IMG/VR virus record: IMGVR_UViG_3300009431_000002
Span: 32,001-96,000 of that record
DNA from: a virus
Taxonomy: Duplodnaviria > Caudoviricetes
Strand: one strand, 5' to 3'
Length of the DNA stretch: 64,000 bases
This document shows positions 1 through 64,000 of the stretch, in pieces. A model generated the notes under the pieces. It searched no databases, was not told the DNA's origin, and saw nothing but the letters and a program-made list of their open reading frames with translations. Position numbers and translations under genes: made by a program. Numbering within the stretch: position 1 is the first letter of the stretch; each line of letters begins with the position of its first letter.

Positions 1-837
1 GTCGTGGTGTTCAGTGACACCGGCTGCGAGTGGCCCCACACCTACGAGCTGGTGCCGCGACTGCACAAGCTGTGCACCGACAACGGCATCCCCTTCATCG
101 TGCTGGCCAAGCCGCCGTGCAAGCCGGACCCCAAGGACTACTCCTGGATCACCCACGAGCCGTGGACCGACAAGATCGGCGGCGGCGCCTACCACTACCG
201 CCTCGGCGTCCTCGAGGACTACCGCAGCCGCGAGACCGTGGTCTCCCTGGGCAAGGGGGACTGCACGGACAACCACAAGATCCAGCCGATCCGTAGGTTC
301 GTGCAGGATCTGTCCGTGCAGCGCTTCGGGCTCACCAACCGCCAGTACTCCGGCGAGGTCCGCAAGGGCGTCCGGGACCCCCACGTCAACCTCATCGGCA
401 TCGCCGCCGACGAGACGCGCCGGCTGTCCAACGCCGGCCGCAGCCCGGCCTACGTCACCGAGCTCTACCCGCTGGTAGACATGGGCATCCCCAAGGACGA
501 CGAGGCGGCCGTGCTCTCTCAGTGGGGGCTCAACGGCGTCAAGAAGTCCGGGTGCTTCGTGTGCCCGTACCAGCCCGCCGGCTGGTGGTGGGCGCTGTCC
601 GTGAGCGAGCCGGAGCTGTGGCAGCGCGCCGTCGAGTACGAGACCACGGCGCTGGCCCGCAACGCCAAGATGAGCGTCGCCAACGTCAAGGTCGCCGGCG
701 ATCTCCTCACCATCGACCAGGTCGTCCATCGCTGGCGCGAGCGGAACCCGCGCGCTACTGTCGAGGCCGTCCTGGCCAAGAGCTACACCCAGTGCCCCGC
801 CGAAGCGCGGGCTGACATGAAGGGCCTCTCCGAATGA
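1..837 (+). CDS. PAPS reductase / adenine nucleotide alpha-hydrolase family protein (5'-truncated by window edge)
   Basis: VFSDTGCEWP.TY PP-loop segment, LIGIAADE.RR, KSGCFVCPY Cys motif. Confidence 0.75.
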   Translation, partial: VVVFSDTGCEWPHTYELVPRLHKLCTDNGIPFIVLAKPPCKPDPKDYSWITHEPWTDKIGGGAYHYRLGVLEDYRSRETVVSLGKGDCTDNHKIQPIRRFVQDLSVQRFGLTNRQYSGEVRKGVRDPHVNLIGIAADETRRLSNAGRSPAYVTELYPLVDMGIPKDDEAAVLSQWGLNGVKKSGCFVCPYQPAGWWWALSVSEPELWQRAVEYETTALARNAKMSVANVKVAGDLLTIDQVVHRWRERNPRATVEAVLAKSYTQCPAEARADMKGLSE

Positions 838-1700
838 CCCCGTTCCTGAAGTGGTTGGGCGGCAAGGCCCGACACATCGACACCATCCACAAGCACCTGC
901 CCGAGCCCGCCGAGCACATGCACCGCCGCTTCCGGGTCTACGAGCCCTTCGTGGGCGGCGGGGCCGTGACGCTCTCGCTGCTGGACCGCCTGTCCGCCGC
1001 CCGGCCGCCGGTCATCCGCGACCTCAACCCCGCCCTGATCCTCACCTGGGAGGCGATCCGCGACGACGTGGAGGGCGTCATCGACGAGCTCGAGCAGCTG
1101 TGTCGCAACATGACCAAGGAGGCCTACGAGCTGGCCCGCGCCGACTTCAACCACGCCAAGAAGTTGATCCCCGACCTCATCGTCCGGCCGTCGGTCGTGC
1201 TGGCAGCGTACTTCGTGTACCTCAACAAGACCGGCTTCAACGGGATGTACCGGGAGAACAAGCAGGGCAGCTTCAACGTGCCGTGGGGCCAGAGGGAGAA
1301 CGCGGGCGTGTACCGCGCCTCCCACCTGCGCGCCGTGAGCCGGGCCCTCGACGACGCGGGCGCCATCATCGAGTGTGGCCCCTTCCAGGGCGTGCTGCCC
1401 GAGATCGGCAGCGACAGCTTCATGTACCTGGACCCGCCGTTCCCGCCGACGGCCGGCAAGGAGGGGTTCACGGACTACACGCCGGGCGGGTTCAACGACA
1501 TGGACCAGCTGGAGCTGGCCGTGTTCCTGCGCAGCGCCACAACGCAGGGCGGGAAGTGGATGCTCTCCATGCCCGACCAGCCCTACGTCCGGGAGTTGTA
1601 TCGTGGCTACAACTTCCACGAGATCCAGGCCCGCCGGGCCAACAGCGCAACCCCCGAAGGTCGAGGTGTGGTCAGCGAGCTGCTGATCACGAACTACTGA
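834..1700 (+). CDS. dam: Dam-family (D12 class) DNA adenine methyltransferase
   Basis: FLKWLGGK, EPFVGGGAV, DLNP.LI, YLNKTGFNGMYR.N..G.FNVPWG, YLDPPF (motif IV). Confidence 0.92.
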   Translation: MTPFLKWLGGKARHIDTIHKHLPEPAEHMHRRFRVYEPFVGGGAVTLSLLDRLSAARPPVIRDLNPALILTWEAIRDDVEGVIDELEQLCRNMTKEAYELARADFNHAKKLIPDLIVRPSVVLAAYFVYLNKTGFNGMYRENKQGSFNVPWGQRENAGVYRASHLRAVSRALDDAGAIIECGPFQGVLPEIGSDSFMYLDPPFPPTAGKEGFTDYTPGGFNDMDQLELAVFLRSATTQGGKWMLSMPDQPYVRELYRGYNFHEIQARRANSATPEGRGVVSELLITNY

Positions 1701-2245
1701 TGCACGCCACGTCACCGCACCACGTCGAGTGGGAGGACCTGGATGTCCAGCACCACGACGACGGCGTCGTGACCGTCGACATCCCCGGGCGCGTGCTGCC
1801 CATCGTCATCAACGTCGAGGCCGAGGACTGGAAGCTCGACGACCACAGGTCGTTCGTCCGCGGCGTCCTGTTGCAAGAGGGCTACCTCGTCCTGCCGCTG
1901 GAGTTCGTGGGCTACGGCCGCGCCATCCAGGCTGCCAACGGGAAGTGGTTGTGGATCCACCTCCTGCTGTACGACGACATCCCCATCCACGCCATGTCCG
2001 ACGACCGCGCCGTCCACATCCGAGTCTGCTACCAGGTTCCGGGGAGCATGCGACAGGACGAGCTGGTTGAGATCCGAACCCAGCTGGGTGAGCATGAGCA
2101 TCGCCTGGCCTACAAGCTGATGGACCTGATCGCAGATGAACTAGAGCTGGGACTGCGCTCGGTCAGCGCCCGGGCCCTCCTCAAGGTCGAGGGGTGGTCA
2201 CCGGACGTCGTGGCGGAGCATGTCACGCAGGAAGGAGGAGTATGA
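1700..2245 (+). CDS. hypothetical protein
   Basis: ATG overlaps the upstream TGA; coding-like from 1700 (the ORF track's earlier part is out-of-frame shadow). Confidence 0.7.
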   Translation: MHATSPHHVEWEDLDVQHHDDGVVTVDIPGRVLPIVINVEAEDWKLDDHRSFVRGVLLQEGYLVLPLEFVGYGRAIQAANGKWLWIHLLLYDDIPIHAMSDDRAVHIRVCYQVPGSMRQDELVEIRTQLGEHEHRLAYKLMDLIADELELGLRSVSARALLKVEGWSPDVVAEHVTQEGGV

Positions 2246-2613
2246 GCTGCGAACACCTGCCGACGGACGTGGGCTTCGGCTACGACGCCGGCAACATCAA
2301 GGTGACTGCGCGCTGCAACATCTGCGGCGCCAACCTGTACTACCACATCCCCCGCGACGAGTGGGGGGTCACCGACGACAGCCCCGTCGTGGTCGAGAAG
2401 TGGCAGGAGGCCGTCGATCTCTGCGACGACCTCATCGGCCGTGCCGAGGAGCTGATGGAGCCCCACGACGACATGGCCGCCAGCGCCATGGACTTCCTGG
2501 AGAGCGTTCGTGCCGACGCCGAGAGACGGCAGAGCGTCACGGACGCGCAGCTCGAGGGCATCGCCAAGTGGCGGACGGCCATCGAGAACGCGGAGGACCG
2601 GGCGTGCTACTAG
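2242..2613 (+). CDS. hypothetical protein with CxxC
   Basis: GGAGG RBS, ATGA overlap, RCNICG. Confidence 0.7.
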   Translation: MSCEHLPTDVGFGYDAGNIKVTARCNICGANLYYHIPRDEWGVTDDSPVVVEKWQEAVDLCDDLIGRAEELMEPHDDMAASAMDFLESVRADAERRQSVTDAQLEGIAKWRTAIENAEDRACY

Positions 2614-3152
2614 AGATCACTGCCCGGTACACCGAGCCGCACCGCGTCTACCACACCGTCGAGCATCCCGCACGGATGCTCCAAGAGGCCGCTAACCGCG
2701 GCATCCCCCTGACCGACACGCAGATCTGGGCCATCTGGGGCCACGACCTCGTCTACGAGCCAGGCGCCAGCGACAACGAGCGCCGCAGCGGGGAGCTGAT
2801 GGTGGAGATGCTCGACCGAGCCGGCCACCACCCCGACAAGGGCCGCATGGTCGAGCAGATCATTCTCGACACCAAGGACCACGTGCCGCACGTGCACCTC
2901 TCCGAGTTGGTCATCGACCTGGACCTGCTGGGCTTCGCCGACCTGGAGACCTCGCTGCGGAACATGCGCATGGTCCGCGAGGAGTTCACCCGCGCCCTCA
3001 AGCTGACCCACGAGCAGTGGGTCACGGGCCGCCGCGACTTCCTGCAGGGCATGCTGGAGCGCGACCCGTTCTTCGTGTCGGCGCCGTTCCGCAACCTGTC
3101 CAGCGCCGCGCGCGACAACATCGGCTACGAGCTCCAGAGGTTCCTGACGTGA
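2604..3152 (+). CDS. HD-superfamily metal-dependent phosphohydrolase (COG4339-like)
   Basis: YTEPHRVYHTVEH, WGHDLVYEP..SDNERRS, VIDLDL. Confidence 0.85.
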   Translation: MLLEITARYTEPHRVYHTVEHPARMLQEAANRGIPLTDTQIWAIWGHDLVYEPGASDNERRSGELMVEMLDRAGHHPDKGRMVEQIILDTKDHVPHVHLSELVIDLDLLGFADLETSLRNMRMVREEFTRALKLTHEQWVTGRRDFLQGMLERDPFFVSAPFRNLSSAARDNIGYELQRFLT

Positions 3153-3664
3153 AGGCCATGTACGCCGGGTCCTTCGACCCCCTGACCAACGGCCACCTCT
3201 GGGTCATCGCCGCCGCGTCGAACATCTTCGAGGAGATCGTCATCGGCGTCGGGTACAACCCCGCCAAGAGCGGCCACCTCCCCCTGGACCGCCGCATCAG
3301 CATCATCCAGCACGTGCTCATACGCATGGGCCTCGACGCCCTCGTCATCCCCGTGAGCACCGACACCTACCTGGTCCACAAGGCCGCCAGGCGTGGCTGC
3401 GGGGCGCTCATCCGCGGCGTCCGCAACTCCGAGGACCTGCGCTACGAGCAGATGGTCCAGGAGGTCAACCGCAACCTGGAGCCGGACGTCCAAACCGTCT
3501 TCCTGGTGCCCCCACCCCACCTCGCCAACGTCAGCTCCAGCCTGGTCCGGCAGCTCGTCGGGCCCGGCGGCTGGGAGAACATCGTGAACAAGTACGCGCC
3601 AATGGAGACCGTCCAGGCCCTGGCGCAGGCCCGTGCACGGGCCGAGGAGAACTCCAGTGGATGA
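3149..3664 (+). CDS. coaD: phosphopantetheine adenylyltransferase
   Basis: AMYAGSFDPLTNGHL, VGYNPAK, LIRGVRNSEDLRYE, N..LEPDVQTVFL, VSSSLVRQL. Confidence 0.88.
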   Translation: MKAMYAGSFDPLTNGHLWVIAAASNIFEEIVIGVGYNPAKSGHLPLDRRISIIQHVLIRMGLDALVIPVSTDTYLVHKAARRGCGALIRGVRNSEDLRYEQMVQEVNRNLEPDVQTVFLVPPPHLANVSSSLVRQLVGPGGWENIVNKYAPMETVQALAQARARAEENSSG

Positions 3665-4232
3665 GGCCATGTGGGTCCTGATCTTCGCCATCTGCAACGA
3701 CCGCTTCCTGCTGCGCCGGAAGACGCACCCTGCCCCGCAGGCTGGGAAGTGGAACGGCCTGGGAGGCAAGGTCTGCGACGACGACTACGCCGACCAGACT
3801 GCGGACCGTGACACCAAGGCGGGCTACTTCGACCTGCCGTACTACACGGCCATCCGCGAGTTCGCCGAGGAGGCCGGCGTCGACCTGCCGGGCCAGCGGC
3901 TCACCAACATGGCGACGCTGCACCTGCCGCTCGGCGAGCTCCACATCTTCCACGCCGACCTGACCGACGCCGAGGCCCAGCGCGTCGACACCACGCCGGA
4001 CAACACTGGCGAGTACAACCGCTGGTTCACCGTCGACGACGTCAACGACCTCGCCAACGAGGACCGCGTCGCCATGGACGAAGCCGGCATCGCCGTCAAC
4101 GACGACAGCGAGTGGGCCGTGGCGCACACCGTCGCGCTCATCGACCTCGTCCGCTCCCTGACCGGGGAGTGGGCCTCGATGGACCGCAGCGGCCCGCCCT
4201 ACGACCCCGCCTACCGGAAGCCGACCACCTGA
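3657..4232 (+). CDS. Nudix hydrolase
   Basis: GKWNGLGGKV ... TAIREFAEEAG Nudix box with an insertion. Confidence 0.85.
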   Translation: MDEAMWVLIFAICNDRFLLRRKTHPAPQAGKWNGLGGKVCDDDYADQTADRDTKAGYFDLPYYTAIREFAEEAGVDLPGQRLTNMATLHLPLGELHIFHADLTDAEAQRVDTTPDNTGEYNRWFTVDDVNDLANEDRVAMDEAGIAVNDDSEWAVAHTVALIDLVRSLTGEWASMDRSGPPYDPAYRKPTT

Positions 4233-4507
4233 TGCCTATGCAGGAGCGTGTGCAGCAGGAGATCGCGGCCGTCTGCGACGAGGTCAAGGAGCTGCTCCTG
4301 GCCAAGAACCGCGAGTACGGCAACAGTGCCTTGGAGCCTGTGCGGATCTTCTCCAAGGCGGACAGCGTCGAGCAGATCAAGGTCCGCATCGACGACAAGC
4401 TCTCCCGGCTGTCCACGGCCGGCGAGAAGACGATCACCGAGGACACGGAGATGGACCTCATCGGCTACCTGGTGCTGCTGAAGGTGGCTCAGAGGCTGCG
4501 GGACTGA
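4232..4507 (+). CDS. DUF1599 / nucleotide-modification-associated domain 1 (MazG-like) protein
   Basis: LLAKNREYGNS, VRIDDKLSRL, DTEMDLIGYLVL. Confidence 0.75.
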   Translation: MPMQERVQQEIAAVCDEVKELLLAKNREYGNSALEPVRIFSKADSVEQIKVRIDDKLSRLSTAGEKTITEDTEMDLIGYLVLLKVAQRLRD

Positions 4508-4749
4508 TGGACGTCGTCGTCTGCCAGCAGTGCGGCCTGGAGCACTTCCTGGACCAGCTGTACGAGGAGCGCCGGAACCGCTGCGATGGCTGCGGTGCCG
4601 GGCTCCCGCTGTCCAAGCCGGTCACCGTCGAGTCCGAGACTCCCGAGGTACCACCGGAGCTGGCAGAGGCCGACTTCCTGGGCCGGATGATGGCTCACGC
4701 CTACGTGACGGAGCTGACCGCCATCACCGGCAAGGTGCTGGAGGACTGA
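4507..4749 (+). CDS. zinc-ribbon protein
   Basis: CQQC...CDGC. Confidence 0.65.
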   Translation: MDVVVCQQCGLEHFLDQLYEERRNRCDGCGAGLPLSKPVTVESETPEVPPELAEADFLGRMMAHAYVTELTAITGKVLED

Positions 4750-4750
4750 C

Positions 4751-5716
4751 GTGCTGACGCGACCAGAGCTCGTCCACCACGCCAACCGCATCTACCGGAA
4801 GTACCGCCGCATGGACCTGTCGCTCACCCTGCGGCAGCTCTACTACCAGCTCGTGAAGCTGGGGCTCATCGTCAACAAGCAGACCGAGTACGGACGCCTG
4901 GGCAAGGCGCTCTCCAAGGCACGGCTCAACGGCGACTTCCCCCTCGAGGGGCTGGTCGACCGCGGCAGGCACGTGACCCCCGACACCGCCACCCTCTACA
5001 GCGACGACGTCGACATGGTCGAGCCCGTCGCCCAAGCCTACGCGGGCGCACTGCCCAAGTGGCTGCTCGACTACGGTCGCTGGGCTGGGCAGGAGAAGTA
5101 CGTCTGTGTCCTGTGCGAGAAGGAGGCGCTCGCGGGCGTCTTCCAAAGGCCGTGCAAGAGCCTCGGCGTCTCGTTCCTCGCCTGCAAGGGCTACCCCAGC
5201 ATCTCGTCCCTCTACGCCTGGGTCCTCCAGGCGAACCAAGCGATCAACGGTGGCCAGTGGACCGACGACCGCCACCTGCAGCACTGGGCGTTCGCACAGC
5301 GCGCCGTCATCCTGTACTTCGGCGACCTCGACCCCGACGGGTGGGCGGTCCCGAAGGTCGTGAGCGACCGGGTCGGGCGCATCCAGAGCTTGACGGGCAT
5401 GGAGTTCCCCGTGGATGTGGAGCGTGTCGCGCTGAACCTGGACCAGATCGAAGACCGCGGCCTCCCACCCTTCCCGGCAAAGGACAGCTCCTCGCGGTAC
5501 AAGAAGTACGTTCAGGAGGTCGGCATCGAGGACGCATGGGAGCTCGATGCCCTAGACCCGCCCGAGCTCATCGAGATGATCCAAGACGCCATCTCGGTCC
5601 ACTTCGATGAGCACGTGCACGCGTACAACAGCGACCGGATCGAGACCCTGCGGGACGACCTCCGTCGGCGCATGCTGACAGACGGATGGTTGGAAGACGC
5701 ACTGGGAGAGGAGTGA
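4751..5716 (+). CDS. Topo VI-A / Spo11-like TOPRIM protein
   Basis: TLRQLYY winged-helix Tyr, LCEKEAL, KGYPS, YFGDLDPDG, ERVALN..QI, WELDAL. Confidence 0.8.
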   Translation: MLTRPELVHHANRIYRKYRRMDLSLTLRQLYYQLVKLGLIVNKQTEYGRLGKALSKARLNGDFPLEGLVDRGRHVTPDTATLYSDDVDMVEPVAQAYAGALPKWLLDYGRWAGQEKYVCVLCEKEALAGVFQRPCKSLGVSFLACKGYPSISSLYAWVLQANQAINGGQWTDDRHLQHWAFAQRAVILYFGDLDPDGWAVPKVVSDRVGRIQSLTGMEFPVDVERVALNLDQIEDRGLPPFPAKDSSSRYKKYVQEVGIEDAWELDALDPPELIEMIQDAISVHFDEHVHAYNSDRIETLRDDLRRRMLTDGWLEDALGEE

Positions 5717-5718
5717 CG

Positions 5719-7098
5719 ATGAACTGGCGCTACTTCCGTCAGAAGGGCCGGCGGCACACGCTGGCCTGGCAGATCGCCGTCGCCGACGACACCGTCTTCG
5801 TCCACTACGGGATCGTGGACGGGCAGTTCCAAGACACCAGCGACACCAAGCGCCCCGTGAACGTGGGCAAGCGCAACGAGAAGTCCGCGGAGCAGGTGGC
5901 CCAGGAGAACGCCGAGAGGCAGATCCTGATGAAGCGCCGCTCCGGCTACTACGAGGTCGACGCCAAGGGCCGCCCGCTCGAGGCCGCGCCCGAGATGATG
6001 GACTTCGACGACATCCCCATCAGCCTCCGGTTCTGGAAGCCCACCAACACCCTGGGCGCCGGCATGGTCAAGAAGTTGGAGCGAGGGCACGCCTGGGCGG
6101 GCCGCAAGCGCAACGGCATGGCCTACCCGATGGTCGTCCAACCCGACGGGTCCGTGGACCTGTACAGCCGCGTGATGCTGCCGGCCCACCGCGAGGACCC
6201 GGAGACGCCGTGGAACCAGTACTTCCGCCACGTCGTGACCGAAGCCGAGGACATGGTCCGCCGGCACAGCATCCCGGGGGAGTCCATGCTCCTGGGCGAG
6301 CTGGTGGCCAGCCGCGACACCGACGACTTCTACTACGTCGAGTCCGTGACCGGCAGCCTGTGCGCCCGCGCGCAACGTCTGCAGGCCGAGCAGGGGCTCC
6401 TGCACTACTACTTCTGGGGCGTCGGCTTCTGGGGCGGCAAGCCCGCCTGCAGCCTGTGGCCGATGGGTCGGCAGTACGAGGTCCTCGAGGACCTGGCCTT
6501 CGGCGGCGAGTTCCTGCTGCCGCCCGACATCTTCTTCCCGGAGGAGATCGCTCGCTTCGTCGACAAGCACCAGACCGCCACGGCCGTCGTCGCCCTCCAA
6601 CAGGAGGCCATCGAGCGTGCGTGGGAGGGCTGGGTCGTCGTGGACCCCGAGCTCTCCCTCAAGGACCGCGCGTGGAACCTGCGGGGCAAGACCGACCGCT
6701 CCGCGCCGGTCGCCGGCAAGTGCAAGCCCATCTTCGAGGACGACTTCGTCGCCCTGTGGAACCCCGACGACGGCTACGGCAAGTGGGGCACTGGCAAGTT
6801 CCAGGGCTCCGTCGGCTCCGTGGCGCTGTACCAGTACACCACCAACGGCACGCTGACCTACATCTGCGACTGCAAGGGCGGCATCAAGGAGAAGGGCAAG
6901 GACCCCAAGGCTCCCCCCGACTCCTGCTGGCGCCACATCCTCGAGAACGTGGCCAGCTACCCGCTGGTCGTCGAGGTCCACTACGACTCCCGCACCTACG
7001 TCTCCAAGGGCGCCAAGACCGACGCCCTGTCCTTCCCGCGGATGGTCCGCATCCGCCACGACAAGGCCCCGGAGGAGTGCATCAACGAGGAGCTGTGA
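5719..7098 (+). CDS. ATP-dependent DNA ligase with WGR-like N-terminal domain
   Basis: KRNG motif I, LLGEL, EGWVV, KCKP, C-terminal OB fold ending LSFPR..RIRHDK...EC. Confidence 0.8.
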   Translation: MNWRYFRQKGRRHTLAWQIAVADDTVFVHYGIVDGQFQDTSDTKRPVNVGKRNEKSAEQVAQENAERQILMKRRSGYYEVDAKGRPLEAAPEMMDFDDIPISLRFWKPTNTLGAGMVKKLERGHAWAGRKRNGMAYPMVVQPDGSVDLYSRVMLPAHREDPETPWNQYFRHVVTEAEDMVRRHSIPGESMLLGELVASRDTDDFYYVESVTGSLCARAQRLQAEQGLLHYYFWGVGFWGGKPACSLWPMGRQYEVLEDLAFGGEFLLPPDIFFPEEIARFVDKHQTATAVVALQQEAIERAWEGWVVVDPELSLKDRAWNLRGKTDRSAPVAGKCKPIFEDDFVALWNPDDGYGKWGTGKFQGSVGSVALYQYTTNGTLTYICDCKGGIKEKGKDPKAPPDSCWRHILENVASYPLVVEVHYDSRTYVSKGAKTDALSFPRMVRIRHDKAPEECINEEL

Positions 7099-7113
7099 CG
7101 ACACTGTGTCGTC
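7097..7113. repeat. palindrome GACGACACTGTGTCGTC (copy 1 of dispersed operator-like site)
   Basis: 8-bp arms with a 1-nt centre, overlapping the ligase stop codon. Confidence 0.8.
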
Positions 7114-7129
7114 GACCGCGAAAGCGGTC
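7114..7129 (+). terminator. GNRA hairpin GACCGC-GAAA-GCGGTC after the ligase operon
   Basis: 6-bp stem with GAAA loop, no U-tract. Confidence 0.45.
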
Positions 7130-7138
7130 TACGATCCA

Positions 7139-7149
7139 GGGATAAGGGG
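7139..7149 (+). promoter_or_regulatory. phage promoter-like motif GGGATAAGGGG
   Basis: member of the recurrent G(G/C)NAYAAGG family, upstream of GGAGG and ATG. Confidence 0.6.
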
Positions 7150-7163
7150 TACGGAGGTGACCC

Positions 7164-7739
7164 ATGTATCGTTTCACGCTTCTCGCACTCCTGCTCGCCC
7201 TGGGGTGCACTCCGACCGTCTCGATGGAACCGGAGCCACAGTCCCACCACTGGCTCGACGATGACGACATCACGGCCGGCGACGACGACACCGTCGCTGA
7301 CGACGATGACGACGACTCGACGGGTGATGACGACACCGGCGACGACGACACCGCGGACGACGATGACGTTGGCGATGACGACTCCGCCGACGACGTCGGC
7401 ACCGTCACCGTCGACCCCGTGGAGATCGACCTCGGCGTGGTCCTCGTCGGCACCGACCGCTCCGAGATTCTGCACATGGAGGTGGTGGAGGGTGCCGGCA
7501 CGGTCGTCGTGGACATCGACGTCGCCGAGATCCTCGAGGCCGGCTTCACCGTCAATGGCTACGAGGCCGTGGTCGAACTCTCGGAGGATCCTTGGGCCAC
7601 GCCGGACTACTCGATGACGGTCATCGCGGAGCCGACCCTGGAGAGCCAGGTCGGCGTGTGGTCCGGAAGCATCTACATCGAGGCCTCACCAGGTGGCGAG
7701 GTCGTGGTGCCGGTGGTCGTGGAGGTGGTGCCGGAGTGA
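7164..7739 (+). CDS. predicted lipoprotein with Asp-rich GDDDT repeats and an Ig/ASH-like domain
   Basis: signal peptide with LALGC lipobox; (G/A)DDD(T/S) repeats; DPVEIDLGVVLVG. Confidence 0.75.
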   Translation: MYRFTLLALLLALGCTPTVSMEPEPQSHHWLDDDDITAGDDDTVADDDDDDSTGDDDTGDDDTADDDDVGDDDSADDVGTVTVDPVEIDLGVVLVGTDRSEILHMEVVEGAGTVVVDIDVAEILEAGFTVNGYEAVVELSEDPWATPDYSMTVIAEPTLESQVGVWSGSIYIEASPGGEVVVPVVVEVVPE

Positions 7740-7745
7740 CTGGTT

Positions 7746-7774
7746 CCCCGGGGGCCCTGCGGGGGCCTCCGGGG
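7746..7774. terminator. GC-rich hairpin between convergent genes
   Basis: CCCCGGGGGCCC...GGGGCCTCCGGGG. Confidence 0.55.
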
Positions 7775-7780
7775 CGGCGG

Positions 7781-7975
7781 TCAGGGGCTCAGCGCCATAG
7801 CCCCGAAGGACTTGCCGCACGCCGGGCACTGGCTGACCGCCCGGCCGCTGCGGCTGGGCCTCTTGACCAGCATGGCGCCGCCGCATCTCGGGCAGACGCT
7901 GTTGGCGGCTGCGGTGCCGCCCTTCTTCTTCAGCCTCTTGAGGTGGGGCGGGCTCTGCGTGCGGACCTTCGGCAT
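7781..7975 (-). CDS. small basic zinc-ribbon protein
   Basis: CPRCG...CPACG; GGAG RBS. Confidence 0.65.
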   Translation of the reverse strand: MPKVRTQSPPHLKRLKKKGGTAAANSVCPRCGGAMLVKRPSRSGRAVSQCPACGKSFGAMALSP

Positions 7976-7983
7976 GACGGCTC

Positions 7984-8628
7984 CTAGTCTTCGTCCTCAC
8001 CGAAGAACTGCGTGCCCTCGGCGTAGCCGGCGGCGACACCCTCCGCAGCGGCGGCCGTGGCCTCGGTGAGCTCCTTGTCGTTCAACTCATCGAGCTTCAT
8101 ACTATCGCGTTCCGCTGCCTCTTTGGCTACCTTTTCCTGCGCAGCCTTGAGCCGCTCGGCCTCCTCGAGGCGCTTCTTCTGGGCCTCGACGCGCTCGACC
8201 CTCGCGGAGTTGGCGCACTTGAGCAACATCTCGTCCGTGATGACGGGCGCCCAGCCCTTCGGCACCTCCTCGGCCGTGCGGCCGTCGCCGGCGAGCTGGG
8301 CCTCCAGGAGCCGCAGCCGCTGCTCGTGGTCCTCGGCGACCTGTGCCTGGACCGCCGAGTGCTCCCGGTACGCCCGCGCGATGCCGTGGAGCTTGTCCGC
8401 CACCTCGTCGATGTAGTCGCACAGCGTCTTGTCGTTGGTCGAAAAGGCGTCGTTGAAGCTCTTCATCGACTTGTTGACGTTGATGGAGATGCCGTGCACC
8501 TCCGTGCGCAACCCGTCGAGGGAGCCCTTCAACTCCTCGGCGAGCTTGAGGGCGCGCTCGGCGATGGTGAGCTTCTTCGGCTTGTCCTTGCCCTTCTTGC
8601 CGGGCTTCTTGGCGGGCTTCTTGGACAC
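7984..8628 (-). CDS. coiled-coil hypothetical protein
   Basis: Lys-rich N-terminus, helical composition, GGAGG RBS. Confidence 0.75.
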   Translation of the reverse strand: MSKKPAKKPGKKGKDKPKKLTIAERALKLAEELKGSLDGLRTEVHGISINVNKSMKSFNDAFSTNDKTLCDYIDEVADKLHGIARAYREHSAVQAQVAEDHEQRLRLLEAQLAGDGRTAEEVPKGWAPVITDEMLLKCANSARVERVEAQKKRLEEAERLKAAQEKVAKEAAERDSMKLDELNDKELTEATAAAAEGVAAGYAEGTQFFGEDED

Positions 8629-8630
8629 GA

Positions 8631-8894
8631 CTACACCTCCGCCTCGAGGATCTTGCCGATCTCGGTTTCGAGCGGCCCGACGAAGTCGTGCATCAGCTGC
8701 TCGCGCACGGCCTCGATAGCCTCCTGGCTCACCTTGGGCTCGGCGCAGTCCTCCGCCGTCAGAGCGACCTTCGGCTCCGGCCGGGCGTCGTCCACGGTGA
8801 GCTGCTCGTCCATGTGCTCCACCAAGTGATAGAAGACGGCCAGCTTGTGCTGCTTGGCCTTCAGCTCGTCCAACTTCTCCTGCATCGTCGCCAC
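8631..8894 (-). CDS. hypothetical protein
   Basis: GGAGG about 8 nt before GTG at 8894. Confidence 0.65.
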   Translation of the reverse strand: MATMQEKLDELKAKQHKLAVFYHLVEHMDEQLTVDDARPEPKVALTAEDCAEPKVSQEAIEAVREQLMHDFVGPLETEIGKILEAEV

Positions 8895-9048
8895 TGCAAG
8901 TCCCTCCAGGTCGGTGCTATAAGTGGAGTGGTCGGCGTGTACGGTTCCCGGTGACGCGCGGCTGGACACCCCATCGTCGACCGGTGCGTCGTCAGCCACC
9001 CCGTGGGTTCGGGGAAAGGGCGGCGCACCTCATACCACCCTCTTTTAC

Positions 9049-9732
9049 CTATGCTGTCAGCATCGCGTAGATGCGCTTCTCCAGTTCAGCGCCACCGGAC
9101 ACGTCCCGAAGGATGCGGTGGAGCGGGTACACCAGCTGCCCCCTGCTGATCCGGGCCTTGTGGGCACCCTGCAGCAGCACGGCCGTCTGGTAGCGGATGT
9201 CGTCCTGGGCGAACCGGGCGACGAGGTCGGCCGAGTGCTCGGCCACACGAAAGTAGTGGGCCATGGCCCGTGCGACGTTCCTGGTGGTCGCCCTGAAGTA
9301 GATCTGGCCGGTCAGGAACGCCGCGTTGATGAAGTTGTGGCAGTGCGGGCACATCGCCGCGCCGTCGTGGACGTACTGCGGCGCGATGAACTTGCCGCAA
9401 CCGCCACCGCCACCGGGGCGGCCGACCTCGAAGTTGTCGCGCTCCGAGCCGCTGTCGGCCTCACGGCACAGGTACAGCATCTCGTCCCCGCCGCCGTGGA
9501 GCTTGCTGCCACTGAGCCAGAAGGTCAGCACACCCTTGTTGGGGCCCTGCAGGGTTCGGTTGGTCCCGAAGTTGACCTGCACCTTGTACTTGGCGATGAC
9601 GCGGCTGGCCAGCTCCTGCTTCTTCATGTCCTGCAGCAGCGCCAGCCCGCGGGCGAGGCCCTGCGGCGTCGTGCCGCGCATCATCTCCTCGGCGGAGACG
9701 AGGTTCTCGAATCGCTCGTTCGTCATGCTCAC
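9049..9732 (-). CDS. hypothetical protein with Cys (zinc) motifs
   Basis: LYLC...GCGKFI...CPHC. Confidence 0.75.
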   Translation of the reverse strand: MSMTNERFENLVSAEEMMRGTTPQGLARGLALLQDMKKQELASRVIAKYKVQVNFGTNRTLQGPNKGVLTFWLSGSKLHGGGDEMLYLCREADSGSERDNFEVGRPGGGGGCGKFIAPQYVHDGAAMCPHCHNFINAAFLTGQIYFRATTRNVARAMAHYFRVAEHSADLVARFAQDDIRYQTAVLLQGAHKARISRGQLVYPLHRILRDVSGGAELEKRIYAMLTA

Positions 9733-10322
9733 CTACCGAGGATGCCCTTGGCACCCTTCTCACTCGGGATCATACGCCCCTCGGCGCCCTCGACCATCCC
9801 GCGCGGGATGTTCCGCATATTCGTGCCACCGGGCAGGCTCAGGACGAACTCCTTCTTCCTCCCGGACCGACGCTCGGCACGGATGTGCTCCTGCGAGACG
9901 GCCTCGCGCTTCCGGGTCCGCAGCACGTTGCGCTGCGCGTCCCGCATCTCGGGGTCCTCTTCGATCTTGGACTTCCGCGCCCGCGGGTCCTGGCTGCGGA
10001 CGGCGTAGTCCTGCTGCGGGTTCGAGAACGCGCGGCTGATGACCGCGAACATGGCGCGCAGCGACCCCTCGGCGTCCTGGGTCCACAACGACACGTTCCA
10101 CAGATACCCGCGCTGCCCATGGAGCTCGATGAGCTGCTTGGCCACGAACAGCTTGGAGTGCTTCAGGCAGTCCATCAGCGTGAACGCGAGCGTCTCCCAC
10201 CCATTCTCCTGCGCCGGCGTGATGCGGCACAGCACGGTGTACACGCCGTCCCTCTCGCCCTTCCACCGGACCGTGGCGTAGGGGATGCGGCCGATGATGT
10301 TGGCCAGGCCGTCAGCACTCAT
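9729..10322 (-). CDS. hypothetical protein
   Basis: coupled ORF with coding-like composition. Confidence 0.7.
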   Translation of the reverse strand: MSADGLANIIGRIPYATVRWKGERDGVYTVLCRITPAQENGWETLAFTLMDCLKHSKLFVAKQLIELHGQRGYLWNVSLWTQDAEGSLRAMFAVISRAFSNPQQDYAVRSQDPRARKSKIEEDPEMRDAQRNVLRTRKREAVSQEHIRAERRSGRKKEFVLSLPGGTNMRNIPRGMVEGAEGRMIPSEKGAKGILGR

Positions 10323-10629
10323 CGTCGTCGGGCTCCTTGCGCTCGGGGAGAGCGTACACGTTGTCGCGCCGCCCCTCCATGTCTTCGATCTGGCACTCCA
10401 GCGCCTGGATCATGTAGTCGAACTGCACAATCGACAGCCCGATGGCTCCCATCGCTGCCTGCGTCCCGGAGAAGTGGCGGACGTCCGAGGTGAGCTCGCC
10501 GGCGACGTCGCGGGCCTTGACATCGCTCAGCCGGTTCGACAGCACGCCCCTGGCGCGCATGAAGGCGGCCTTGTCGATCCGGACCTGCTCGAGGAGCTCC
10601 TTGAGCTGGTCGAGTGAGTACTCAGCCAT
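10312..10629 (-). CDS. hypothetical protein
   Basis: GAGGA RBS, helical ORF. Confidence 0.7.
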   Translation of the reverse strand: MAEYSLDQLKELLEQVRIDKAAFMRARGVLSNRLSDVKARDVAGELTSDVRHFSGTQAAMGAIGLSIVQFDYMIQALECQIEDMEGRRDNVYALPERKEPDDDEC

Positions 10630-11068
10630 CGTCCTCTTCCTTGCTCTTCACCGCCCGCAGCGGCGGGAACGTCTTGGGCTTCGGCGTCTCGGGCCGCGGC
10701 GCCCTCAGCTGGTCCCGCATGAACGGCGGCAGGTTCACGTCGTCGTCAGCCCTCGTCGGAGGGAGCCCCATCGGCGACGACTTGATCTCCAGCGGCCTCT
10801 GCACCCCCGGCGGATCCGGACCCATCGCCGCATCCGCCCTCGTCTGCGCGTTCCTGACCTGCTCCGCCTCCGTCTCGGTCATCGGCCGACCCAGGCTGGT
10901 GTCGATCTTCTCGACCACCATCTCCAGGACCAGCAGCTTCAGCTCCGCGAACAGCGTCTTGATGTTCGGCAGCTCCAGCCTCTGCCGGTTCTTCCCGATG
11001 TCCTCCCCTTCCAGCCGCAGCTTGTATCCCTCCGCCGTCTTGTAGATCGTGATCGAGTGGATCCGCAC
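10622..11068 (-). CDS. hypothetical protein
   Basis: GGAGG RBS before GTG at 11068 (RIHSITIYK...). Confidence 0.7.
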   Translation of the reverse strand: MRIHSITIYKTAEGYKLRLEGEDIGKNRQRLELPNIKTLFAELKLLVLEMVVEKIDTSLGRPMTETEAEQVRNAQTRADAAMGPDPPGVQRPLEIKSSPMGLPPTRADDDVNLPPFMRDQLRAPRPETPKPKTFPPLRAVKSKEEDDG

Positions 11069-11507
11069 CGTCGGCCTCCATTCCCAGGACGTACTTGGCG
11101 AGCTTCTCGAAGGCGCCGCCGTCCTTCGGTTCCTCGCCGATGAACGCGCCGAGGACGGGCGCGGGCGGCCCCGTGTCTCGCCGGGTCGGCGACGGCATGA
11201 CGACGTTCGGGTACGGGCAGCCGTCGTTCCGAAGACGCTTGGCCCCGCTGAACGGGATGCGCGTGGTCCAGATGCGACGTTCCTCGGTTGTGTCGCAAGG
11301 CCACGGGCCGCGCCCACGGCGCCACGGCGTCGTCCCTGGGCCCCACGGCGCGTCCTTCCGCATGATCGCGTCCTGGCGGGCCTTGGCGAGCTTCAGGGCG
11401 TTGTCGTAGTCGGTCAGCCCGACCTCTTCGGCTTGGCCCCGAACCGCGTGCTTGCCGCGGCGCAGGAGGCGCTTGACACGACGCTTGATTCGGTCCCGGA
11501 GTCTCAC
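10746..11507 (-). CDS. hypothetical basic protein with a long C-terminal overlap
   Basis: GTGA coupling at start; last ~320 nt overlap the next gene. Confidence 0.5.
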   Translation of the reverse strand: MRLRDRIKRRVKRLLRRGKHAVRGQAEEVGLTDYDNALKLAKARQDAIMRKDAPWGPGTTPWRRGRGPWPCDTTEERRIWTTRIPFSGAKRLRNDGCPYPNVVMPSPTRRDTGPPAPVLGAFIGEEPKDGGAFEKLAKYVLGMEADGADPLDHDLQDGGGIQAAAGRGGHREEPAEAGAAEHQDAVRGAEAAGPGDGGREDRHQPGSADDRDGGGAGQERADEGGCGDGSGSAGGAEAAGDQVVADGAPSDEG

Positions 11508-11947
11508 TCCATCACCTCCACAACGCAGCGGGTCCAGGGCGCGCCCTGGTAGGTCACCGCCGTCGCCTCCACGAGGTGGAGAGGCTCGTCGTTGGGCAGC
11601 GCCAAGCCCAGCGACGCGATGTTGGCCTGCGGCGAGTCCACGTAGAGCTCACCGCCCGCGCCGATGGAGGCCCGGACCAGCGCACCGCCCACCTTCAGGT
11701 TGATCCAGTCGTTGGGCAGGTCCAGGATGGTCTCGTCGGGCTCGTCGGTGGCGTCACCGAGCAGCTCGTCGAGCTCGTCGTTCAGCGCCTGGGCGCCCTC
11801 GATCCCGTCCGGCACGCTACCCTGGGCCGAACCATGCTGGTGGCTCATCGGTGGGAGCGCCCCCCTCTCCTCGAGAAACTGGAGCTGGTTCTTCGGGATC
11901 ACCCCATGAGTCGTCAACAGGTCCACGATCTTCTGCCGGTTCGACAT
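11504..11947 (-). CDS. hypothetical protein
   Basis: GGAGG RBS before MSNRQKIV. Confidence 0.7.
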   Translation of the reverse strand: MSNRQKIVDLLTTHGVIPKNQLQFLEERGALPPMSHQHGSAQGSVPDGIEGAQALNDELDELLGDATDEPDETILDLPNDWINLKVGGALVRASIGAGGELYVDSPQANIASLGLALPNDEPLHLVEATAVTYQGAPWTRCVVEVME

Positions 11948-12488
11948 AGCGTCCTCCAACCGTCATCTTGAGGGCCACCTGGGTCTCGGAGGGGCCCGCC
12001 CCGGCGCGCTTGGCACCGAAGACGATGACGACATCAGGCGGAAGCATCCGCGCCTCCACGACGCGGGCGTTGCAGATCATCCAGTCGTCCCCTGTGAGCC
12101 ACGCCTCCGCGCCCAACCAGCGCCGCAGCGCGTCCTTGTCGTGGCACAGAACGTGTGTGGGGACGAACTTGCCCGTGCCCACCAACATGAACAGCGAGAA
12201 CATCTGCGACCGCGGCTCCCTCGCCAGCTCGCCTGGGGCCGGAGCCCACTCGGCGAGGACCACGCGGTTGATCATGTCCTCCAACGTCAGCTCGGCCAAC
12301 AACGGGTCGTCCGGTGAGTCGACCTTGTCCGCCGGCGCAATCCGCTCGACGTAGATCGGCTCCCCGACGTTGAGAGCGATCATCTCGACATCGCCCGGCA
12401 TGGCGAGGATGCGGGCTACCGCGGCCGCAATCTCGTCGACCGTGGCCGGGCACGGATGGTGCTCAGTAACGCGTACCTTCCCTGGCAC
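11817..12488 (-). CDS. hypothetical protein
   Basis: GGAGG RBS; coding-like except the overlapping tail. Confidence 0.7.
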   Translation of the reverse strand: MPGKVRVTEHHPCPATVDEIAAAVARILAMPGDVEMIALNVGEPIYVERIAPADKVDSPDDPLLAELTLEDMINRVVLAEWAPAPGELAREPRSQMFSLFMLVGTGKFVPTHVLCHDKDALRRWLGAEAWLTGDDWMICNARVVEARMLPPDVVIVFGAKRAGAGPSETQVALKMTVGGRYVEPAEDRGPVDDSWGDPEEPAPVSRGEGGAPTDEPPAWFGPG

Positions 12489-12663
12489 TGTCTTCCTCCT
12501 CCTTCAGCGCGACCAGGTAGTCGCGGAGGATCTGGCTCAACGTGTTGGACTTGCGACGGGCGTAGGCGAGGGCCCACTGATGTAGGTCCTTCGGCAGCTT
12601 GATGTTGAGGCGGCTGGTCTCGCCGTCCCACTGGCCGCGCTTTCGGATGGGGATCTCAGGCAT
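12463..12663 (-). CDS. ribbon-helix-helix (CopG/Arc-like) DNA-binding protein
   Basis: SRLNIKLPKDLHQWALAYARRKSNTLSQILRDYL: alternating beta strand plus two helices. Confidence 0.75.
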   Translation of the reverse strand: MPEIPIRKRGQWDGETSRLNIKLPKDLHQWALAYARRKSNTLSQILRDYLVALKEEEDSAREGTRY

Positions 12664-12674
12664 GGCAGGCTCCG

Positions 12675-12703
12675 ATGGTACACACGCTGTACTTACCTGT
12701 CAA
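12675..12703 (-). promoter_or_regulatory. sigma70-like promoter TTGACA-17-TACCAT
   Basis: + strand TGTCAA at 12698-12703 and ATGGTA at 12675-12680. Confidence 0.75.
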
Positions 12704-13995
12704 GGCGGTCCTGCGAGCGAGTACCCCAACGCCTCCACGACGTCGGGATCGGCCGCGTCGCGCATCGCCTTGAGCAGCGGCTGGCTGTACCGACGCATGT
12801 ACTCCCCCTCGAGGTAGTACGCTCGCCGGGTGAAGGTCTTGTCTTCCAGCCCGTCGTCGCGGGAGAAGTGCTCCAACATCGGCGCAAGGCACCTGTCCGG
12901 CAGACGGACCACGCCGGGCACTGCTTCGCGCCCGAAGAGCGCCGCGACCCGCCGGAGCTCGACGCCCGGGTTGCGCAGGAGATCCTCGTAGCGCACGACC
13001 GCGGCGCGCTTGCCCTCGAAGAAGTCGAGCCAGGCACGGTGCAGCTTGTTCCAGCGCCCCATCCACTTCGTGACCGCTTCGGGCGTCACCGAGACCCGAC
13101 GCTTCGTGAGGCGTTCGGCCCATTCGGCGAAGCTGATGCACCAGGCGTAGGGGTTCTTCACGCTCAAGATGAAGCCGAGGTCGCCGCGGTCGTGGGCCGC
13201 CTTCACGTTGGTCTGCTCGTACTGCGAGGTGAACCCACGCGCGACGAGCGGCGACCAATCCCAATCGAGCTCCGCCGGCGCGTGGTGCTTCCCGCCGAGC
13301 GGGTTGGAGAGGACGCGGGCGTGGACGTACTCCTCGAGGAGCAGCTTGAGGAGGTTCGTGCCGGACCGCTCGATGCCGTACTGCTTGACGTAGAGCTTGC
13401 GTCCGCGGGGCTGGCTGCAGTTCGGGCCCGTGATGACCCGCCGGACGTCGGCGATCTCGGGACCAGTCGGCGGCTGCACCCGCCACCAATCTGTTCGCCA
13501 CCGACCGTTCGTGGTCTGCCCACCATCTGTTGCGAAGCGGCCGACGAGGTCCGCGCCGAAGTCGTAGTACCGCCGCTCAGCGTTGTCCAGCGCGATGACG
13601 CCGCCGCTGCGCACGGCGAGGAGTGCTGCCGCGAGGCAGCGGACGCGACGACGGCCATCCACGAGTGCGAAGTCAGCGCCCTGCAGGCCGACTGCGTCCA
13701 CGCCGGCCATCGGGTAGGCTGTCCGGTCGCCCCACACCGGCACGTGCTGCAGGCGGACCTGCTGGGGCAGCCTGGGGCGAAGGTCCTTGACGGCGGGAGC
13801 ATGGTGTTCGACCGACGACCACCCCTTCGTCCGGCGGGCGAACCACAGGGTCGACTCGCCGGAGCCCCACTCCAGGCCAACCCAGTTGCCCGTGTCCCAG
13901 GACTCGAAGAGGTCGATGAACTCGCGGGTCAGCCACGGCTCTCCGGGGCCACCGGTCAGCGCTTTGTACCTGTGCTTCGGGTTGATCCACGTCAT
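12700..13995 (-). CDS. class I SAM methyltransferase fused to a sulfotransferase
   Basis: LEWGSGESTLWF, SVEH, ALVDG.RR; YGIERSGTNLL (5'PSB), VKNPYAWCIS (3'PB), VVRYEDL. Confidence 0.8.
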   Translation of the reverse strand: MTWINPKHRYKALTGGPGEPWLTREFIDLFESWDTGNWVGLEWGSGESTLWFARRTKGWSSVEHHAPAVKDLRPRLPQQVRLQHVPVWGDRTAYPMAGVDAVGLQGADFALVDGRRRVRCLAAALLAVRSGGVIALDNAERRYYDFGADLVGRFATDGGQTTNGRWRTDWWRVQPPTGPEIADVRRVITGPNCSQPRGRKLYVKQYGIERSGTNLLKLLLEEYVHARVLSNPLGGKHHAPAELDWDWSPLVARGFTSQYEQTNVKAAHDRGDLGFILSVKNPYAWCISFAEWAERLTKRRVSVTPEAVTKWMGRWNKLHRAWLDFFEGKRAAVVRYEDLLRNPGVELRRVAALFGREAVPGVVRLPDRCLAPMLEHFSRDDGLEDKTFTRRAYYLEGEYMRRYSQPLLKAMRDAADPDVVEALGYSLAGPP

Positions 13996-14675
13996 CGGGG
14001 CACCCGGCAGTCGTACCCAAGGGCCCGCGCGAGCTGCGGCAGGGCCGCATCGCTCCGAAGGCGGCGACGCAGGGCCACGACATCCGCTGCAGAGCAAGTC
14101 TTCCACGGCTCGAGACGGCTCGGGTCGAGCGGCCGGTGGCCTCCCATCGCCTTGGTCGCCCACGGGTCGTCTGTCCTGAAGTGCCGGTGGCAGCCTGCGA
14201 AGGTGCGGCAGTCCTGGAGGTGGAAGGCGCGACGCAGCTGCCGCTGGATCGTCGCCGGGTCGGTGACCAGGGTCTCGAAGCGGACGACCTGAACATTCGC
14301 GTGCTGCCGAAACCGCAAGAGCATCCGCGCGGCGTAGGCCCACCGGCTCGGCGGGACGTAGAACTTGCCGCCGCTGGCGGGGTGGCGAGACAGCAGCACG
14401 GCCTTGGGGTCCCGGACCATGAACACGACGCCCACGCCAGCGGCCAGGGCCTCCCTGACGTCCTCCACCGACTCCGCGAGGTCCACCCAGTGCTTGGAGA
14501 CCATCCGCGGGTACTTCAGCGCCACGCACGACGACGGTGAGATGTGAACGTCCGGGACACACCGCCACTCGTGCTCCCCGGGTACGTGGGCGATGTCCCG
14601 GTACCCGGCGCCGATCAAGAAGTGCATCAGGGTGTTGCCCGAGCGAGCGCACCCGGTGGTGACGATCCGCCTCAC
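13992..14675 (-). CDS. sulfotransferase family protein
   Basis: TGCARSGNTLM, MVRDPKAVLLS, VRFETLVTDP. Confidence 0.8.
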   Translation of the reverse strand: MRRIVTTGCARSGNTLMHFLIGAGYRDIAHVPGEHEWRCVPDVHISPSSCVALKYPRMVSKHWVDLAESVEDVREALAAGVGVVFMVRDPKAVLLSRHPASGGKFYVPPSRWAYAARMLLRFRQHANVQVVRFETLVTDPATIQRQLRRAFHLQDCRTFAGCHRHFRTDDPWATKAMGGHRPLDPSRLEPWKTCSAADVVALRRRLRSDAALPQLARALGYDCRVPR

Positions 14676-15986
14676 CTACTTCTTCCCGAAGAACTCCTTC
14701 ACCACCTTCGGCCGCATGGCGACAGCGACCTTGCGGTTCGACAGGCACATCGAGCAGAAAGGTTGCTTCAGCCGGTCCTGCTGCAACAGGCGGTTGAGGA
14801 AGTGGGGCCGCAGGGTGTCGTGGAACTGCGGGAAGTTGTCGTAGTCGCGGCCGAGGTGCAGCGCCGTGTTCCGGCCGTTGGGGCAGATGTCGACCTTCCC
14901 CTCGCGCAGCGTGAACTTCGCGCAGTTGCAGTGCGCCGGCAACGACTTCGGCACCGGGACGACGGGGCCGTTCACCCGCTGCTCCCGTTCCGAGATGACG
15001 ATGTGCTTGGCCTCGCCGTACTTGCCGGCCTTCGGGAAGGCCTTGCGCACCGCGGCCACCTGGGCCTTGTTGCCGGAGTACTCCGAGATCCGAACGAGGT
15101 CGGCCATCTCCAGCACGGGCGCGTACTTCCTGGTGGTCTTCTCGGTGAAGGGCAGCACCGCGGTGAGGATGTCCACCTGGTCCGTCAGGCCGGACTCCTT
15201 GAGCCGCTTGACGCCGGCGGCGATGTACTTCCACATCAGAGGCTCGCCGCCGCAGAGCGTGATGACGCGGTAGTGGTAGCCCGACTGCTTGCTGTAGTCG
15301 ATGAAGCGGTCGACCTCGGCCAACGACATGTGGTGGTTGGGAGAGCCCTCCATCCACTCGCGGACGATGCAGGGCACGCACCCACCCGAGCAGGTCGTGG
15401 TGGCCATCAGCGTCATCTTCAGCACGGGTTTCCTGGCGAACCAGGTGCTCCCCGGGCCACGCTGGAGCTCCAGGCCCTGCAGGGCGCAGAACTCGTCCAC
15501 GGCGTGGATCACGCCTGGGAACCAGCCCGCGTAGTCGTGGCCCGCGAGCCACCCACCGGGCTTGACCTTGCCGTACCATGCCCGGAGGTCGGCCGAGACG
15601 TCCTTGTAGCCGTGGCCGGCGTCCACGAAGACCATGTCGAGGGTCCGGTCTCCGATCATCTCCGCCGCGTCCACCGACGGCATGTGCATCGGCCGCACGT
15701 CGCACTTGGCGTCGCCGCGCGTGATCTCCAGGAAGGTCGCCTTGGCGTCGCGGTGCTCCTGGACCGACTCGTCCCAGGAGTCCACGGCGTAGAGCACCGC
15801 GGGAGGAACGGCCTCGAGCATGTAGCTCGTGCTCAGCCCAGAATGGACCCCCACCTCGGCCATCGTCCGCACGCGCTTCTCCCGGACGAACTTGGCGTAC
15901 CACTCCCCCTCCTTGGGGAAGAACCACCCCATGACCTCGCGTCCGCGGAACTGCCTGCTGCCTCGACTCTTGAAGTTGATCGCCAC
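14676..15986 (-). CDS. Methyltransf_24-type O-methyltransferase fused to a radical SAM domain
   Basis: AEVGVHSG, AVDSW, VFVDAGH, KPGGWLAGHDY; CSGGCVPC (CX3CX2C), CGGEP, C-terminal Cys cluster. Confidence 0.85.
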   Translation of the reverse strand: MAINFKSRGSRQFRGREVMGWFFPKEGEWYAKFVREKRVRTMAEVGVHSGLSTSYMLEAVPPAVLYAVDSWDESVQEHRDAKATFLEITRGDAKCDVRPMHMPSVDAAEMIGDRTLDMVFVDAGHGYKDVSADLRAWYGKVKPGGWLAGHDYAGWFPGVIHAVDEFCALQGLELQRGPGSTWFARKPVLKMTLMATTTCSGGCVPCIVREWMEGSPNHHMSLAEVDRFIDYSKQSGYHYRVITLCGGEPLMWKYIAAGVKRLKESGLTDQVDILTAVLPFTEKTTRKYAPVLEMADLVRISEYSGNKAQVAAVRKAFPKAGKYGEAKHIVISEREQRVNGPVVPVPKSLPAHCNCAKFTLREGKVDICPNGRNTALHLGRDYDNFPQFHDTLRPHFLNRLLQQDRLKQPFCSMCLSNRKVAVAMRPKVVKEFFGKK

Positions 15987-15995
15987 GTCGTCCTC

Positions 15996-17825
15996 CTACC
16001 AGGCGTCCTTGCTGGAGACCCTGGGTCCAGTCACGCGATACTGGCACAGGAAGCCGTCGTGCGCACGAGCCTTCCGGTGCTTCTGCCTGTACCGCTTGTA
16101 GAAGTCGTAGTCGTGGCCCTTCTTCCAGACACCCTGTCCGGTGGACCACTCCTCGTCGTACATCGTCTCCAGCGCCCACGCAGTGCGGAACGCCACGCAG
16201 CCGCTGTGCGGGGCGAACCGGCGCCCCTCCTTGCCGTCCCATCGATGCTCCCCGACGCGCTCCCCGCCGTGGTCGATCAGCCGTGCGCTGCCCCAGAACA
16301 AGCCCAGCTGCGGGTCCTTCTCGAACGCCTCGACGGTGATCTTCAGCCGGTCGGGCAAGGAGATGTCGTCGTCGTCGTTGTTGGCGATGAGCGGGGCTCG
16401 CGCGTGCAACAGCACCTGGTTGCGCTTCCACGACAGGTTGCTGTTGGGGTAGTGGAACCACACGATCCGCGGGTCCCTGAAGGACTCCAGCACCTTCCGC
16501 ACCTTCGGGTCTGTGCTGTCGTCGATGATGATGAGCTCCCAGTCGCGCATCGACTGCGCCAGGATCCCCTCGATGGCCTGGAACAGGAACCGCGGCCGGT
16601 TGTGCGAGACCATCATCACCGTGACCTTCGGCGCGTTGGTCGCCGTCCGCAGGCCGTGCCGCCGTCGCCAGATATTGCCGAGGCGCATTAGGTCCTCCTT
16701 CTCCCAGTTCTGGTACATGTCCAAGCTCACCTCGGGGGCGTCGTCGGCGGCGAGCTCCTCGGCGAGCGCCCTTCGCCACTCGTCGAGGTCGTGCGGAGGC
16801 ACGAACACTCCGTGGTGCGGAAGGGCTTCGCGGATCCCAGGTAGGTCTGAGGCGATGACCCTCGCGCCCCCGATGGCCGCCTCCACAGCGGCCATGCCGT
16901 AGGTCTCGGTCTCCGAGGGCATGAGGTGAACCCGGCTGCGCGAGAAGAAGCGCCGCAGGTCCCGGGCCGGCCCCACCATCTGGACGTTCGGCAACACCTC
17001 CAGGCCCTCGACCTGGGTGCCGTAGCCGCCGCGGGCGATGAGGAAGTGCTGGTCGTTGAACTCCCGGGCCAGTTCCCGGACGATGTTGCCGCCCTTCGAC
17101 CCGGAGGGGTTGATCATGGTCACGCTGTCCCGCTTCGGCGCCAGTCCCCCGAGGATGCGCGACGTGTCGATGACTGGACGGACGATCACGCTGTCCTTCG
17201 GCTTCCCGCACTCCTCCCACAGCGAGTACGAGTTGAAGATCCATCCTGCGGGCTTGTACCCCTGTGAAAGCGGATGGTCGTAGCTCCACTTCACGTGGCA
17301 GTACAGGTAGACCGGCACGGTGCCGAGCTCGAGGAACGGATGCGCAGCCTCGAACTGCGCCACGACCACGTCCGGCCGCATCCGCGCGAGCAGGGGCTTG
17401 ACGTAGTGCCGTTCCCATCTTGGGAACCCGGAGTGCAGGAGCACCCCCTCCATCGACTCCACTCCGCCAGGGCCCTCGCCCTCGACTGCGACGACATCGA
17501 AGCCGTCCCGGACCAGGGCCTGGGCCAGCCCCATCATCGCGGTCTCGCCCCCGGCGTAGACGTAGGGGGGCAGCCTCGGGGACACGCACAGGACCAGTGG
17601 CTTGGTCTTGGGGGGCGCACCCGTCAGCAGGAGCATCGCGGCGCCCCGCCGTCCAGGCTTGACGTTCAGCGGGCGCCCTTCGATCTCGCCCATCCTCGTC
17701 ACGACGTTGCCTGCGAAGCGCGTGTAGCGCTCGGCGGGTACAGGGCTCGTCGGGGCCAGGACTGCGACGACGTCGCTGAACGTCTCGTAGATCCTATCCG
17801 AGATCAGGTGGATGTCGTCAGCCAC
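15996..17825 (-). CDS. GT4 plus GT2 fusion glycosyltransferase
   Basis: PSETETYGMAAVEA (EX7E), ASDLPGIRE; VSHNRP.FL.QAI, LIIIDDS, NNDDDD. Confidence 0.85.
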   Translation of the reverse strand: MADDIHLISDRIYETFSDVVAVLAPTSPVPAERYTRFAGNVVTRMGEIEGRPLNVKPGRRGAAMLLLTGAPPKTKPLVLCVSPRLPPYVYAGGETAMMGLAQALVRDGFDVVAVEGEGPGGVESMEGVLLHSGFPRWERHYVKPLLARMRPDVVVAQFEAAHPFLELGTVPVYLYCHVKWSYDHPLSQGYKPAGWIFNSYSLWEECGKPKDSVIVRPVIDTSRILGGLAPKRDSVTMINPSGSKGGNIVRELAREFNDQHFLIARGGYGTQVEGLEVLPNVQMVGPARDLRRFFSRSRVHLMPSETETYGMAAVEAAIGGARVIASDLPGIREALPHHGVFVPPHDLDEWRRALAEELAADDAPEVSLDMYQNWEKEDLMRLGNIWRRRHGLRTATNAPKVTVMMVSHNRPRFLFQAIEGILAQSMRDWELIIIDDSTDPKVRKVLESFRDPRIVWFHYPNSNLSWKRNQVLLHARAPLIANNDDDDISLPDRLKITVEAFEKDPQLGLFWGSARLIDHGGERVGEHRWDGKEGRRFAPHSGCVAFRTAWALETMYDEEWSTGQGVWKKGHDYDFYKRYRQKHRKARAHDGFLCQYRVTGPRVSSKDAW

Positions 17826-18558
17826 GGTCCAGCTCCAGCACCTTCCGGACGCCCCACGGCCGCGGGGCCACGCCGTCCCGTTTGATGGTCTCGAACATCT
17901 CGTTGTTGCGGTGGTGGTCCCCGGCCGCGGCCGCGGACGGATGGTCTTGGTGGATGATGAGCGGGTCGTCGATCCAGCTGATGTCGCCGACCTGGTCGGC
18001 CTTCCAGACGGCGTGGTCGTCTTCGGCGCCCCAGCCGACGAAGCGTTCGTCGACGCCGGAGATCGCAGCCCACAGGGCACGCTCCGCGCCCATCGACATA
18101 CCGTTGGCACACCGAGACCAGGGGTTGGGCTGCGACGACGCGAAGTAGGCGCCCCAGTCCGACGAGAGGTCCTCACCCTCGGCGGCCTCGCGGCCGCGCC
18201 GGTGCTCGCACATGAGCATCAGATTCGGCCGGAGCCGGGCCTCGTAGGTCTCGACGAAGTGGGGGGCTGCGACGGCGTCGACGTCCAGCACGACGACGTG
18301 GCGACTCCGGCTCACGCGGATGCCGCAGTTGATGCTCGCGGCCCGACTGAACCGCGGGTCCCGCCACTCCACACGGAGGAACGTGAAACCGAAGGACCTG
18401 GTGATGCCGCGGATGTTGTCGAGGTGGTCTGTCGCGCTGGACAGGTCCGAGACGACGACCTCCTCAGGAGGCACCGTCTGGCGCGCCAAGGCGTTGAGGC
18501 AGTTCCACAACCGGGCGCCGCCACGGTCGCGCTGCGGGATGACGACCGTGGTGCCCAT
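17818..18558 (-). CDS. GT2 / GT7C-like glycosyltransferase
   Basis: VVIPQRDR, VVSDLSS, FSRAASIN.G, LDVD, DERFVGWGAEDD. Confidence 0.88.
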   Translation of the reverse strand: MGTTVVIPQRDRGGARLWNCLNALARQTVPPEEVVVSDLSSATDHLDNIRGITRSFGFTFLRVEWRDPRFSRAASINCGIRVSRSRHVVVLDVDAVAAPHFVETYEARLRPNLMLMCEHRRGREAAEGEDLSSDWGAYFASSQPNPWSRCANGMSMGAERALWAAISGVDERFVGWGAEDDHAVWKADQVGDISWIDDPLIIHQDHPSAAAAGDHHRNNEMFETIKRDGVAPRPWGVRKVLELDRG

Positions 18559-18840
18559 CTACTCCGGCGGGACCTCCTGCTCCTGGACGTTCTGGAGCTT
18601 CGTCAGCCAGTCGTCCAGTCCCTCGAACATCGGGAAGCGCTCCCCGAGCCAGCAGGCGATGAACACGTGCGCCTCGCGCATGTCGCGCTCCGACGTCGTC
18701 AGCTCGCCGGCGAAGCGGTCGTTCAGCGCCTGGGCCAGCCGGATGTGCAGGTCACCCTGCACCGCGATGAAGGAGGGGAGGAGATCCCACCGGATCTCGA
18801 CGTTCCCCTCCTTGCGGCTACTGGGCCTGACGAGCAGCAC
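18559..18840 (-). CDS. hypothetical protein
   Basis: ORF in the gene array. Confidence 0.6.
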   Translation of the reverse strand: MLLVRPSSRKEGNVEIRWDLLPSFIAVQGDLHIRLAQALNDRFAGELTTSERDMREAHVFIACWLGERFPMFEGLDDWLTKLQNVQEQEVPPE

Positions 18841-19162
18841 TGGGCCAGTCCACCAGCTTGAAGTCGAGCTCGAAGCCCGGCACGCGGTACGCCATCTCCT
18901 GGATGCGGTCCACGAGCGGCACCGGAATGGTCTGGTCCTCGCGGTGGTACAGCTCCAGCTCCAGGTGCTGCGTGACCTCGCCGGTCTCCGGGTCCAGGTC
19001 GCAGGTGAACCGGCAGCGCTTCACCAGCTGCAGCGCTTGGCCGTCGACGGTGATGACCGTCTGGTCCGGCGTGGCGCCGACGAGGATCTGCACCGGGTGG
19101 TTCTGGGAGGCGGTGGGGCGGCGGCCTGGCCGCTGTACTCCTTGGTCGATTCGACGTACCAT
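18818..19162 (-). CDS. hypothetical protein
   Basis: GAGGAG RBS. Confidence 0.65.
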   Translation of the reverse strand: MVRRIDQGVQRPGRRPTASQNHPVQILVGATPDQTVITVDGQALQLVKRCRFTCDLDPETGEVTQHLELELYHREDQTIPVPLVDRIQEMAYRVPGFELDFKLVDWPSAARQAQ

Positions 19163-19172
19163 CGTGGTCTCC

Positions 19173-19529
19173 TCACATCACCGCGAGGTCGACGTCGTCG
19201 CCGACCTTCATCGTGATGTCGTTCATGTGCAGCAGGCAGTGCTCGACGTCCTCCACCTTCTTCAGGGGGATGGCGTCCTTGAGGAAGCGGCGGAAGGTGA
19301 TCCGGTCGCCCGGCTCCACCGGCGGCGTCAGGGTCACGCCCTTGTCGGTGAGCTGGCCGGGGCCGACGCGGACCACGCGGCCGACGCCCTCCATGACGTG
19401 CTCGCGGCCGACGTCCTGGTTGGGCCGGTACAGCCCGCCGCGGGTCTTCTCGCCGCGCGGCTCCACGGAGACGAGCACGTAGGGGCCCATCGGGCGGATG
19501 ACGTCGGGGTGGATGTCAGAGCTGTCCAT
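19173..19529 (-). CDS. groES: co-chaperonin GroES (Cpn10)
   Basis: IRPMGPYVLV, EKTRGGLY.P, GRVVRVGPG, VEPGDRITF, LLHMNDI. Confidence 0.85.
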   Translation of the reverse strand: MDSSDIHPDVIRPMGPYVLVSVEPRGEKTRGGLYRPNQDVGREHVMEGVGRVVRVGPGQLTDKGVTLTPPVEPGDRITFRRFLKDAIPLKKVEDVEHCLLHMNDITMKVGDDVDLAVM

Positions 19530-19869
19530 GGAGTGTGTCCTCGAGCTCGGCCTCGTCGACCTCGCCGTCGGGTCCGCCGATGTCCAGCATCTCCTCGTCC
19601 TCGCCGTCCACCACCCCGTCCAGCAGGTTGGCGACTTGACGACCCATCCGAGGGTGCATCGGGACCATGTCGAGGGTGAGGTCCTTCGGGAAGTTGAAGA
19701 AGGAGCGCGAGCCCTTCCCCTCCCCCATCATCAGGCAGAGCTGGGTCTTCTCCGCGTTGTTCCGGTCGATGTACCGGATGATGAAGACGTCACCCGGAAT
19801 CACCTCCAGTACCCTCGTCCCCAACGCTTGCGTAGTGCGCTGCCCAGGGTGGCGGCGTGCGTCCGTCAT
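19516..19869 (-). CDS. hypothetical protein with acidic C-terminus
   Basis: GAGGA RBS. Confidence 0.65.
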   Translation of the reverse strand: MTDARRHPGQRTTQALGTRVLEVIPGDVFIIRYIDRNNAEKTQLCLMMGEGKGSRSFFNFPKDLTLDMVPMHPRMGRQVANLLDGVVDGEDEEMLDIGGPDGEVDEAELEDTLHGQL

Positions 19870-20100
19870 TTGGATCCTCCACTTCGGGCAAGGTCATGCT
19901 GTGGACGCCGGTGTGGCATCCACACTGCCTGACGACCAGCCCATCGGCCGACGGCAGGTACCGGACGGGCTGCTCACAGACTGGGCAGACCGTCCCCGCT
20001 GTCATCGGAGGCGTCACCGCCTCCTGGTTGTGCTTGAGGTGCCACAGGATCAGGTCCTGCTTGTACTCGATCCTCGCCAGTGCCTCCATGATCGCCTTCA
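19790..20100 (-). CDS. hypothetical zinc-binding protein
   Basis: GGAGG before GTG at 20100; CPVC...CGC. Confidence 0.6.
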
Positions 20101-20525
20101 CGGATCTCCTCCACCCTGTAGATGACGGCGCCGCTCGTGCTGGGCCCGAAGTGGAGCGCGAAGCGGCCTCCATCCGGGAAGCCTAGCAGCATGCTGTGCA
20201 CCACGGTCTTCGGCGGCACGCCGACCGGCTCCACGTCGAGGGCGAGGACCTTGCCGTACTTGAGCATCTGGGCCACGGTGTCCGGCGAGGCGCCGTACTC
20301 ACCCGGCAGCCCCATCCCACGGGTGGCGCGGTAGAAGTCCTCGGCGCCCATGGTCGTGAGCCGGTAGGGCTCGCCCTCCTGCGCCGCCCGCCCGAGGACA
20401 GGGTGGCAGATCATGTGGCTCGCCTTGCACCACGGACACGTCGGCGTGTCCGTGGCCTCCACCAGCGAGCCGTCCGGTGAGACGATGGCGACAGCCGCGA
20501 GGCAACCGGTACAGACGAAGATCAC
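19974..20525 (-). CDS. hypothetical zinc-binding protein
   Basis: CTGC...CPWC; GTGA coupling. Confidence 0.65.
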   Translation of the reverse strand: MIFVCTGCLAAVAIVSPDGSLVEATDTPTCPWCKASHMICHPVLGRAAQEGEPYRLTTMGAEDFYRATRGMGLPGEYGASPDTVAQMLKYGKVLALDVEPVGVPPKTVVHSMLLGFPDGGRFALHFGPSTSGAVIYRVEEIREGDHGGTGEDRVQAGPDPVAPQAQPGGGDASDDSGDGLPSL

Positions 20526-20929
20526 AGCTGACCCACTCCTCCCTCACCGGGCATGGACGGCTCGTGGTTGTATGACTCCCAGTCCGGGGCGTCGTCCACC
20601 TCGATGCCGGCCTCCTCGTCCATGTCGCCGAACGGGTCCTCGAGGCTTTCCGTCCGCGGTGGCGGCTGCTGTAGGACCCGCACCTCCGCGCCATCGGTGT
20701 GCGGCGCGGCCGGTGCTGGTGGCGCGGCGGGCTGCGACGACACAGTGTCGCCGGCCGGTGCAGAAGCGCCGGAGTCGGACTTCACCAGCCCCACGACCTT
20801 GGAGAGCTCCCGCTGGTCGATGACGACCTCCGCGGTGAGGCCGACGTCGTTCTTCAGGACCAGCGTGGTCGCCATCTGGCCACCGCGCTCCAGGTCCATC
20901 AGCTCTCCGACTCGGATGAGCCTGATCAC
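20522..20929 (-). CDS. hypothetical protein
   Basis: AAGGAGG before GTG at 20929. Confidence 0.65.
   Translation of the reverse strand: MIRLIRVGELMDLERGGQMATTLVLKNDVGLTAEVVIDQRELSKVVGLVKSDSGASAPAGDTVSSQPAAPPAPAAPHTDGAEVRVLQQPPPRTESLEDPFGDMDEEAGIEVDDAPDWESYNHEPSMPGEGGVGQL
20735..20753. repeat. palindrome CGACGACACAGTGTCGCCG (copy 2, intragenic)
   Basis: 13-bp core exact, one flank mismatch. Confidence 0.75.
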
Positions 20930-22298
20930 GTCCGCCTCCTTGCCCTCCGGACCTTGGAGGGTCGGGCACCCGCCCGTTCTCGCCACTCCTTGCTGCCGAT
21001 CCGCACCAGGTTGCCAGACTCCATCGCCTCGGCCCGGAGCTTCTCGGCCGCCGCCCCTCGGCGGCGCAGCCGCGACACCTGGGCCTGATTCGTCGTCGGG
21101 CCCAGCGGCCGGACAGCGATGGGCCCCATCGACGTCCAGTCGTGCAGCACGGCCTTCGCCTGCTGCTCGCGCTCCTTGATCTGGTCCTTCCGGAACGGGT
21201 AGAGCGCGTTACTGAAGTCCTCCAGTGCCTGTTGCACGTGCTTGCCCTCCTTGGGCGTCACGATTGCCTGGGTCAAGAGCCTGGCTTCCGTCCGCTGGAT
21301 CTCCTGCTTCCGTTGCCAGACCAACACCATGAGCGCCTCCTGCCAGCCCCCAGGATCGGGCATGCCGGCGAACTTGTCGTAGAAGATGTTCGCCAGTGCC
21401 CAGCCGACAGGAGTCGTTAGCCATTTCCCAGTGTCTCCACGTTGATGGCGTCGCGGATGCGGTCGTCGAACCACCCGTGGTTGAGCCAGATGTCCTGGAG
21501 GATGACGAACGGCCGCGTGAGGAGGTCGAAGAACTTCTTCTCGAAGGTCTCCTCGTCCACCTCGCCGTTCGACTTGCGGTGCTCGAGGATCTCCTCGTCG
21601 TTGATGCGGGTCACCGACAGCGCCACCTGCACCATGCCCATGACGGTGTCGTGGTACATCTGGCTCGGCCGTTCGCCGACAGTGCTCTTGACCACGTCCC
21701 AGGTGTAGCGCTTGGCGAACAGGTCCTCCTGCCCGCTCAGAGCCCGGAAGGTCACCTCGAACTTGCCCTCGACGATGGGGACACGCTGGATGCCCCCGCG
21801 GCCCACCACGTAGTGCCGGATGTCGATGGGCTCGCACCGGGCCTCGATGGCCTCCCTCACCTCGGGGTTGTCGAGCTGGTCGGTGCGCTGCTGCATCAGC
21901 ATCTCGAAGAACTTGGGGTCGACGTCGGGGCGCGGCTTGTCACCCTCCTCCGCCTGCTCTTCGACCGCGGCGTCCGCCTGCTGCGCTGGCTGCTCCTCAC
22001 CCTCGTCCGGGGGCGGCGAGGCCGCGGCCGGCCCGGAGCCGAGACCGCCTGTGCGGATGGAGTCGCGGAGCTCGTCGGCCGTGAACGCCTCCTCCTGCTC
22101 CGGCATCATCGGGGGCGCGCCTCGGTGGGCGTGGTCGGTCAGGACCGGCGTGCCCGCGAGCGGCTTCGCGTGGCCGAGCGGGACACCGCCCTCCTGGCCT
22201 CCGCGTTGCGTCGCTGCGGCGATCCGCTGCTTGTAGTTCTCGACAGCCGCGTCGTCTGCGCCGTCGCCGAGTTCCAGAACTTGTCGCTTTGTCGCCAC
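20926..22298 (-). CDS. -1 frameshift product (GT-like) of the tail-assembly-chaperone-like gene
   Basis: the -1 frame after GGGAAAT is open (GKWLTTPVGW...) to 20926 and has no good start of its own. Confidence 0.7.
21417..22298 (-). CDS. tail-assembly-chaperone-like protein (G form)
   Basis: ends ...ETLGNG* across the slippery heptamer; disordered N-terminus. Confidence 0.6.
   Translation of the reverse strand: MATKRQVLELGDGADDAAVENYKQRIAAATQRGGQEGGVPLGHAKPLAGTPVLTDHAHRGAPPMMPEQEEAFTADELRDSIRTGGLGSGPAAASPPPDEGEEQPAQQADAAVEEQAEEGDKPRPDVDPKFFEMLMQQRTDQLDNPEVREAIEARCEPIDIRHYVVGRGGIQRVPIVEGKFEVTFRALSGQEDLFAKRYTWDVVKSTVGERPSQMYHDTVMGMVQVALSVTRINDEEILEHRKSNGEVDEETFEKKFFDLLTRPFVILQDIWLNHGWFDDRIRDAINVETLGNG
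21423..21429 (-). other. programmed -1 ribosomal frameshift heptamer G GGA AAT
   Basis: XXXYYYZ in the correct phase, one codon before the TAA stop. Confidence 0.75.
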
Positions 22299-22301
22299 GG
22301 T

Positions 22302-22730
22302 CTATCCCTCCGAGTAGTTCTTGCCCGGGTGCCGGTATGCCGGCGCGCCGGACGGAATGAAGTCCAACGGGGTGACGGGGGCGGCCGGCGGGGGCGCCGG
22401 CTGCGCCTGCAGCGCGGACTTCAACGTCGCGCCGACCGCCGACTCCCACTTGTTGCCGCACCCCTCTGCGAGGCACCGCCAGATGATCTTGCGCGGGCAC
22501 GTGGTGCCCTGCACCGCCGTGGACCCACACCTCGGGCACGTGGGCACGCGAGGTGCCTGCTTCTTCTCCGGGACCTTGCCTGTGCCCGCGGAGATCGCGT
22601 CTTGGATGCCGCCGATCCCCTGCTGGTGCTCGAGGTCCTCCAGCCACCGCTGCTCGTCGGGCGTCCGTTCCCCCGCCGGGATCGCCCGGAGCTTCCGGAG
22701 GATGTCCTGCCTCTTGGCGTCAAGACCCAA
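22302..22730 (-). CDS. zinc-ribbon protein
   Basis: CPRCG...WRC..EGCGNKW. Confidence 0.65.
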   Translation of the reverse strand: MGLDAKRQDILRKLRAIPAGERTPDEQRWLEDLEHQQGIGGIQDAISAGTGKVPEKKQAPRVPTCPRCGSTAVQGTTCPRKIIWRCLAEGCGNKWESAVGATLKSALQAQPAPPPAAPVTPLDFIPSGAPAYRHPGKNYSEG

Positions 22731-23388
22731 GGCGGTACTCCGCGGCCCGTCGGGTCTCGTCGAGCACCGCGGTGCCGTTCCGGGAGAAGGTGAGCTTCAG
22801 CTCGCCGTCCTCGATCTCCACGTCGACGGCCAGCGGCTCGGGGAAGTACAGCTTGCCGGCCTTCGGCGCGAACGCGTACATCCGGTCGACCTGCTGCAGG
22901 TCGCAGAAGAACAGGCTGCTCTCGCCGAGGCGCGCGTCGGGCTGCCGGCCGCGGCCGGGCATGTCGACGGCCATTCGACGGATGTCCTCATGCAGCGCGT
23001 CGCGCAGGCCCACCGGCGCCAGCCAGATGATGTCTCTCCCCAACAGCCCGAGTCCGGACTGGATGGCCTCACTCCAGGTGGGGAGCTGGAGGGCCCAGGT
23101 GACGTCGCGGCACGCGGCGTCGTCGATGACCTTGGACGCCGAGGACACCAGCTCCTCGACATCGCGCTGCAGCTTCGTGATGGGCACGTCCATCGGAAGC
23201 GCCGCGTCCCCCGCCACGACGAACGAGGCGCCATGCCCCGTCGGCGCGGGCCCGAGCTGGGTGACGAGGGCTGCGCTCGCCGCTGCGTGGTGACCGTCGC
23301 CGAAGGCCTTGTACACGAACTGGCGAACGCCGTTGATGAAGTGCCGGGGTGCCCGTTCCCACAGTTCCAGGGCGCTGAGATCGGTCAT
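22720..23388 (-). CDS. hypothetical protein
   Basis: GGAG before MTDLSALE. Confidence 0.7.
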   Translation of the reverse strand: MTDLSALELWERAPRHFINGVRQFVYKAFGDGHHAAASAALVTQLGPAPTGHGASFVVAGDAALPMDVPITKLQRDVEELVSSASKVIDDAACRDVTWALQLPTWSEAIQSGLGLLGRDIIWLAPVGLRDALHEDIRRMAVDMPGRGRQPDARLGESSLFFCDLQQVDRMYAFAPKAGKLYFPEPLAVDVEIEDGELKLTFSRNGTAVLDETRRAAEYRLGS

Positions 23389-23422
23389 GCGCGCTCCAAG
23401 GTGTGTACAGCGTATGTACTTA

Positions 23423-23698
23423 CTAGCGTTCGCGCTCGGTGTCAAGCGCGACGATGGTGATGTCGAGGCCAACAGCGTGCGCGAGCCGGCGCACGACGCG
23501 GATGCCTGGGCTCCTGGTTTTGCCGGACAGCGCGCCGTGTACGGTCTGGCGGGTGACGCCGCCGACTCGGTCTGCGACGTCCTGGTAGGAGAGGTTCTGA
23601 CGGACGCGCTGCGCCTCGATCACCTGGACGATGGGATCGGTGATGGCGGACCCTTCCTCACCAGCGAGATGCTCGGCACGTCGAAGTCCTCCTGGCAT
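23423..23698 (-). CDS. XRE-family helix-turn-helix protein (start uncertain)
   Basis: RVRQNLSYQDVADRVGGVTRQTVHGALSGKTRSPGIRVVRRLAHAVG. Confidence 0.75.
   Translation of the reverse strand: MPGGLRRAEHLAGEEGSAITDPIVQVIEAQRVRQNLSYQDVADRVGGVTRQTVHGALSGKTRSPGIRVVRRLAHAVGLDITIVALDTERER
23440..23445 (-). promoter_or_regulatory. TTGACA -35 box upstream of the 23388 gene (weak -10)
   Basis: TGTCAA on the + strand; no clear TANNNT at 17 nt. Confidence 0.4.
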
Positions 23699-23808
23699 CG
23701 TCCGCAGAAGTACTTGGACGTCCCCCTTCCCGTCGCCTTCACCCGGATCACCAGGTCCCTCTTCTTGCACTTCGGGCATAGAGCCGTGTTCAGCATGCGC
23801 AAGGTCAC
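23620..23808 (-). CDS. zinc-ribbon protein
   Basis: CPKC...YFCGRC; GTGA coupling. Confidence 0.6.
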   Translation of the reverse strand: MTLRMLNTALCPKCKKRDLVIRVKATGRGTSKYFCGRCQEDFDVPSISLVRKGPPSPIPSSR

Positions 23809-24092
23809 CGCGCAACTCCCCTCCTCACCTGCACCGAGCAGGTCGCCTCCGGCCACTCCTCCTCCACGAGCCGGCCGATGGCGTCCTCCACCGCGCGGTC
23901 CTCCGGCGCGTCCTCGATGACTCCGAGGAAGACGACGAAGCGGAGCGGGTCAGTCAACAGGCGAGGGTCGGTGTAGACGGACACGAAGATGACGAACGGC
24001 GCATCCAGCATGAGGATGCGCTCGCGGAGGCGCAGGGCCTCCTCGCGGTCCGTCGTGCGGACGTGGGGGGTCGGAGCCTTGAAGGCCGTCAC
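23805..24092 (-). CDS. hypothetical protein
   Basis: GGAGG before GTG at 24092. Confidence 0.65.
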   Translation of the reverse strand: MTAFKAPTPHVRTTDREEALRLRERILMLDAPFVIFVSVYTDPRLLTDPLRFVVFLGVIEDAPEDRAVEDAIGRLVEEEWPEATCSVQVRRGVAR

Positions 24093-24367
24093 CGCGCCTC
24101 CAGGCCCGATTCCATGAAGCGACTCAGCGTGCGGCCCCACTGCGTCTCCTGCACACGCTCGTGCTCGAGGATGTCGAAGGCCAGACTCCCCAGCGTTCCG
24201 CTACGGAAGTCCGTGTTGATGTAGGTCTTGACGCGGGCGAGGTTGCGGGCCAACCGGAACCCGTCCCGCACGTCCGGCTTCGCCGGCGTCTGGTACCTGC
24301 CGACTCGAGCGGCTCTGCGGAGGGTCGGCGCGACCTTGGGGTTAGGCTGGACGGGCACGGCTGTCAC
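24089..24367 (-). CDS. hypothetical protein
   Basis: GAGGA before GTG. Confidence 0.6.
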   Translation of the reverse strand: MTAVPVQPNPKVAPTLRRAARVGRYQTPAKPDVRDGFRLARNLARVKTYINTDFRSGTLGSLAFDILEHERVQETQWGRTLSRFMESGLEAR

Positions 24368-25412
24368 TCCTCAGCGGCGCCAGTTCCTTGTAGGCGTCCG
24401 CGTGGTCGTTCACCTTGTTGAGTCCGAACTGGGCCTCGCCGCGAGCGTACAGACGCTGGCGACGCGCCGGATCCGGCGCGTAGCCCCGCAGAGCGGGGAT
24501 GACCTGCGTGGGGTCGGTGCTGGCCACGTAGATGCCATCGGGTCCGAGGGTCTCGCGGGACGACCCAGAGTCGAGCGCGATGACCTCCTTCTTCGCCCCC
24601 ATCGCCAGCACGGCCTCGGTGCGGACGCTCTCGCTGCGGTCCCAGCTCAGTTCGAGCACGGCGTCCGCGGCGTTGATGAGCATCTCCTCCGGCTTGCTCT
24701 CGACCACGGTGACCCTGGGCCCAGCGGGCTGCGCCAGCGAGATGACCTGCTCCGCGGCCTCCTCGGCCGGGTCCGCGATGATGAGCTGGTAGCCCTCGTC
24801 CGACGAGGCGAGGTTGTTGATCACCGGCGTCAGGACCTCGATCTCCTCGACCGTCGGTTCCATGACGACCAGCGTCGTCTCCGCCGGCTGTACGCCGAGG
24901 TCGGCGCGGGCTTGAGCAGCCGGCCGCTGCTGCACCTTCTGGATGGGCGGCCGCAGGACCTTGATGCGTGGCTCCTCGATGCCGGCCGCCATGAGGGCGT
25001 TCTTCCCCCGGAAGTCCGGGACGACCCACAGCGAGATGCGCGAGTAGGCCAGTCGCTTGATGACGCCGCGCCGGACTGGACGGGCCCCGTAGCGGTGGGC
25101 CAGCATCCGCTGGCGCGTACCGTACAGGCCCATCACGCCGAGGCGCGACAGCTCCATGGAGTGGAAGATCACCAGGTCCGGGTTGATGAGCCGCGTCCGC
25201 TGCAGGATGTCGGCTCGCTCCAGCTGGAGACGCCTGTGGACCTCGATGGTGCGGTCGAGCACCCCGATGGCCCGCTTCCCAGCTTGACGCTGCTGGACAC
25301 GGTCGCCGAACCTCTCCAGGAAGATGTGCTCGTTGACCGCGTCGTTCTCGATCAGCGTCCGGACGAAACGGATGTGGGGGCCCCGCCGTGGGCCGATGTG
25401 AAGGAAACGCAT
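24342..25412 (-). CDS. GT-B fold (GT4-like) protein, possibly degenerate
   Basis: MRFLHIG, PDLVIFHS, INAADAVLELS, AMGAKKEVIA.DSGSSRE; second Glu of EX7E missing. Confidence 0.65.
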   Translation of the reverse strand: MRFLHIGPRRGPHIRFVRTLIENDAVNEHIFLERFGDRVQQRQAGKRAIGVLDRTIEVHRRLQLERADILQRTRLINPDLVIFHSMELSRLGVMGLYGTRQRMLAHRYGARPVRRGVIKRLAYSRISLWVVPDFRGKNALMAAGIEEPRIKVLRPPIQKVQQRPAAQARADLGVQPAETTLVVMEPTVEEIEVLTPVINNLASSDEGYQLIIADPAEEAAEQVISLAQPAGPRVTVVESKPEEMLINAADAVLELSWDRSESVRTEAVLAMGAKKEVIALDSGSSRETLGPDGIYVASTDPTQVIPALRGYAPDPARRQRLYARGEAQFGLNKVNDHADAYKELAPLRSDSRARPA

Positions 25413-25437
25413 GCCTGAAGAAGGGGGCGGTCGTTGT

Positions 25438-25447
25438 GGCATAAGGG
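25438..25447 (+). promoter_or_regulatory. phage promoter-like motif GGCATAAGGG
   Basis: recurrent motif, followed by GGAGGAG and ATG. Confidence 0.6.
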
Positions 25448-25472
25448 TACCTAACAGCAGGAGGAGAGTACC

Positions 25473-25649
25473 ATGCACAGTGTCAGGAGATCAACTGACA
25501 AGAAGAAGGCTCGGCGCGCCGCCGGCAAGGAGGCCGACGTGCTGTGTCCGAACTGCAACGAGATGATGGAGTTCCCGGTTGCGAGGCCGTGGCATCCCAT
25601 CCGGGCAACTCGCCGGTGCCCGGCGTGCGGCGTGGTGGAGCACCCCTAG
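25473..25649 (+). CDS. 58-aa zinc-ribbon protein (below the ORF-track cutoff)
   Basis: translated by hand: MHSVRRSTDKKKARRAAGKEADVLCPNCNE...RRCPACGVVEHP; strong RBS. Confidence 0.7.
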   Translation: MHSVRRSTDKKKARRAAGKEADVLCPNCNEMMEFPVARPWHPIRATRRCPACGVVEHP

Positions 25650-25656
25650 TCGGGGT

Positions 25657-25896
25657 TCACGCGCACTGCTCCAGATCCCCCTCCCACATCGCCTGGGAGG
25701 GGGACAGCGGCACGGGCAGTGTCCGCAGCTCCTCCTCCAGCTGACTCCGGAGGTCACGCAGCTCCTTGATGCGCTCGCCGACGCCCTCTTTGCGCTGGGT
25801 CTGGGGCCACTGGAGAAGCGCACGGATGGCTTCGTCCACGTCGTCCAACGACTCGAGGATGAACCGGCGTCGCACGTCTGGGTGCACGGTGCTCAT
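25657..25896 (-). CDS. hypothetical helical protein, probably leaderless
   Basis: ATG 6 nt downstream of the -10 box. Confidence 0.7.
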   Translation of the reverse strand: MSTVHPDVRRRFILESLDDVDEAIRALLQWPQTQRKEGVGERIKELRDLRSQLEEELRTLPVPLSPSQAMWEGDLEQCA

Positions 25897-25902
25897 ACCT
25901 TT

Positions 25903-25931
25903 ATGGTACGCACGCGCAATCCAACTGTCAA
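25903..25931 (-). promoter_or_regulatory. sigma70-like promoter TTGACA-17-TACCAT
   Basis: + strand TGTCAA at 25926-25931 and ATGGTA at 25903-25908. Confidence 0.8.
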
Positions 25932-25989
25932 CAAATTGCCTGACGCCTGGCCGGTAGCCGTTGTCGCACGGCTGTCTGATAATGGTCTT

Positions 25990-26171
25990 GGCGGTCGGGC
26001 GTTCTCCTCTGCAGGTTGGCGGAGAGGTTCGGCAACCGCGCCCGGCCGCCCTCGAAATTCCGCCCCCACTGCATGGTACAAGGTAGATAGACCGACCGGA
26101 GGAAACCTCCGTTGGGTGAGATTAGGTCTGGGTGCGGGTCCGGTCGGTTACCCGCACCCCGACCTTTACCT
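25990..26171 (+). ncRNA. candidate structured non-coding RNA
   Basis: several long stems and a loop complementary to an upstream segment; no credible ORF. Confidence 0.45.
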
Positions 26172-26192
26172 CGCAAAGGCCCGCGTCGGCCC

Positions 26193-26202
26193 GTCATAAG
26201 CG
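26193..26202 (+). promoter_or_regulatory. phage promoter-like motif GTCATAAGCG (variant)
   Basis: about 35 nt upstream of the 26236 ATG with GAGGAG. Confidence 0.45.
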
Positions 26203-26235
26203 ATGTAGATACCCATCAACCAGCTGAGGAGAGCT

Positions 26236-27165
26236 ATGCGCCACATCACCATCGACCGGAACTTCTGCCGGCTGTTCGCGTTCGTCGGAGACGACAGCCG
26301 ACCGCACCTGATGCCCATCTACATCGACGACGACGGCACCGCCTGGGCCACCAACGGCCACCTGATGCGCAAGGTCCCACTCCCGCCGCAGGGGAGCAAG
26401 GTGCCCCCCACCGCCCTCCTCTTCGACAAGCGGGTCAAACTCCTCGACGTGGATGAGACCGTGGTGCTCGACGTGGACGAGACCCCCACCAAGCACGCCG
26501 AGTACGGCACGTTCGCGGCGCCCGGCCGCCCCGGCATCAAGGGGAAGCTGGCCAACCTCGATGCCCGGCCGGACTACTCCTACGCCGTCCCGACGGTGGA
26601 CGAGGAGTTCGTCCTCCGCCGGCGCTACTTCATCGAGGTCCTGCGGTCGTTCGGCGACCACTTCGCCGTGCGCGCTGGTCTCCACCTCAGCTGGTCCGAC
26701 CGGCACCAGCGGCGCATCATCGACCCGTTCAGCGGCGTGCTCTTCAGCACACCCGACGCCCGCGACTTCGCCGTCGTGATGCCGGCGCGGCTGGACGACG
26801 TGGCGCACCTCCACGGCCGACGTCGGCGCGTGGTCGTCGAGTCCCCCTACGCTGGTTCGATGCCCGAGGAGATCCAGGCCAACGAGACCTACGCTCGGGC
26901 CTGCATGGTCGACTGCCTGTCGCGCAACGAGGACCCCATCGCCTCCCACCTCCTCTACCCCCAGGTCCTCGACGACACAGTGTCGTCGGAGCGAGAGACC
27001 GGCATGAACGCCGGCTTCAACTGGCGTGCTGTCGCAGACATGACCGTGGTATACGATGACCGAGGCATCACGCCGGGGATGCAGAAGGGCATCGAACACT
27101 CCGAGGCCATCGGCGTTCCGGTCGTGCGCCGCACCCTCAAGATGGAGACGGACGATGCTCGCTGA
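26236..27165 (+). CDS. sliding-clamp-like N-domain fused to a nucleoside deoxyribosyltransferase-like (DUF4406/DUF7768-type) domain
   Basis: AWATNGHLM, VVMPARL; VVVESPYAG, PIASHLLYPQVLDD, ERETGM, VVY.D.GITPGMQ.GI. Confidence 0.65.
   Translation: MRHITIDRNFCRLFAFVGDDSRPHLMPIYIDDDGTAWATNGHLMRKVPLPPQGSKVPPTALLFDKRVKLLDVDETVVLDVDETPTKHAEYGTFAAPGRPGIKGKLANLDARPDYSYAVPTVDEEFVLRRRYFIEVLRSFGDHFAVRAGLHLSWSDRHQRRIIDPFSGVLFSTPDARDFAVVMPARLDDVAHLHGRRRRVVVESPYAGSMPEEIQANETYARACMVDCLSRNEDPIASHLLYPQVLDDTVSSERETGMNAGFNWRAVADMTVVYDDRGITPGMQKGIEHSEAIGVPVVRRTLKMETDDAR
26970..26988. repeat. palindrome CGACGACACAGTGTCGTCG (copy 3, intragenic)
   Basis: perfect 9-bp arms inside a CDS. Confidence 0.8.
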
Positions 27166-27910
27166 CCCCCTGAAGGCCACCTACGACGACCTCCTCCGCC
27201 AGCTGAACCGCGGCATCATCCCCGATGGGTTCCAGGCCAAGGCGCGCTGTCCCCTCTGCCACGGCTCGAACACCATCCGCAAGCAGATCGGCTACGACGA
27301 CGAGAAGAAGAAGCCCGTCACGGCGCGCGTCGGCTGCCCGTGCATCGAGCGCCAGATCATCGCCGAGTACCACCGCGAGCAGCGGAAGCTCGCCAAGGCC
27401 GTCTCCTCGCCGGCGACGCCCGAGAAGAAGGGCCCGCGGCAGCCCACCAGGAAGGTGCTGGAGCGCCGCGCCCGGCTGCAGAACACCGTCGACTCCCGCA
27501 AGAAGAAGCTGGAGGGCGCCGAGCAGCTCGTCGCCGACCTCGAGGAGCAGGTCGAGCTGGGCACGGTCGAGATGCGCGAGGAGATGAACGAGCTTCAGGA
27601 GGAGCTGGGCCGGCTCAACGACGCGACCGGGCACGCCTACAAGGTCCACGACGAACTGGAGGAGACGGCCAAGGCCATCCAGGAGCAGCTGGCCCGCGTC
27701 CACGAGGCGCTGCGCGGCCTGGCGTCGGACAGGGAGGAGGTCAACGGCAAGGTGGAGGCGGTCGTCGCCCAGATCGACGGGGTCAAGGAGCGGCGCGCCG
27801 TGGACCTCGGCAGGGCCCGCGCCAGGATGGAGAACGCCCGCCGCAACTACGACACGTCGTTCGGCAAGCTCCAGAGCCTCGACAGGATGATCGATGCCGG
27901 CAACGCGTGA
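27155..27910 (+). CDS. zinc-binding coiled-coil protein
   Basis: CPLCHG...GCPC followed by a long heptad region. Confidence 0.7.
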   Translation: MLADPLKATYDDLLRQLNRGIIPDGFQAKARCPLCHGSNTIRKQIGYDDEKKKPVTARVGCPCIERQIIAEYHREQRKLAKAVSSPATPEKKGPRQPTRKVLERRARLQNTVDSRKKKLEGAEQLVADLEEQVELGTVEMREEMNELQEELGRLNDATGHAYKVHDELEETAKAIQEQLARVHEALRGLASDREEVNGKVEAVVAQIDGVKERRAVDLGRARARMENARRNYDTSFGKLQSLDRMIDAGNA

Positions 27911-29708
27911 GGAGATCACGCACTTCCACTTCTACTCCGGCATCGGCGGGTGCGCCATCGGCATGCAGGGCGGGCACGCCCGGGTCGGCCGCATGTACGC
28001 GTACCCCCACCTCCTGGGCGGCGTCGAGTCCGACCTGAAGCGCTGCTACGAGTTCGAGAAGCTGTCCGGCGTCCCCGCGGCCTGCTACGACCTCTTCACC
28101 GCCGATCAGTACGAGCTGTTCCACGGCCACGCGCCGCCGCGCAGCTGGCGGGAGGTCTCGGTCGACGACATCCGCAAGGCCGCCCGCGGCCGCCACCCCG
28201 ACGTAGTGTTCACCTCGCCGCCCTGCAAAGGCTTCAGCGGGCTGCTGAACTCCAAGGCCGCGGCCTCGCCGAAGTACCAGGCCCTCAACGAGCTGGTCTG
28301 CCGCGCCATCTTCCTGGCCATGGAGGCCTGGGGCGACGACCCACCCGCCTTCTTCCTGCTGGAGAACGTGCCGCGCATCGAGACCCGGGGCGGTCCCCTG
28401 CTTGAACAGGTGGAGCAGCTGCTGTGGCACTACGGCTACGCCGTCACCCGGAGCCGGCACGACTGCGGCGAGCTCGGCGGGATCCCCCAGCACCGCAACC
28501 GCTTCATGCTGGTCGCGCGGAACATGGAGAAGATCCCGCCCTTCCTGTACGAGCCGCCGAAGCGCAGGGTCAAGGCGGTCGGCGAGCTCCTCAGCACGCT
28601 GCCCATGCCCGAGGACCCGGCCGCTGGCCCCATGCACACGCTGTCCCGACTGGAGTGGCGCACGTGGGTCCGGCTGGCGCTCATCCAGGCCGGCAAGGAC
28701 TGGCGCTGCCTCGAAGGGTTGGACTGGGAGAACTACGGCATCGTGCCGGGCGAGGTGGCCTGGCACCGCGGCATCCTGGGTGTCCAGCGCTGGGACCAGC
28801 CGTCGGGGACCGTGACCAGTCGCGGCTCCGTGACCTGCGGTCGGTTCGCCGTCGCAGACCCCCGCTCCCACACGTCCCACCGCGGCCGTGGCAAGTACCG
28901 CATCACCCGGATGGACGAGCCTGCGGGCACGGTCATCGCGGCCAACGGCACCGGCAACGGCGCGTTCGCCCTCGCCGACCCTACGCCGCACCGGGACATC
29001 GGACGGTACCAGCCCTACGGTGTGCTCCGCGAAGACCAGCCCGGCCACACCGTCACTGGGCAGGCCGACGTCGGCGCAGGCCCCTACTCCATCGCGGACC
29101 CGCGGCTCCGCGGCGACAACTTCAACAACATCTACGCCGTGGTCCACTTCGGGGACCCCGCACACGCCGTCACAGCCGGAATGTCGCCGAGCTCCGGCGG
29201 CCAGGCCGTCGGCGACCCGCGCGTCGGCCGGTCCATCGCCCGCCGCAAGGACTTCCGCAACTCCCGGCTCTACGGCGTCTGTCGGTACACAGATCCGTCG
29301 CTGGCCGTCATCGCCCACATGAAGCACGACAACACCCAGGGATCCGTCGCCGACCCCCGCATCCCTGCTGAGCGCGACCGGCCGGACCCCGTGCCGATCA
29401 TCATCAGCCTGGACGGGACGTGGCACCGTCCCTTCACGACCTGGGAGCTCGCGGCCCTGCAGGGCTTCCCGGTGCTCGACGCGGACAACGAGCCCCTCGT
29501 CTTCGAGGGACGCTCGCACTCCATGTGGCGCGAGTGGATCGGCAACGCCGTCCCACCGCCCGCCGCGGAGGCCATCATGTCCGTCATCGCCGAGACCATC
29601 CTCATGTCGAGGCTCGGCGTGCAGGGCCACTTCAACCTGTTCGACCCGGTCTGGGTCCGCGAGATCAAGACCGCACTGAGCGTGGAGACCGCCCATGGAC
29701 CCCAATGA
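27894..29708 (+). CDS. C5 DNA cytosine methyltransferase with a repeated variable region
   Basis: FYSGIGG, TSPPCKGFS, LLENV, PQHRNRF, ELAALQGFP, IGNAVPP. Confidence 0.92.
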   Translation: MPATREEITHFHFYSGIGGCAIGMQGGHARVGRMYAYPHLLGGVESDLKRCYEFEKLSGVPAACYDLFTADQYELFHGHAPPRSWREVSVDDIRKAARGRHPDVVFTSPPCKGFSGLLNSKAAASPKYQALNELVCRAIFLAMEAWGDDPPAFFLLENVPRIETRGGPLLEQVEQLLWHYGYAVTRSRHDCGELGGIPQHRNRFMLVARNMEKIPPFLYEPPKRRVKAVGELLSTLPMPEDPAAGPMHTLSRLEWRTWVRLALIQAGKDWRCLEGLDWENYGIVPGEVAWHRGILGVQRWDQPSGTVTSRGSVTCGRFAVADPRSHTSHRGRGKYRITRMDEPAGTVIAANGTGNGAFALADPTPHRDIGRYQPYGVLREDQPGHTVTGQADVGAGPYSIADPRLRGDNFNNIYAVVHFGDPAHAVTAGMSPSSGGQAVGDPRVGRSIARRKDFRNSRLYGVCRYTDPSLAVIAHMKHDNTQGSVADPRIPAERDRPDPVPIIISLDGTWHRPFTTWELAALQGFPVLDADNEPLVFEGRSHSMWREWIGNAVPPPAAEAIMSVIAETILMSRLGVQGHFNLFDPVWVREIKTALSVETAHGPQ

Positions 29709-29916
29709 GACGATGCGTCTGCTCCGGCAGGCCGTCAAGAACCTCGACTTCGACAAGGCCGTCGAGTACGCCGAGTACCTCGTCGAGTGGCTGGAGAAGG
29801 GAGGCTTCGCCCCCGAGCCACCGACGCTGACCATCCCGGCCTCCTGGACCCGCACCTGGCTCCGGACGGCCGCGGACGTCATCAACCATCAGATCGAGAA
29901 GGGCACAGCCGAATGA
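29695..29916 (+). CDS. small hypothetical phage protein
   Basis: MDPN start, RBS. Confidence 0.65.
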   Translation: MDPNETMRLLRQAVKNLDFDKAVEYAEYLVEWLEKGGFAPEPPTLTIPASWTRTWLRTAADVINHQIEKGTAE

Positions 29917-30203
29917 TCGGATCGTTCAAGCAGCTCTGGAACCTCATCCCCATGGCCTACGGCATGTGGGAGATCGTCGAGATCCCCGACCCGCCGAGCA
30001 CGCAGCACGAGCTGTTCACCGCCGGGCAGAAGCCCGCGCCGGTGGGCAGCTGGTTCATCATCAAGGACGCCGGCGGCCGCGAGGTGGCCCGCACACGCAT
30101 CAAGCTCATGGCCAAGGTCATCAGCTCGCTGCCGTTGGTCTACGAGCCCGACCTGCGCAGCGACAGGGACATCTACATCGTCGGCATCCGCAAGGCGTCG
30201 TAG
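29913..30203 (+). CDS. hypothetical protein
   Basis: ATGA coupling. Confidence 0.65.
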   Translation: MIGSFKQLWNLIPMAYGMWEIVEIPDPPSTQHELFTAGQKPAPVGSWFIIKDAGGREVARTRIKLMAKVISSLPLVYEPDLRSDRDIYIVGIRKAS

Positions 30204-30226
30204 CGCGGCAGACCCGTGGCTCTTCT

Positions 30227-30237
30227 GGGTACAAGGG
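30227..30237 (+). promoter_or_regulatory. phage promoter-like motif GGGTACAAGGG
   Basis: recurrent motif, then GGAGGAG and ATG at 30261. Confidence 0.6.
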
Positions 30238-30260
30238 TGGTACACCCAACTGGAGGAGTC

Positions 30261-30599
30261 ATGGTGAAGCTGAGACGAATGTTGTTGCCCCTGGAAGACC
30301 ACCACCTCGCGGCTCTCCGCGAGTCGCTCGCCCGTCGGGACGCCGAGACCACGGCGTCCCACATCGCCCGCATCCTCGCCGACCGCGGCCGCATGCCCGT
30401 CACCACGACCCGCGTGGAGGGCGCCGTGGTCGAGCTGTTCGAGGAGGAAGGTGACCGTGCCTTCGACGAGATGTGCTTCGTCCTGACCGGCGAGCACCTC
30501 GAGGACGGTGACCGGAGCTGGATGGACCCCGACGAGTACGCCGTCGAGGTCCTCACGGAGCACGCGCTGGATGCCGTGAGCGCGCTGCCCGCCTGCTGA
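30261..30599 (+). CDS. hypothetical protein
   Basis: GGAGGAG RBS. Confidence 0.7.
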   Translation: MVKLRRMLLPLEDHHLAALRESLARRDAETTASHIARILADRGRMPVTTTRVEGAVVELFEEEGDRAFDEMCFVLTGEHLEDGDRSWMDPDEYAVEVLTEHALDAVSALPAC

Positions 30600-30646
30600 T
30601 TCGGCCCGCCGCCGTGGGGCGTCCATGACCACGCGCGGCGAGGCCG

Positions 30647-30672
30647 CGGGCCGCCCTTCACCGGGCGGCCCG
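30647..30672 (+). terminator. perfect 10-bp hairpin CGGGCCGCCC/GGGCGGCCCG followed by ATTAGC
   Basis: intergenic, after a stop codon. Confidence 0.6.
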
Positions 30673-30691
30673 TCATTAGCTGGCGAATCTC

Positions 30692-30703
30692 GGCACAAGG
30701 GGG
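30692..30703 (+). promoter_or_regulatory. phage promoter-like motif GGCACAAGGGGG
   Basis: recurrent motif. Confidence 0.6.
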
Positions 30704-30734
30704 TCAACTACATCGAAGGAGGGCTACCGATTCA

Positions 30735-31016
30735 ATGATCCACAAGCTGATCTGGTTCGTGTGCATCTACGCTGCCGTGGCGCCGTTCGGGCTCATCCTG
30801 GACGTCGCCATCCGGAAGCTGTGGCCACGGATCCGACGAGAGTACATCCGCGCCCGCGTCCGACATCGGAACGAGACCTACGGTCGTCGCCCATGGCCGT
30901 CGAGGCGACGGGTCAAGGGCATGAGCTACCCGAAGAAGGGGCCTGGATTCAAGAAGGGCCGCAGGAAGCCGAAACGGAAGGGCGCCAAGAAGCCCGGGAA
31001 GAGGAAGAACCGATGA
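30735..31016 (+). CDS. membrane protein with a basic tail
   Basis: one hydrophobic helix, then K/R-rich. Confidence 0.6.
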   Translation: MIHKLIWFVCIYAAVAPFGLILDVAIRKLWPRIRREYIRARVRHRNETYGRRPWPSRRRVKGMSYPKKGPGFKKGRRKPKRKGAKKPGKRKNR

Positions 31017-31210
31017 CCCCCAAGACCCGCAAGGCCCACGCCGAGCTGCCGCACGGCGCCCTGATCGTCACGCCCATCGAGGCTGGCGTGAACCCCTGCC
31101 TGTCCTGCGAGTACCTGTACATGCGGGACACGGAGACGGACGAGCACTGCTACATGTTCCAGGAGGAGCCGAGCTGCCAGTGTGCGCAGCTCCGGGAGGT
31201 GCTGCCATGA
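31013..31210 (+). CDS. Cys-rich small protein
   Basis: CLSC..HC..CQC; ATGA coupling. Confidence 0.6.
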   Translation: MTPKTRKAHAELPHGALIVTPIEAGVNPCLSCEYLYMRDTETDEHCYMFQEEPSCQCAQLREVLP

Positions 31211-31809
31211 GCCACGAACGCCGACGCCCCTGGAGGCCGAAGGATCTCCTGCGGCTCGACACGTTCTACAACCGCATCTGCCACAACCACGTGAGCCTCC
31301 CGGAGCGAGGCGGCGACGGCCAGGTGATGGTGAAGGAGCACCACGAGTCCGAGGCCTACAGGGCCGCCATCAACGTGCTCAGTGACCTCCCCTGGGACAT
31401 GCGCATCGTGATGACCCTCAAGCACTTCTGCGACATCCACATGTCCAACACCGAGATCGGCCTCGCCGCCGGGACGGACGCGAAGGCCGTCACGCGCCTG
31501 CAGGTGGCCGCACTGCGTCGCCTTCGGAAGCGCGAGGCGTACCGCGAGTTCCTCCACCTCCTGTCGCCCCGACGGGGCTGGCCGCTCCAGAAGCAGGAGA
31601 CGCCGGCGGAGATCCTCGACCATCGCCAGTACCAGATGTACCTGGACACCAACGTGGGATGTCCGTTCTGCGGACGACACGAGGACGCCACGGTCGAAGG
31701 CGGCCCCGTGGACATCCAAGGCCCCATCGCCGTCCAGGAGTGCTGGTGCCTCGACTGCGGCAAGCACTGGAACGCGTCGTTCCGGCTGGAGGGCATCGGC
31801 GGTGACTGA
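31207..31809 (+). CDS. sigma70 region-4-like HTH plus C-terminal zinc ribbon
   Basis: LSDLP.DMRIVM.L...MSNTEIG...GT...VTRLQVAALRRLRK; CPFCG...CLDCG. Confidence 0.6.
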   Translation: MSHERRRPWRPKDLLRLDTFYNRICHNHVSLPERGGDGQVMVKEHHESEAYRAAINVLSDLPWDMRIVMTLKHFCDIHMSNTEIGLAAGTDAKAVTRLQVAALRRLRKREAYREFLHLLSPRRGWPLQKQETPAEILDHRQYQMYLDTNVGCPFCGRHEDATVEGGPVDIQGPIAVQECWCLDCGKHWNASFRLEGIGGD

Positions 31810-32893
31810 CCTGCTGAACCTCGTCTACCACGAGCGCCTGGTCCGCCACGAGCCCGGCGTGGCGAACCTCCGGACCGACGCGGACCTCCGCGCCGCGATC
31901 CTCCTCACGCTGGTCGAGCAGATGCCGCAGCAGGAGCTGGACGAGGCCACGCACACGGCCTTCCTGGAGCGTCTGCAGGAGCTGGGCGCCGATGGCGACG
32001 GTGCGGTGGGGTTTATGAACAGGGTGATGTCCATCCCCGCCGCGGCCGCCATGTTCCTCGCGTTCAAGCACTGGGACGTCGGTTCGCCGGTCTACGTCGT
32101 CGGGCCGCGGCTCCAGTCGATGTTCACGCGGACGAAGCTCGACAGTGCCCGACAGGAGGACTTCCGCCTGCCGTACAGCACCGTCTACCTGGCGCTCCCG
32201 GAGTGCGAGCTCACCGTCTGGGGCGGCTCGGCACGCCACCGGCTCATCGGAGCCTTCGTCCACCGATCCAGCTTCCAGGTCCTCGCCGACGACGGCTCCT
32301 CATCCGAGGGGCTCTACATCATCCTCGCCGGCGAGGACCACAGCCCGCCAGGTGAGTTCGGCGACGACGCCCTGCGCACCATGCCCATCCGGCTCGACCT
32401 GCCCATCGAAGGGCAGATCGGCCGCAAGTCGTTCTACGACGCCTCCCACCCGGACGACGACGACCGGCAGCTGGACCGGGAGGCCATGAGCCTCGCTGTC
32501 CGCATCATCATCAACGCCCTGCTCTACATCACCACCGGACTACCGTCCGAGGAGACCGCGGAGAGCAAGAAGCGGCTGGCGAAGCGGCAGAAGCTGCTGC
32601 GGAGGACCGGGAAGAAGGCCAAGAAGGCCCACAGCATCGCGGGCAAGCTGAGCCCCGTGTCCGTGGTCTGGCTCGGCCGCTCTGTCGAGCAGACCGCGCA
32701 CCAAGGCGGCACCCACGAGTCGCCGCGCCAGCACTGGGTCACCGGCCACTGGCACACCTACCTGTACGGCCCCGGCCGCACGGAGCGCCGGCTCAAGTGG
32801 GTCCAGCCGTTCTTGCGCGGCGACCCGCAACGTGGTGAGGTCCAGACCCGGGTCCACCACATGGAGGAGACCGATGCCTCAGATGACTCGTGA
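31802..32893 (+). CDS. conserved phage protein with a C-terminal HW.xGHW motif
   Basis: SPRQHWVTGHWHTY..GPGR.ERRLKWVQPF.RG. Confidence 0.75.
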   Translation: MTDLLNLVYHERLVRHEPGVANLRTDADLRAAILLTLVEQMPQQELDEATHTAFLERLQELGADGDGAVGFMNRVMSIPAAAAMFLAFKHWDVGSPVYVVGPRLQSMFTRTKLDSARQEDFRLPYSTVYLALPECELTVWGGSARHRLIGAFVHRSSFQVLADDGSSSEGLYIILAGEDHSPPGEFGDDALRTMPIRLDLPIEGQIGRKSFYDASHPDDDDRQLDREAMSLAVRIIINALLYITTGLPSEETAESKKRLAKRQKLLRRTGKKAKKAHSIAGKLSPVSVVWLGRSVEQTAHQGGTHESPRQHWVTGHWHTYLYGPGRTERRLKWVQPFLRGDPQRGEVQTRVHHMEETDASDDS

Positions 32894-33158
32894 GCAACTG
32901 ATCCGCCACGCCATGAAGCCGTGGAAGCGACTGGCCCTGCTCCTGGGGATCCCCGTCATGGCCGCCAGCTTCACCTTCGCCGTCGCCCTCTGCCCGGACT
33001 TCGCCGCCTGGCAGTTCTGGGCGGCGCTCGCCTTCATTCCAACCCTGTACACCATTCTGCAACTGACATTCGGGCGCATGGACGCCCGCGCGCGAGCCGA
33101 GATCAAGGCTGACGCGCTGATCCAGAGGATCGAGAGGAGAGAACAAGCTGATGGATGA
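32874..33158 (+). CDS. two-helix membrane protein
   Basis: two hydrophobic segments. Confidence 0.65.
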   Translation: MPQMTREQLIRHAMKPWKRLALLLGIPVMAASFTFAVALCPDFAAWQFWAALAFIPTLYTILQLTFGRMDARARAEIKADALIQRIERREQADG

Positions 33159-33780
33159 CGTTCTGCCGCCCTGCTGCTTCGCCACCGACGGCGACCCGCC
33201 GGGCAAGAAGTGCTACGCCGCCTACAACTACGCCGGAGAGCACCGCGGCCTCAACTACCGCGGCGAGCCCTGCCCCGAGTGGGACGACCTGACCCAGGAC
33301 ATCCGTGACAAGTGGGACGCTGTGGCCGCGGCCAAGGAGTCCCCGCAGGTCATGGACCTGACGGCCAAGGACCTCGACCCCGACCTGATGGAGCGCCTGC
33401 ACGAGGAGATCTCGCGCTGGAAGGCGGACGGGACGTACATCCCCGTGCTGCCCGACCAGCCGCTCATCGCCACCCAGGGCCACCTCTTCGACGCCGAGGT
33501 CCTCAAGATGCCGCGGGCGGTCACCGACGACCCCCACTTCCTCCTGGGGATGCTGCGGGTCAACGCGCAGTGCTTCTACATGGAGTGCTTCCGCATCGCC
33601 GACGAGGACGACGGCCCGACCACCAAGGAGCGCCGCGCCCACCCCGACATGGATCCCGAGCACGTCGAGCAGCTCAACGAGCTCTGGCACGCCGCCGAGC
33701 CCGATGCCTGCTTCGAGGTGATGGAGATCCCGGCCCAGCCCGGCCAGTGGATCGTCATCATGTGGCCGCACTGCGAATGA
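33151..33780 (+). CDS. hypothetical protein
   Basis: coupled ORF. Confidence 0.7.
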   Translation: MDDVLPPCCFATDGDPPGKKCYAAYNYAGEHRGLNYRGEPCPEWDDLTQDIRDKWDAVAAAKESPQVMDLTAKDLDPDLMERLHEEISRWKADGTYIPVLPDQPLIATQGHLFDAEVLKMPRAVTDDPHFLLGMLRVNAQCFYMECFRIADEDDGPTTKERRAHPDMDPEHVEQLNELWHAAEPDACFEVMEIPAQPGQWIVIMWPHCE

Positions 33781-34256
33781 CTGGCATCCGACGCATCCAC
33801 AGCCGCAGCGGGTTGGTCCGCGACATCCTCACCCTCGCCGAGCACCTCAAGGTCACGGTCGACGAGCCGGACCGGGTCATGGAGGCCCTGCACCGCGAGA
33901 ATCCCAACACCTGGGGCTGCTCCAAGTGCGGCCGCTGCTGCCGTCGCTGGACCGCTCCAGCGCCCCGTGCCGCGGCGCCACTACAAGGGGTCGTCGTGCA
34001 TCCCCTGACCACGGCCAATGTGGCCCTCCACAACATGGAGCAGCGGCACCGCGCCGAGAAGGACGCGCTGCTGCTGGGCCGGGGCTACCTCGCTGACGTC
34101 AGCGAGAGCATGGTCGTGGCCATCGACCCCGCTCTGATCCGCGTCACGGACCTGGGCACGCCCATGCTCATCGAAGACCTGGGGGACAAGCTGGAGGCGC
34201 GGAACATCCGCGCCGTCCCCCCACCGCCCGAGCTCAAGCTGCTGGAGGGATCATGA
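33777..34256 (+). CDS. hypothetical protein with Cys motif
   Basis: CSKCGRCC; ATGA coupling. Confidence 0.6.
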   Translation: MTGIRRIHSRSGLVRDILTLAEHLKVTVDEPDRVMEALHRENPNTWGCSKCGRCCRRWTAPAPRAAAPLQGVVVHPLTTANVALHNMEQRHRAEKDALLLGRGYLADVSESMVVAIDPALIRVTDLGTPMLIEDLGDKLEARNIRAVPPPPELKLLEGS

Positions 34257-34765
34257 AATCGCCACTACTCGCTGCGTTCCAAATGCTGGTCTGGGTTGGG
34301 CTGGTGGTCGGGGGCATCGAGCTCCTGAACACCAACCACTCCTGGCTTGGAATCGTCCTGTGCCTGCTGTCGCTCCTGGCCGGCCGGCAGGGCATCACGT
34401 ACCTGCAGGGCCTGCTGCAAGAGGCGCAGGTCCGCGGCGCTGAAGAGTACCGCCGCAAGGTCTTCGCCATCCGCCGCGCGCAGGTCACGGACCACACTGG
34501 CGCAGTCCGCTGGTACCGCGAGTCCCCTGGCGCCGACTTCGGCGTCCTGTACGCTGTGACAGCCCGGGGCTACCGAATCTCCGAGGTCTGCTGCGACACC
34601 GAGCACCCCCTGGGGTTCGCTCGGCACGTGCCGGACGCTGCTGCCCAGGTCCGCGATCTCGGCCACGAGTTCGAGGTCCGCCCAGTACTGGTCGTCGACG
34701 CCTTCGAGACCGACCCGCCAGCCGGCAACAACCCACGAGTCACTGGAAGGGCGGCCGCACCATGA
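34253..34765 (+). CDS. membrane-anchored hypothetical protein
   Basis: two N-terminal TM segments. Confidence 0.65.
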   Translation: MKSPLLAAFQMLVWVGLVVGGIELLNTNHSWLGIVLCLLSLLAGRQGITYLQGLLQEAQVRGAEEYRRKVFAIRRAQVTDHTGAVRWYRESPGADFGVLYAVTARGYRISEVCCDTEHPLGFARHVPDAAAQVRDLGHEFEVRPVLVVDAFETDPPAGNNPRVTGRAAAP

Positions 34766-34974
34766 TCCCGAAACTCGGTGCCATCCTCGCCAGCGTCCTG
34801 CGCCTCTGCATCACCTGCTTCTTCCGTGATCTCCGCTCCGCCGATGGCGCCATCCTGTGCTCGCGTGACGGCGGCCCCACATCCGACTGCAACGAGTGCC
34901 CGCTCTGGACCCAGGCCCGCGTGCCCGAGTTCGAGCTGCTGCATCGACAAGAGAGGGCGCTGCGATGGCGGTGA
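34762..34974 (+). CDS. Cys-rich small protein
   Basis: CITC..C..CNECP. Confidence 0.55.
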   Translation: MIPKLGAILASVLRLCITCFFRDLRSADGAILCSRDGGPTSDCNECPLWTQARVPEFELLHRQERALRWR

Positions 34975-35234
34975 GACTCAGCGAGAACATGCGGGGCCTG
35001 TTGGCCCACATCCGCGAGCACGCCACCGCTGCCCGCCCGTGGGTCAAGATCGGGTGGGGCTCCCACTGGGACGGCCGGACCATCGGCGCCCTGGACCGCC
35101 GTGGCCTCGTGGACGTGCGCTACCGCACCGAGGCCCTGAACCCCAACGACGTGCCCAAGCTGACTACGCGCCAGTTCATGCACGAGAACCTCGTCACCGA
35201 GCCCTGGTGCCGGCTGACTGAGGAGGACGCGTGA
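34965..35234 (+). CDS. small winged-helix-like hypothetical protein
   Basis: RTIGALDRRGLV. Confidence 0.6.
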   Translation: MAVRLSENMRGLLAHIREHATAARPWVKIGWGSHWDGRTIGALDRRGLVDVRYRTEALNPNDVPKLTTRQFMHENLVTEPWCRLTEEDA

Positions 35235-35533
35235 GCACGCCTGAAGTCCGCGTCTTCTGCGCTGTGTGCGGCGACGAGCTGTACGACCCCTATGTCGAGG
35301 TCGAGGACGGGACGATCATCGTCACCGTCTCCGGCGTCTGCGAGCGCGAACACCGCCAAGCCCTGGAGCAGGCCGGCTGGGAGCACCGGCAGGCCCTCCA
35401 GCGGCAGCAGGAGCAGGCAGACCGCCGGCTCCGAGACCAACGACAGCACCACGAAACCCAGACGTTCCTGCGCGACGAGCAGGACCGCAAGGAGAAGGAG
35501 CGGCGGGGCTTCCGCCGGCTCCTCGGGAGGTAG
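35231..35533 (+). CDS. zinc-binding coiled-coil protein
   Basis: FCAVCG; Q/E-rich helix. Confidence 0.65.
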   Translation: MSTPEVRVFCAVCGDELYDPYVEVEDGTIIVTVSGVCEREHRQALEQAGWEHRQALQRQQEQADRRLRDQRQHHETQTFLRDEQDRKEKERRGFRRLLGR

Positions 35534-35535
35534 AG

Positions 35536-35835
35536 TTGATCCACAACCTGCGTGACCCGAACAACAACACGGTCGTCGACGTCGAGACCACGGATGATGA
35601 CCTGCTCCACGCCACTGTCGTCGTCGAGCCCTTCGCCCGCATGCTGCTGGCCCGCGTCAGCGGTGGCCTGACTCTCGACGACTTCATCGCTGACATGGCT
35701 GCCCTGCAGGACCTGAAGGGCGAGTGGTTCCTGTGCGTCGAGCACCGGAAGCCGGACTCGCCGCGGTCCCTCGCCACGCGTCGGCTGCGCGAGGTCGCTG
35801 CCCGCTACGGCGGCCTGGACTACGTGGAGGACTGA
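35536..35835 (+). CDS. hypothetical protein
   Basis: GGAGG before TTG. Confidence 0.6.
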   Translation: MIHNLRDPNNNTVVDVETTDDDLLHATVVVEPFARMLLARVSGGLTLDDFIADMAALQDLKGEWFLCVEHRKPDSPRSLATRRLREVAARYGGLDYVED

Positions 35836-36047
35836 TGGGAGTCAAGACCCAGCGAGTCGTCAGCACCTGCACCCCCGATGGCCAGCCCGCGCTCGACGAG
35901 GTCAGGTTCGAGTCCGTGAACGCGGGCATCCGCGGCCTCGTCTGCATCCAACTGCCTGGCGGAGAGCCTGGGCAGCCGATACCTGTCGCCTTCGTCCGGC
36001 TGTCCGACTTCCTCAAGGTCGCGTCCATTCTGCGGGAGGAGAAGTGA
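35835..36047 (+). CDS. hypothetical protein
   Basis: TGATG coupling. Confidence 0.6.
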   Translation: MGVKTQRVVSTCTPDGQPALDEVRFESVNAGIRGLVCIQLPGGEPGQPIPVAFVRLSDFLKVASILREEK

Positions 36048-36691
36048 TTCCCGTCGACCAGACTGTGTTCGGCGCGCCGGACGGCAACTGCTACTCCGCC
36101 GCGCTCGCCTCCATCCTGGAGATCCCGCTGGAAGACGTGCCGCACTTCACCAAGTTGGTGCCCTATGAGACCACGGGCCCGGAGTGGCACCGCGTCACCA
36201 ATGAGTGGGCGCTGACGCAGGGCTTCTTCCTGCTCGCCCTCGACGCCGAGGCCAACATCGCCGTGTACCAGGAGGCTGACCTGCCCATGCCCTGGGCTGA
36301 CGCCTACCACCTGATCTGCGGCGAAGCACGCCGCGGGGACGACCTCATCCGGCACGTCGTGGTCGGCAAGGGCGGAGAGATGGTCCACGACCCCAACTCC
36401 GAACACCGCAATGGGTTGGAGACCGTCGACCTCTTCGAGTTCCTGGTCCCCCTGGACCCGGCTCGTCGGGAGGTCAGTGCACTACGGCGGCTCGTGGCCA
36501 TGCGCCTGCTGGACTTCAACCGACCGACGGTCGAGAACATCGCGGCCGAGATGGGCTACGACGCCCCGGACGGCGTGGCTGTCGCCACACTCGTCCGATG
36601 GATGGTCGACCGCCCCGTCGAGATGCTGAAGGCCCGACTCCTGCCTGGGTGGGAGAAGACGCTCGGCGACATCTTCGGAGGCAGGCCATGA
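36044..36691 (+). CDS. putative papain-like (C39-type) Cys-His-Asp protein
   Basis: QT...GNCYSAALASIL, VPHF, HVVV, VHDPN. Confidence 0.5.
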   Translation: MIPVDQTVFGAPDGNCYSAALASILEIPLEDVPHFTKLVPYETTGPEWHRVTNEWALTQGFFLLALDAEANIAVYQEADLPMPWADAYHLICGEARRGDDLIRHVVVGKGGEMVHDPNSEHRNGLETVDLFEFLVPLDPARREVSALRRLVAMRLLDFNRPTVENIAAEMGYDAPDGVAVATLVRWMVDRPVEMLKARLLPGWEKTLGDIFGGRP

Positions 36692-37062
36692 GCCGCCCCT
36701 ACTGGTGGGTCGTCACGATCCCCAAGACCACGCCTTGGGACGAGTATCGCCGCGAGCTTGCTGCGGTCGAGGCCGACCCCCACATGACCCTGAACTTCCG
36801 CGTCCCGCACTTCCCCCGCGAGATGAAGGTCGGCGACCGCTGCTACGTCGTGTGGAATGGCCGCATCCGCGGATGGATGGAGATCGTCGGCCTCGACGAG
36901 TTCGACCGCGGTTGGACCTGCGAGGTCACCGGCCGCGAGTGGCCGCCGGGCAAGTACATCCAGCGCAAGGGCAAGTTCCACCACCTCAACCACCAGCCCG
37001 AAATGACCGGCTTCCGAGGCGTGCAGCAGCTCGTCAAGTGGCCGGACGAGGAGGCGACGTGA
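36688..37062 (+). CDS. ASCH/PUA-like domain protein
   Basis: MKVGDRCYVVWNGRIRGWMEI, GFRG. Confidence 0.5.
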   Translation: MSRPYWWVVTIPKTTPWDEYRRELAAVEADPHMTLNFRVPHFPREMKVGDRCYVVWNGRIRGWMEIVGLDEFDRGWTCEVTGREWPPGKYIQRKGKFHHLNHQPEMTGFRGVQQLVKWPDEEAT

Positions 37063-37298
37063 TCAAGATCAACTTCCACATCAGCATCGAGACCGACAAC
37101 GTCAGCGGCATCCGGCACGCCACCGAGGTCCAGCTCCCCAGCGGGAAGATGGATCTGGAAGAGGCGCAGCGACTGGTCGACAAGTACGCCAAACTCATCT
37201 CGACGGACATCTCCGAGATCGGGGAGGCGGGGCACGAGGCGCTGACCACCACTGAGGACGCGGTGACCTACGTCGAGAAGTTCGAGGAGGGGACATGA
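37059..37298 (+). CDS. hypothetical protein
   Basis: GGAGG before GTG. Confidence 0.6.
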   Translation: MIKINFHISIETDNVSGIRHATEVQLPSGKMDLEEAQRLVDKYAKLISTDISEIGEAGHEALTTTEDAVTYVEKFEEGT

Positions 37299-37549
37299 GC
37301 CAGGGGTGGATGGGCTCCCAGCAGGAGCTGCTTGACGCACTGGCTGCCGTCGGCGCAGACCGCGACGGCAACGGCAACTTCCTCATCCACTACGGCGGCG
37401 TGACGTCCTTCATGGGCGTCGATGACCCGAACAACGACGTGGTCGTTGATGACATCGCCTGCTACTCAGTTGGCGGGCAGATGCGCAACCTCTCCGAGAT
37501 GATGAACGGCCGCGGCGTCGGCCTGTGCAACGTGGTGGTGATCTCGTGA
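37295..37549 (+). CDS. hypothetical protein
   Basis: ATGA coupling. Confidence 0.6.
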   Translation: MSQGWMGSQQELLDALAAVGADRDGNGNFLIHYGGVTSFMGVDDPNNDVVVDDIACYSVGGQMRNLSEMMNGRGVGLCNVVVIS

Positions 37550-37788
37550 CCCGCATGGCCACCATCACCGTGCAGTGCGGCAGCGGGCAACGACAGCTCA
37601 AGGTGCCGCAGGACATCCGAGACGCCTTGGACGACCTCGCCAAGACCCAGATGGCTGTGGTCGACCTCCGACGCCGCGACGACGGTCGGTGGGAGATGGT
37701 GGTCGGCGACGAAGTCCGAGTCCTGGAGACGGAGGTGCCGGACGACATGGAGGAGGGGTTTGTCTTTCCGAAGGTCGTGGTCTTCTAG
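37546..37788 (+). CDS. hypothetical protein
   Basis: GTGA coupling. Confidence 0.6.
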   Translation: MTRMATITVQCGSGQRQLKVPQDIRDALDDLAKTQMAVVDLRRRDDGRWEMVVGDEVRVLETEVPDDMEEGFVFPKVVVF

Positions 37789-38021
37789 TGCGCTTCGACG
37801 AGCGTGACCTCCGGCGCCGCGGCCACAGGTTCCGGGTCGCCAACGGTACAGGCTACGTCACCGACACTCCGCATTTGGATCGAGCGTTGCGCGTGGGTGG
37901 GCGGTCAGCCCTGAACTTCGTGCTGTGGCTCGAGCCCGAGACGCGAGACTGGGTCCAGGTCAGTGCAGCTGGGAGCGACGAACTCCTACCGCGCGGGCAA
38001 TGGCACGTCTCGCTGTACTGA
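37788..38021 (+). CDS. hypothetical protein
   Basis: TAGTG coupling. Confidence 0.55.
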   Translation: MRFDERDLRRRGHRFRVANGTGYVTDTPHLDRALRVGGRSALNFVLWLEPETRDWVQVSAAGSDELLPRGQWHVSLY

Positions 38022-38026
38022 CCACG

Positions 38027-38053
38027 GGGAGGCCTGCCAGCCTCTCCATTAGC
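38027..38053 (+). terminator. hairpin GGGAGGC...GCCTCTCC followed by ATTAGC
   Basis: intergenic, after a stop codon. Confidence 0.5.
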
Positions 38054-38074
38054 CTGCAATTACGGGGGGTTGTC

Positions 38075-38085
38075 GGCATAAGGGG
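38075..38085 (+). promoter_or_regulatory. phage promoter-like motif GGCATAAGGGG
   Basis: recurrent motif, then AGGAGG and ATG at 38113. Confidence 0.65.
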
Positions 38086-38112
38086 TCCAACAACCCGAAG
38101 AGGAGGTATCGT

Positions 38113-39330
38113 ATGCCAGACAGGTTCAGACTCGAAGACCATTGCCAGCTGGTGCGCATCAGCGACGAGTGGTGGGCTGCGGACATCGTGCTCACAGAGT
38201 CGCTGGCCAAGCTGTTCATCCGCACCATGCTCCCCAACCGCCGGATCACGTGGCGCCACGTCCACCGCATGGCCATCGACATCCTCGAGGGGAACTACCC
38301 GTTCAACCCCTTCGAGCCGATGGAGTTCGATGTCGACACGGGCCGGATGCGGGGCGGCCAGCAGCGCTGCCACGCCCTCCTGCTGGCGTGCAAACGCCGT
38401 CCTGGGACCACCGTGAGGGTGGCCATCGTCAAGTGCCCCAAGACCGCGATGTACGGACAGGGACTGCCGCAGAAGCCCAAGGACTTTCTGGATACGCCGA
38501 GGGCCGCGCTGAAGACGAAGGTGGCGGCGTTCCTGTGGCTGCTCGAGCGCGGGCCGCGGGCTGTCACTGGATCCTGGCGACCGACTACCGCGCAGATCCT
38601 GGAGACTTACATGGCGTGGCAGGACCTGGTGGATGTCTCGGCCGAGGAGATCCCGACGATGGGCGGGGTGGATTTCCGGCACCACTGCTGCGGCAACTAC
38701 GCGTGGTTCATCGCCCTGGACTGCATCTTCCGGAAGATCGACGACACCAACGCCCGGATCTTCAGGCGACAGGTCGTGGTGGGCGAGGGCCTGGAGGAGG
38801 GCGATCCGGCGCGGACGCTGCGCATCCGCCTCAACGGCCTCGCCACCGACCTGAAGTCCGGTGCCAAGATGAAGTACCACCACAAGCAGCCGTGGTACCG
38901 GATGGCCATGGCTATCCTGGCGTGGAACGCCTTCTCCCAGGACAACGCGCTCAAGCGCCTTACTCAGTCCGCCGACCCCGACACCTTCCCGGAGATCCGC
39001 GGCTGGCTGCGGTGGGTGAGCATCTCATGGCGCCCGCCCAAGACGCGGCCGACGGATCTGTACCTGGAGATGGAGGGCAAGCTCGAGCCCCAGGCCGGCC
39101 CCCCGCAGCCCCCCGAAGACGACATCAAGAAGGAGATGGCGCGACGCGTCGACGGCACCGGCAAGTACTGCTACGACATCTCGAGGTTGCGCCACGTCGC
39201 CGTTGTGACGGGGCTGATGACCGAGGTTGTGGCCGAGACCATGGTCCGCCAGCAGCTGGTGGACGCGATCAAGGCGTCGGGGCTGTCGGTGGAGGCGTTC
39301 CGGACCGAGGTGTGGGGTGACCACGCCTGA
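38113..39330 (+). CDS. ParB/Srx-like N-terminal domain protein
   Basis: NRRIT..HV.RMA.DILEG......MEFD..G.MRGGQQRCHAL (variant of DGQHRL). Confidence 0.6.
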   Translation: MPDRFRLEDHCQLVRISDEWWAADIVLTESLAKLFIRTMLPNRRITWRHVHRMAIDILEGNYPFNPFEPMEFDVDTGRMRGGQQRCHALLLACKRRPGTTVRVAIVKCPKTAMYGQGLPQKPKDFLDTPRAALKTKVAAFLWLLERGPRAVTGSWRPTTAQILETYMAWQDLVDVSAEEIPTMGGVDFRHHCCGNYAWFIALDCIFRKIDDTNARIFRRQVVVGEGLEEGDPARTLRIRLNGLATDLKSGAKMKYHHKQPWYRMAMAILAWNAFSQDNALKRLTQSADPDTFPEIRGWLRWVSISWRPPKTRPTDLYLEMEGKLEPQAGPPQPPEDDIKKEMARRVDGTGKYCYDISRLRHVAVVTGLMTEVVAETMVRQQLVDAIKASGLSVEAFRTEVWGDHA

Positions 39331-40177
39331 TGGTGGCGCGGCGCTTGAGGCGCACCGGCTCATGCAAGAGGCGTTGGATCGTCTCGGCGCCGGGGATGTC
39401 GTCCGGGCGAAGCGCGCCGCGAAACGCGCGTTCTTGCTGCTGGGCGATGTGGTTGCTGCGTCGAAGCAGCCCGTTCCGCTGCTCCGCTCCGATGAGGTGG
39501 ACTGGTCCAGGTGGGACGGGCTGCTCGGTGTGATCGACGACGAGTCCCTCGCACCGCTGATCGGTTGCAGCGTCTGGGCCGTTGGCAGGCGGCGTTGCAA
39601 GCGCGGAATCCGCCACTCCAGGTGGGTCGAGTGGACCCCGAGTGCGCTGGCGCTTCTAGGCCGCGTGAGCGACACGGATGCTGCTGCTGTGCTCGGGTGC
39701 ACCCACTCTTCGGTTCGACAGAAGCGGCTGTCGTTGGGCATCCCCCTCTACCGTGCCGAGCCGCCGGAGTGGCGCGGCCTTGTGGGCAAGGTGCCCGATG
39801 CGGAACTGGCACGTGAGTATGGCGTATCTGTCCACACAGTGCGGGATCGTCGTCGAGCTGCCGGGAAGAAGCCCTGCCCAGGTACAGGCAGCGGCCTGGA
39901 GTGGATCGATGAGGACGATGCGATTCTGGGCACCATGCCTGATTCCCGTGTAGCCAAGCTCGTGGGTTGTTCGGCGTCGTCTGTCGGAAACCGCCGGCGT
40001 GAACTGGGGATCCCCGCGTTCTCAAAGTACGACTGGGCTCCGCATGAGCACCTGCTCGGCAAGATCTCGGATGAGGAGATGGCGCGTCTCGTTGGCTGCA
40101 CTGTGCGCGGCGCAGAGAATCGGCGGCGGAAGCGGGCGCGGGGTATTCCCATGCCGGGACGTTGGCCGAAGTCGTGA
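39317..40177 (+). CDS. protein with tandem ~40-aa HTH-like repeats
   Basis: five LLG.(V/M/I).D...A...G.S...V..RR..LGI repeats. Confidence 0.7.
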   Translation: MTTPDGGAALEAHRLMQEALDRLGAGDVVRAKRAAKRAFLLLGDVVAASKQPVPLLRSDEVDWSRWDGLLGVIDDESLAPLIGCSVWAVGRRRCKRGIRHSRWVEWTPSALALLGRVSDTDAAAVLGCTHSSVRQKRLSLGIPLYRAEPPEWRGLVGKVPDAELAREYGVSVHTVRDRRRAAGKKPCPGTGSGLEWIDEDDAILGTMPDSRVAKLVGCSASSVGNRRRELGIPAFSKYDWAPHEHLLGKISDEEMARLVGCTVRGAENRRRKRARGIPMPGRWPKS

Positions 40178-40210
40178 CGGGAGGTGGCCAGCCGGCCCCT
40201 CTCCATTAGC
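40178..40210 (+). terminator. hairpin GGGAGGTGGCC...GGCCCCTCTCC followed by ATTAGC
   Basis: immediately after a stop codon. Confidence 0.5.
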
Positions 40211-40233
40211 TCGCAAATGCAACTACGGCAGTT

Positions 40234-40242
40234 GGGATAAGG
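40234..40242 (+). promoter_or_regulatory. phage promoter-like motif GGGATAAGG
   Basis: recurrent motif. Confidence 0.6.
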
Positions 40243-40268
40243 ATCACAACACCCGAAAGGAGAGGATC

Positions 40269-40436
40269 ATGATCGATACGAAGACGATGGCTGACGCAGT
40301 TCGCAAGGCCATGAAGGAGAACGGAGTCGACGACGCCGTCATCACCATCACCCAAGGCGACACGGCCCGGGTCACGGGCTACGGCGTGCGCAAGGATGGC
40401 GCGAAGGTGTCGATGAAGCTCGAGGTGACGCCATGA
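40269..40436 (+). CDS. small hypothetical protein
   Basis: AGGAGAGG RBS. Confidence 0.65.
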   Translation: MIDTKTMADAVRKAMKENGVDDAVITITQGDTARVTGYGVRKDGAKVSMKLEVTP

Positions 40437-40873
40437 CCTACGAGTTCCCGTGGGGCCGCGCCGCCAAGCCGCTGCAGGTCTGCGAGCGGACCTACCACGA
40501 CCACACTGTCAAGTTCATCCCAACAGAGCGGTTGGCCACGAAGGTCGAGTGCCTGACCTGCGCCGAAGTCCTGCATGAAGGCACGTTCGAGCCCAAGTCC
40601 TTCGCCGCCAAGCACTGGGACGCCGTCAAGAAGTGGGGGTTCGAGGAGCGCGAGCACCTCCGCCAGCACTACAAGCTGCCCTACGTCGAGGACGTGTCCC
40701 AGCTGTACCCGCAGCAGTCCATTGCTGGGCTACGTGGGATCATCGCTTCTCGACGCGACATGCAGCTGCGCAAGAAGCCGGAGCGACAGCTCATCCACTT
40801 GGCCCTGCGTACCGGGGACGTGCGGCGTGTCCTCGACGGCCTGGCACTGCTGGGGGCGCAGGAGCAGGAGTGA
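40433..40873 (+). CDS. hypothetical protein
   Basis: ATGA coupling; CLTC. Confidence 0.7.
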   Translation: MTYEFPWGRAAKPLQVCERTYHDHTVKFIPTERLATKVECLTCAEVLHEGTFEPKSFAAKHWDAVKKWGFEEREHLRQHYKLPYVEDVSQLYPQQSIAGLRGIIASRRDMQLRKKPERQLIHLALRTGDVRRVLDGLALLGAQEQE

Positions 40874-41482
40874 ACGGCTCCCTACGGGGAGACGTGGAGG
40901 GACCGCCACCTCCCGTTTACCTGTAGAAGTCCACCAGTCCCCCTCACTGACGGGATTCCAACTTCGTCACCAGTTGGAATACGCCACCACCACAACAAAA
41001 AAATTTGGTATCCAAGTTGAGACCGTCACTCTGACTCCCGGGGCCCCTTGTAGCGAAGGGGTACCCCAGATCATAGCTGCACGCCAATACGACGCAAAGA
41101 TGAACGAGCACTCGTGATAAGGGTGTTGTCGGCAGTCGTGGCTCGCCACCACGCAACGGCACGAGAGGCTTTGATTTTAGCCCGTGATTGCGCTGTTCGG
41201 CTGTAGGACACGTAGCGCTACGACCCGTACAGGGCCAACACAACTCCAGTTGGGTTTGCTGAAGGTTGAGCTAGGGCATGGATGACCCCTAGAAGGAAAC
41301 AACGCACTTGCTAGCAACCACGAGGGTTGGACACAAGGGCCCACAAGGCACACGAGAGCATCGCCCTGTACCCCTACACACCACCTGCCCTCCTACAACA
41401 CCTCTTTGTGCGCGGCTGACCACGGCAAAGGGCATGACCGCAGGGTATAAGGGGCCCGAACTTACTGAAGAAGGGAGAATCG
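40874..41482. other. ~600-bp lower-GC non-coding region with hairpins and promoter motifs
   Basis: no coding-like ORF; A7 tract; 3 or more stems; motifs at 41114, 41329 and 41443. Confidence 0.6.
41443..41454 (+). promoter_or_regulatory. phage promoter-like motif GGGTATAAGGGG
   Basis: recurrent motif. Confidence 0.65.
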
Positions 41483-41674
41483 ATGGATCACGACATCAAC
41501 GGGGTACTGCTGTGCCCCACCTGCATCCGCAGCACCTTCGAGCGCACACCGCCTGACCCCGTGGAGCGGGGTGTCTGCGGCCTGTGCGAGAAGGACACGG
41601 GCGTAGTCGCCCTGCCCTGCCCCACCGACGTCCCGTACCCCCACACCAGCTGCCTCCACCGGAGGACGCTGTGA
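41483..41674 (+). CDS. Cys-rich zinc-finger protein
   Basis: CPTC, CGLC, C..H. Confidence 0.65.
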   Translation: MDHDINGVLLCPTCIRSTFERTPPDPVERGVCGLCEKDTGVVALPCPTDVPYPHTSCLHRRTL

Positions 41675-41943
41675 CCACCAATCCGTTCAAGGTCGGCGAC
41701 GTCATCGAGGGCTACGCAGGCGGCCTGTTCGGGCGAGACAGCTACAGCGACAAGCGCGTTGAGGCCGTCGGCCCGGACTGGTGTGTCCTGCGATCCCTGG
41801 ACCCCGATCACGACTACGGCCGCAGTGAGCGCGACCGCAAGCACGGCAGCGTGTTCTTGATCGACGCCGACGACTTCGAGCTTGCCATGGGACACAAGCA
41901 GGGCCCCAAGCGATGCACCGCCTGCGGGCACGAGGAGGAATGA
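41671..41943 (+). CDS. small phage protein
   Basis: GGAGG before GTG; VGDVI.GYAGG.FGRDSY. Confidence 0.65.
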   Translation: MTTNPFKVGDVIEGYAGGLFGRDSYSDKRVEAVGPDWCVLRSLDPDHDYGRSERDRKHGSVFLIDADDFELAMGHKQGPKRCTACGHEEE

Positions 41944-42461
41944 TGAAGCCACACATGCTGATGCTCAGTCCCGAGCACACCGTCACCATCCGGTCCGAGC
42001 GCCTGCCCATGTCGGGCGAAGAGGCGACGGGCCGAGACCCCAAGCTGTCGAGAGCCGCCACCTACTACGTCTGCCGGGAGGTCGAGCGCATCTTCAACAA
42101 CGGCTCGCCGAGATCGCTCGAGCCCGCAGACCTCGAGGCCACGGTCACCTACGACGTGGGTGCCGATGCCCCGGTGGTCCTGCGCTTCCTCGAGGCGCGC
42201 ATGCCCCTGCTGCTGGTGGAGCCCAGCATCCGGCAGACCGACCTGCTCGTCACGGTGCCCGAGAACATCGTGCGCCACGGCGAGCGGGAGGCCTACCACC
42301 ACGACGCCGCCCGCCTGCTGGTCAACAACCTGGCCGAGTGCATCATGCCCGAGCACGTCGAGCTCCTGGACAACCGCACCGCCGAGCTCCTGGCCCTCAA
42401 GATGGGGTGCCAGGTCGGCGAGATCGCCGAGTGCCTCACCGACTACCGGAGCCAGCCATGA
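41940..42461 (+). CDS. hypothetical protein
   Basis: GAGGAGG RBS. Confidence 0.7.
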   Translation: MMKPHMLMLSPEHTVTIRSERLPMSGEEATGRDPKLSRAATYYVCREVERIFNNGSPRSLEPADLEATVTYDVGADAPVVLRFLEARMPLLLVEPSIRQTDLLVTVPENIVRHGEREAYHHDAARLLVNNLAECIMPEHVELLDNRTAELLALKMGCQVGEIAECLTDYRSQP

Positions 42462-42961
42462 CCTTCCAGGAGTGGCTGAGTCGAGAGGGTGCCTGCGATG
42501 ACGGCGTGACGTGGGTCGGCGGCAAGCCCTGGCGTGCAGCCTGGGAGGAGTGCCGGCTGCCTGCGTGGCTGTTCTGGCTGGCATGGAAGTGCGGCGCGCC
42601 CGACAAGGAGCTCTTCGAGGCCGCACTGATCCTGTGGACCGAAGAGCTCCGAGAGTCCGGGGACAAAGGCGCTGCGGCCCTGGAGTACATCGAGGACCTG
42701 CAGGCCCGCTCGAGCGAGAGCCTAGCACACGCCCGCGTGCGCGGCGACGAGCCGTACGTCACCTTCCGCTACGCGGTCCTCGGCACTCGACTTGACTGGT
42801 CCCTCGAGCCTCACACAGCGTTCATCGACCAGGGCGAGGACGACCTCCAGCAGGACGAGGAGCTGCACTTCTTCCTCGACATGGAGCGGGGCTTCTGCGA
42901 CCAGATCCGAGAGTTCTTCACCCACTACGTCGAGGAGGCTGACCTGCCATGCGCACCCTGA
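42458..42961 (+). CDS. hypothetical Trp-rich phage protein
   Basis: WL..EGAC..G..W, AWLFWLAW. Confidence 0.65.
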   Translation: MTFQEWLSREGACDDGVTWVGGKPWRAAWEECRLPAWLFWLAWKCGAPDKELFEAALILWTEELRESGDKGAAALEYIEDLQARSSESLAHARVRGDEPYVTFRYAVLGTRLDWSLEPHTAFIDQGEDDLQQDEELHFFLDMERGFCDQIREFFTHYVEEADLPCAP

Positions 42962-43512
42962 CCATCCGTGTCGGCGCCATCCACTGCCGTGTCGAACTGC
43001 CGAAGGGCAGCTACGTCCTGTCCAGGTCCGCCCATCACGTGCTGGTGGGCGGTCTCACCCGTGCCCTGCAGGCACGACAGAGCCGCACCGCCGTCAGCGA
43101 GGTCCCGTTCAAGCTGACGACCGTCGAGGACGGCGGCATGCACCTCGCCACCACCGACAGCAGCCCCGTGTTCGTCGAGATCCCCGAGCTCACGCCCCTG
43201 AGCCACACCATCCACACCATCGAGGAGGCGGCCGCCCAGCTCGAACTGGAGTCTGAGCGGCTGCTGGAGCAGGCCGAGAAGCTCCGCATCCGCATCAACA
43301 CCCTGGCCCGGGAGCGGGAGGGCATCCGCCCCGCCACCAGGGAGGAGTGGGAGGGCAGCCTGGAGATGGAGCGGGAGGACGCCACGCACCCCTGCAACCA
43401 CCACGACCCAGACATCTGCGACTGCCGTGGCGCGTGCTCCTGCCACTGGCGCAAGGACCCGCCTGGCGACGGGCACAAGGGGTCCACTACCGAAGGAAGG
43501 GAGATCACGTGA
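42949..43512 (+). CDS. hypothetical protein with a Cys/His tail
   Basis: GGAGG RBS; CNHH..ICDC..ACSCH. Confidence 0.65.
   Translation: MRTLTIRVGAIHCRVELPKGSYVLSRSAHHVLVGGLTRALQARQSRTAVSEVPFKLTTVEDGGMHLATTDSSPVFVEIPELTPLSHTIHTIEEAAAQLELESERLLEQAEKLRIRINTLAREREGIRPATREEWEGSLEMEREDATHPCNHHDPDICDCRGACSCHWRKDPPGDGHKGSTTEGREIT
43471..43482 (+). promoter_or_regulatory. phage promoter-like motif GGGCACAAGGGG inside the end of the upstream gene
   Basis: same spacing to RBS and GTG (43509) as the other copies. Confidence 0.55.
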
Positions 43513-43922
43513 CCGCTGCCAATCCGAACATGCACTCCACCAACGTCTTCACGGGCGGGCGGATGCTCACCATCAACTACGAGGCCGCCGGCATCACCGA
43601 GTTCGCCCAAGCGCGGCTGGAGAAGGCCGCCATGGACGCCTTCGACTTGCCCAAGGGGACGCTCGACAAGGTCGTGAACTGGGTGCTCTCCTGGTCCCAC
43701 ACGGGCCAGACCGCCGCACTCGTCGCTGTCGCCATGTCCGGCCCCATCCACATCACGCCGCTGCCCGGCGTCGCCCTGCGCACCAAGTGGTTCCGCGCCA
43801 CCGAGGACCTCGTGGAGGAGCGGGACAACCTGGAGCGGACCGTCAAGGCCCTCGAGGACCACATCGTGGGCCACAAGGCCGAGATCGAGAAGCTCGACGA
43901 GCTGCTGCGGGAGGTCGTATGA
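43509..43922 (+). CDS. hypothetical protein with C-terminal coiled coil
   Basis: AGGGAG RBS. Confidence 0.65.
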   Translation: MTAANPNMHSTNVFTGGRMLTINYEAAGITEFAQARLEKAAMDAFDLPKGTLDKVVNWVLSWSHTGQTAALVAVAMSGPIHITPLPGVALRTKWFRATEDLVEERDNLERTVKALEDHIVGHKAEIEKLDELLREVV

Positions 43923-44845
43923 AGGCCGAGATGCTCCGACACGAGCTCGAGTTCCTGATGAAGTGGCGAGACATCGACTTCGGTGTCGTCGCAGACGAGG
44001 CCGGGACCTCGTGCCTCGGCACCACCATCCAGGCGTTCGTCCAGCACCCGTCTCGCTGCCCCACCCTGCCCGGCCGTGACCTCGGCCGACTCGAGCGCTG
44101 GTCGCTCCGTGAGCGGCTGGCCGAGAAGGTCGGCCTGTCGCTGGACAACACGCGCAAGGCGGCCGACAAGCTCGGTATTCAGTGGGACGACGTGGACGAC
44201 ATGGTCCAGCGCCGCATGATGCCCCGTGGGTGGATGGTCGTCCGCCTCTACCGGGCGATCCACCTCGAAATCAACGTGATCGGCCTCGCCAACACGGCGC
44301 TCGCTGTCGTCGCAACCGGCAAGCACGAACCCCACAGGCTCCGGGAGAAGTGGGGCCTGACCCAGGACGTGCTCCGCAGCCTGCGCAAGTTCGTCGCCGC
44401 GCCCACGGTGGGCTACAACCCCTCGCTGCAGACCATCCAGCGCCTGCAGAAGTTCGCGGGGGACAACGACAAGGCCCCGAGCCAGCTGTCGCTGACCCTC
44501 ACCGACATGCCGCAGCAGGCCGCCAAGCCGAAGAAGGCGGGCCGCGTGCCGCGGCGGGCGCCGGCCAGGGAGAGGCACGCCCAGCCCAAGCAGGCCATCC
44601 GCGGCGTGCCTGAGGGCCTCAGCGGCGAGTGCCTGCAGGTGGTGTTCCGCCTCGACGTCTCCGTCCGCACGAGCGAGACTGCCTTCGACCTCAGGGATGA
44701 GGAGGATCCGCGCGCCGGCGAGCACCACGAGCAGTTCGTCAGTGGCTACCTCAGCGGGGCGAAGGCCGCGCTCGAGGCCCTGGGGCACCGGGACGTGGTT
44801 GCTTCGGCCAACGAAACGTGCTGGATGCAGGTGCTGGTGCGCTGA
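43919..44845 (+). CDS. hypothetical protein
   Basis: GGAGG, ATGA coupling. Confidence 0.7.
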   Translation: MKAEMLRHELEFLMKWRDIDFGVVADEAGTSCLGTTIQAFVQHPSRCPTLPGRDLGRLERWSLRERLAEKVGLSLDNTRKAADKLGIQWDDVDDMVQRRMMPRGWMVVRLYRAIHLEINVIGLANTALAVVATGKHEPHRLREKWGLTQDVLRSLRKFVAAPTVGYNPSLQTIQRLQKFAGDNDKAPSQLSLTLTDMPQQAAKPKKAGRVPRRAPARERHAQPKQAIRGVPEGLSGECLQVVFRLDVSVRTSETAFDLRDEEDPRAGEHHEQFVSGYLSGAKAALEALGHRDVVASANETCWMQVLVR

Positions 44846-45228
44846 TGGCAGTCATCCACCCCTTCATGCACGTCCCCACGTTCCTGGCCAAGGTCCTCGA
44901 GGAGGTCGAGGTCGACCAGACGACGTGGGAGGCCATCGCCGACGAGATGGGGCTCACGCCCCAGGACCTCGAGGACCTCGTGGTGTGGTGCCAGTCCAAG
45001 CACAAGGACACCCACCGCTTCTGCTGCTTCATGCGCCGTGCGTTCGCGCACGACGTCGAGGAGTGGGGCGTCTTCAACCCCTACGCCGACGGCGAGGCCT
45101 TCCCCGAGGAATGGAAGGAGCCCGCCGACGCCATCCGTGATGGCTGGGAGCCCTACAGCCACTCCAACTCCTCCCTCGAGGACCCACCCTGTGTGATAGA
45201 ACGTGTCTTCCTGCGGAGGCCGTGCTGA
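44845..45228 (+). CDS. hypothetical protein
   Basis: TGATG coupling. Confidence 0.65.
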   Translation: MAVIHPFMHVPTFLAKVLEEVEVDQTTWEAIADEMGLTPQDLEDLVVWCQSKHKDTHRFCCFMRRAFAHDVEEWGVFNPYADGEAFPEEWKEPADAIRDGWEPYSHSNSSLEDPPCVIERVFLRRPC

Positions 45229-46478
45229 TGGAGCTGTCCGAGAAGAAGCAATCGCTGTTCGACCTCACCCGTGAGCTGCTGGACATCGCCTGGAAGGCCG
45301 ACAAGAAGTCACCGACGTCCGTGGCGCTCGCATGCCTCTCGTCCGTGGGGGCCATGAAGACCTACGTCCAGAGCCAGGACACGCTGCAGCGGCGGGTCAG
45401 GCGCCTCGGCGTGGAGGAGGAGTACACGGCGATGCGCTCCTTCCTCTACGAGGCGCTGGTCCGCATCTGCGGCCACCCCGAGGTGGACTGGGTGAGGGGC
45501 GACAACGAACTCCACCGCTTCGACCTCAACGGCACCCACGCCTACTTCCTCAAGGCCAAGAACGAGCCCGAGGTGAAGAACGGCGCCTACCTCTCCAACA
45601 AGGAGGCGTTCGGCCGGGTCTTCCGACGCATGTTCTGGGAGAAGCAGGGCGGCGACGCCGTCACCCTGCTCACACGCAAGCACCGCTGGATGACCTTCAT
45701 CGTCCCCCACCAGTGGGTCGGCGAGGCTGGGGCCGTGGTCGGCAAGCACGACCCCGAGACCCTGCTGGAGCGCCTGCAGCCCTTCCTCGACCGGGGCATC
45801 GGCTGCACCCTCCTCATCGCCGGGCAGCCCGGCACAGGCAAGACCTCGCTGGCCCGCCGTGTGGCGGGCACACGGGGCAAGGTCCTGCGCGTCACACCCG
45901 AGGCCATGGAGCACATCCCAGCGCCCACCTTCATCGAGATCGTGGAACTCACGGCGCCCGACGTCCTGCTGCTCGACGACTTCGACCGGGCCGGGAGCTG
46001 GTGGACCACCCGCTTCCTGGAGCAGATCGAGTCCCTCAACGAGCAGGCACGGTCGACCGGGAGGCTCGTCATCGCCACGGTGAACAGCCTCAAGTCCCTC
46101 GACAGCGCCCTGAAGCGGCCCGGCCGCTTCGACATGCTCGTCGTGGTGGACCTGCCTACGGCCACGGAGCGGCGTGCCATCCTGGCCCACTACCTCGAGA
46201 AGATGGGGGTCCGTGGTGTCACCCACCAACGGCTCGTGGCGCTGGGGCGCAAGACCAAGGGCATGCCCGGGGCCTACCTCGAGCTGCTCGCCGAGCGCAT
46301 CTCCATCTACGGCGTCGAGCACATCAACCGGGAGATGGCCGACATCAAGCAGCACTTCGAGCTGTGCCACGACTTCGAGGAGTCCAAGTACATCCACGAC
46401 CTACTCAGCGGCGCCCTAGCCAAGCAACGTGAGGAGGGCGGGAGCGAGAGCGGTCCGTCGACCGTGGAGAAGGCGTGA
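45228..46478 (+). CDS. AAA+ ATPase (classical clade, BCS1-like architecture)
   Basis: GQPGTGKT, LLLDD, ATVN..LD.ALKRPGRFD. Confidence 0.88.
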   Translation: MELSEKKQSLFDLTRELLDIAWKADKKSPTSVALACLSSVGAMKTYVQSQDTLQRRVRRLGVEEEYTAMRSFLYEALVRICGHPEVDWVRGDNELHRFDLNGTHAYFLKAKNEPEVKNGAYLSNKEAFGRVFRRMFWEKQGGDAVTLLTRKHRWMTFIVPHQWVGEAGAVVGKHDPETLLERLQPFLDRGIGCTLLIAGQPGTGKTSLARRVAGTRGKVLRVTPEAMEHIPAPTFIEIVELTAPDVLLLDDFDRAGSWWTTRFLEQIESLNEQARSTGRLVIATVNSLKSLDSALKRPGRFDMLVVVDLPTATERRAILAHYLEKMGVRGVTHQRLVALGRKTKGMPGAYLELLAERISIYGVEHINREMADIKQHFELCHDFEESKYIHDLLSGALAKQREEGGSESGPSTVEKA

Positions 46479-47107
46479 GCCCCCTGCCTCCAGACTTCGA
46501 CATCCTGCAGCACATCAACCTCGCCATCGTGCCCGAGGAGCGGCCCCGAGACGAGAATGGCCTGCTACTGGGCACAGCGAGGTTCTGGGTGGCGACGCAG
46601 GGCATGGCGAAGTTCAGCCGGCCCGAGCTGGAGATGCGCTACCTGCACTTCCTGTCCGTGCCCCAGGCCCTCCAGACCCTCGGCACCCTCGCCCACCACA
46701 GCGTGGCCGTGAACCCCATCCGGCCTGGTCAGCAGATCAAGGACGTGACGGGGTTCACCCCCTGCTACCTGCAGGGCGTGGCGACCGACAACCCCTTCTG
46801 GAAGGGCAAGGGCGTGCAGTGCGTGCGGCTCGTGGTCGTGCGCATCGAGTTCCACGCCTGCGGGCAGTGCGGCACCAAGAGCGGTGACGCAGCAGTGGGC
46901 GAGGGCATCGCCGTCGACCCAGAGTTCATGTCCGCCTTGGTGCTGGTCCACGGCCTCGGCTGTCCCGACGACGAGCAGGACGCCGTGGACTTCTGGGCGC
47001 CCATCCTCGCCGACACGTTCCCCTGGCCAGACGACAAGATCGAGCGGCTGTGCCGCACGATCCACCGCAACATCGTTGCGAAGCACGGTGAGTCCGGGGG
47101 AGGATGA
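46475..47107 (+). CDS. hypothetical protein
   Basis: GTGA coupling. Confidence 0.65.
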   Translation: MSPLPPDFDILQHINLAIVPEERPRDENGLLLGTARFWVATQGMAKFSRPELEMRYLHFLSVPQALQTLGTLAHHSVAVNPIRPGQQIKDVTGFTPCYLQGVATDNPFWKGKGVQCVRLVVVRIEFHACGQCGTKSGDAAVGEGIAVDPEFMSALVLVHGLGCPDDEQDAVDFWAPILADTFPWPDDKIERLCRTIHRNIVAKHGESGGG

Positions 47108-47136
47108 ATTTCGACCCGGGGCTACTGCACGACGAT

Positions 47137-47478
47137 TCAGCGGCGGCCCCGATTGGAGCTCCCCTCTTGGCGCTTCGGCGCACGGGGACCCCCTCCCCCG
47201 GGTGAGGGAGGGGAGCTCCTCTTTAGCCTGGGAAGCTGCAGCATCTTGAGCATCAGGGCAGCGAGGCCCGGACGCTTCTTCTCCGGTGGCGTGCAGATCC
47301 GCAGCCTGTCCCCGGGCTTGGGCGTGCGGTGGGTCGGGAACCGCACCCACGTACTGCCGTTCCACACCTGGACGCCGAACTTGGCCGCCTCAGGCATCCA
47401 GCCGAGCTGGTGCAGGACGAGGTTCAGCGGCCGCGCAGGGATCTCACGGGTCTGCCCACGGTTCGTGATGGTCGTCAT
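47137..47478 (-). CDS. possible ThiS/MoaD-like beta-grasp protein with a basic extension
   Basis: ITNRGQTREI..PLNLVLHQLG...VQV.N...PKPGDRLRI. Confidence 0.4.
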   Translation of the reverse strand: MTTITNRGQTREIPARPLNLVLHQLGWMPEAAKFGVQVWNGSTWVRFPTHRTPKPGDRLRICTPPEKKRPGLAALMLKMLQLPRLKRSSPPSPGGGGPRAPKRQEGSSNRGRR

Positions 47479-47687
47479 GCCTCGGCTGCCCCGGGGTAGA
47501 GGTGATCGAGGAGCTCGGGATGCAGCCGCAGGAGGTTGACGAGCGCCGGGGCGAAGGTCGCTGCCGCCAGGCGCGCCGCCAGGTCCTCGGCGAAGCCCTC
47601 GGGGCAGTCGTCGATGGTCTCCTGCAGCGTACGCTCCAGCAGTGGCGACACTGTGTCGGCGAACGCCGTGTGCAGGGGGTCGGTCAT
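47475..47687 (-). CDS. hypothetical protein
   Basis: ATGA coupling. Confidence 0.6.
   Translation of the reverse strand: MTDPLHTAFADTVSPLLERTLQETIDDCPEGFAEDLAARLAAATFAPALVNLLRLHPELLDHLYPGAAEA
47646..47658. repeat. palindrome CGACACTGTGTCG (copy 4, intragenic)
   Basis: exact 13-bp core. Confidence 0.7.
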
Positions 47688-48022
47688 CGTAGTCCGAACG
47701 CATCCGGGTGCAGGGCGAACCCGTTGACGTACTGGCCGGTCGAGTCCTCGAGGGTCAGGTAGAGGATCACGTCCTCCACGTTGAAGCCCACCTGGATGTC
47801 GCCGTTGATCACACGCTCCAGGTAGGACGTGACGGCCTCTGCGAGGGCCTTGGGCTCTGCGATGTGGCCCTCGTCCGTGAGCTTGAAGGCCGGCAGCACG
47901 TCTCGCTCGAGCAACCGCCGCACATGGAGTGAACGAACCTCACCAGCGGGCATGCGCTGGTCAACAGCGCCGCCGTCGATGGCAACTACCTTCCTGGGCG
48001 CAGGCTCAGGACGTGTCCGCAT
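47684..48022 (-). CDS. hypothetical protein
   Basis: GGAGG RBS. Confidence 0.7.
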   Translation of the reverse strand: MRTRPEPAPRKVVAIDGGAVDQRMPAGEVRSLHVRRLLERDVLPAFKLTDEGHIAEPKALAEAVTSYLERVINGDIQVGFNVEDVILYLTLEDSTGQYVNGFALHPDAFGLR

Positions 48023-48025
48023 GAG

Positions 48026-49021
48026 CTACACCTCCACTTCGGGGGTTTCTGGAACACCCACCGCTTCATCATCCCGCCGCACTGAGGGCATCGGCGCGTC
48101 ACCGGCGCGCCTTTCCGGCATCACCCCCGTGGGAGCGGGCGCTTCGTCCGTCGTTTCTTGCTTCGCACTGGCTCTCCTTGCGTTGCGGGCGGCCAACCTG
48201 TCGCTGAACGATGTCGGCAGCCTCGTCGGCGCCACCGCAGGGCCTGCGGGACGCCTCGGGGTCACTGTAGCAGGGTTCTGGACGTCCACGTCGGCCAAAC
48301 GAGCCCGTTCAGCCCTCTGTAGGCGTGCCCGACGGGCCCTGTCGGCCGTCGTGAGGCCGCGGAAGGCACTCCCACGGCCGTAGATGGCCCCCAAGGTGTC
48401 CACAGGGACGCCTTTGAAGCCTCGACCGAGCATCTCGGCGACCAGACGCTGGTCCTCACCACGTCCAGGGGTCCACCAGATGCCCGACTTGGCCCCCACG
48501 ACGCCTGCGCGGTGCATCAACTCGTCCGGGATGACCGTCCCGAGCTGCCAGGGGATGCCCGGACCGAACTTGGGCTCGGCCACGAGCCGCTCGTGGACCG
48601 AGTTCTCCCAGTCCGGGCCCTGGTTGCGCACGAACATGGTCCTGGACCAGCAGAAGTCGATGTCTGGGCGGGCGTCCATCACCTTCACCCGGTGCTCGAG
48701 GGCCCAGGGGGTCATCACGTCGTCGTCATCGAGGTAGGCGATGTACTTGCCCTTGGCGATCTTGACGCCCTCGTTGCGCTGCAGGCCCCCTGAGATGCCC
48801 AGGGCCACTGGGAGCCGCAGAACACGCAGCCTGGGGTCGTACTTGCGCAGGATCTCGAGGATGTCGGCCGTGTGGTCGGTCGTGGCGTCGTCGACGACAA
48901 TCACCTCGATGTCCTGCAGCGTCTGGCCGAGGCACGAGAGCACGGCGCCCGCCATGATGCGGTCGCGTGACTCGCCCGGCGGGCCTCCAGTGGGGATGAT
49001 GACGCTGGCTACGACGTTCAA
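48026..49021 (-). CDS. GT2 glycosyltransferase with a basic/disordered tail
   Basis: SVIIPT, QTLQDIEVIVVDDATTD, RNEGVKIAKGKYIAYLDDDD; TTG start after GGAG. Confidence 0.88.
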   Translation of the reverse strand: MNVVASVIIPTGGPPGESRDRIMAGAVLSCLGQTLQDIEVIVVDDATTDHTADILEILRKYDPRLRVLRLPVALGISGGLQRNEGVKIAKGKYIAYLDDDDVMTPWALEHRVKVMDARPDIDFCWSRTMFVRNQGPDWENSVHERLVAEPKFGPGIPWQLGTVIPDELMHRAGVVGAKSGIWWTPGRGEDQRLVAEMLGRGFKGVPVDTLGAIYGRGSAFRGLTTADRARRARLQRAERARLADVDVQNPATVTPRRPAGPAVAPTRLPTSFSDRLAARNARRASAKQETTDEAPAPTGVMPERRAGDAPMPSVRRDDEAVGVPETPEVEV

Positions 49022-49653
49022 CGAGCTCTCCTGGTGCGCGCCGGCTGCCGGCGGCCGCGCTGGGGTGGGCCAGCTTGGCCGGCCCGGCGGAAGACCAGGA
49101 GGTTGTCGCAGAAGTAGTGCACCACGCCCTTGGAGCGCCAGTCGCGGACCCACCGCTGCATCACGGTGGTCTGCAGCTGGAACCCTCGACGCTCGAAGTG
49201 CCCGATCCAGTGGTCCGCGGGCATGAGATTGACGTGGTGGTGGCCGGGCTGTCCAGGAGGGGCGGCCGAGAAGACCAGCCAGTCCTTGGCGTGCCGCGCG
49301 ATGGTGTGGCAGGCGATGTCCGCCGTGTGGGCGGGCAGGTGCTCCAAGACCTCCATGCAGATGACCACGTCGACCTGCAGCCGGAGGTCCAGAGCCCTGG
49401 TGAGGTCGTGGATGTGGACCGGAGTGCCGGGATCCGCGAAGTCGAGGGCATGCGACGAGCCGTCGACGCCTGCGGCATCGCACCTGCGCTTGCGCAAGGC
49501 GTTGATGACACCGCAGGGGCCGCAGCCGATGTCCAGGGCGACCTTCGGCTTGATGTGCCGGGCGATGGTGTCGGCGATGACCACGGAGGAGTGCCGCTCC
49601 GTGGCGGCCACGGCCTCCATCCACTCCTTCGTGTACAGGTCGTTGAGGCTCAT
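49018..49653 (-). CDS. class I SAM methyltransferase (glycan-associated type)
   Basis: ALDIGCG, GVDGS, DVVICMEVLEHLP, FSAAPPGQPGHHHVN. Confidence 0.85.
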   Translation of the reverse strand: MSLNDLYTKEWMEAVAATERHSSVVIADTIARHIKPKVALDIGCGPCGVINALRKRRCDAAGVDGSSHALDFADPGTPVHIHDLTRALDLRLQVDVVICMEVLEHLPAHTADIACHTIARHAKDWLVFSAAPPGQPGHHHVNLMPADHWIGHFERRGFQLQTTVMQRWVRDWRSKGVVHYFCDNLLVFRRAGQAGPPQRGRRQPARTRRAR

Positions 49654-50351
49654 GCCTTCCTCGTCGGTGCGGGTGGGCAGCGCAGCCGCGGCTTCACCGG
49701 CGCGGGCTGGATCGGTGGCGGCGACGGCGGCCCGTCCCACCAAGTCCTGGTGTAGTCGACCTCCGGCGTGTGGATCCAGACGTTGGGCACGGGCTGGTCC
49801 ACCTCGTGGTCGAAGTGGGCGTGGACTGCGTCCCTCACGTCCGGCCAGTGGTAGTCGTGGCCGGCGATCACACGCGTCTTGGGCGACCAGTCTCGGATGT
49901 CCTGGTCCACAGCGGCGTTGGAGTGGTCCCCGTCGATGAAGACCATGTCGGCGAGCACAGGCACGTGCTTCACGGCCTCGTGGGAGGTCATCTTCAACAT
50001 CACGACGGGCACCTCGAACGCCGCAGCCAGCTGCTGGAAGGTGCGGTAAGCCCACGCGTCCTCCCAGGGGTCGATGGCGTACACGCACTCCAGGCACGGG
50101 GCGTCGAGGACGTAGCTGAGGCTGAGACCGGCGTGGACGCCGATCTCGACGAGCGTGCGGACCTGGTGCTCCAGGATCGTCCGGCGGTACCACTCCCCTT
50201 GCTGGTCGTCGAACCAGCCGGAGGTCTGTACGCCTCGGACGGTCCGGCTCAGCGCAGGTCCCAGCGGAGCGAGGGCACGGCGTCCACCAGCTCCACGTCC
50301 TCGAAGTCCAGGCCGCAGCCCTCGTAGTCGATGGTCACGCCCGGGAACCAC
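49650..50351 (-). CDS. Methyltransf_24-type methyltransferase (start uncertain)
   Basis: LVEIGVHAG, AIDPW, DMVFIDGDHS, IAGHDY. Confidence 0.8.
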   Translation of the reverse strand: MVPGRDHRLRGLRPGLRGRGAGGRRALAPLGPALSRTVRGVQTSGWFDDQQGEWYRRTILEHQVRTLVEIGVHAGLSLSYVLDAPCLECVYAIDPWEDAWAYRTFQQLAAAFEVPVVMLKMTSHEAVKHVPVLADMVFIDGDHSNAAVDQDIRDWSPKTRVIAGHDYHWPDVRDAVHAHFDHEVDQPVPNVWIHTPEVDYTRTWWDGPPSPPPIQPAPVKPRLRCPPAPTRKA

Positions 50352-50959
50352 ACCTGCCCCTCACCAGCGGCCACCGCCAGTACCGTGTCGGTGATGAAGG
50401 ACTCCAGTCCCTGGGTGTCGTCTCCGAGGATCCCCATCCAGATCTCCGCCTGGATGCAAGCCGGGCCCTCGGGCTCCTGGTTCGACATGATGAAGAGCTT
50501 CACAGTGCCCACCGCGGCCGGCACCGTGGACTGCATCACGAGGATCACCTGCTCGTTTGGCTCCACCGGCGGCCACGGGTCGGGCACGTCGTGCATCTCG
50601 AAGCAGCGGTGGACGTCGATGATGCCGCCCTCGAGCGTCAGGTGGCCGTCGGGGTTCACCGCCTCGTCCTTGATGGGGTCCACCCAGGCCGCTGCGATGG
50701 TCAAGGCGCCCTTGGACGGGTCCGCAGCCATGCAGGGGTCGAAGCTGGGCTCGGTGCTCACCGTGGCCCAGGCCTCGGCGAGCTCGATGCCGTACACGGC
50801 CGTCTCGAAGCTCAGCTCGAGGTTGTCGGCGAACTTCTCCGGGTCCATCGGCTCGTCGGGCTGCTGTTCGCCGCCGGTCTCCGCCGGAGTGCGGCAGTCG
50901 GTGTTGCCCATCAGCATGGCCAGCGCGGCCAGCAGCAGGATCTGTGCGAGTCGTCTCAT
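50249..50959 (-). CDS. predicted secreted protein or lipoprotein
   Basis: MRRLAQILLLAALAMLMGNTDC signal; acidic mature part. Confidence 0.7.
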   Translation of the reverse strand: MRRLAQILLLAALAMLMGNTDCRTPAETGGEQQPDEPMDPEKFADNLELSFETAVYGIELAEAWATVSTEPSFDPCMAADPSKGALTIAAAWVDPIKDEAVNPDGHLTLEGGIIDVHRCFEMHDVPDPWPPVEPNEQVILVMQSTVPAAVGTVKLFIMSNQEPEGPACIQAEIWMGILGDDTQGLESFITDTVLAVAAGEGQVWFPGVTIDYEGCGLDFEDVELVDAVPSLRWDLR

Positions 50960-51054
50960 CGTCCCTTCCTCCCTTTGGGCTTCTCGCCCTTCTTTGTGGT
51001 CTTCTTCACGCGCGCCTTCTTGCGCTTCTTGCTCCCCAAGCGGCGGTGCTTCAC
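50956..51054 (-). CDS. 32-aa Lys/Arg-rich microprotein
   Basis: translated by hand: MKHRRLGSKKRKKARVKKTTKKGEKPKGRKGR; 4-nt overlaps at both ends. Confidence 0.6.
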   Translation of the reverse strand: MKHRRLGSKKRKKARVKKTTKKGEKPKGRKGR

Positions 51055-51455
51055 TCGGGCACCTCGCCGGCGGAGTCGTCATCGTCAAAGTAGCCCAGGG
51101 ACTCTGCCCACATGGCGTCCCCTTCCGTCGGTGGGTAGTGGGCGTCTTCCTCCCACTCCCAGGGGGTGTCGTAGTAGCCCATGTCGTCGAGCAGGAAGTC
51201 GTCGCGGCTGTCCCCGCGCGTCTGGATCCAGGCGTAGACGCACACGCCCATGAGCGCCACGCCGCAGACAGAGACCATGATCAGCGAGACGCCCTTCACA
51301 CTGAAGAACTTCCCGATCTTCACTTCGCCGACCGACTCGTCCTTGCCGAAGATGGCGAGGAGGAAGCATCCGAGCGCACCCAGGAAGGTGAGCGTGGCGC
51401 CCATGCAGGTACCGGCGAGCAGGAAGATGAAGGTCTCGCTATACCACATCACCAC
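51051..51455 (-). CDS. two-TM membrane protein with an acidic tail
   Basis: two hydrophobic helices. Confidence 0.65.
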   Translation of the reverse strand: MVMWYSETFIFLLAGTCMGATLTFLGALGCFLLAIFGKDESVGEVKIGKFFSVKGVSLIMVSVCGVALMGVCVYAWIQTRGDSRDDFLLDDMGYYDTPWEWEEDAHYPPTEGDAMWAESLGYFDDDDSAGEVPE

Positions 51456-51988
51456 CTCAGCGTGAGGGCGGGCTCCATCGTAGCAGGCTCGTCCTGTGCG
51501 TTGTCCACCAGGGCCACGATGAGGACGGTGACTGCGACGCCGATGCCCACGCCCACACCGAAGAGGATGGGCATGCCCTTCTCAGCGCGGTAGGCCCTGA
51601 GCTCGGCCTTCTCGACCTTCTGCTGCAGAGCGTCGATCTGGATGCCGGTGCCGGTCTCGATGCGCTCCCGGAGCTCCGACTCCTCCGCGTAGAGCGTTCT
51701 GTACTTGGTGTGCCCCGCGGCGTCCTCGATGGTGAGGTCGAAGGCCGTGTCGCCGAACAACGAGCCGAAGTACCACATGCCGGGCACGCAGTCCTGGCTC
51801 TCGTGGGGCACCTCTGGGCAGCGGACGACCGTAGGGAACGGGCCGAACCCATCCAGGATGGGGTCGTCTACAGCGCCCGTCCCCACGGTCTCTCCGTAGT
51901 CTGCTTCCTGGGCCTGGCAGGGCCAGGCGGCGATGACCATGCAGGTCACGGCAACAGCGAGCATGATCACGGCTGCGCGAAAGGTCAT
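51449..51988 (-). CDS. signal peptide plus C-terminal TM protein (lysis cassette, spanin-like?)
   Basis: N-terminal signal, coiled coil, PILFGVGVGIGVAV TM. Confidence 0.6.
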   Translation of the reverse strand: MTFRAAVIMLAVAVTCMVIAAWPCQAQEADYGETVGTGAVDDPILDGFGPFPTVVRCPEVPHESQDCVPGMWYFGSLFGDTAFDLTIEDAAGHTKYRTLYAEESELRERIETGTGIQIDALQQKVEKAELRAYRAEKGMPILFGVGVGIGVAVTVLIVALVDNAQDEPATMEPALTLRW

Positions 51989-52377
51989 GGTCCCTGCCTC
52001 GCCTTCTCCAGCAGCATCCGCTTGCGCAGGTGCCGGTCGAACACGTCGCTGGACTGGTTGATCTCCTCCAGCTTCGTCGTCACCTGGTCGTGGGCCCAGG
52101 TCGCCTCTCGCTTCTTGACCTCGGCCTCGAGCTTGGCGTCGATGATCGACTCCTTGGCTCCCTCGATGACCTTGTCCAGCGGGTCGTCGCGCTTCACCGA
52201 CCCTCCCCTGCGCCCCAGGACCACCAGGACGAGCACGAGGAGGCTGACTGCGATGACGACGAAGGCCGGCCACCACGTCTTGATGAACGGACGAGTGGCC
52301 GGGAGGGCGTAGAGCACGCCGATGGCCGCGCAAACGCTGATGGCGGCGGCGATGAGGACAATGGCCCAGGGATCCAT
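51985..52377 (-). CDS. two-TM plus coiled-coil protein (holin or i-spanin candidate)
   Basis: position after the endolysin and predicted topology. Confidence 0.55.
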   Translation of the reverse strand: MDPWAIVLIAAAISVCAAIGVLYALPATRPFIKTWWPAFVVIAVSLLVLVLVVLGRRGGSVKRDDPLDKVIEGAKESIIDAKLEAEVKKREATWAHDQVTTKLEEINQSSDVFDRHLRKRMLLEKARQGP

Positions 52378-52448
52378 CAGCTCACTCCAATCCAGACCAG
52401 GAGACCGAGGACCAAGGCAGCCCAGAACTCCAGGCTGCCGAGGTCCAC
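52377..52448 (-). CDS. 23-aa single-TM micropeptide
   Basis: translated by hand: MDLGSLEFWAALVLGLLVWIGVS; TGATG coupling to the next gene. Confidence 0.45.
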   Translation of the reverse strand: MDLGSLEFWAALVLGLLVWIGVS

Positions 52449-52471
52449 GTCCCCTGGCAGGTACTCCAGCA

Positions 52472-53377
52472 TCAGGCGACGCCGGCGGCCTTGGCCCTCG
52501 CCACGGCGTCAGCGATCTTGGCGCCGTAGTCCTGGGCCTTGCCCGGGCCGTTGTAGTACCGGGCGAATGTGACGTAGTCGCCGTCCTTGAGCGCCTGGTG
52601 CATCTTGACGTTGCTCTCGATGAACTCGAACATGCCGTCGATCTGCTCGGCGGCGGACTTGGACCACGCGTTGACCATGGCCACGGCGTTGTCGTAGCCG
52701 CAGGTCTCGGCGTTGAAGCCCATCATCTGGGGCAGGCCGAACGAGGTGGCGTCGTAGGCGGCCTCGGCGTCCAGGGACACGGCCAGGGCCAGCACCTTCC
52801 ACTCGTTCTTCTGGGTGCCGTGGCACTTCTCCCACTCGCCGTCGGGCTCGAAGCGCACCATGTGGCCGGTCCAGCGCTTGTCGGCGTTGTACTTGAAGTG
52901 CTGACGGAACTTGGCCTTGTTCGCCTCGCTCTTCTTGCCCCAGTAGTCCCAGAACACGTGGTTCTCGAACCGGGCCAGGAGGGCGCCCTTGTAGCCGAAG
53001 GCCATCCCGCCGGCCTCGACGAGCAGCACGGCCAGCACGGCCGACGGGGCGAACCCCATCTCGACCGCCTGCTCCTGCAGCACCTTGCCGTACTTGTTCC
53101 AGGTCTGCGCGAGGCGGGAGCCACCGCTCAGCAGGGTGTCCGGCTCCATGCCGGTCTTGGGCGGGTCGTCGATCAGCTTGAGCCAGATGTGCGGGCCGAC
53201 AGCGCCGTCGAAGGTGAGGTCGTTCTTCCGGCAGAAGTCCTTGACCGCACGCTCGGTGCCGCGGCCGAAGATGCCGTCGGGCCGACCGGCGTTGCAGTTG
53301 TGGATGTTCAGCCGCTCCTGCAGCTCCTTGACGGTGTCGTTGCGGTCGCCACGCTTCACGATGTCTCTGCTTGTCAC
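52472..53377 (-). CDS. modular endolysin: PG-binding domain plus N-acetylmuramidase (DUF3380/PF11860-like)
   Basis: GDRNDTVKELQERL..DGIFG..T..AVKDF; VEAGG, RFENHVF, SFGLPQMMGFN, FARYYNGP. Confidence 0.9.
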   Translation of the reverse strand: MTSRDIVKRGDRNDTVKELQERLNIHNCNAGRPDGIFGRGTERAVKDFCRKNDLTFDGAVGPHIWLKLIDDPPKTGMEPDTLLSGGSRLAQTWNKYGKVLQEQAVEMGFAPSAVLAVLLVEAGGMAFGYKGALLARFENHVFWDYWGKKSEANKAKFRQHFKYNADKRWTGHMVRFEPDGEWEKCHGTQKNEWKVLALAVSLDAEAAYDATSFGLPQMMGFNAETCGYDNAVAMVNAWSKSAAEQIDGMFEFIESNVKMHQALKDGDYVTFARYYNGPGKAQDYGAKIADAVARAKAAGVA

Positions 53378-53793
53378 GTCGTCTCCTTGATGAGTCTGTG
53401 GTACCCCTCGGCAGTGAGGTCCCGTTGTAGTTCCTTCAGGCTGCCAGCACCATAGACTGCGCGCAACAGCTTGTCGCGGTCCTCACGTAAGTGCGTCTCG
53501 TTGCGGACGTGCTGCTCGGCCGTCGCCTTCCACGCCACGGCATCTGGATGGACGGGGTCGCCCTGCTCGACGCAGGTTTTGCCGACCTGGGAGCACTGGA
53601 TGGTCGGCACCCCGCCCAGCATCCGAGCGTCCTCATCAGCGAGGTTGACGGTGGTGCCGTCCTCCACGGGAACCCACGCGGGGTCGTCGAGGTCCTGCTC
53701 TTCGAGGACGAACAAGTCGCCCTTCCTGAGCTCCATGAAGTCGACCGCCACCTTGTCGAGGCGGTGGCACTTGCGCGTCTTCGGGTCGCTCAC
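53374..53793 (-). CDS. hypothetical protein
   Basis: GTGA coupling. Confidence 0.65.
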   Translation of the reverse strand: MSDPKTRKCHRLDKVAVDFMELRKGDLFVLEEQDLDDPAWVPVEDGTTVNLADEDARMLGGVPTIQCSQVGKTCVEQGDPVHPDAVAWKATAEQHVRNETHLREDRDKLLRAVYGAGSLKELQRDLTAEGYHRLIKETT

Positions 53794-54017
53794 GGCTCGC
53801 GCACCTCGATGGGGTCCCACTCGCAGCCCTTGGGCGCGCCGGGGCAAGCGAGGATCCAGCTCTCGCCGGTCCGGGGGTTGAAACGGATGCACTCGTGGTC
53901 CGAGCACTCCACGTCGTAGAGCACTGGGCCATCGCTCGATGCGTCCGCGTCGAGGAGCACACCGACGCCGATGCAGGCGGTGGCGAGGATGACCGCCAGG
54001 AAAGTGTTGAGCTTCAT
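53790..54017 (-). CDS. small secreted Cys-containing protein
   Basis: MKLNTFLAVILATA signal; four mature Cys. Confidence 0.65.
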   Translation of the reverse strand: MKLNTFLAVILATACIGVGVLLDADASSDGPVLYDVECSDHECIRFNPRTGESWILACPGAPKGCEWDPIEVREP

Positions 54018-54526
54018 GTCCTGTCCTCCCTCGGGTAGCGGACCTCGATGGCTGTGCGCGCCACCTCGTAGTCACCCTCGACGTCCGTCGTCATGTGGAT
54101 GCGCGCCGGAAGGCCATCCTCGTTCGGTGACAGCACGTGGATGAGCTTGTGCTCCGACTCGGGCTTCCCGTCTTCCCCCGGGAAGCTCACCGTGCCGACG
54201 ATCATCAGTTCGTGGGCCAGCATGGGCCACCGCTTGCTGGGGTAGTCGCCCGACGCACCCACACCGCCCACCCACGGCACGCCAATCACCGGCAGATCCC
54301 CGGTGACGTCGACGAACACCTCCGGCACGAAGTCTCCCCACTGCTGGTGGTCTCGGCCGGTCTTCTGCCACCGTCGGGCAGCGACCATGCCTGCGTCGAC
54401 GGCCCGGATGCCCTCGTCGGGGCGCTGGACATCCACGATGAAGTGGAACACCCCTGAGTCGTCGCGCATCTCCACGACAATCCGCTTGTGGCCTCTGCCG
54501 ACGACGGCATCGCCGACCCCCGTCAT
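54014..54526 (-). CDS. hypothetical protein
   Basis: ATGA coupling. Confidence 0.65.
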   Translation of the reverse strand: MTGVGDAVVGRGHKRIVVEMRDDSGVFHFIVDVQRPDEGIRAVDAGMVAARRWQKTGRDHQQWGDFVPEVFVDVTGDLPVIGVPWVGGVGASGDYPSKRWPMLAHELMIVGTVSFPGEDGKPESEHKLIHVLSPNEDGLPARIHMTTDVEGDYEVARTAIEVRYPREDRT

Positions 54527-55173
54527 GTCCAGATCTCCTGCACCCAGCGGCACTCCTTGGGCTTGGGTCCACGGACGCCCGTGTGGTCCTTGTACATCAG
54601 CCGCCAGGGGTGAACGGGGTCATGGCCAAGCAGCAGTCCATGCCCGAGCTCGTGGGCGAGGACGCAGACGCTGTCGAACTTGGACAGGTCGTCAGGGATG
54701 AAGATGCGGCCGGCGATGACCTTGCGGCTGAGGTTCCAGAACAGCTCGCAGTCGCCGAGCTCCTCCCCCTTGCCCTGCGGCGACGTGGATGTGTCGCCGT
54801 GGACGCCGAACCCGCCGACGGTGCTGGCGCCGAACTGGGTCTTGCCGTCGAGCGGCTCGAAGTCCCGGCACCCCACCATCAAGTCCTTGCTGCCCAGGTA
54901 GTCGAAGTCCACCAGCATGAAGGCGGGGCCGATGCCGGCGCGCTTCTTGAGCCGGTGGTTCCAGATCTCCGTGGCGCGGCGCAGCGCGTCCTGGACGTGG
55001 TCCGGTGTGTCGGGCCACCAGCCCACGCGCAGGGGCAGCGGGTGCTCTGGAAGCAGGACGGGCTGGGCCATCTGGGCCTTGCGCAGCTTGCGCGGGCGCC
55101 CAACCAACTCCTCGGCCATGTCCGGGTCCAGCGGGACCCGCAGGCGAATCTTCTCAGCGGTCAGCGGCATCAC
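54523..55173 (-). CDS. matrixin/metzincin (M10-like) metalloprotease
   Basis: HELGHGLLLGH (HExxHxxxxxH) and the LMY Met-turn. Confidence 0.85.
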   Translation of the reverse strand: MMPLTAEKIRLRVPLDPDMAEELVGRPRKLRKAQMAQPVLLPEHPLPLRVGWWPDTPDHVQDALRRATEIWNHRLKKRAGIGPAFMLVDFDYLGSKDLMVGCRDFEPLDGKTQFGASTVGGFGVHGDTSTSPQGKGEELGDCELFWNLSRKVIAGRIFIPDDLSKFDSVCVLAHELGHGLLLGHDPVHPWRLMYKDHTGVRGPKPKECRWVQEIWT

Positions 55174-55528
55174 TTCCCCCAGCGGCCTTGAGCCTACGAT
55201 CTCGTTCCACCAGTGCCAAGACGATCTCCTCCTCGCCCATGCCCCGGGCCACCATCTGTCGGATGGCCTCGTCCTCGGGCAGGGCGTCGAGGACGGCCGT
55301 GGTCGGTAGGGCGATGGGCTTGCCGTCGATGGTCACCCGCCACGGCTCGACGAGCTGAACGGCCCCCTCGTCGCCGACGAGCGTGAACGTGCAGTGCCCG
55401 TACTCCAGCAGCTGCATGACGAGCAGGGCGCCGAGCTCCCACCGACAGGCCTCCGAGGTCATCGTCTTTCGGTCGATGGGGACCTCTTCCGAGGCCGTCT
55501 TGGCGCGCTGCTTTGACTTGACTCGCAT
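55154..55528 (-). CDS. hypothetical protein, probably leaderless
   Basis: ATG 7 nt after a GATACT -10-like box. Confidence 0.65.
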   Translation of the reverse strand: MRVKSKQRAKTASEEVPIDRKTMTSEACRWELGALLVMQLLEYGHCTFTLVGDEGAVQLVEPWRVTIDGKPIALPTTAVLDALPEDEAIRQMVARGMGEEEIVLALVERDRRLKAAGGSDAADR

Positions 55529-55535
55529 CGGCACG

Positions 55536-55565
55536 AGTATCGTTCCGTAGCGTTCAGTCTGTCAA
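55536..55565 (-). promoter_or_regulatory. sigma70-like promoter TTGACA-18-GATACT
   Basis: + strand TGTCAA at 55560-55565 and AGTATC at 55536-55541. Confidence 0.55.
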
Positions 55566-55632
55566 CCGATTCCATGACAAACTCCAGGCTGTTGCAACGG
55601 AAACTCCTCTACGAGAGGCAGGGCACCTTGGG

Positions 55633-55657
55633 GGTCGACGACACTGTGTCGTCGACC
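55633..55657. repeat. 25-bp palindrome GGTCGACGACAC-T-GTGTCGTCGACC (copy 5)
   Basis: perfect 12-bp arms between divergent promoters. Confidence 0.85.
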
Positions 55658-55707
55658 AGTCGAGGCGAACTGCGACGGGGCAACGAAGCGAAAGCTGCGA
55701 GTTGTTC

Positions 55708-55717
55708 GCTATAAGGG
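55708..55717 (+). promoter_or_regulatory. phage promoter-like motif GCTATAAGGG
   Basis: recurrent motif, then GGAGG and GTG at 55746. Confidence 0.6.
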
Positions 55718-55745
55718 CCCCAACTAGCAATCACCTGGAGGTACC

Positions 55746-56696
55746 GTGAATCAGATCCCCACCATGCGGATGAGCATCGAGGACTCCATCGTCCTCAATG
55801 AGCCGCCGTACGTGGACGCGACCGGCCTGGCCGCGTTCCTCGCAGACCACCTGAAGTTCGTCCCGACCGTGCTGTACGGCCCCAAGGGCATCGGCAAGAC
55901 GCTGTGCCTCGAGTGGCTGGCGCACACGCTCAACCTCGCCAACCTGCAGGTCTCGTGCACCGAGGGGACCAAGGAGAAGCACCTCTTCGGTGCCATGGCC
56001 CCGAGCGACACTCCCGACCAGTACTGGTTCGTCCTCGGAGCCCTGGCCGCGGCCACCGACATGGCCAACGAGATCGCCAAGACCAAGGAGTGCGACGGCG
56101 TGATGCTGCGACTCGGCGAGGTCAACGCCCTGACGCCCCAGATGCAGAAGTCGCTCAACGCCTTCACGGACTGGCAGCAGGCCGTTCACCTCCCGCAGAT
56201 CGGGCGGGCGCTCCAGCTCGCCGAGGAGGCCAGGGTCTGGGTCGTCGCCGACATGAATCCCAGCGCCCACGGCGGCGTCTTCGACCTCAACGAGGACCTC
56301 AAGTCCAGGTTCCAGGAGGTGTGGCTCTCCTACCCGCACCCCACGCAGGAGCGCGTCATCCTCAACACGGTCGTGCCCGGCATCGACAGCGACGTCATCA
56401 CCAACATGCTCGACCTCGCCACCCAGACGCGGCAGGGCTCACTGTCCTACGCGCTGTCGACCCGCGACCTCGTCGCCTGCCTCCAGAACGCCTATGGCCG
56501 CGACGACAACAAGCCCATGGGCCTGGACAAGGCGCTCAAGCTCCTGTCCTACCGCTACACCGAGGGCGAGGACCGCGACGCCTTCCACGCGCGGACCAAG
56601 GCCAAGACCGACATCGACCTGGCCGGCATCGCGTTGATGACCCCGCCCAACCTCTCGTCGCCGGCGACGCCCGGCCGCGCCCGGGCATCGATCTGA
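55746..56696 (+). CDS. MoxR/CbbQ/NorQ-type AAA+ ATPase
   Basis: YGPKGIGKT, VSCTEGT...LFG, LGEVN (Walker B D to G), MNP..HGG..DLNEDLKSRF, STRDL. Confidence 0.85.
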   Translation: MNQIPTMRMSIEDSIVLNEPPYVDATGLAAFLADHLKFVPTVLYGPKGIGKTLCLEWLAHTLNLANLQVSCTEGTKEKHLFGAMAPSDTPDQYWFVLGALAAATDMANEIAKTKECDGVMLRLGEVNALTPQMQKSLNAFTDWQQAVHLPQIGRALQLAEEARVWVVADMNPSAHGGVFDLNEDLKSRFQEVWLSYPHPTQERVILNTVVPGIDSDVITNMLDLATQTRQGSLSYALSTRDLVACLQNAYGRDDNKPMGLDKALKLLSYRYTEGEDRDAFHARTKAKTDIDLAGIALMTPPNLSSPATPGRARASI

Positions 56697-56947
56697 TGCC
56701 TGACGACAAGCACAAGACCCGCTGGCTCCAGATCGGCGAGCTCTGGGTGAAGGAGGGCGACGTCTCCGACCTCAAGGCCAGCGGCTTCCTCAGCATGGGG
56801 CTGCTCGGCGAGGTCTCCGTCATCCTGCGGCCGCAGAGGCACGACACCAGCCGGCTCAGCATCCTCATCGCCAAGGACAGCACGCCGCTCAAGCTGCTCG
56901 AGCGGCTCGTCAAGGCCGTGGAGGGAGGTGAAGATGTCCCATTCTGA
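56696..56947 (+). CDS. hypothetical protein
   Basis: TGATG coupling. Confidence 0.6.
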   Translation: MPDDKHKTRWLQIGELWVKEGDVSDLKASGFLSMGLLGEVSVILRPQRHDTSRLSILIAKDSTPLKLLERLVKAVEGGEDVPF

Positions 56948-57347
56948 CCCGTTCGGCGCGTTCCGCGGCCGCGACGTCCCGCACGCCTGGAACTGCGGCC
57001 ACTGCGGCGCCGAGGGCAAGGGCCACGAGCTCCTGCTGGACTCCGGCGGCGACTGGCACTGCCCCGACTGCTGCTCGAGCTCCGACCTCGACCTCGGCCT
57101 GCCTGCGCCCCTGGCGCTGGTTCGCATCACCATCCCGGCCTACACCGTCCAGTGCCTCCGTGGCGCCTTCCAGCTGGCCGAGGGTGAAGAACTGAGGCTC
57201 GTTCAGGTCCTCGACCTCATCGGCGACGAGATCCAGGTCTACGGCCGTGAGCACGACCGCGAGGTCCTCGACGCCGTGCCCATCCAGATCGCCACCACCG
57301 TCAAGATCATCGAGCCCGAGGACGAGCCATGCCCGACATCCGAGTAG
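56934..57347 (+). CDS. zinc-ribbon protein
   Basis: CGHCG...WHCPDC. Confidence 0.65.
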   Translation: MSHSDPFGAFRGRDVPHAWNCGHCGAEGKGHELLLDSGGDWHCPDCCSSSDLDLGLPAPLALVRITIPAYTVQCLRGAFQLAEGEELRLVQVLDLIGDEIQVYGREHDREVLDAVPIQIATTVKIIEPEDEPCPTSE

Positions 57348-57685
57348 AGCTGGCCTTCGACGCCTTCGACATCGACGAGCAGTACACCACCGAAGACGCG
57401 CTGATCGCCGCCTGCGCACAGGTGAGCGAGCGCATCCCAGGCCTGGACCCCCGCACCGCCTTCACCTGCACTATGCCCAACGGCGACCGCTTCCTCGTCG
57501 ACTACTTCGAGGCCGACGTGCACGGCAGCCCCAAGATCACGGAGCTCGACCTCCCGCCCGAGAAGAGCGAGGAGGAACAGGAACTGGAGCGGCTGGAGGC
57601 TGCGCTCGAGGAGAGCGGTGGTCGTGGCGTCGAGCTGGCTGAGCGCATCGACGAGCTCCGACGCGACCTCGGGAAGGAGCTCTGA
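57329..57685 (+). CDS. hypothetical protein
   Basis: GAGGA RBS. Confidence 0.65.
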   Translation: MPDIRVELAFDAFDIDEQYTTEDALIAACAQVSERIPGLDPRTAFTCTMPNGDRFLVDYFEADVHGSPKITELDLPPEKSEEEQELERLEAALEESGGRGVELAERIDELRRDLGKEL

Positions 57686-57894
57686 TGCCTGACCCGACCA
57701 AGCCCGACTTCTCCCGCGTCGTCGAGATGGCCGAAGGGACCTGGAACTCCACCGAGATCGCCCTGTACACCGACCGCCTGACAGACGAGCAGCAGGCGGA
57801 GATCCGCCGCATCCTCGTCGACGCCACTGCCGAGTACGCCGCCAAGGTCGCGGAGGCCTGGACCCTCGTCCTCAACTCGTGGAAGGAGGCCTGA
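57685..57894 (+). CDS. hypothetical protein
   Basis: TGATG coupling. Confidence 0.65.
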   Translation: MPDPTKPDFSRVVEMAEGTWNSTEIALYTDRLTDEQQAEIRRILVDATAEYAAKVAEAWTLVLNSWKEA

Positions 57895-58361
57895 TGCCCT
57901 GGTTCGTCTGCGCCACCTCGAGCAGCAACCCCGACTACAACGGCGATGGCGACTACGCCCTCGTCTACATCGGCCACAGGGCCACCACGAACACGCCCTA
58001 CAACTTGCTGCGCTTCATCGGCGACGTCGCACGACTCAAGCACAGCATCGGCGCCCTGTACAAGCTGGTGCTGTGGGACTCGTCGGTCCGCTACTTCTCC
58101 TCGTTCTTCGTCGACGCCGAGGGCGGTGGGTCCGATCTCCCGGAGGAGCTGGTGGCGGCCGACGATGAGATCACCGAGGTCTCGGAGGAGTTCGCCAAGT
58201 CCTGCGTCGACCACCAGATCAGCGTCGAGGCCGACACGCTCCACGTGACCCACGAGAAGGTCTTCTGGACCGCCCACGTCAAGCACTCGGACGTCGTCCT
58301 GACCACATCCACACGATTCACCAAGGAGCTCCTGCTGGGGCTCGAGAAGAGGGAGAGGTGA
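57894..58361 (+). CDS. hypothetical protein
   Basis: TGATG coupling. Confidence 0.65.
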   Translation: MPWFVCATSSSNPDYNGDGDYALVYIGHRATTNTPYNLLRFIGDVARLKHSIGALYKLVLWDSSVRYFSSFFVDAEGGGSDLPEELVAADDEITEVSEEFAKSCVDHQISVEADTLHVTHEKVFWTAHVKHSDVVLTTSTRFTKELLLGLEKRER

Positions 58362-58876
58362 TGGCAACCTACGTTCTCGCTGCGTTCCTGGTCGACGATG
58401 ACGACCCCGAGGTCGCTCGGGGCATCGTCCGCAACTCCACGGCCTTCGACTGCGTCGGGGCCAGCCCGCGCATCCGCGACGGCCGCATCTTCGCCGTCGC
58501 GTCCGAGGAGGAGTACCTCGGCGCCAAGCCCCCGCCCGACTTCTCCGACCAGGCGGCCGAGATCGCCCACTGGTTCACGACCAAGGAGGTCGTCTCCGAG
58601 TACCTGGACGAGGCGATCCACGGCGAGAAGGGGAGGGAGGGGTCTGCGGTCAACAACGCCGACCTCGCCGAGCAGGTCGAGTACCTGCTCGGCCGCAACT
58701 GGTCGGAGCACGACATCTGCGTCGCCGTGATGGGCGAAGCGTCGCACATCGACCTCGTCGTCGAGTGCGGCAGCTGCCGCCGCGCGACGTCCAAGCGCGT
58801 CGCGGAGGTCAAGGGCAAAGGCCCGGGCGTCCGGCGCTGGCAGTGCCCCGACTGCGACGACAACTCGGGGGCCTGA
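58358..58876 (+). CDS. hypothetical protein with C-terminal zinc ribbon
   Basis: CGSC...WQCPDC. Confidence 0.65.
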   Translation: MMATYVLAAFLVDDDDPEVARGIVRNSTAFDCVGASPRIRDGRIFAVASEEEYLGAKPPPDFSDQAAEIAHWFTTKEVVSEYLDEAIHGEKGREGSAVNNADLAEQVEYLLGRNWSEHDICVAVMGEASHIDLVVECGSCRRATSKRVAEVKGKGPGVRRWQCPDCDDNSGA

Positions 58877-58878
58877 TC

Positions 58879-58888
58879 GGGCACAAGG
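58879..58888 (+). promoter_or_regulatory. phage promoter-like motif GGGCACAAGG
   Basis: recurrent motif, leading to a 7-codon ORF. Confidence 0.5.
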
Positions 58889-59021
58889 AGTACAACGCCA
58901 ACCGAGGGAGGTACCAGAGCATGCAGTCGCTCGACGGCTTATGACCCCCAACGGGGTGGTCCGGCGTCCGACCACGGGCGCCGGGCCGCCTGCTCCCTCC
59001 CGGCAATTAGCTGGAGATGGC

Positions 59022-59033
59022 GGCACAAGAAGG
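59022..59033 (+). promoter_or_regulatory. phage promoter-like motif GGCACAAGAAGG preceded by ATTAGC
   Basis: near-identical context to 30692. Confidence 0.6.
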
Positions 59034-59050
59034 ACAACTACTACGAGGAG

Positions 59051-59410
59051 ATGCCCATGCCTGTACCCAAGCCCAGTGACGTCCCCGAGGGGGACAAGGT
59101 CCTCTTCCTCACGATCCGCGACGACCACGCCGTCATCCTGGCCCGCGCCAAGGTCGACGGCGAGTACGCCACCCTCGCCTGCCACATGGTCAAGCCACAC
59201 AGCGCCGTCGGCCCCTCCTTCGAGGGCCCCGACGGCACGCGCATCGTACCCATTGGCGTCGTCTCGGGGCTGACCGAGGCCGACTTCGCTCGCGTCACCG
59301 ACCTCGAGGGCGCGCCCCTGCAGAAGCTGAAGCTGGATGAAGATGGACCCGGACCTGCTGATCGTGATCCTGCTGCTGACGGTGCTGGCCGTGGCGGCGT
59401 GGAGAAGTAG
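59051..59410 (+). CDS. hypothetical protein
   Basis: GAGGAG RBS. Confidence 0.65.
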   Translation: MPMPVPKPSDVPEGDKVLFLTIRDDHAVILARAKVDGEYATLACHMVKPHSAVGPSFEGPDGTRIVPIGVVSGLTEADFARVTDLEGAPLQKLKLDEDGPGPADRDPAADGAGRGGVEK

Positions 59411-61429
59411 GTGAGCGCTGCCGCTCCGTCGTACCGCGACATCATCGAGGCCCTGCCCCGCTGCTTCCAAGTGCCCCAGTGGCGCCGACGCCAGATGTGC
59501 GTCCACACCGTCGAGATCTTCAACGGGATCATGAAGCGCGAGTTCTGGCTCAAGCACGCGGACCAAGGCGCCACGGACTGCGCGAAGTGGATCTGGGTCG
59601 ACCTCTCGGACCCCGAGTGCTACGTCGTCACCTGCCACGAGATCTCCCACCCCTACTTCGGCTCCGACATGGTGGCCCGGGACCTGTTTGTCAAGGAGTA
59701 CTCTGAGCGGCTGATCCTCAAGTACAAGCGCACGGGCTCGCCACTCATCATGCAGCCGCTGTTCCCCGAGAAGCTCAAGACCATGCTGCACTTCCTCGTC
59801 AACTACTTCGACGACCACCGCTGCTGCCACCTGTGGGGCCAGATCTACCCAGGCGACCTGGGCATGACGCAGACCCGGTGGAGCCGGTTCGCCCGGCAGT
59901 TCATCGCGCAGGGGCGCGCCGAGCGGGAGTTCTTCCCCTACGCCTTCGCCATCGCCGACGGCGTGGCTGACGAAGTCAAGCACCCCAAGCCCGAGTTCCT
60001 GGCCATCCGGCCGGTGATGGAAGACGCACTGCGGGAGGTGCGCTTCACCGACTTCCGCGGGTGCCTCGTGGTCACGCGCAAGACCCTCGACCGCATCGTC
60101 AACGTCCTGCTCGACGACATGGCCGACCCGCCGTCTTCCGCGGCCTCCGGTGGCATGCAGATCCACAAGGCGCAGGCCCTGGTGGCCTCGGCGCTCGATG
60201 ACGACCGCGACGACGCCGACGGTGACGGCGACGCGGCCGACGGCGACGCCGGCGACCCCGCTGGGCAGAAGAAGGGCGGCCAGGCCAAGGTCGACCGCAA
60301 GCAGCTCGACAAGGACCGCGCCACGATGTTGGGGTTCCTCTGCAACTCCCTCGCCGGCGCCGGTGACGACGACCTCGGCCAGGATGGCAGCGAGCGGTAC
60401 GACGACGCCAAGCCGTCCAAGTACCGTGCAGGACGCAAGCAGGCGCTCTCCAAGGCCTGGTCCGTGGTCAACGATGCCCTGGACGTGGATCCGCACGACT
60501 CCGACGACCTGCAGTCCTACATGGACATGGGCGCTCAGGACATGCAGCGCAAGGTCGACGATGCACGCGCCTACGTCAAGTCCATCCAGAAGGACGACTG
60601 GCTGAGCAAGGAGAGCAAGTGCAAGGTCGTGTTCCACGACGTCGACGACTCCGAGCTCGGCCTGCCTGTGGCGCTGTCCGGACCCGAGCGCAGCGCCGCC
60701 GAGGCCATGAAGGTGGGGTTCATCCGCATCCTCGGCTCCCAGCGGGCCGATCTCGACGACGCTGGCGACGACATCGACATCGACGCCGTCATCGCCCGCA
60801 AGTTCGACCCCACCATCACGGAGCTGTTCAACGTCGACGACCCCGCGTCCGGCTTCTACGCCCTGCTGTCCTGCGACGCCAGCATCTCGATGAGGGGCAG
60901 CCCGTTCGAGGCCGTCGAGACCGCCGAGACCATGCTGCGGCGGGGCATGGACTTCCCGTTCGTCGAGATCGAGAAGTGGGCGTGGACCCAGCTCGCCGAT
61001 GGGCAAATCGACCTGTTCCGCATCGACCCCAAGGCCAAGGGCTCATTCGCCGACCGCACGGACACGTGGGGCTACACGCCCCTGCACGAGGCCATCCGCG
61101 TCTCGGCCCGGCAGTGCATGCTGACCAACAAGGTCCGGCGGCTGTTCGTGCTCACCGACGGCATGCCCGTGTACACCGGCCACGGCGGCGCCCAGTTCGC
61201 CGAAGACCAGCTGGTGCGCTTCGCCGCCCAGAACGCCGAGATGGCCCGCCGCAACAACGTGGGCCTGTTCGGGCTGGTCATCGGTGGAGCCATCGACGAC
61301 GCCGCCATGAACACCATCTTCGGCGGTCCGAGGTTCTGGCGTCGAGCGCCCGGTGTGGGCGATACTGCCCCGGCGCTCACCGACCTCGTGACCGAGCAAT
61401 TCAACCACTGGCTGAGGACCAGACACTGA
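59411..61429 (+). CDS. vWA-domain protein (CobT/NorD-like partner of MoxR ATPases)
   Basis: MIDAS DASISM, GYTPL, FVLTDGMP; acidic linker. Confidence 0.85.
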   Translation: MSAAAPSYRDIIEALPRCFQVPQWRRRQMCVHTVEIFNGIMKREFWLKHADQGATDCAKWIWVDLSDPECYVVTCHEISHPYFGSDMVARDLFVKEYSERLILKYKRTGSPLIMQPLFPEKLKTMLHFLVNYFDDHRCCHLWGQIYPGDLGMTQTRWSRFARQFIAQGRAEREFFPYAFAIADGVADEVKHPKPEFLAIRPVMEDALREVRFTDFRGCLVVTRKTLDRIVNVLLDDMADPPSSAASGGMQIHKAQALVASALDDDRDDADGDGDAADGDAGDPAGQKKGGQAKVDRKQLDKDRATMLGFLCNSLAGAGDDDLGQDGSERYDDAKPSKYRAGRKQALSKAWSVVNDALDVDPHDSDDLQSYMDMGAQDMQRKVDDARAYVKSIQKDDWLSKESKCKVVFHDVDDSELGLPVALSGPERSAAEAMKVGFIRILGSQRADLDDAGDDIDIDAVIARKFDPTITELFNVDDPASGFYALLSCDASISMRGSPFEAVETAETMLRRGMDFPFVEIEKWAWTQLADGQIDLFRIDPKAKGSFADRTDTWGYTPLHEAIRVSARQCMLTNKVRRLFVLTDGMPVYTGHGGAQFAEDQLVRFAAQNAEMARRNNVGLFGLVIGGAIDDAAMNTIFGGPRFWRRAPGVGDTAPALTDLVTEQFNHWLRTRH

Positions 61430-61439
61430 GGAGGAGACA

Positions 61440-61997
61440 GTGCCCGACGAGAAGATCCCACTGAGGAAGGCCGTCGACGGCCCGACCGATCCACCTGCGC
61501 TCGATGACCTGATCGAGACGATGCGCGACCACGCCGGCAAGTCCACGGACGGACGGCTGTGGCTGCTGCGCATCACCCAGGCCGCCACCATCGTCCTGAC
61601 CGAGCTGCACACCAACACCAGCCACCCCAAGGGGACCGGCGAGCCTCCCAAGCGCGACTTCCCGAGCGTCATCCACGACGGCAGCCGCATCCAGGTGACC
61701 GCCCATGAGGTCGAGCTCCTCGAGGGTGGCGCGCAGTGCATCTTCGTCCCCGGCAAGTTCAACCCCGGCCACCTCAACAAGTACGAGCTGTACCGCGGCG
61801 ACAAGAAGCTGGGCTACCGCGTCGTATCCACCCACTCCGACCGGCTCTGCAACATCATCCAGGGCGGGGGCACCCAGGACGAGGTGTCGTCCCGGCTCGG
61901 CGTGAGCGGCCGCATCGCCGAGATCACGCAGCTGTGGGTCCGCAAGCCGCAGCAGCACCCGGCGGGCCAGGACCACACGCGGAACACGCCCGCGTGA
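61440..61997 (+). CDS. hypothetical protein
   Basis: GGAGGAG RBS. Confidence 0.7.
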   Translation: MPDEKIPLRKAVDGPTDPPALDDLIETMRDHAGKSTDGRLWLLRITQAATIVLTELHTNTSHPKGTGEPPKRDFPSVIHDGSRIQVTAHEVELLEGGAQCIFVPGKFNPGHLNKYELYRGDKKLGYRVVSTHSDRLCNIIQGGGTQDEVSSRLGVSGRIAEITQLWVRKPQQHPAGQDHTRNTPA

Positions 61998-62218
61998 GCA
62001 AGCACCGCCTCGAGGTCTCGCTGTCCCCGTCGTCCATGAGGCTACTGGGACGGCTGAAGCAGCGCGCCAGAGAGGCGATGGGACGAGAACCGACATGGAG
62101 CGAGGTGCTGGATGGACTCTGCGCGACCGTTGACCGTTATGCCGACACCCGAAGCGTGCCTGAGGAGCTGCGTCCGACCGGACATCTCCGACTGCCCGGA
62201 CATCGTGATCGACGGTGA
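61994..62218 (+). CDS. possible ribbon-helix-helix protein
   Basis: HRLEVSLSPSSMRLLGRLK...TWSEVL. Confidence 0.45.
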   Translation: MSKHRLEVSLSPSSMRLLGRLKQRAREAMGREPTWSEVLDGLCATVDRYADTRSVPEELRPTGHLRLPGHRDRR

Positions 62219-62342
62219 CGTCCGTCACTGCAAGCTGGACGCGAAGTATAGCTGCGCCGACCCCGACTGGAGCGACCTGCCGTACAAGCGGCGCGCGCCG
62301 AAGGCCGGGGACCCACGCAAAATTCGCCGCAGAGGGCCCTGA
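62139..62342 (+). CDS. small Cys-rich protein
   Basis: five Cys; start uncertain. Confidence 0.4.
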   Translation: MPTPEACLRSCVRPDISDCPDIVIDGDVRHCKLDAKYSCADPDWSDLPYKRRAPKAGDPRKIRRRGP

Positions 62343-62349
62343 GCCCTCG

Positions 62350-62373
62350 CTGGAGGGCAATCGCGCCCTCCAG
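62350..62373. terminator. hairpin CTGGAGGGC/GCCCTCCAG between convergent genes
   Basis: perfect 9-bp stem. Confidence 0.65.
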
Positions 62374-62375
62374 TC

Positions 62376-63101
62376 TTAGCCGTAATGGCTGGGGTGGGCG
62401 GCGGCGCGCTGCCGGCGCTGAAGGTAGTGTGACGTGCCCAGGAGACCGCCGGCGCCGAGCACCGTGCCCGCGCCGAAGGTCATCATCCCCTTGCGGACGG
62501 GGCTCATCGGGGCCTTGGCGCCCTCTTCCACGACCTCCTTGGCCGCCTGGGTGCCTGCGGCGGCCTCGGGCGCCACCTTGCCGGCGACGGCGCCAGCTGT
62601 CTCGTCAGCCGTGCCCGGGAAGCCACGCACGACGTCTTCCGCTTGGTCCAGGCTGCGGTGCGGGAGCACCCGTTCGCCGTGGCCTGCGCCTCGGAGGCGA
62701 GCGACCTCCGCTGCCGGGTCGTCGAAGTGCTGGGCCGGAAGGTGCGGCCGCGTGCCGGAGACAGCCTCATCCCAGCTCTTGGGCAGCTGCTCCATGCCCT
62801 CCTGCCAGCCCTTCCGCATGCGGCTGAGCAGCCCCGGCTTGCCGAGGGTGGACGAGAACATCTGCGACGCGTCGTCGGCGCGGCTCCCGATGGCCTTGAC
62901 GGCGCCGGAGACGGCACGCCCAAGCGTGGCCTCCTTCTCCATGGCGAGCTTCGCGTGGTCCCGGGCCAGCAGTCGCCCGCTGGCGTCGGCCATCAGCATC
63001 ATGGAGAGCACACGGTCCTCGACCTGGGAGGTCTTCTCGGGCTTGCCGAGCGCAAGGAGCTCGTCCAGGTTCTTGGCCTGGAGGATGTCGAGAGGGGACA
63101 A
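62376..63101 (-). CDS. hypothetical Ala/Gly-rich protein (virion-associated?)
   Basis: follows the tail tube gene; Gly-rich hydrophobic C-terminal segment. Confidence 0.6.
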   Translation of the reverse strand: MSPLDILQAKNLDELLALGKPEKTSQVEDRVLSMMLMADASGRLLARDHAKLAMEKEATLGRAVSGAVKAIGSRADDASQMFSSTLGKPGLLSRMRKGWQEGMEQLPKSWDEAVSGTRPHLPAQHFDDPAAEVARLRGAGHGERVLPHRSLDQAEDVVRGFPGTADETAGAVAGKVAPEAAAGTQAAKEVVEEGAKAPMSPVRKGMMTFGAGTVLGAGGLLGTSHYLQRRQRAAAHPSHYG

Positions 63102-63110
63102 GGTCGCCTC

Positions 63111-63842
63111 CTACGCGGCGATCTCCTCGCCCGTGATGCCGCTGATCAGGTTCACGGCGCCGACGGCGATGGGAACCTGCCGCTCGTACTGCAGGCCAGC
63201 GGACTCCTGGAGCACCACGCCCTGCGCGTCCATGGCGAGGTTGTGGTTCGGGACCACGCACGCCTCGAGGTAGGTCGCGCCCAACGAGTCCTCGTTGCTG
63301 TCCCGCAGGTACAGCATCATCCCGATGGGCTGACCGAACAGGTCGGACGCCAGGTTGAGGTACAGGTTCCGGTGGCCCGGCGGGATCTTCACGTCGTGGG
63401 GGTTGGCCACGCCGGCGATGCCGGGGTTGTTGAAGACCGCGGGGATCGTGGTCGGGGGGACCAGGTCCTGGTAGTACGCGTACAGCGTGCGGAGCAGCGA
63501 GGGGCCGTGGTACAGGATGCGGCTCAGGCCGAGCTGTCCGACGGTGCGTCCGGAGATCACGTAGCTCCGCTCGGAGCCGATCTCCCAGAACCGGCTGAAC
63601 TGCCGGTTGCTGCCCAGGTTCATGGTCTGCGTGATGCCGATGGGGTGCACGAGCTCCAGACCGCCTGCTCCCCCGCCACCAGCGGCGCCCGCCAGTGCCT
63701 CTGCACCGGCGGAGCCGCTCATGGCCGAGAGGCGGGGTGGCCCCGACGCCAGGAGGGTGAAGGCGGCCGACGCGAACCGGCCGTCTACGAGTCCGTCCTG
63801 GACGTAATTCTCGTACGCCCTCCAGTCGCCAATGGAGCTCAT
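63111..63842 (-). CDS. probable tail tube protein
   Basis: PIGITQTMNLGSNRQFSRFWEIGS..SYVISG.T.GQLGLSRILY, YLEAC. Confidence 0.6.
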   Translation of the reverse strand: MSSIGDWRAYENYVQDGLVDGRFASAAFTLLASGPPRLSAMSGSAGAEALAGAAGGGGAGGLELVHPIGITQTMNLGSNRQFSRFWEIGSERSYVISGRTVGQLGLSRILYHGPSLLRTLYAYYQDLVPPTTIPAVFNNPGIAGVANPHDVKIPPGHRNLYLNLASDLFGQPIGMMLYLRDSNEDSLGATYLEACVVPNHNLAMDAQGVVLQESAGLQYERQVPIAVGAVNLISGITGEEIAA

Positions 63843-63854
63843 CCGCTACCTCCT

Positions 63855-63998
63855 CTACGCTGCGTCGGCCTGGGCCTGCCAGCTGACCAGCGCACCCGCT
63901 GCCGGGTTGATGCCGCTGTCGGTCAGCGTGACGGCGAACATGTCGCCCACGCCCATGTCGACGATCACGAACCCCACCGCGCCCGCGGCGAGGTCGGC
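63855..63998 (-). CDS. C-terminus of a structural-type protein (5'-truncated)
   Basis: translated by hand: ADLAAGAVGFVIVDMGVGDMFAVTLTDSG...QADAA*. Confidence 0.55.
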   Translation of the reverse strand, partial: ADLAAGAVGFVIVDMGVGDMFAVTLTDSGINPAAGALVSWQAQADAA

Positions 63999-64000
63999 GA

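What the first reader, a model, noticed from the sequence alone, without database searches (positions are those of the whole stretch)
12700..18558. Phage-encoded glycosylation, methylation, sulfation and radical-SAM tailoring pathway
Seen: five tightly coupled minus-strand genes encode a GT2/GT7C-like enzyme, a GT4-GT2 fusion, a methyltransferase-radical SAM fusion, a sulfotransferase and a methyltransferase-sulfotransferase fusion. That is about eight catalytic domains, and they sit among late/structural-type genes (GroES, tail chaperone). Known: some phages glycosylate virion proteins, and others glycosylate DNA bases or host surface polysaccharides. PAPS-dependent sulfotransferases plus radical SAM tailoring are typical of bacterial glycolipid and natural-product clusters, not of characterised phage glycosylation. 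Inference: this phage builds a sulfated, O-methylated oligosaccharide on its capsid or tail, on its DNA, or on the host surface.
Basis: partly seen in the sequence, partly recalled or inferred. Interest (0 to 1): 0.85.

Follow-up and report, generated by a model that had tools for sequence, protein, structure and literature searches.

The report
Phage sugar-building and sugar-sulfating gene cassette
An uncultured 202-kb marine phage carries five linked genes with eight enzyme domains that most likely build a short sugar chain and then methylate, sulfate and oxidise it; related phages keep the two sugar-adding genes at the same place but swap the decorating genes, and what the sugar is attached to is still unknown.

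Summary
Window 12700-18558 (minus strand) carries five translationally coupled genes with eight recognisable catalytic domains:
- a GT2 enzyme;
- a GT4-GT2 fusion;
- a Methyltransf_24-radical SAM fusion;
- a sulfotransferase;
- a methyltransferase-like-sulfotransferase fusion.

Catalytic motifs are intact in every domain.

The window lies in a complete 201.9-kb, 67% GC marine phage genome with no close cultured relative. The cassette is not a recently captured bacterial locus. Three related metagenomic phage contigs carry GroES, a small ORF, the GT2 gene and the GT4-GT2 gene between the same flanks. Downstream of that core they carry a different set of tailoring genes. Two complete but more distant relatives lack the cassette.

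The radical SAM domain folds with high confidence as a twitch enzyme, closest to the sugar/cyclitol dehydrogenases SpeY and BtrN. Its family is enriched in viruses and lies beside, or fused to, glycosyltransferases in unrelated phage contigs.

The five proteins have no membrane segments. The cassette holds no flippase, polymerase or priming transferase. The genome search found no gene for sugar-nucleotide or PAPS supply. The glycan is therefore probably made in the cytoplasm from host precursors.

The acceptor is unresolved. I favour virion proteins, then host envelope glycan; DNA is unlikely. The 'structural gene' context was not confirmed beyond GroES. This scan has noted similar phage cassettes in other genomes.

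The parts
17818..18558 (-). Gene E: 246-aa GT2 (GT-A) glycosyltransferase with a GT7C-like WGxEDD motif. It is the first gene of the conserved core.
   Evidence: Pfam Glycos_transf_2 E 4e-9, Glyco_transf_7C weak. Motifs D92-V-D94 and G175-WGAEDD. Best solved relative is the A1 domain of chondroitin polymerase K4CP, E 5e-9. 71% identical to the orthologue in the TARA contig L030, the best-conserved protein of that 20-kb neighbourhood.
15996..17825 (-). Gene D: 609-aa fusion of a conserved N-terminal region of about 90 aa, a GT4 (GT-B) domain and a GT2 (GT-A) domain. It is the second gene of the conserved core.
   Evidence: Pfam Glyco_trans_1_4 E 1.3e-13 and Glycos_transf_2 E 2e-17. E307-x7-E315 and D484-D487 are invariant in the four orthologues. 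Orthologues P0003-P0005 are 56-60% identical over the full length. The GT2 half matches the K4CP A2 domain best, profile E 5.8e-21.
14676..15986 (-). Gene C: 436-aa fusion of a Methyltransf_24 class I methyltransferase (residues about 20-185) and a twitch-type radical SAM domain (residues 185-436).
   Evidence: Pfam. Invariant across 46 family members: C199/C203/C206 and the auxiliary set C353, C368, C411, C414; C355 is nearly invariant. AF2 model pLDDT 94.2. SpeY Z 19.1 and BtrN Z 15.4, against about 13 for the next tier. This fusion was found only in this genome among 1.8 billion representative proteins.
13992..14675 (-). Gene B: 227-aa stand-alone sulfotransferase. The start must be the GTG at 14675.
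   Evidence: Pfam Sulfotransfer_3 26.2 bits against a cut-off of 27. The ESM Atlas structure matches sulfotransferase clusters at TM 0.76, and all ten best feature hits belong to that family. The P-loop G8-CARSGNT lies upstream of the M17 start used in the Atlas record, so the longer reading frame is the functional one.
12700..13995 (-). Gene A: 431-aa fusion of a Methyltransf_24-like Rossmann domain (1 to about 180) and a sulfotransferase domain (about 197-431).
   Evidence: Pfam Sulfotransfer_3 33.5 bits, above the cut-off. Atlas structure: N-terminal half TM 0.81 to Methyltransf_24 clusters, C-terminal half TM 0.76 to sulfotransferase clusters. Weak sequence hits to the methyltransferase-like structure 3cvo and to a PF13578 protein.
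19173..19529 (-). GroES/Cpn10 homologue. It is a conserved upstream neighbour of the cassette in all four phages that carry it.
   Evidence: Pfam Cpn10 E 5e-13. The same order, Cpn10 then a small ORF then GT2 then GT4-GT2, appears.
18559..19162 (-). Two small ORFs of unknown function between GroES and gene E: 18818-19162 (or 19093) and 18559-18840. The first has an orthologue in L030.
   Evidence: No Pfam or PHROGs match.
12675..12703 (-). Promoter-like site TTGACA-N17-TACCAT. It overlaps the stop codon of gene A and lies 11 nt before the ATG of the next gene. It marks the probable end of the cassette's transcription unit.
   Evidence: It shares an extended GCGTG-N-GTACCAT box with the site at 25903-25931.
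25903..25931 (-). Promoter-like site of the same type, 6 nt before the ATG of a 79-aa ORF. It is the candidate start of a 13.2-kb co-directional unit that ends with the cassette.
   Evidence: No terminator-like site on the minus strand between the two sites.
12463..12663 (-). 66-aa ribbon-helix-helix-like protein directly downstream. It is the conserved right-hand flank of the variable region.
   Evidence: Sequence pattern. 49% identical orthologue at the same position in L030.
24342..25412 (-). 356-aa GT1/GT4-like protein in the same co-directional block.
   Evidence: Pfam Glyco_trans_1_4, 21.7 bits, below the cut-off. 38% identical orthologue in L030.
48026..50084 (-). Second, separate glycan-type cluster beside the lysis genes: a GT2 gene (48026-49021), a class I methyltransferase gene (49018-49653) and a Methyltransf_24 gene (49650-50084 or longer).
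   Evidence: Pfam. The GT2 is 63% identical to a gene in the related contig G001.

Best explanation
PROPOSED FUNCTION. The five genes are a phage-owned, cytoplasmic cassette that assembles and tailors a glycan.

1. Core. The GT2 enzyme (E) and the GT4-GT2 fusion (D) carry three sugar-transferring domains. They build an oligosaccharide of at least three sugars on an acceptor that the phage lineage itself specifies, using host NDP-sugars.
2. Tailoring. A lineage-specific module then decorates that glycan. Two unrelated class I methyltransferase domains O-methylate it with SAM. Two distantly related sulfotransferases sulfate it with host PAPS. The twitch radical SAM domain abstracts a hydrogen from a sugar carbon. 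Like BtrN and SpeY, it would oxidise a secondary alcohol to a ketone, or else epimerise it.
3. Acceptor. I think virion protein is the most likely acceptor. The decoration would then be an exposed coat whose chemistry changes between related phages by swapping tailoring genes.

STATUS OF EACH STEP.
- Shown: gene structure, domain identities and motifs, the fold of the radical SAM domain, conservation of the core and variability of the tailoring module across related phages, and the absence of membrane or export components from the cassette.
- Inferred: the donor substrates, the order of steps and the radical SAM chemistry.
- Unproven: the acceptor.

CONFIDENCE. About 0.85 that this is a functional glycan assembly and tailoring cassette. 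About 0.45 that the acceptor is virion protein. The figure given below is for the whole statement.
For: DOMAINS AND MOTIFS.

ONE EXPRESSION BLOCK. The genes overlap or abut. They lie inside a 13-kb co-directional run bounded by two matching promoter-like sites.

PHAGE-OWNED, NOT RECENTLY CAPTURED.
- GC3 of 0.88-0.95 matches the rest of the genome.
- Orthologues of E (71% identity) and D (56-60%) sit between the same flanking genes in three metagenomic phage contigs.
- E and D are better conserved than nearly all of their neighbours, which are 27-51% identical (one, at 24089-24358, is 65%).
- No D-like fusion turned up in the scan of bacterial species representatives.

SWAPPABLE TAILORING MODULE. 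After the core, the relatives carry different sets:
- P0003 contig: GT2, an unknown gene, sulfotransferase, B12-radical SAM, two methyltransferases, GT1.
- L030: GT2, GT2, an unknown gene, small radical SAM, methyltransferase.
- P0005 contig: GT2, an unknown gene, sulfotransferase, then the contig ends.

This pattern is typical of exposed glycans under diversifying selection.

CYTOPLASMIC AND SELF-CONTAINED.
- None of the five proteins has a hydrophobic segment that could span a membrane.
- The cassette has no flippase, polymerase, ABC exporter or polyprenyl-phosphate priming transferase.
- The genome has no APS kinase and no SDR sugar epimerase/dehydratase.

RADICAL SAM DOMAIN.
- AF2 pLDDT 94.2. 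SpeY scores Z 19.1 and BtrN Z 15.4, clearly above the next tier at about 13.
- The auxiliary-cluster cysteines are invariant across the family.
- In unrelated IMG/VR phage contigs of 29-64% GC the family lies next to GT2, GT4 and LicD/cytidylyltransferase genes. In L044 and L045 it is fused to a GT7C-type domain.

PRECEDENT. Cluster O mycobacteriophages use an O-methyltransferase plus three tandem glycosyltransferases to modify capsid and tail-tube proteins (Freeman et al. 2023, as summarised in PMC11600133).
Against: - No direct evidence links the cassette to any virion protein.
- The neighbours are unannotatable. The nearest recognisable modules are DNA metabolism (ligase, Dam, C5-methylase), not structure.
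- The capsid gene is more than 65 kb away.
- Soluble GT2 and GT4 enzymes without membrane segments also work on polyprenyl-linked intermediates at the inner face of the membrane. The absence of export genes therefore does not exclude action on host glycans.
- The two complete, more distant relatives do without the cassette, so it is not essential to the virion plan.
- B scores just under Pfam's cut-off.
- No RNA or protein data exist for this phage.
- The GTs show no specific homology to the characterised mycobacteriophage enzymes.
Confidence: 0.45

Rival explanations
1. Host-envelope remodelling. During infection the enzymes act on the host's own lipid-linked or nascent surface polysaccharide (O-antigen, capsule or EPS). 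They extend, methylate and sulfate it, and the host machinery exports it. The benefit would be exclusion of competing phages, or less loss of progeny on cell debris.
For: - GT2 and GT4 enzymes of this type are the standard peripheral enzymes of O-antigen and EPS pathways. The NCBIfam sub-threshold matches are to EpsD/EpsE, WcaA, TuaG and PglI.
- The literature reads GT-rich hypervariable regions of marine myophages this way (PMC7029224).
- Variable tailoring genes would track variable host serotypes.
- The cassette needs the host for all precursors.
Against: - E and D are among the best-conserved proteins of the neighbourhood across phages whose other genes have diverged to 27-51% identity. 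That fits a conserved phage acceptor better than a variable host glycan.
- No D-like fusion was found in bacterial genomes.
- No integrase or lysogeny context was seen, and classical seroconversion is a property of temperate phages.
- The cassette shares a unit with GroES, a capsid-folding co-chaperonin in T4-type phages (established knowledge).
Confidence: 0.27
2. DNA hypermodification. The glycosyltransferases add sugars to a hydroxylated or hydroxymethylated base in phage DNA, and the other enzymes tailor that sugar, which protects the genome from host nucleases.
For: - Phage GT-A and GT-B enzymes do build di- and trisaccharides on 5hmC (10.1101/2023.12.21.572611).
- The genome encodes a 604-aa C5-cytosine methyltransferase about 9 kb away, at 27894-29708.
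- The wider neighbourhood is rich in DNA-metabolism genes.
Against: - No thymidylate-synthase-type hydroxymethylase and no Tet/JBP dioxygenase match (although the control for that search was silent).
- Known DNA-glycosylation pathways are tightly clustered with such enzymes.
- Sulfation of a polyanion has no precedent or obvious use.
- In other phages the radical SAM family travels with LicD/cytidylyltransferase genes, which points to teichoic-acid- or LPS-style chemistry rather than DNA chemistry.
Confidence: 0.08
3. Small-molecule or peptide product. The cassette glycosylates and tailors a metabolite, a lipid, or a ribosomal peptide encoded by one of the adjacent small ORFs. The product would be a secreted or intracellular effector.
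For: - The closest solved relatives of the radical SAM domain, SpeY and BtrN, work in aminoglycoside antibiotic pathways.
- Small ORFs of unknown function flank the cassette.
- GT2 enzymes include peptide glycosyltransferases (established knowledge).
Against: - No scaffold-building enzyme (cyclitol synthase, aminotransferase, PKS/NRPS) is present in the block.
- The adjacent small ORFs are not Ser/Thr/Cys-rich.
- Three sugar-transferring domains kept as a conserved core fit an oligosaccharide on a macromolecule better.
Confidence: 0.1
4. Passenger locus. This would be a bacterial polysaccharide fragment picked up by the phage, with no role in its life cycle.
For: It is absent from the two complete, more distant relatives G004 and G005. 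In G004 the flanking genes lie 3.4 kb apart, against 11.7 kb here.
Against: - All reading frames are intact and all catalytic motifs preserved.
- Codon-position GC matches that of the phage.
- The core is conserved at 56-71% identity at the same locus in three other phage contigs.
- No bacterial source locus was found.
Confidence: 0.03

Closest known systems
Mycobacteriophage virion glycosylation cassettes (Che8-type and cluster O Corndog-type; Freeman et al. 2023, Cell Host Microbe, read here only through PMC11600133)
   Same: - Phage-encoded tandem glycosyltransferases together with an O-methyltransferase.
- Soluble enzymes that use host sugar nucleotides.
- No export machinery.
- An accessory character within a phage group.
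   Different: - No specific sequence homology: tblastn with D found no Mycobacterium phage at E <= 1e-5.
- This cassette adds two sulfotransferases and a twitch radical SAM domain, and it fuses domains (GT4-GT2, methyltransferase-radical SAM, methyltransferase-sulfotransferase).
- The setting is a marine, probably Gram-negative-infecting jumbo phage.
- The acceptor here is untested.
GT-rich hypervariable regions ('host recognition cluster', 'LPS genes') of marine pelagimyophages and cyanomyophages (PMC7029224)
   Same: - Marine large phages.
- Non-syntenic sets of glycosyltransferases and sugar-tailoring genes at a fixed genomic position.
- Function untested.
   Different: - Those clusters lie inside the structural region next to tail fibres, are dominated by GT8, and often include sugar-nucleotide synthesis genes.
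- This cassette is far from the structural genes and has no precursor genes.
- It has a strictly conserved two-gene core next to GroES.
Twitch radical SAM dehydrogenases BtrN (butirosin) and SpeY (spectinomycin)
   Same: - Overall fold over the whole 250-residue domain (Z 19.1 and 15.4).
- A CX3CX2C cluster plus a C-terminal auxiliary Cys set, invariant in the family.
- The size, about 240-250 aa, is unusually small for radical SAM enzymes.
   Different: - Only 13-17% sequence identity.
- Below every NCBIfam cut-off.
- Fused here to a methyltransferase, and in other phages to a GT7C-type domain.
- The substrate is presumably a glycan-bound sugar rather than a free aminocyclitol.
- Dehydrogenase chemistry is inferred, not shown.
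E. coli K4 chondroitin polymerase K4CP (PDB 2z86/2z87) and other bacterial glycosaminoglycan synthases
   Same: - E matches the K4CP A1 (GalNAc-transferase) domain best, including the DxD and WGGED-type motifs.
- The GT2 half of D matches the A2 (GlcA-transferase) domain best, profile E 5.8e-21, ahead of SpsA (1.1e-13) and heparosan synthase (8.3e-11).
   Different: - The two domains are on separate proteins.
- One is fused to a GT4 domain that K4CP lacks.
- Identity was not computed and the aligned blocks look only modestly similar.
- Nothing shows polymerase activity or these sugar specificities. This is a lead, not a membership claim.
Phage-encoded Sulfotransfer_3 'auxiliary metabolic genes' (OM43 phage MVGs, Synechococcus phage S-SRM01; PMC10580990)
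   Same: Same Pfam family, marine phages, function stated as unclear.
   Different: - Those are isolated genes.
- Here two sulfotransferases are translationally coupled to glycosyltransferases, which gives them a substrate context.
- No BLAST-level similarity to any of 50,697 GenBank phage records.

Membership tests
GT2 (GT-A fold, inverting glycosyltransferases): gene E and the C-terminal half of D | Pfam PF00535 match above the gathering score | tested here: met
   E scores 37.1 bits and D 64.1 bits, against a cut-off of 23.3.
GT2 (GT-A fold, inverting glycosyltransferases): gene E and the C-terminal half of D | DxD metal/nucleotide-sugar binding motif | tested here: met
   E has D92-V-D94. 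D has D484-D487, invariant in four orthologues.
GT4 (GT-B fold, retaining): N-terminal half of D | Glycos_transf_1 / Glyco_trans_1_4 match above the cut-off, and the EX7E motif | tested here: met
   51.9 bits against 27, and 41.4 against 26.4. E307 and E315 are invariant.
Radical SAM superfamily: C-terminal half of C | CX3CX2C cluster-binding motif within a partial TIM barrel | tested here: met
   C199/C203/C206 are invariant in 46 sequences. PF04055 scores 28.4 bits against a cut-off of 29.5, just under. Fer4_12 scores 23.2 against 22. The AF2 model, pLDDT 94, aligns to many radical SAM structures.
Twitch-domain radical SAM dehydrogenases (BtrN/SpeY type) | C-terminal auxiliary [4Fe-4S] cluster ligated by four Cys in a short beta-hairpin/helix extension | tested here: met
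   C353, C368, C411 and C414 are invariant and C355 nearly so. The full-length structural match to SpeY is Z 19.1 over 233 residues; to BtrN it is Z 15.4.
Twitch-domain radical SAM dehydrogenases (BtrN/SpeY type) | Oxidation of a secondary alcohol of a sugar or cyclitol to a ketone | not testable with these tools
   Needs an anaerobic enzyme assay. Epimerase or other chemistry is not excluded, since EpeE, BlsE and anSME also match at Z 12-13.
PAPS-dependent sulfotransferases (Pfam Sulfotransfer_3/Sulfotransfer_1): B and the C-terminal half of A | Family HMM match above the gathering score | tested here: inconclusive
   A scores 33.5 bits against 27, so it is met. B scores 26.2 bits against 27, just under. 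Both have Atlas structural matches of TM 0.76 to sulfotransferase clusters.
PAPS-dependent sulfotransferases (Pfam Sulfotransfer_3/Sulfotransfer_1): B and the C-terminal half of A | 5'-phosphosulfate-binding P-loop and 3'-phosphate-binding R/K-(D/N)-P...S motif | tested here: met
   B has G8-CARSGNT and R88-DPKAVLLS96. A has R210-SGTN and K280-NPYAWCIS288. That these are the canonical motif forms rests on my knowledge of the family.
Class I SAM methyltransferases (Methyltransf_24): N-terminal halves of C and A | Rossmann fold with the E-x-G-x-G motif I | tested here: met
   C scores 64.2 bits against 26.3 and has E44-VGVHSG. A has no Pfam hit, but its Atlas structure matches PF13578 clusters at TM 0.81 and it has E42-WGSG. 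The A domain could be catalytically degenerate; that was not tested.
Mycobacteriophage-type virion glycosylation system | Glycan covalently attached to capsid or tail-tube subunits | not testable with these tools
   Needs mass spectrometry of virions.
Mycobacteriophage-type virion glycosylation system | Homology of the glycosyltransferases to the characterised Che8 or Corndog enzymes | tested here: not met
   tblastn of D against 50,697 phage records gave no Mycobacterium phage at E <= 1e-5. The best actinophage hit was Streptomyces phage TurkishDelight, 41% over 108 aa.
Bacterial Wzx/Wzy- or ABC-transporter-dependent O-antigen/capsule loci | Polyprenyl-phosphate priming transferase together with a flippase/polymerase or ABC exporter in the locus | tested here: not met
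   None of the five proteins has a membrane-spanning segment (maximum 19-residue hydropathy 1.75). No such Pfam family occurs in the cassette or in 20 neighbouring genes.
Phage DNA sugar-hypermodification gene clusters (5mYOX/ThyS-associated) | A 5-methylpyrimidine dioxygenase or thymidylate-synthase-like hydroxymethylase in the genome, usually adjacent | tested here: not met
   PF00303 is absent, with a working control. PF12851 gave no match, but its control was silent, so that half is inconclusive. A C5-methyltransferase is present 9 kb away.

The most novel reading that the evidence does not exclude
A lineage of marine jumbo phages decorates its own virions with a sulfated, O-methylated and keto- or epi-modified oligosaccharide, possibly on a chondroitin-like GalNAc/GlcA-type backbone. 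The phages change that coat between close relatives by swapping tailoring genes behind a fixed two-gene glycosyltransferase core. This would be a viral counterpart of O-antigen serotype switching and, to my knowledge, the first sulfated glycoconjugate shown to be made by a virus of bacteria. The small virus-enriched twitch radical SAM family would then be a new class of glycan-modifying enzyme that acts after sugar transfer.
Probability: 0.25. Interest if true: 0.85.

Novelty: new variant of a known kind. Interest (0 to 1): 0.6.

Why it matters
Phage-encoded glycosylation of virions has been demonstrated only in mycobacteriophages, where it blunts antibody recognition. Large GT-rich islands in marine phages are widely annotated but untested.

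This locus gives a compact and well-defined test case. It has a conserved three-domain glycosyltransferase core and a swappable tailoring module. It is small enough, at 5.9 kb and five genes, to express as a whole.

It also gives a substrate context to two orphan groups. One is the phage sulfotransferases, whose role the literature calls unclear. The other is a virus-enriched family of very small twitch radical SAM enzymes that repeatedly sit beside, or are fused to, glycosyltransferases.

If the product is on the virion, sulfated glycans would join the known ways in which phages alter their surface. That could affect adsorption, aggregation with marine polysaccharides and grazing. If the product is on the host, it would be a lytic-phage route to changing the cell surface. 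In either case the enzymes are candidates for glycan sulfation and late-stage sugar oxidation tools.

Tried and rejected
SEARCHES THAT FOUND LITTLE OR NOTHING.
- Megablast of the cassette against GenBank phages: no match.
- tblastn of C and D against phages: only domain-level hits.
- IMG/VR scans with single proteins C and D: nothing. With the D alignment: only distant GT4 hits.
- JGI metagenome scan with the D alignment: nothing.
- Word-indexed homologue searches for C and A: self plus one or two weak methyltransferase hits, so both fusions are unique in that collection.
- Sequence search of B against the PDB: nothing.
- PHROGs and Pfam on about 25 neighbouring genes: only GroES and a weak GT1. 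No tail chaperone or structural protein was recovered.
- Context look-ups for the top radical SAM homologues mostly hit contigs of 1-5 kb and said little.
- The paper on 'moraphages' (PMC12619734) describes a different, T4-like lineage without an RNA polymerase. It is not this phage.

A WASTED JOB. Single-sequence AlphaFold of A failed (pLDDT 35). The ESM Atlas model was used instead.

READINGS CONSIDERED AND REJECTED.
- The 1629-aa ORF 12700-17589 as one giant gene. It is in the wrong frame by GC3.
- The M17 start for B. It would delete the P-loop.
- Recent duplication of the two sulfotransferases or of the two methyltransferase domains. The sulfotransferases are 27% identical over 125 aa, and the methyltransferase domains show no significant similarity.

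NOT RUN. Complex prediction, because I do not claim a specific binding pair. RNA read mapping, because no run holds the stretch.

Full report
WHAT THE WINDOW IS
The window is bases 32001-96000 of a single 201,921-bp contig with 67.3% GC. CheckV rates it complete. It is a phage. It has a large terminase (PHROG 675, E 4e-55) and a major head protein at genome 115951-127586. It also has a muramidase endolysin with holin-like membrane proteins at window 51.0-53.4 kb.

No cultured relative exists. The best terminase identity among 50,697 GenBank phage records is about 27%. IMG/VR holds three fragmentary relatives (terminase about 72% identical) and two near-complete relatives of 183-188 kb (about 49%). 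The only sequencing run that shares words with the cassette is a marine metagenome. One orthologous contig is a TARA Oceans scaffold.

CHECKING THE OBSERVATION
At this GC content the raw ORF list is useless. It offers a 1629-aa ORF across most of the region. A GC3 frame plot and inspection of start codons resolve five minus-strand genes:
- E, 17818-18558
- D, 15996-17825
- C, 14676-15986
- B, 13992-14675
- A, 12700-13995

Their junctions are an 8-nt overlap, a 9-nt gap with a GGAGGA site, direct abutment, and an ATGA overlap.

Pfam supports GT2 (plus a weak GT7C match) in E. It supports GT4 plus GT2 in D, Methyltransf_24 plus radical SAM in C, and Sulfotransfer_3 in A. B scores just under the sulfotransferase cut-off. 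The ESM Atlas holds models of A and B. B and the C-terminal half of A superpose on sulfotransferase clusters at TM 0.76. The N-terminal half of A superposes on Methyltransf_24 clusters at TM 0.81.

The motifs are intact:
- DxD in both GT2 domains.
- A WGAEDD box in E.
- E307-x7-E315 in the GT4 domain.
- E-x-G-x-G in both methyltransferase domains.
- CX3CX2C in C.
- An RSG(N/T)(T/N) P-loop and an (R/K)(D/N)P...S motif in both sulfotransferases.

The P-loop of B lies upstream of the M17 start used in the Atlas record, so the GTG at 14675 is the true start.

The context claim is only partly right. GroES is real. No tail chaperone or other structural protein could be recognised among some 25 neighbours. 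The structural module is more than 65 kb away.

IS IT THE PHAGE'S OWN?
Third-position GC in the five genes is 0.88-0.95, the same as in the rest of the genome.

The GT4-GT2 fusion has three full-length orthologues, 56-60% identical, all on metagenomic contigs. Those contigs carry the same neighbourhood:
- a Cpn10 gene, then a 112-113-aa ORF;
- a 245-247-aa GT2 gene, then the fusion;
- after a variable stretch, a 61-aa gene, a 220-aa gene and further genes.

For the one contig whose DNA I could read (L030), BLASTP shows collinear orthologues for 20 flanking genes at 27-65% identity. E is 71% identical and D 58%. The core glycosyltransferases are thus among the best-conserved proteins of the region.

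In the complete but more distant relative G004, the homologues of the flanking genes at window 9049-9732 and 21417-22298 are 3.4 kb apart, against 11.7 kb here. None of the four cassette proteins searched (E, D, C, A) has a match in G004 or G005. A scan of one genome for each of 185,579 bacterial and archaeal species with the D alignment returned only GT2 domains of 25-29% identity. That scan is pattern-based, so it is not exhaustive.

The cassette is therefore an accessory of one sub-lineage of these phages. It is held at a fixed locus and is not a fresh bacterial capture.

THE VARIABLE HALF
Downstream of the core, the four phages differ.
- This phage: methyltransferase-radical SAM, sulfotransferase, methyltransferase-like-sulfotransferase.
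- P0003 contig: GT2, a 236-aa unknown, sulfotransferase, a B12-binding radical SAM enzyme, two methyltransferases, a GT1.
- L030: two GT2 genes, a 250-aa unknown, a 244-aa radical SAM enzyme (32% identical to the radical SAM half of C), a methyltransferase.
- JGI contig: GT2, unknown, sulfotransferase, then the contig ends.

The two sulfotransferases here are only 27% identical over 125 residues. The two methyltransferase domains show no significant similarity. These are four independent tailoring activities, not recent duplicates. A conserved initiating or extending core with exchangeable decorating enzymes is how surface glycan loci usually evolve.

THE RADICAL SAM DOMAIN
An exhaustive HMMER search places residues 185-436 of C in a family of stand-alone proteins of about 240 aa. 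The fusion to a methyltransferase is unique to this genome. No NCBIfam model reaches its cut-off.

In a 46-sequence alignment the CX3CX2C motif is invariant, as are four C-terminal cysteines (C353, C368, C411, C414). C355 is nearly invariant. That implies a second iron-sulfur cluster.

With this alignment AlphaFold gives pLDDT 94.2. Foldseek and VIA-align both rank the twitch dehydrogenases first: SpeY (E 1e-10, Z 19.1, 233 residues aligned) and BtrN (Z 15.4). ChlB, SuiB, anSME, BlsE, MoaA and EpeE follow at Z 12-13. The nearest ESM Atlas structural cluster is 89% viral.

In unrelated IMG/VR contigs of 29-64% GC, the family sits among GT2, GT7C-type, GT1/GT4, LicD-cytidylyltransferase, SPASM radical SAM and Methyltransf_24 genes. 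In L044 and L045 it is fused to a GT7C-type domain. In L038 the block lies 3.4 kb from the portal gene.

I therefore read it as a sugar-modifying twitch enzyme. Oxidation of a secondary alcohol is the likeliest chemistry by analogy. That is an inference.

WHAT THE SUGARS MIGHT BE
Among solved structures, E matches the A1 domain of the E. coli K4 chondroitin polymerase best, including the DxD and WGGED-type boxes (E 5e-9). The GT2 half of D matches the A2 domain of the same enzyme best (profile E 5.8e-21). SpsA and heparosan synthase come next.

Taken with the two sulfotransferases, this suggests a glycosaminoglycan-like backbone. However, the similarity is only domain-level, and the set of solved GT2 structures is small. 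I treat it as a lead.

WHERE THE GLYCAN GOES
None of the five proteins has a segment hydrophobic enough to span a membrane. The cassette and its neighbours hold no priming transferase, flippase, polymerase or exporter. The genome has no APS kinase and no SDR sugar epimerase/dehydratase. Synthesis is therefore cytoplasmic and draws on host PAPS, SAM and NDP-sugars.

Two promoter-like sites of the same unusual form, TTGACA-N17-TACCAT with a shared GCGTG-N-GTACCAT box, lie on the minus strand. One ends 6 nt before the ATG of the ORF at 25657-25896. The other overlaps the stop codon of A. No terminator-like site lies between them. The cassette is thus probably the distal end of a 13.2-kb unit that also holds a GT1-like gene and GroES.

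Virion proteins as acceptor (about 0.45). Reasons:
- The core enzymes are conserved more strongly than their surroundings, as expected if the acceptor is a conserved phage protein.
- The unit contains a capsid-folding co-chaperonin.
- The only demonstrated function of a GT-plus-methyltransferase cassette in a phage is virion glycosylation (Freeman et al. 2023, via PMC11600133).

Host envelope glycan (about 0.27). Soluble GT2 and GT4 enzymes normally work on lipid-linked intermediates. This is also how comparable clusters in marine myophages have been read (PMC7029224).

DNA (about 0.08). The genome has a C5-cytosine methylase 9 kb away. It has no thymidylate-synthase-type hydroxymethylase and no detectable Tet/JBP dioxygenase (control silent). 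Known DNA-glycosylation pathways keep such enzymes next to their GTs.

A small-molecule or peptide product (about 0.1) and a passenger locus (about 0.03) complete the list.

COMPARISON AND NOVELTY
The kind is known: phage-encoded glycan cassettes. So are phage sulfotransferase genes of unclear role (PMC10580990, PMC8290583). This scan's own earlier notes list similar GT, radical SAM, sulfotransferase and methyltransferase blocks in at least 21 other genomes. Those are unchecked leads, not evidence.

What is new here:
- The particular architecture: three domain fusions, two of them unique in the collections searched.
- The demonstration that a conserved GT2 plus GT4-GT2 core sits beside GroES at a fixed locus with a swappable tailoring module.
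- The assignment of a small, virus-enriched radical SAM family to the twitch (BtrN/SpeY-like) class, together with its recurrent physical linkage to glycosyltransferases.

I rate it a new variant of a known kind, with interest 0.6. The decisive work is experimental and is set out under next steps.

Noticed in passing
window 48026-50351 (minus strand): A second glycan-type cluster lies at the distal end of the lysis block (muramidase at 52472-53359, three membrane proteins at 51051-52377). It holds a GT2 gene (85 bits), a class I methyltransferase gene and a Methyltransf_24 gene. The GT2 is 63% identical to a gene in the related fragment G001; the two methyltransferases have no match there.
   Followed up: partly
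window 25903-25931 and 12675-12703 (minus strand); genome 127613-127642 (plus strand): There are three promoter-like sites with the rare -10 hexamer TACCAT. The two in the window share an extended GCGTG-N-GTACCAT box and sit 6 and 11 nt from an ATG, which suggests leaderless or near-leaderless transcripts. Only about one such site is expected by chance in 19.5 kb.
   Followed up: partly
L044:7329-8672 and L045:7374-8723: In two unrelated high-GC IMG/VR contigs the same small twitch radical SAM domain is fused to an N-terminal GT7C-type glycosyltransferase-like domain (447-449 aa). A LicD-cytidylyltransferase fusion follows it. This suggests a widespread, unnamed phage module for glycan or phospho-alcohol decoration.
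   Followed up: partly
window 13992-14675: The ESM Atlas record for B starts at M17. That start removes the PAPS-binding P-loop (residues 8-15), so automatic gene calls may systematically truncate this protein.
   Followed up: yes
window 12700-17589: A 1629-aa open frame spans four real genes in another frame. This is a typical high-GC artefact that could mislead automatic annotation.
   Followed up: yes
window 27894-29708 (plus strand): A 604-aa protein with a C5-cytosine DNA methyltransferase domain (PF00145) carries a large N-terminal PHROG 32684 region of unknown function. It is divergently placed about 2 kb from the head of the cassette's transcription unit.
   Followed up: no
window 12463-12663 (minus strand): A 66-aa ribbon-helix-helix-like protein lies immediately after the cassette, behind its own promoter-like site. 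It is conserved at the same position in L030 (49%). It may be a regulator.
   Followed up: no
window 9049-9732 and 21417-22298, against G004 133491-134102 and 129625-130122: The region between these two conserved genes is 11.7 kb here and 3.4 kb in the 188-kb relative. This is an accessory slot in the phage group.
   Followed up: partly
Pfam found no family in the 277 residues that lie inside the window. The Dam methylase at 834-1700 is confirmed (E 1.4e-45).
   Followed up: partly

Follow-up and report, generated by a model that had tools for sequence, protein, structure and literature searches.

Organization of the gene and its operon

The 64,000-nucleotide window analysed comes from an uncultured 202-kb phage, in which one protein combines a sugar-type methyltransferase (MT) with a very small radical SAM enzyme. 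The gene for this protein of 436 aa (P0001) is a single open frame on the minus strand at 14676..15986, stop codon included. It starts with GTG at 15986, four bases past the Shine-Dalgarno sequence AGGAGGA, which was read off the sequence at 15991..15997 (minus strand) and overlaps the TAG stop of the upstream glycosyltransferase gene, and it ends with TAG at 14676-14678. The ribosome-binding site is strong. There is no stop inside the frame, which is coding along its whole length, and GC3 is 0.90-1.00 in all 40-codon windows, including those at the junction of the two domains. The in-frame joining of a class I MT to a radical SAM domain, proposed in the first-pass annotation, was confirmed as an uninterrupted frame of 436 codons in which both domains look intact. 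All of the motifs on which that proposal was based were found again: EVGVHSG, VDAGH, GHDY, CSGGCVPC (C199/C203/C206) and GGEP (residues 246-249). The identical protein is recorded on five JGI contigs, which are possibly not independent of one another.

The gene lies in a five-gene glycan operon on the minus strand, in the order GT2, GT4-GT2, MT-radical SAM, sulfotransferase-like and unknown-domain-sulfotransferase. The first gene (17818..18558) encodes a GT2/GT-A glycosyltransferase of 246 aa and the second (15996..17825) a GT4-GT2 fusion glycosyltransferase of about 609 aa, both assigned by Pfam; the start of the latter is uncertain since its open frame extends to 18176. Downstream of the MT-radical SAM gene a sulfotransferase-like protein of 227 aa is encoded at 13992..14675 (Sulfotransfer_3 at 26.2 bits, just below the cut-off of 27), and its GTG start abuts the MT-radical SAM stop. 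The last gene (12700..13995), whose ATGA start overlaps the preceding stop, encodes a 431-aa protein with a C-terminal sulfotransferase domain (Sulfotransfer_3, 33.5 bits). Kinship of the N-terminal half of this last protein with Methyltransf_24 was considered and ruled out by comparison.

The gene for P0001 is the sole radical SAM gene in the whole phage genome. Neither an SDR sugar dehydratase/epimerase nor a DegT aminotransferase was found in it (no match to PF01370 or PF01041), and it has no thymidylate-synthase-like gene. Scanning of about 15 flanking genes with PHROG and Pfam gave a GroES-like match only; the others were orphans.

The methyltransferase domain

Residues 1-188 (15423..15986, minus strand) correspond to a Methyltransf_24 class I O-methyltransferase-like domain according to Pfam, a family alignment (A3, 46 sequences) and an AF2 model. 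The PF13578 match spans residues 44-152 with 64.2 bits against a cut-off of 26.3, and 67.5 bits in a six-frame search. Motif I, EVGVHSG (E43, G45, G49), is of the ExGxxxG type and the acidic D68 follows strand 2. G45, G49, D68, D121, H124, G148 and D150 are invariant in A3 and all present in P0001, while E43 and H149 are kept in at least 90 % of the members. The invariant D121, H124 and D150, together with H149, appear from the alignment to occupy the positions where COMT/CCoAOMT/TylF-type families place metal ligands.

The AF2 models were built separately for the MT and the radical SAM domain, and the MT model had a pLDDT of 95.2. The best match among solved structures was MeT1 of Mycobacterium hassiacum (PDB 6G7D/6G80), with a TM score of 0.73-0.75 over about 200 columns and a profile E value of 6e-12, followed by SafC, SpnH, MycF and CCoAOMT-type O-methyltransferases. 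MeT1 is a mannoside O-methyltransferase with a role in the synthesis of methylmannose polysaccharide. It shares with the MT half the Methyltransf_24-type class I fold and acts on a sugar hydroxyl, but it is a single-domain enzyme and its identity to the P0001 MT is about 20 %. Judged by sequence and model, residues 1-188 are a complete class I MT with the predicted fold of cation-dependent O-methyltransferases. When the GenBank phage collection was searched at nucleotide and protein level, only the MT half was matched, mainly in cyanophages.

The radical SAM domain

The second half of P0001 begins with an abridged radical SAM core (residues 189-335; 14982..15422, minus strand) that has five beta strands in the model. 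The core carries two sequence motifs: CX3CX2C (C199, C203 and C206; 15369..15392, minus strand), the predicted SAM-cleaving [4Fe-4S] site, and the glycine-rich SAM-binding motif GGEP (15240..15251, minus strand). The family alignment (A1) also shows GGEP, and CX3CX2C is kept in every member that covers those columns (47-48 of 50, the remainder being gaps). The Radical_SAM match (PF04055, residues 196-274) scored 28.4 bits, just below the cut-off of 29.5; a six-frame search of the genome gave 29.9 bits, and relatives of the domain score 33-56 bits. Fer4_12 was matched with 23.2 bits against a cut-off of 22.

The core is followed by a twitch domain (residues 336-425; 14712..14981, minus strand) with the pattern C353-X9-G363-X4-C368, a gap, C411-X2-C414 and then the invariant N417. 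The extra C-terminal cysteines reported in the first-pass annotation are C353, C355, C368, C411 and C414; four of them (C353, C368, C411 and C414) are invariant and the fifth, C355, is present in 45 of the 50 members. As defined in PMC6231123, the twitch motif CX9-15GX4C encloses a beta hairpin, after which comes a helix. This fits the model, where strands 173-176 and 179-181 (domain numbering) lie between C353 and C368 and a helix occupies 186-192. There is no further cysteine past C411-X2-C414, so that the second half of the seven-cysteine SPASM motif is missing, and Pfam SPASM was unmatched. The domain falls outside NCBIfam NF033640 (N_Twi_rSAM), whose cut-off is 170 bits; it scored 16.8-18.2 bits, with about 57 residues matched. 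The AF2 model comprises five beta/alpha units with a pLDDT of 93.7, and its best structural matches are all radical SAM enzymes.

One residue departs from the family: P0001 has Ala at position 276, where 48 of the 50 relatives have Asn as part of an [ST]-N-[AG] motif that follows one of the core beta strands. To judge from the alignment, this substitution could make SAM binding or catalysis less effective. The substitution and the borderline Pfam Radical_SAM score would suit a radical SAM half that is decaying or non-catalytic, leaving only the MT at work. Such a state is scarcely credible, as all seven cluster cysteines, GGEP, Y237, W252, N306, P350 and N417 are retained, the AF2 model is confident and GC3 of 0.95-1.00 gives no sign of decay. 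In terms of sequence and model, the 248 residues from 189 to 436 make up a twitch radical SAM enzyme that is both minimal and complete, with seven predicted cluster cysteines.

Comparison with known enzymes

The twitch character of the C-terminal half, also foreseen in the first-pass annotation, was borne out by its nearest solved structures, the twitch dehydrogenases SpeY (PDB 7WZV/7WZX/7X0B) and BtrN (PDB 4M7T/4M7S). In VIA-align SpeY matched the radical SAM model with Z 18.8 (231 residues aligned, rmsd 3.5) and BtrN with Z 14.6 (191 aligned, rmsd 3.6), while other structures formed a plateau at Z 12-13, none above 12.9. In Foldseek SpeY also came first (E 6e-11) and BtrN was among the top full-length matches. 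The profile of the radical SAM family found SpeY with E 1e-10 over the first ~126 positions only, and BtrN with E 5e-4 over positions 6-230. No significant relative was found when the PDB was searched with the single P0001 sequence, nor did a profile restricted to the twitch part match any PDB sequence; the identity of the radical SAM domain to the two dehydrogenases is only 14-17 %.

SpeY acts in spectinomycin biosynthesis. Like the P0001 domain (16-17 % identity), it joins a small radical SAM core to a twitch domain of the kind that would hold one cluster, and its own substrate is sugar-like, but it is a stand-alone, non-viral protein of ~320 aa from an antibiotic pathway, with no MT fusion and no comparable association with glycosyltransferases. 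BtrN is the 2-deoxy-scyllo-inosamine dehydrogenase of butirosin biosynthesis (PMC9012708). With ~250 aa and an abridged barrel it is close to the P0001 domain in size and build, and it also has twitch cysteines before and after a beta hairpin and a late CX2C; the four cysteines correspond in number to those of the fully ligated BtrN auxiliary cluster. It differs in its free aminocyclitol substrate, and the identity is 14-15 %.

The likeness to two dehydrogenases has to be weighed with caution, as similarity is a poor guide to the type of reaction in the SPASM/twitch subfamily (PMC6231123). The protein could be a bifunctional glycan enzyme whose radical SAM half performs chemistry other than dehydrogenation. 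This might be a BlsE-like decarboxylation, with a uronic acid as substrate, a deoxygenation or dehydration, the formation of a C-C or C-S bond, or epimerisation alone with Cys355 as the hydrogen donor. Significant structural similarity extends to BlsE (Z 12.7), EpeE (11.8), DesII (10.3) and AbmM (9.9), and C355 is surplus to the four cysteines needed for a cluster. On the other hand, SpeY and BtrN are clearly at the top and cover almost the entire domain, and the four invariant cysteines would suit a fully ligated auxiliary cluster of the BtrN type. Chemistry of this other kind is possible, though it is the less probable course.

The use of SAM in two ways by one polypeptide, as radical source and as methyl donor, has precedents in RlmN/Cfr and MiaB/RimO, where both uses occur within one radical SAM domain. 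In these enzymes both uses share one radical SAM active site and the targets are RNA or protein, whereas P0001 has a separate class I MT domain. Other fusions of class I MTs with radical SAM domains were indicated by a search of the ESM Atlas, namely Methyltransf_21 + SPASM in viruses and Radical_SAM + Methyltransf_23 in Bacillota, but these can serve only as leads because they involve other domain families and score below 0.8.

The viral radical SAM family

The radical SAM domain of P0001 is one of a family of ~240-aa proteins that are mainly viral and uncharacterised. The members sit among glycosyltransferase genes in phage and metagenome contigs and are often fused to, or encoded directly after, a small GT-A glycosyltransferase. 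Fusions were found with GT2 (P0125), with small GT-A (P0104, L008, L009, L054, L059, L062, L064 and L069) and with hexapeptide acyltransferases (P0025 and P0049), and one member, P0120, is a fusion of 2135 aa with about five glycosyltransferase domains. The neighbouring genes in phage contigs encode GT2, GT4, LicD and rhamnosyltransferase-like proteins; in one contig (L007) the family gene comes after the portal and capsid genes.

The phage GT-radical SAM fusions and the adjacent GT and radical SAM gene pairs (L010 and L047) belong to the same family as the P0001 domain (E 1e-41 to 1e-65 with the A1 profile). The fusions are 415-470 aa long, with the radical SAM half C-terminal and a glycan-gene context as in P0001, but their N-terminal partner is a small GT-A, whereas the operon studied here has the related GT as a gene of its own, two places upstream. 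This operon GT2 is a distant relative of the partner GT of the family (phmmer E 1e-8 to 1e-4 against L047, L009, L010, L008, L062, L064, L069 and L054).

The same context bears on the proposal that the substrate is not a glycan at all but a peptide or protein residue, modified by SPASM/twitch chemistry of the RiPP kind, or else a base of DNA or of a nucleotide. Many SPASM/twitch enzymes use peptides, and ChlB, SuiB, SkfB and EpeE were found at Z 11.6-12.9; in addition, the PHROG annotation of the MT family is DNA methyltransferase. However, a peptide-recognition (RRE) domain is absent, the MT fold is nearest to O-methyltransferases, and all fusion partners and most neighbours of the radical SAM family are sugar enzymes. 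DNA glycosylation was discounted, as no thymidylate-synthase-like hydroxymethylase that could make a handle for it is encoded in the genome. A non-glycan substrate is accordingly given very little probability.

The architecture of P0001, which the first-pass annotation did not recognise from a characterised phage enzyme, is uncommon: no second MT24-radical SAM fusion was seen when the top 150 hits from 1.84 billion representatives and ~48 related loci were inspected. A scan of viral contigs for close relatives of P0001 found none, a word-indexed (insensitive) homologue search returned only P0001 itself and one MT-only protein, and the same kind of search with the radical SAM family profile was swamped by MoaA. 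The literature search gave no relevant paper on MT-radical SAM fusions.

The junction of the two domains

The domains meet at residues 184-192 (...FARKPVLKM...; 15411..15437, minus strand) and a linker is absent. The junction DNA reads ...AAACCCGTGCTGAAGATG..., including a CCC run. Read in the +1 frame, codons 189, 191 and 193 are TGA, and the ATG of M190 lies in the P0001 frame. In the alignments stand-alone MT homologues stop, and stand-alone radical SAM homologues start, exactly at this point. As far as can be read from the sequence, two neighbouring coupled genes probably fused to give P0001, since the MT runs precisely to its usual end and the radical SAM domain follows from its usual start.

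The same features mean that a single-base assembly error could mimic a fusion, because there is no linker and the CCC run lies just before a +1-frame TGA. With one base less in the run the sequence would read ...CCG TGC TGA, then AG, then ATG, and the locus would in reality consist of two adjacent, translationally coupled genes, one for a 188-aa MT ending at TGA and the other for a 247-aa radical SAM protein starting from M190. The ends of the stand-alone homologues, the three TGA codons within five codons of each other (189-193) and the failure to find a second such fusion in the homologue and locus sets searched would all agree with an artefact of assembly or sequencing. Nevertheless, an artefact is quite improbable: the same 436-aa protein occurs on the five JGI contigs, a run of three bases is not an error-prone homopolymer and GC3 in the P0001 frame remains high through the junction. 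Moreover, the operon is rich in fusions (GT4-GT2 and unknown-domain-sulfotransferase), as is the radical SAM family (GT-radical SAM). No exact match to the junction sequence with CC, CCC or CCCC was obtained in metagenome and viral contigs, a set that may not include the records of this genome itself. Even if split, the genes would still be coupled neighbours and the functional link would be unchanged.

Proposed function

On balance, P0001 is reasonably likely to be a genuine bifunctional glycan-tailoring enzyme, encoded by a single open reading frame within a five-gene, translationally coupled phage operon. It would most likely tailor a sugar coat built by the phage. We infer both its chemistry, which would be oxidation or epimerisation combined with O-methylation, and its target. 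In the proposed scheme, the radical SAM cluster would split SAM to give a 5'-deoxyadenosyl radical, which would take a hydrogen from the carbinol carbon of a sugar placed by the operon glycosyltransferases. The auxiliary cluster, presumably ligated by cysteines alone, would then accept the second electron to leave a keto sugar, in the way of BtrN and SpeY. Cys355, which is conserved and to spare, might instead give a hydrogen back on the other face, producing an epimer. The MT domain, using a second SAM, would O-methylate a hydroxyl on the same or a neighbouring sugar. The glycan itself would be made from host nucleotide sugars and probably decorates a virion protein or the envelope of the infected cell.

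A wider proposal, which is unlikely as a whole, is that the ~240-aa, mostly viral twitch family represents a new class of glycan-tailoring radical enzymes, used with a dedicated small GT to make unusual virion sugars. The zero-linker fusion found here would pass a reactive keto or enediol sugar intermediate straight to the metal-dependent MT, and the product would be a methylated sugar beyond what ordinary hydroxyl methylation gives.

Significance

The glycosylation of virions and host surfaces by phages is only beginning to be studied, and the known cases involve ordinary glycosyltransferases and methyltransferases. To our knowledge, and in the literature searched, no radical SAM chemistry has been characterised in phage glycosylation. 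In P0001 sugar methylation is linked, within one chain, to a radical SAM family whose compact members are mainly viral and uncharacterised, and this provides a clear functional hypothesis for the entire family. At 436 aa the protein is small and can be expressed, and it would yield two SAM-derived products that can be assayed, 5'-deoxyadenosine and SAH. If its chemistry is new, it would add a further type of reaction to glycan tailoring and supply a small radical enzyme for sugar engineering.

Reading frame and domain junction

The ORF at window positions 14676-15986 on the minus strand encodes the 436-residue protein P0001 and lies in a 201,921 bp IMG/VR virus record, complete by CheckV, with an overall GC content of about 67 %. 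Its GTG start is placed four bases past an AGGAGGA sequence that itself overlaps the TAG stop codon of the preceding gene. No stop was found between the start and the end of the frame, which reads through both domains, and the third-position GC was 0.90-1.00 across all 40-codon windows, the domain junction included. Methyltransf_24 (residues 44-152, 64.2 bits), Radical_SAM (residues 196-274, 28.4 bits against a cut-off of 29.5, and 29.9 in the six-frame search) and Fer4_12 (23.2 against a cut-off of 22) were recognised by Pfam. The first-pass annotation had described a methyltransferase joined in frame to a radical SAM domain, and the single ORF with both domains recognised by Pfam upholds this description; all the motifs quoted there were found in P0001.

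The two halves abut without a linker, and the DNA at the junction reads AGG AAA CCC GTG CTG AAG ATG ACG CTG ATG. Removal of one base from CCC would create a TGA stop two bases ahead of the M190 ATG codon; in the +1 frame, codons 189, 191 and 193 are TGA. To judge from this sequence, the junction resembles a scar left when two coupled genes were merged via a one-base change. The same arrangement of missing linker, CCC run and +1 TGA codons means that an assembly error could imitate a fusion, in which case the two genes would still be coupled neighbours, but such an error is quite improbable: the identical protein is recorded on five JGI contigs, a three-base run is not error-prone, and fusions are frequent both in the operon and in the radical SAM family. 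Scans of metagenome and viral contigs for the junction sequence, with CC, CCC or CCCC allowed, found no further copies.

The methyltransferase domain

Alignment A3 combines residues 1-188 of P0001 with 45 homologues, of which almost all are short and most are stand-alone. G45 and G49 of motif I, D68, D121 and H124 of DAxH, and G148 and D150 of GHD were invariant. The stand-alone homologues end at the C-terminus with W-x-x-[RK]-[KR]-P, and the methyltransferase domain of P0001 ends at exactly this motif (TWFARKP). Mycobacterium hassiacum MeT1 (6g7d) was the top solved relative by profile (E 6e-12) and again the first by fold (TM 0.73-0.75) when the AF2 model of the domain (pLDDT 95.2) was compared, followed by SafC, the sugar O-methyltransferases SpnH and MycF, and CCoAOMT-type cation-dependent O-methyltransferases. 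Among viral proteins Methyltransf_24 is very frequently joined to glycosyltransferases. Many relatives of the domain (P0007, P0012, P0032, P0034, P0038, P0128 and others) carry two or three Methyltransf_24 domains in tandem; these are often very long multi-domain proteins, mostly of viral origin.

The radical SAM domain

In an exhaustive HMMER search over 1.84 billion representative proteins, residues 189-425 of P0001 matched a family of stand-alone proteins of about 240 aa with 25-38 % identity (E down to 7e-44). The 50-sequence family alignment (A1) contains CX3CX2C and GGEP, the four C-terminal cysteines C353, C368, C411 and C414 together with N417 are invariant in it, Y237, W252, N306 and P350 are kept at at least 90 %, and a fifth cysteine, C355, is present in 45 of the 50 members. 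A reason for caution is position 276, the only strongly conserved site at which P0001 departs from the family: within the [ST]-N-[AG] motif that follows a core strand, it has Ala (window 15159-15161) and 48 of the 50 relatives have Asn. The C-terminal spacing in P0001 is C353-X9-G363-X4-C368, a gap, and C411-X2-C414, with no cysteines beyond. The twitch domain is defined by the initial section of the SPASM signature (PMC6231123; PMC9012708), and the cysteine pattern of P0001 is, at the level of sequence, that of a twitch domain.

The AF2 model of this half (pLDDT 93.7, pTM 0.91) contains five beta/alpha units; C353 and C368 flank a beta hairpin, and a helix comes next. VIA-align of the model against 48,161 PDB representatives placed SpeY first (Z 18.8, 231 aligned, rmsd 3.5) and BtrN second (Z 14.6, 191 aligned, rmsd 3.6), above a plateau at Z 12-13 formed by ChlB, BlsE, anSME, EpeE, MoaA and PqqE. 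SpeY was also first in Foldseek, with BtrN among the top full-length matches, and the family profile searched against PDB sequences gave E 1e-10 for SpeY and 5e-4 for BtrN over positions 6-230. The nearest two solved structures are thus the two twitch dehydrogenases, which oxidise a secondary alcohol of a sugar or cyclitol; at 14-17 % identity to the P0001 domain this is a resemblance and does not imply membership. A search of the PDB with the single P0001 sequence found no relative, and no NCBIfam model approached its cut-off on the protein.

Distribution and partners of the radical SAM family

About 48 loci with the family were found in phage, MAG and metagenome sequences. In nine cases the encoded protein has the radical SAM domain as its C-terminal half and, as its N-terminal half, a particular small GT-A glycosyltransferase of about 210 aa whose Glyco_transf_7C signature is weak (fusions of this kind include L008:7329-8669, L009:7341-8687, L054, L059, L062, L064, L069 and P0104); eight of the nine proteins have 415-470 aa and one is interrupted by a contig end. 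At L010:7321-8660 and L047:3326-4684 the same glycosyltransferase is encoded by a separate gene immediately ahead of the radical SAM gene, and, fused or separate, the pair looks like a conserved two-part module. In other proteins the domain is joined to a GT2 glycosyltransferase (P0125) or to hexapeptide acyltransferases (P0025, P0049). In P0120 (2135 aa, on a 67 kb JGI contig) it is N-terminal and followed by three GT2, one GT4 and one GT7C-type domain, so that a single predicted polypeptide holds what is in effect an entire glycan assembly line.

The neighbours of the family in phage contigs are GT2, GT4, LicD-like and rhamnosyltransferase-like genes. At L007:3293-8681 the order is portal, a gene of unknown function, major capsid (PF13252), a small ORF and a stand-alone twitch radical SAM gene, which by its predicted neighbours is within a head-morphogenesis block; a portal gene also occurs at L003, some 3.5 kb downstream of the family gene. 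The twitch gene is directly followed, in one phage lineage, by another radical SAM gene that encodes a full SPASM domain (L003:8719-9594, L037:4716-5594, L042:2812-3690), and in one phage contig the gene immediately upstream of the family gene encodes an InPase-type inorganic pyrophosphatase (L006:115-1029; PF18823, E 1e-48).

In the ESM Atlas the domain falls in clusters of unnamed, mostly viral radical SAM proteins of 225-267 aa (score 0.97), and a structural comparison matched it at TM 0.82 with a cluster of which 89 % is viral. Across prokaryotes, sampled at one genome per species, a pattern-limited scan yielded only four full-length members, all in MAGs. Given these fusions, neighbours, Atlas clusters and the prokaryote scan, the radical SAM half of P0001 is a member of an unstudied viral family that is carried mainly by phages and linked to glycan genes.

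Rarity of the fusion

P0001 was the sole protein matching both halves among the best 150 of 1.84 billion representatives, where a homologous fusion would be expected at the top of the ranking because both domain scores add. No in-frame Methyltransf_24 with radical SAM was found at the approximately 48 related loci, and only one of them (L011) has Methyltransf_24 nearby. The architecture had initially been noted as unfamiliar, and the domain-architecture check over these proteins and loci gave no second example. The ESM Atlas hints at other class I methyltransferase-radical SAM fusions from different families; with scores below 0.8, these serve only as leads. The domain architecture of P0001 is real and apparently unique, and its two component families are both typical of phage glycan genes.

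The glycan operon

The gene is the third of five on the minus strand. The first encodes a GT2 (17818-18558), distantly related to the GT-A partner of the radical SAM family (E 1e-8 to 1e-4), and the second a GT4-GT2 protein (about 15996-17825). A sulfotransferase-like gene (13992-14675) abuts the stop of P0001 and is followed by a gene for a 431-aa protein with a C-terminal sulfotransferase domain (12700-13995), whose ATGA start overlaps the preceding stop. The tandem sulfotransferase-like domains encoded at 12700-14675 are weak paralogues (27 % over 117 aa). The N-terminal part of the 431-aa protein, about 200 aa with a GxGxG-like motif, matched neither Pfam nor the Methyltransf_24 profile. 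The genes flanking the operon are orphans except for a GroES-like co-chaperonin gene on the same strand (19173-19529; phrog_3188, E 3e-12), about 600 bases upstream. A second glycan locus is present on the minus strand at 48026-50351; there a gene for a 532-aa GT2 protein (48026-49624) is immediately preceded by a stand-alone paralogue of the P0001 methyltransferase domain (49650-50351; Methyltransf_24, 40 % identity).

The phage genome contains no second radical SAM gene. DNA glycosylation is an unlikely role, as no thymidylate-synthase-like gene was found in the genome.

Proposed function

The proposed mechanism has its direct footing in the two intact domains that use SAM, in the twitch architecture and in the association with glycan genes, and P0001 is rather likely to be a bifunctional glycan-tailoring enzyme. 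The radical SAM cluster would produce a 5'-deoxyadenosyl radical, which would abstract the carbinol hydrogen of a sugar. The auxiliary cluster might then take an electron to give a keto sugar, or alternatively Cys355 might return a hydrogen to give an epimer; the assignment to dehydrogenation specifically is tentative. The methyltransferase domain would O-methylate a hydroxyl of the same glycan. Since neither an SDR sugar epimerase/dehydratase nor a DegT aminotransferase was found in the phage genome, the glycan pathway probably draws on host nucleotide sugars, which would be tailored after, or around, their transfer.
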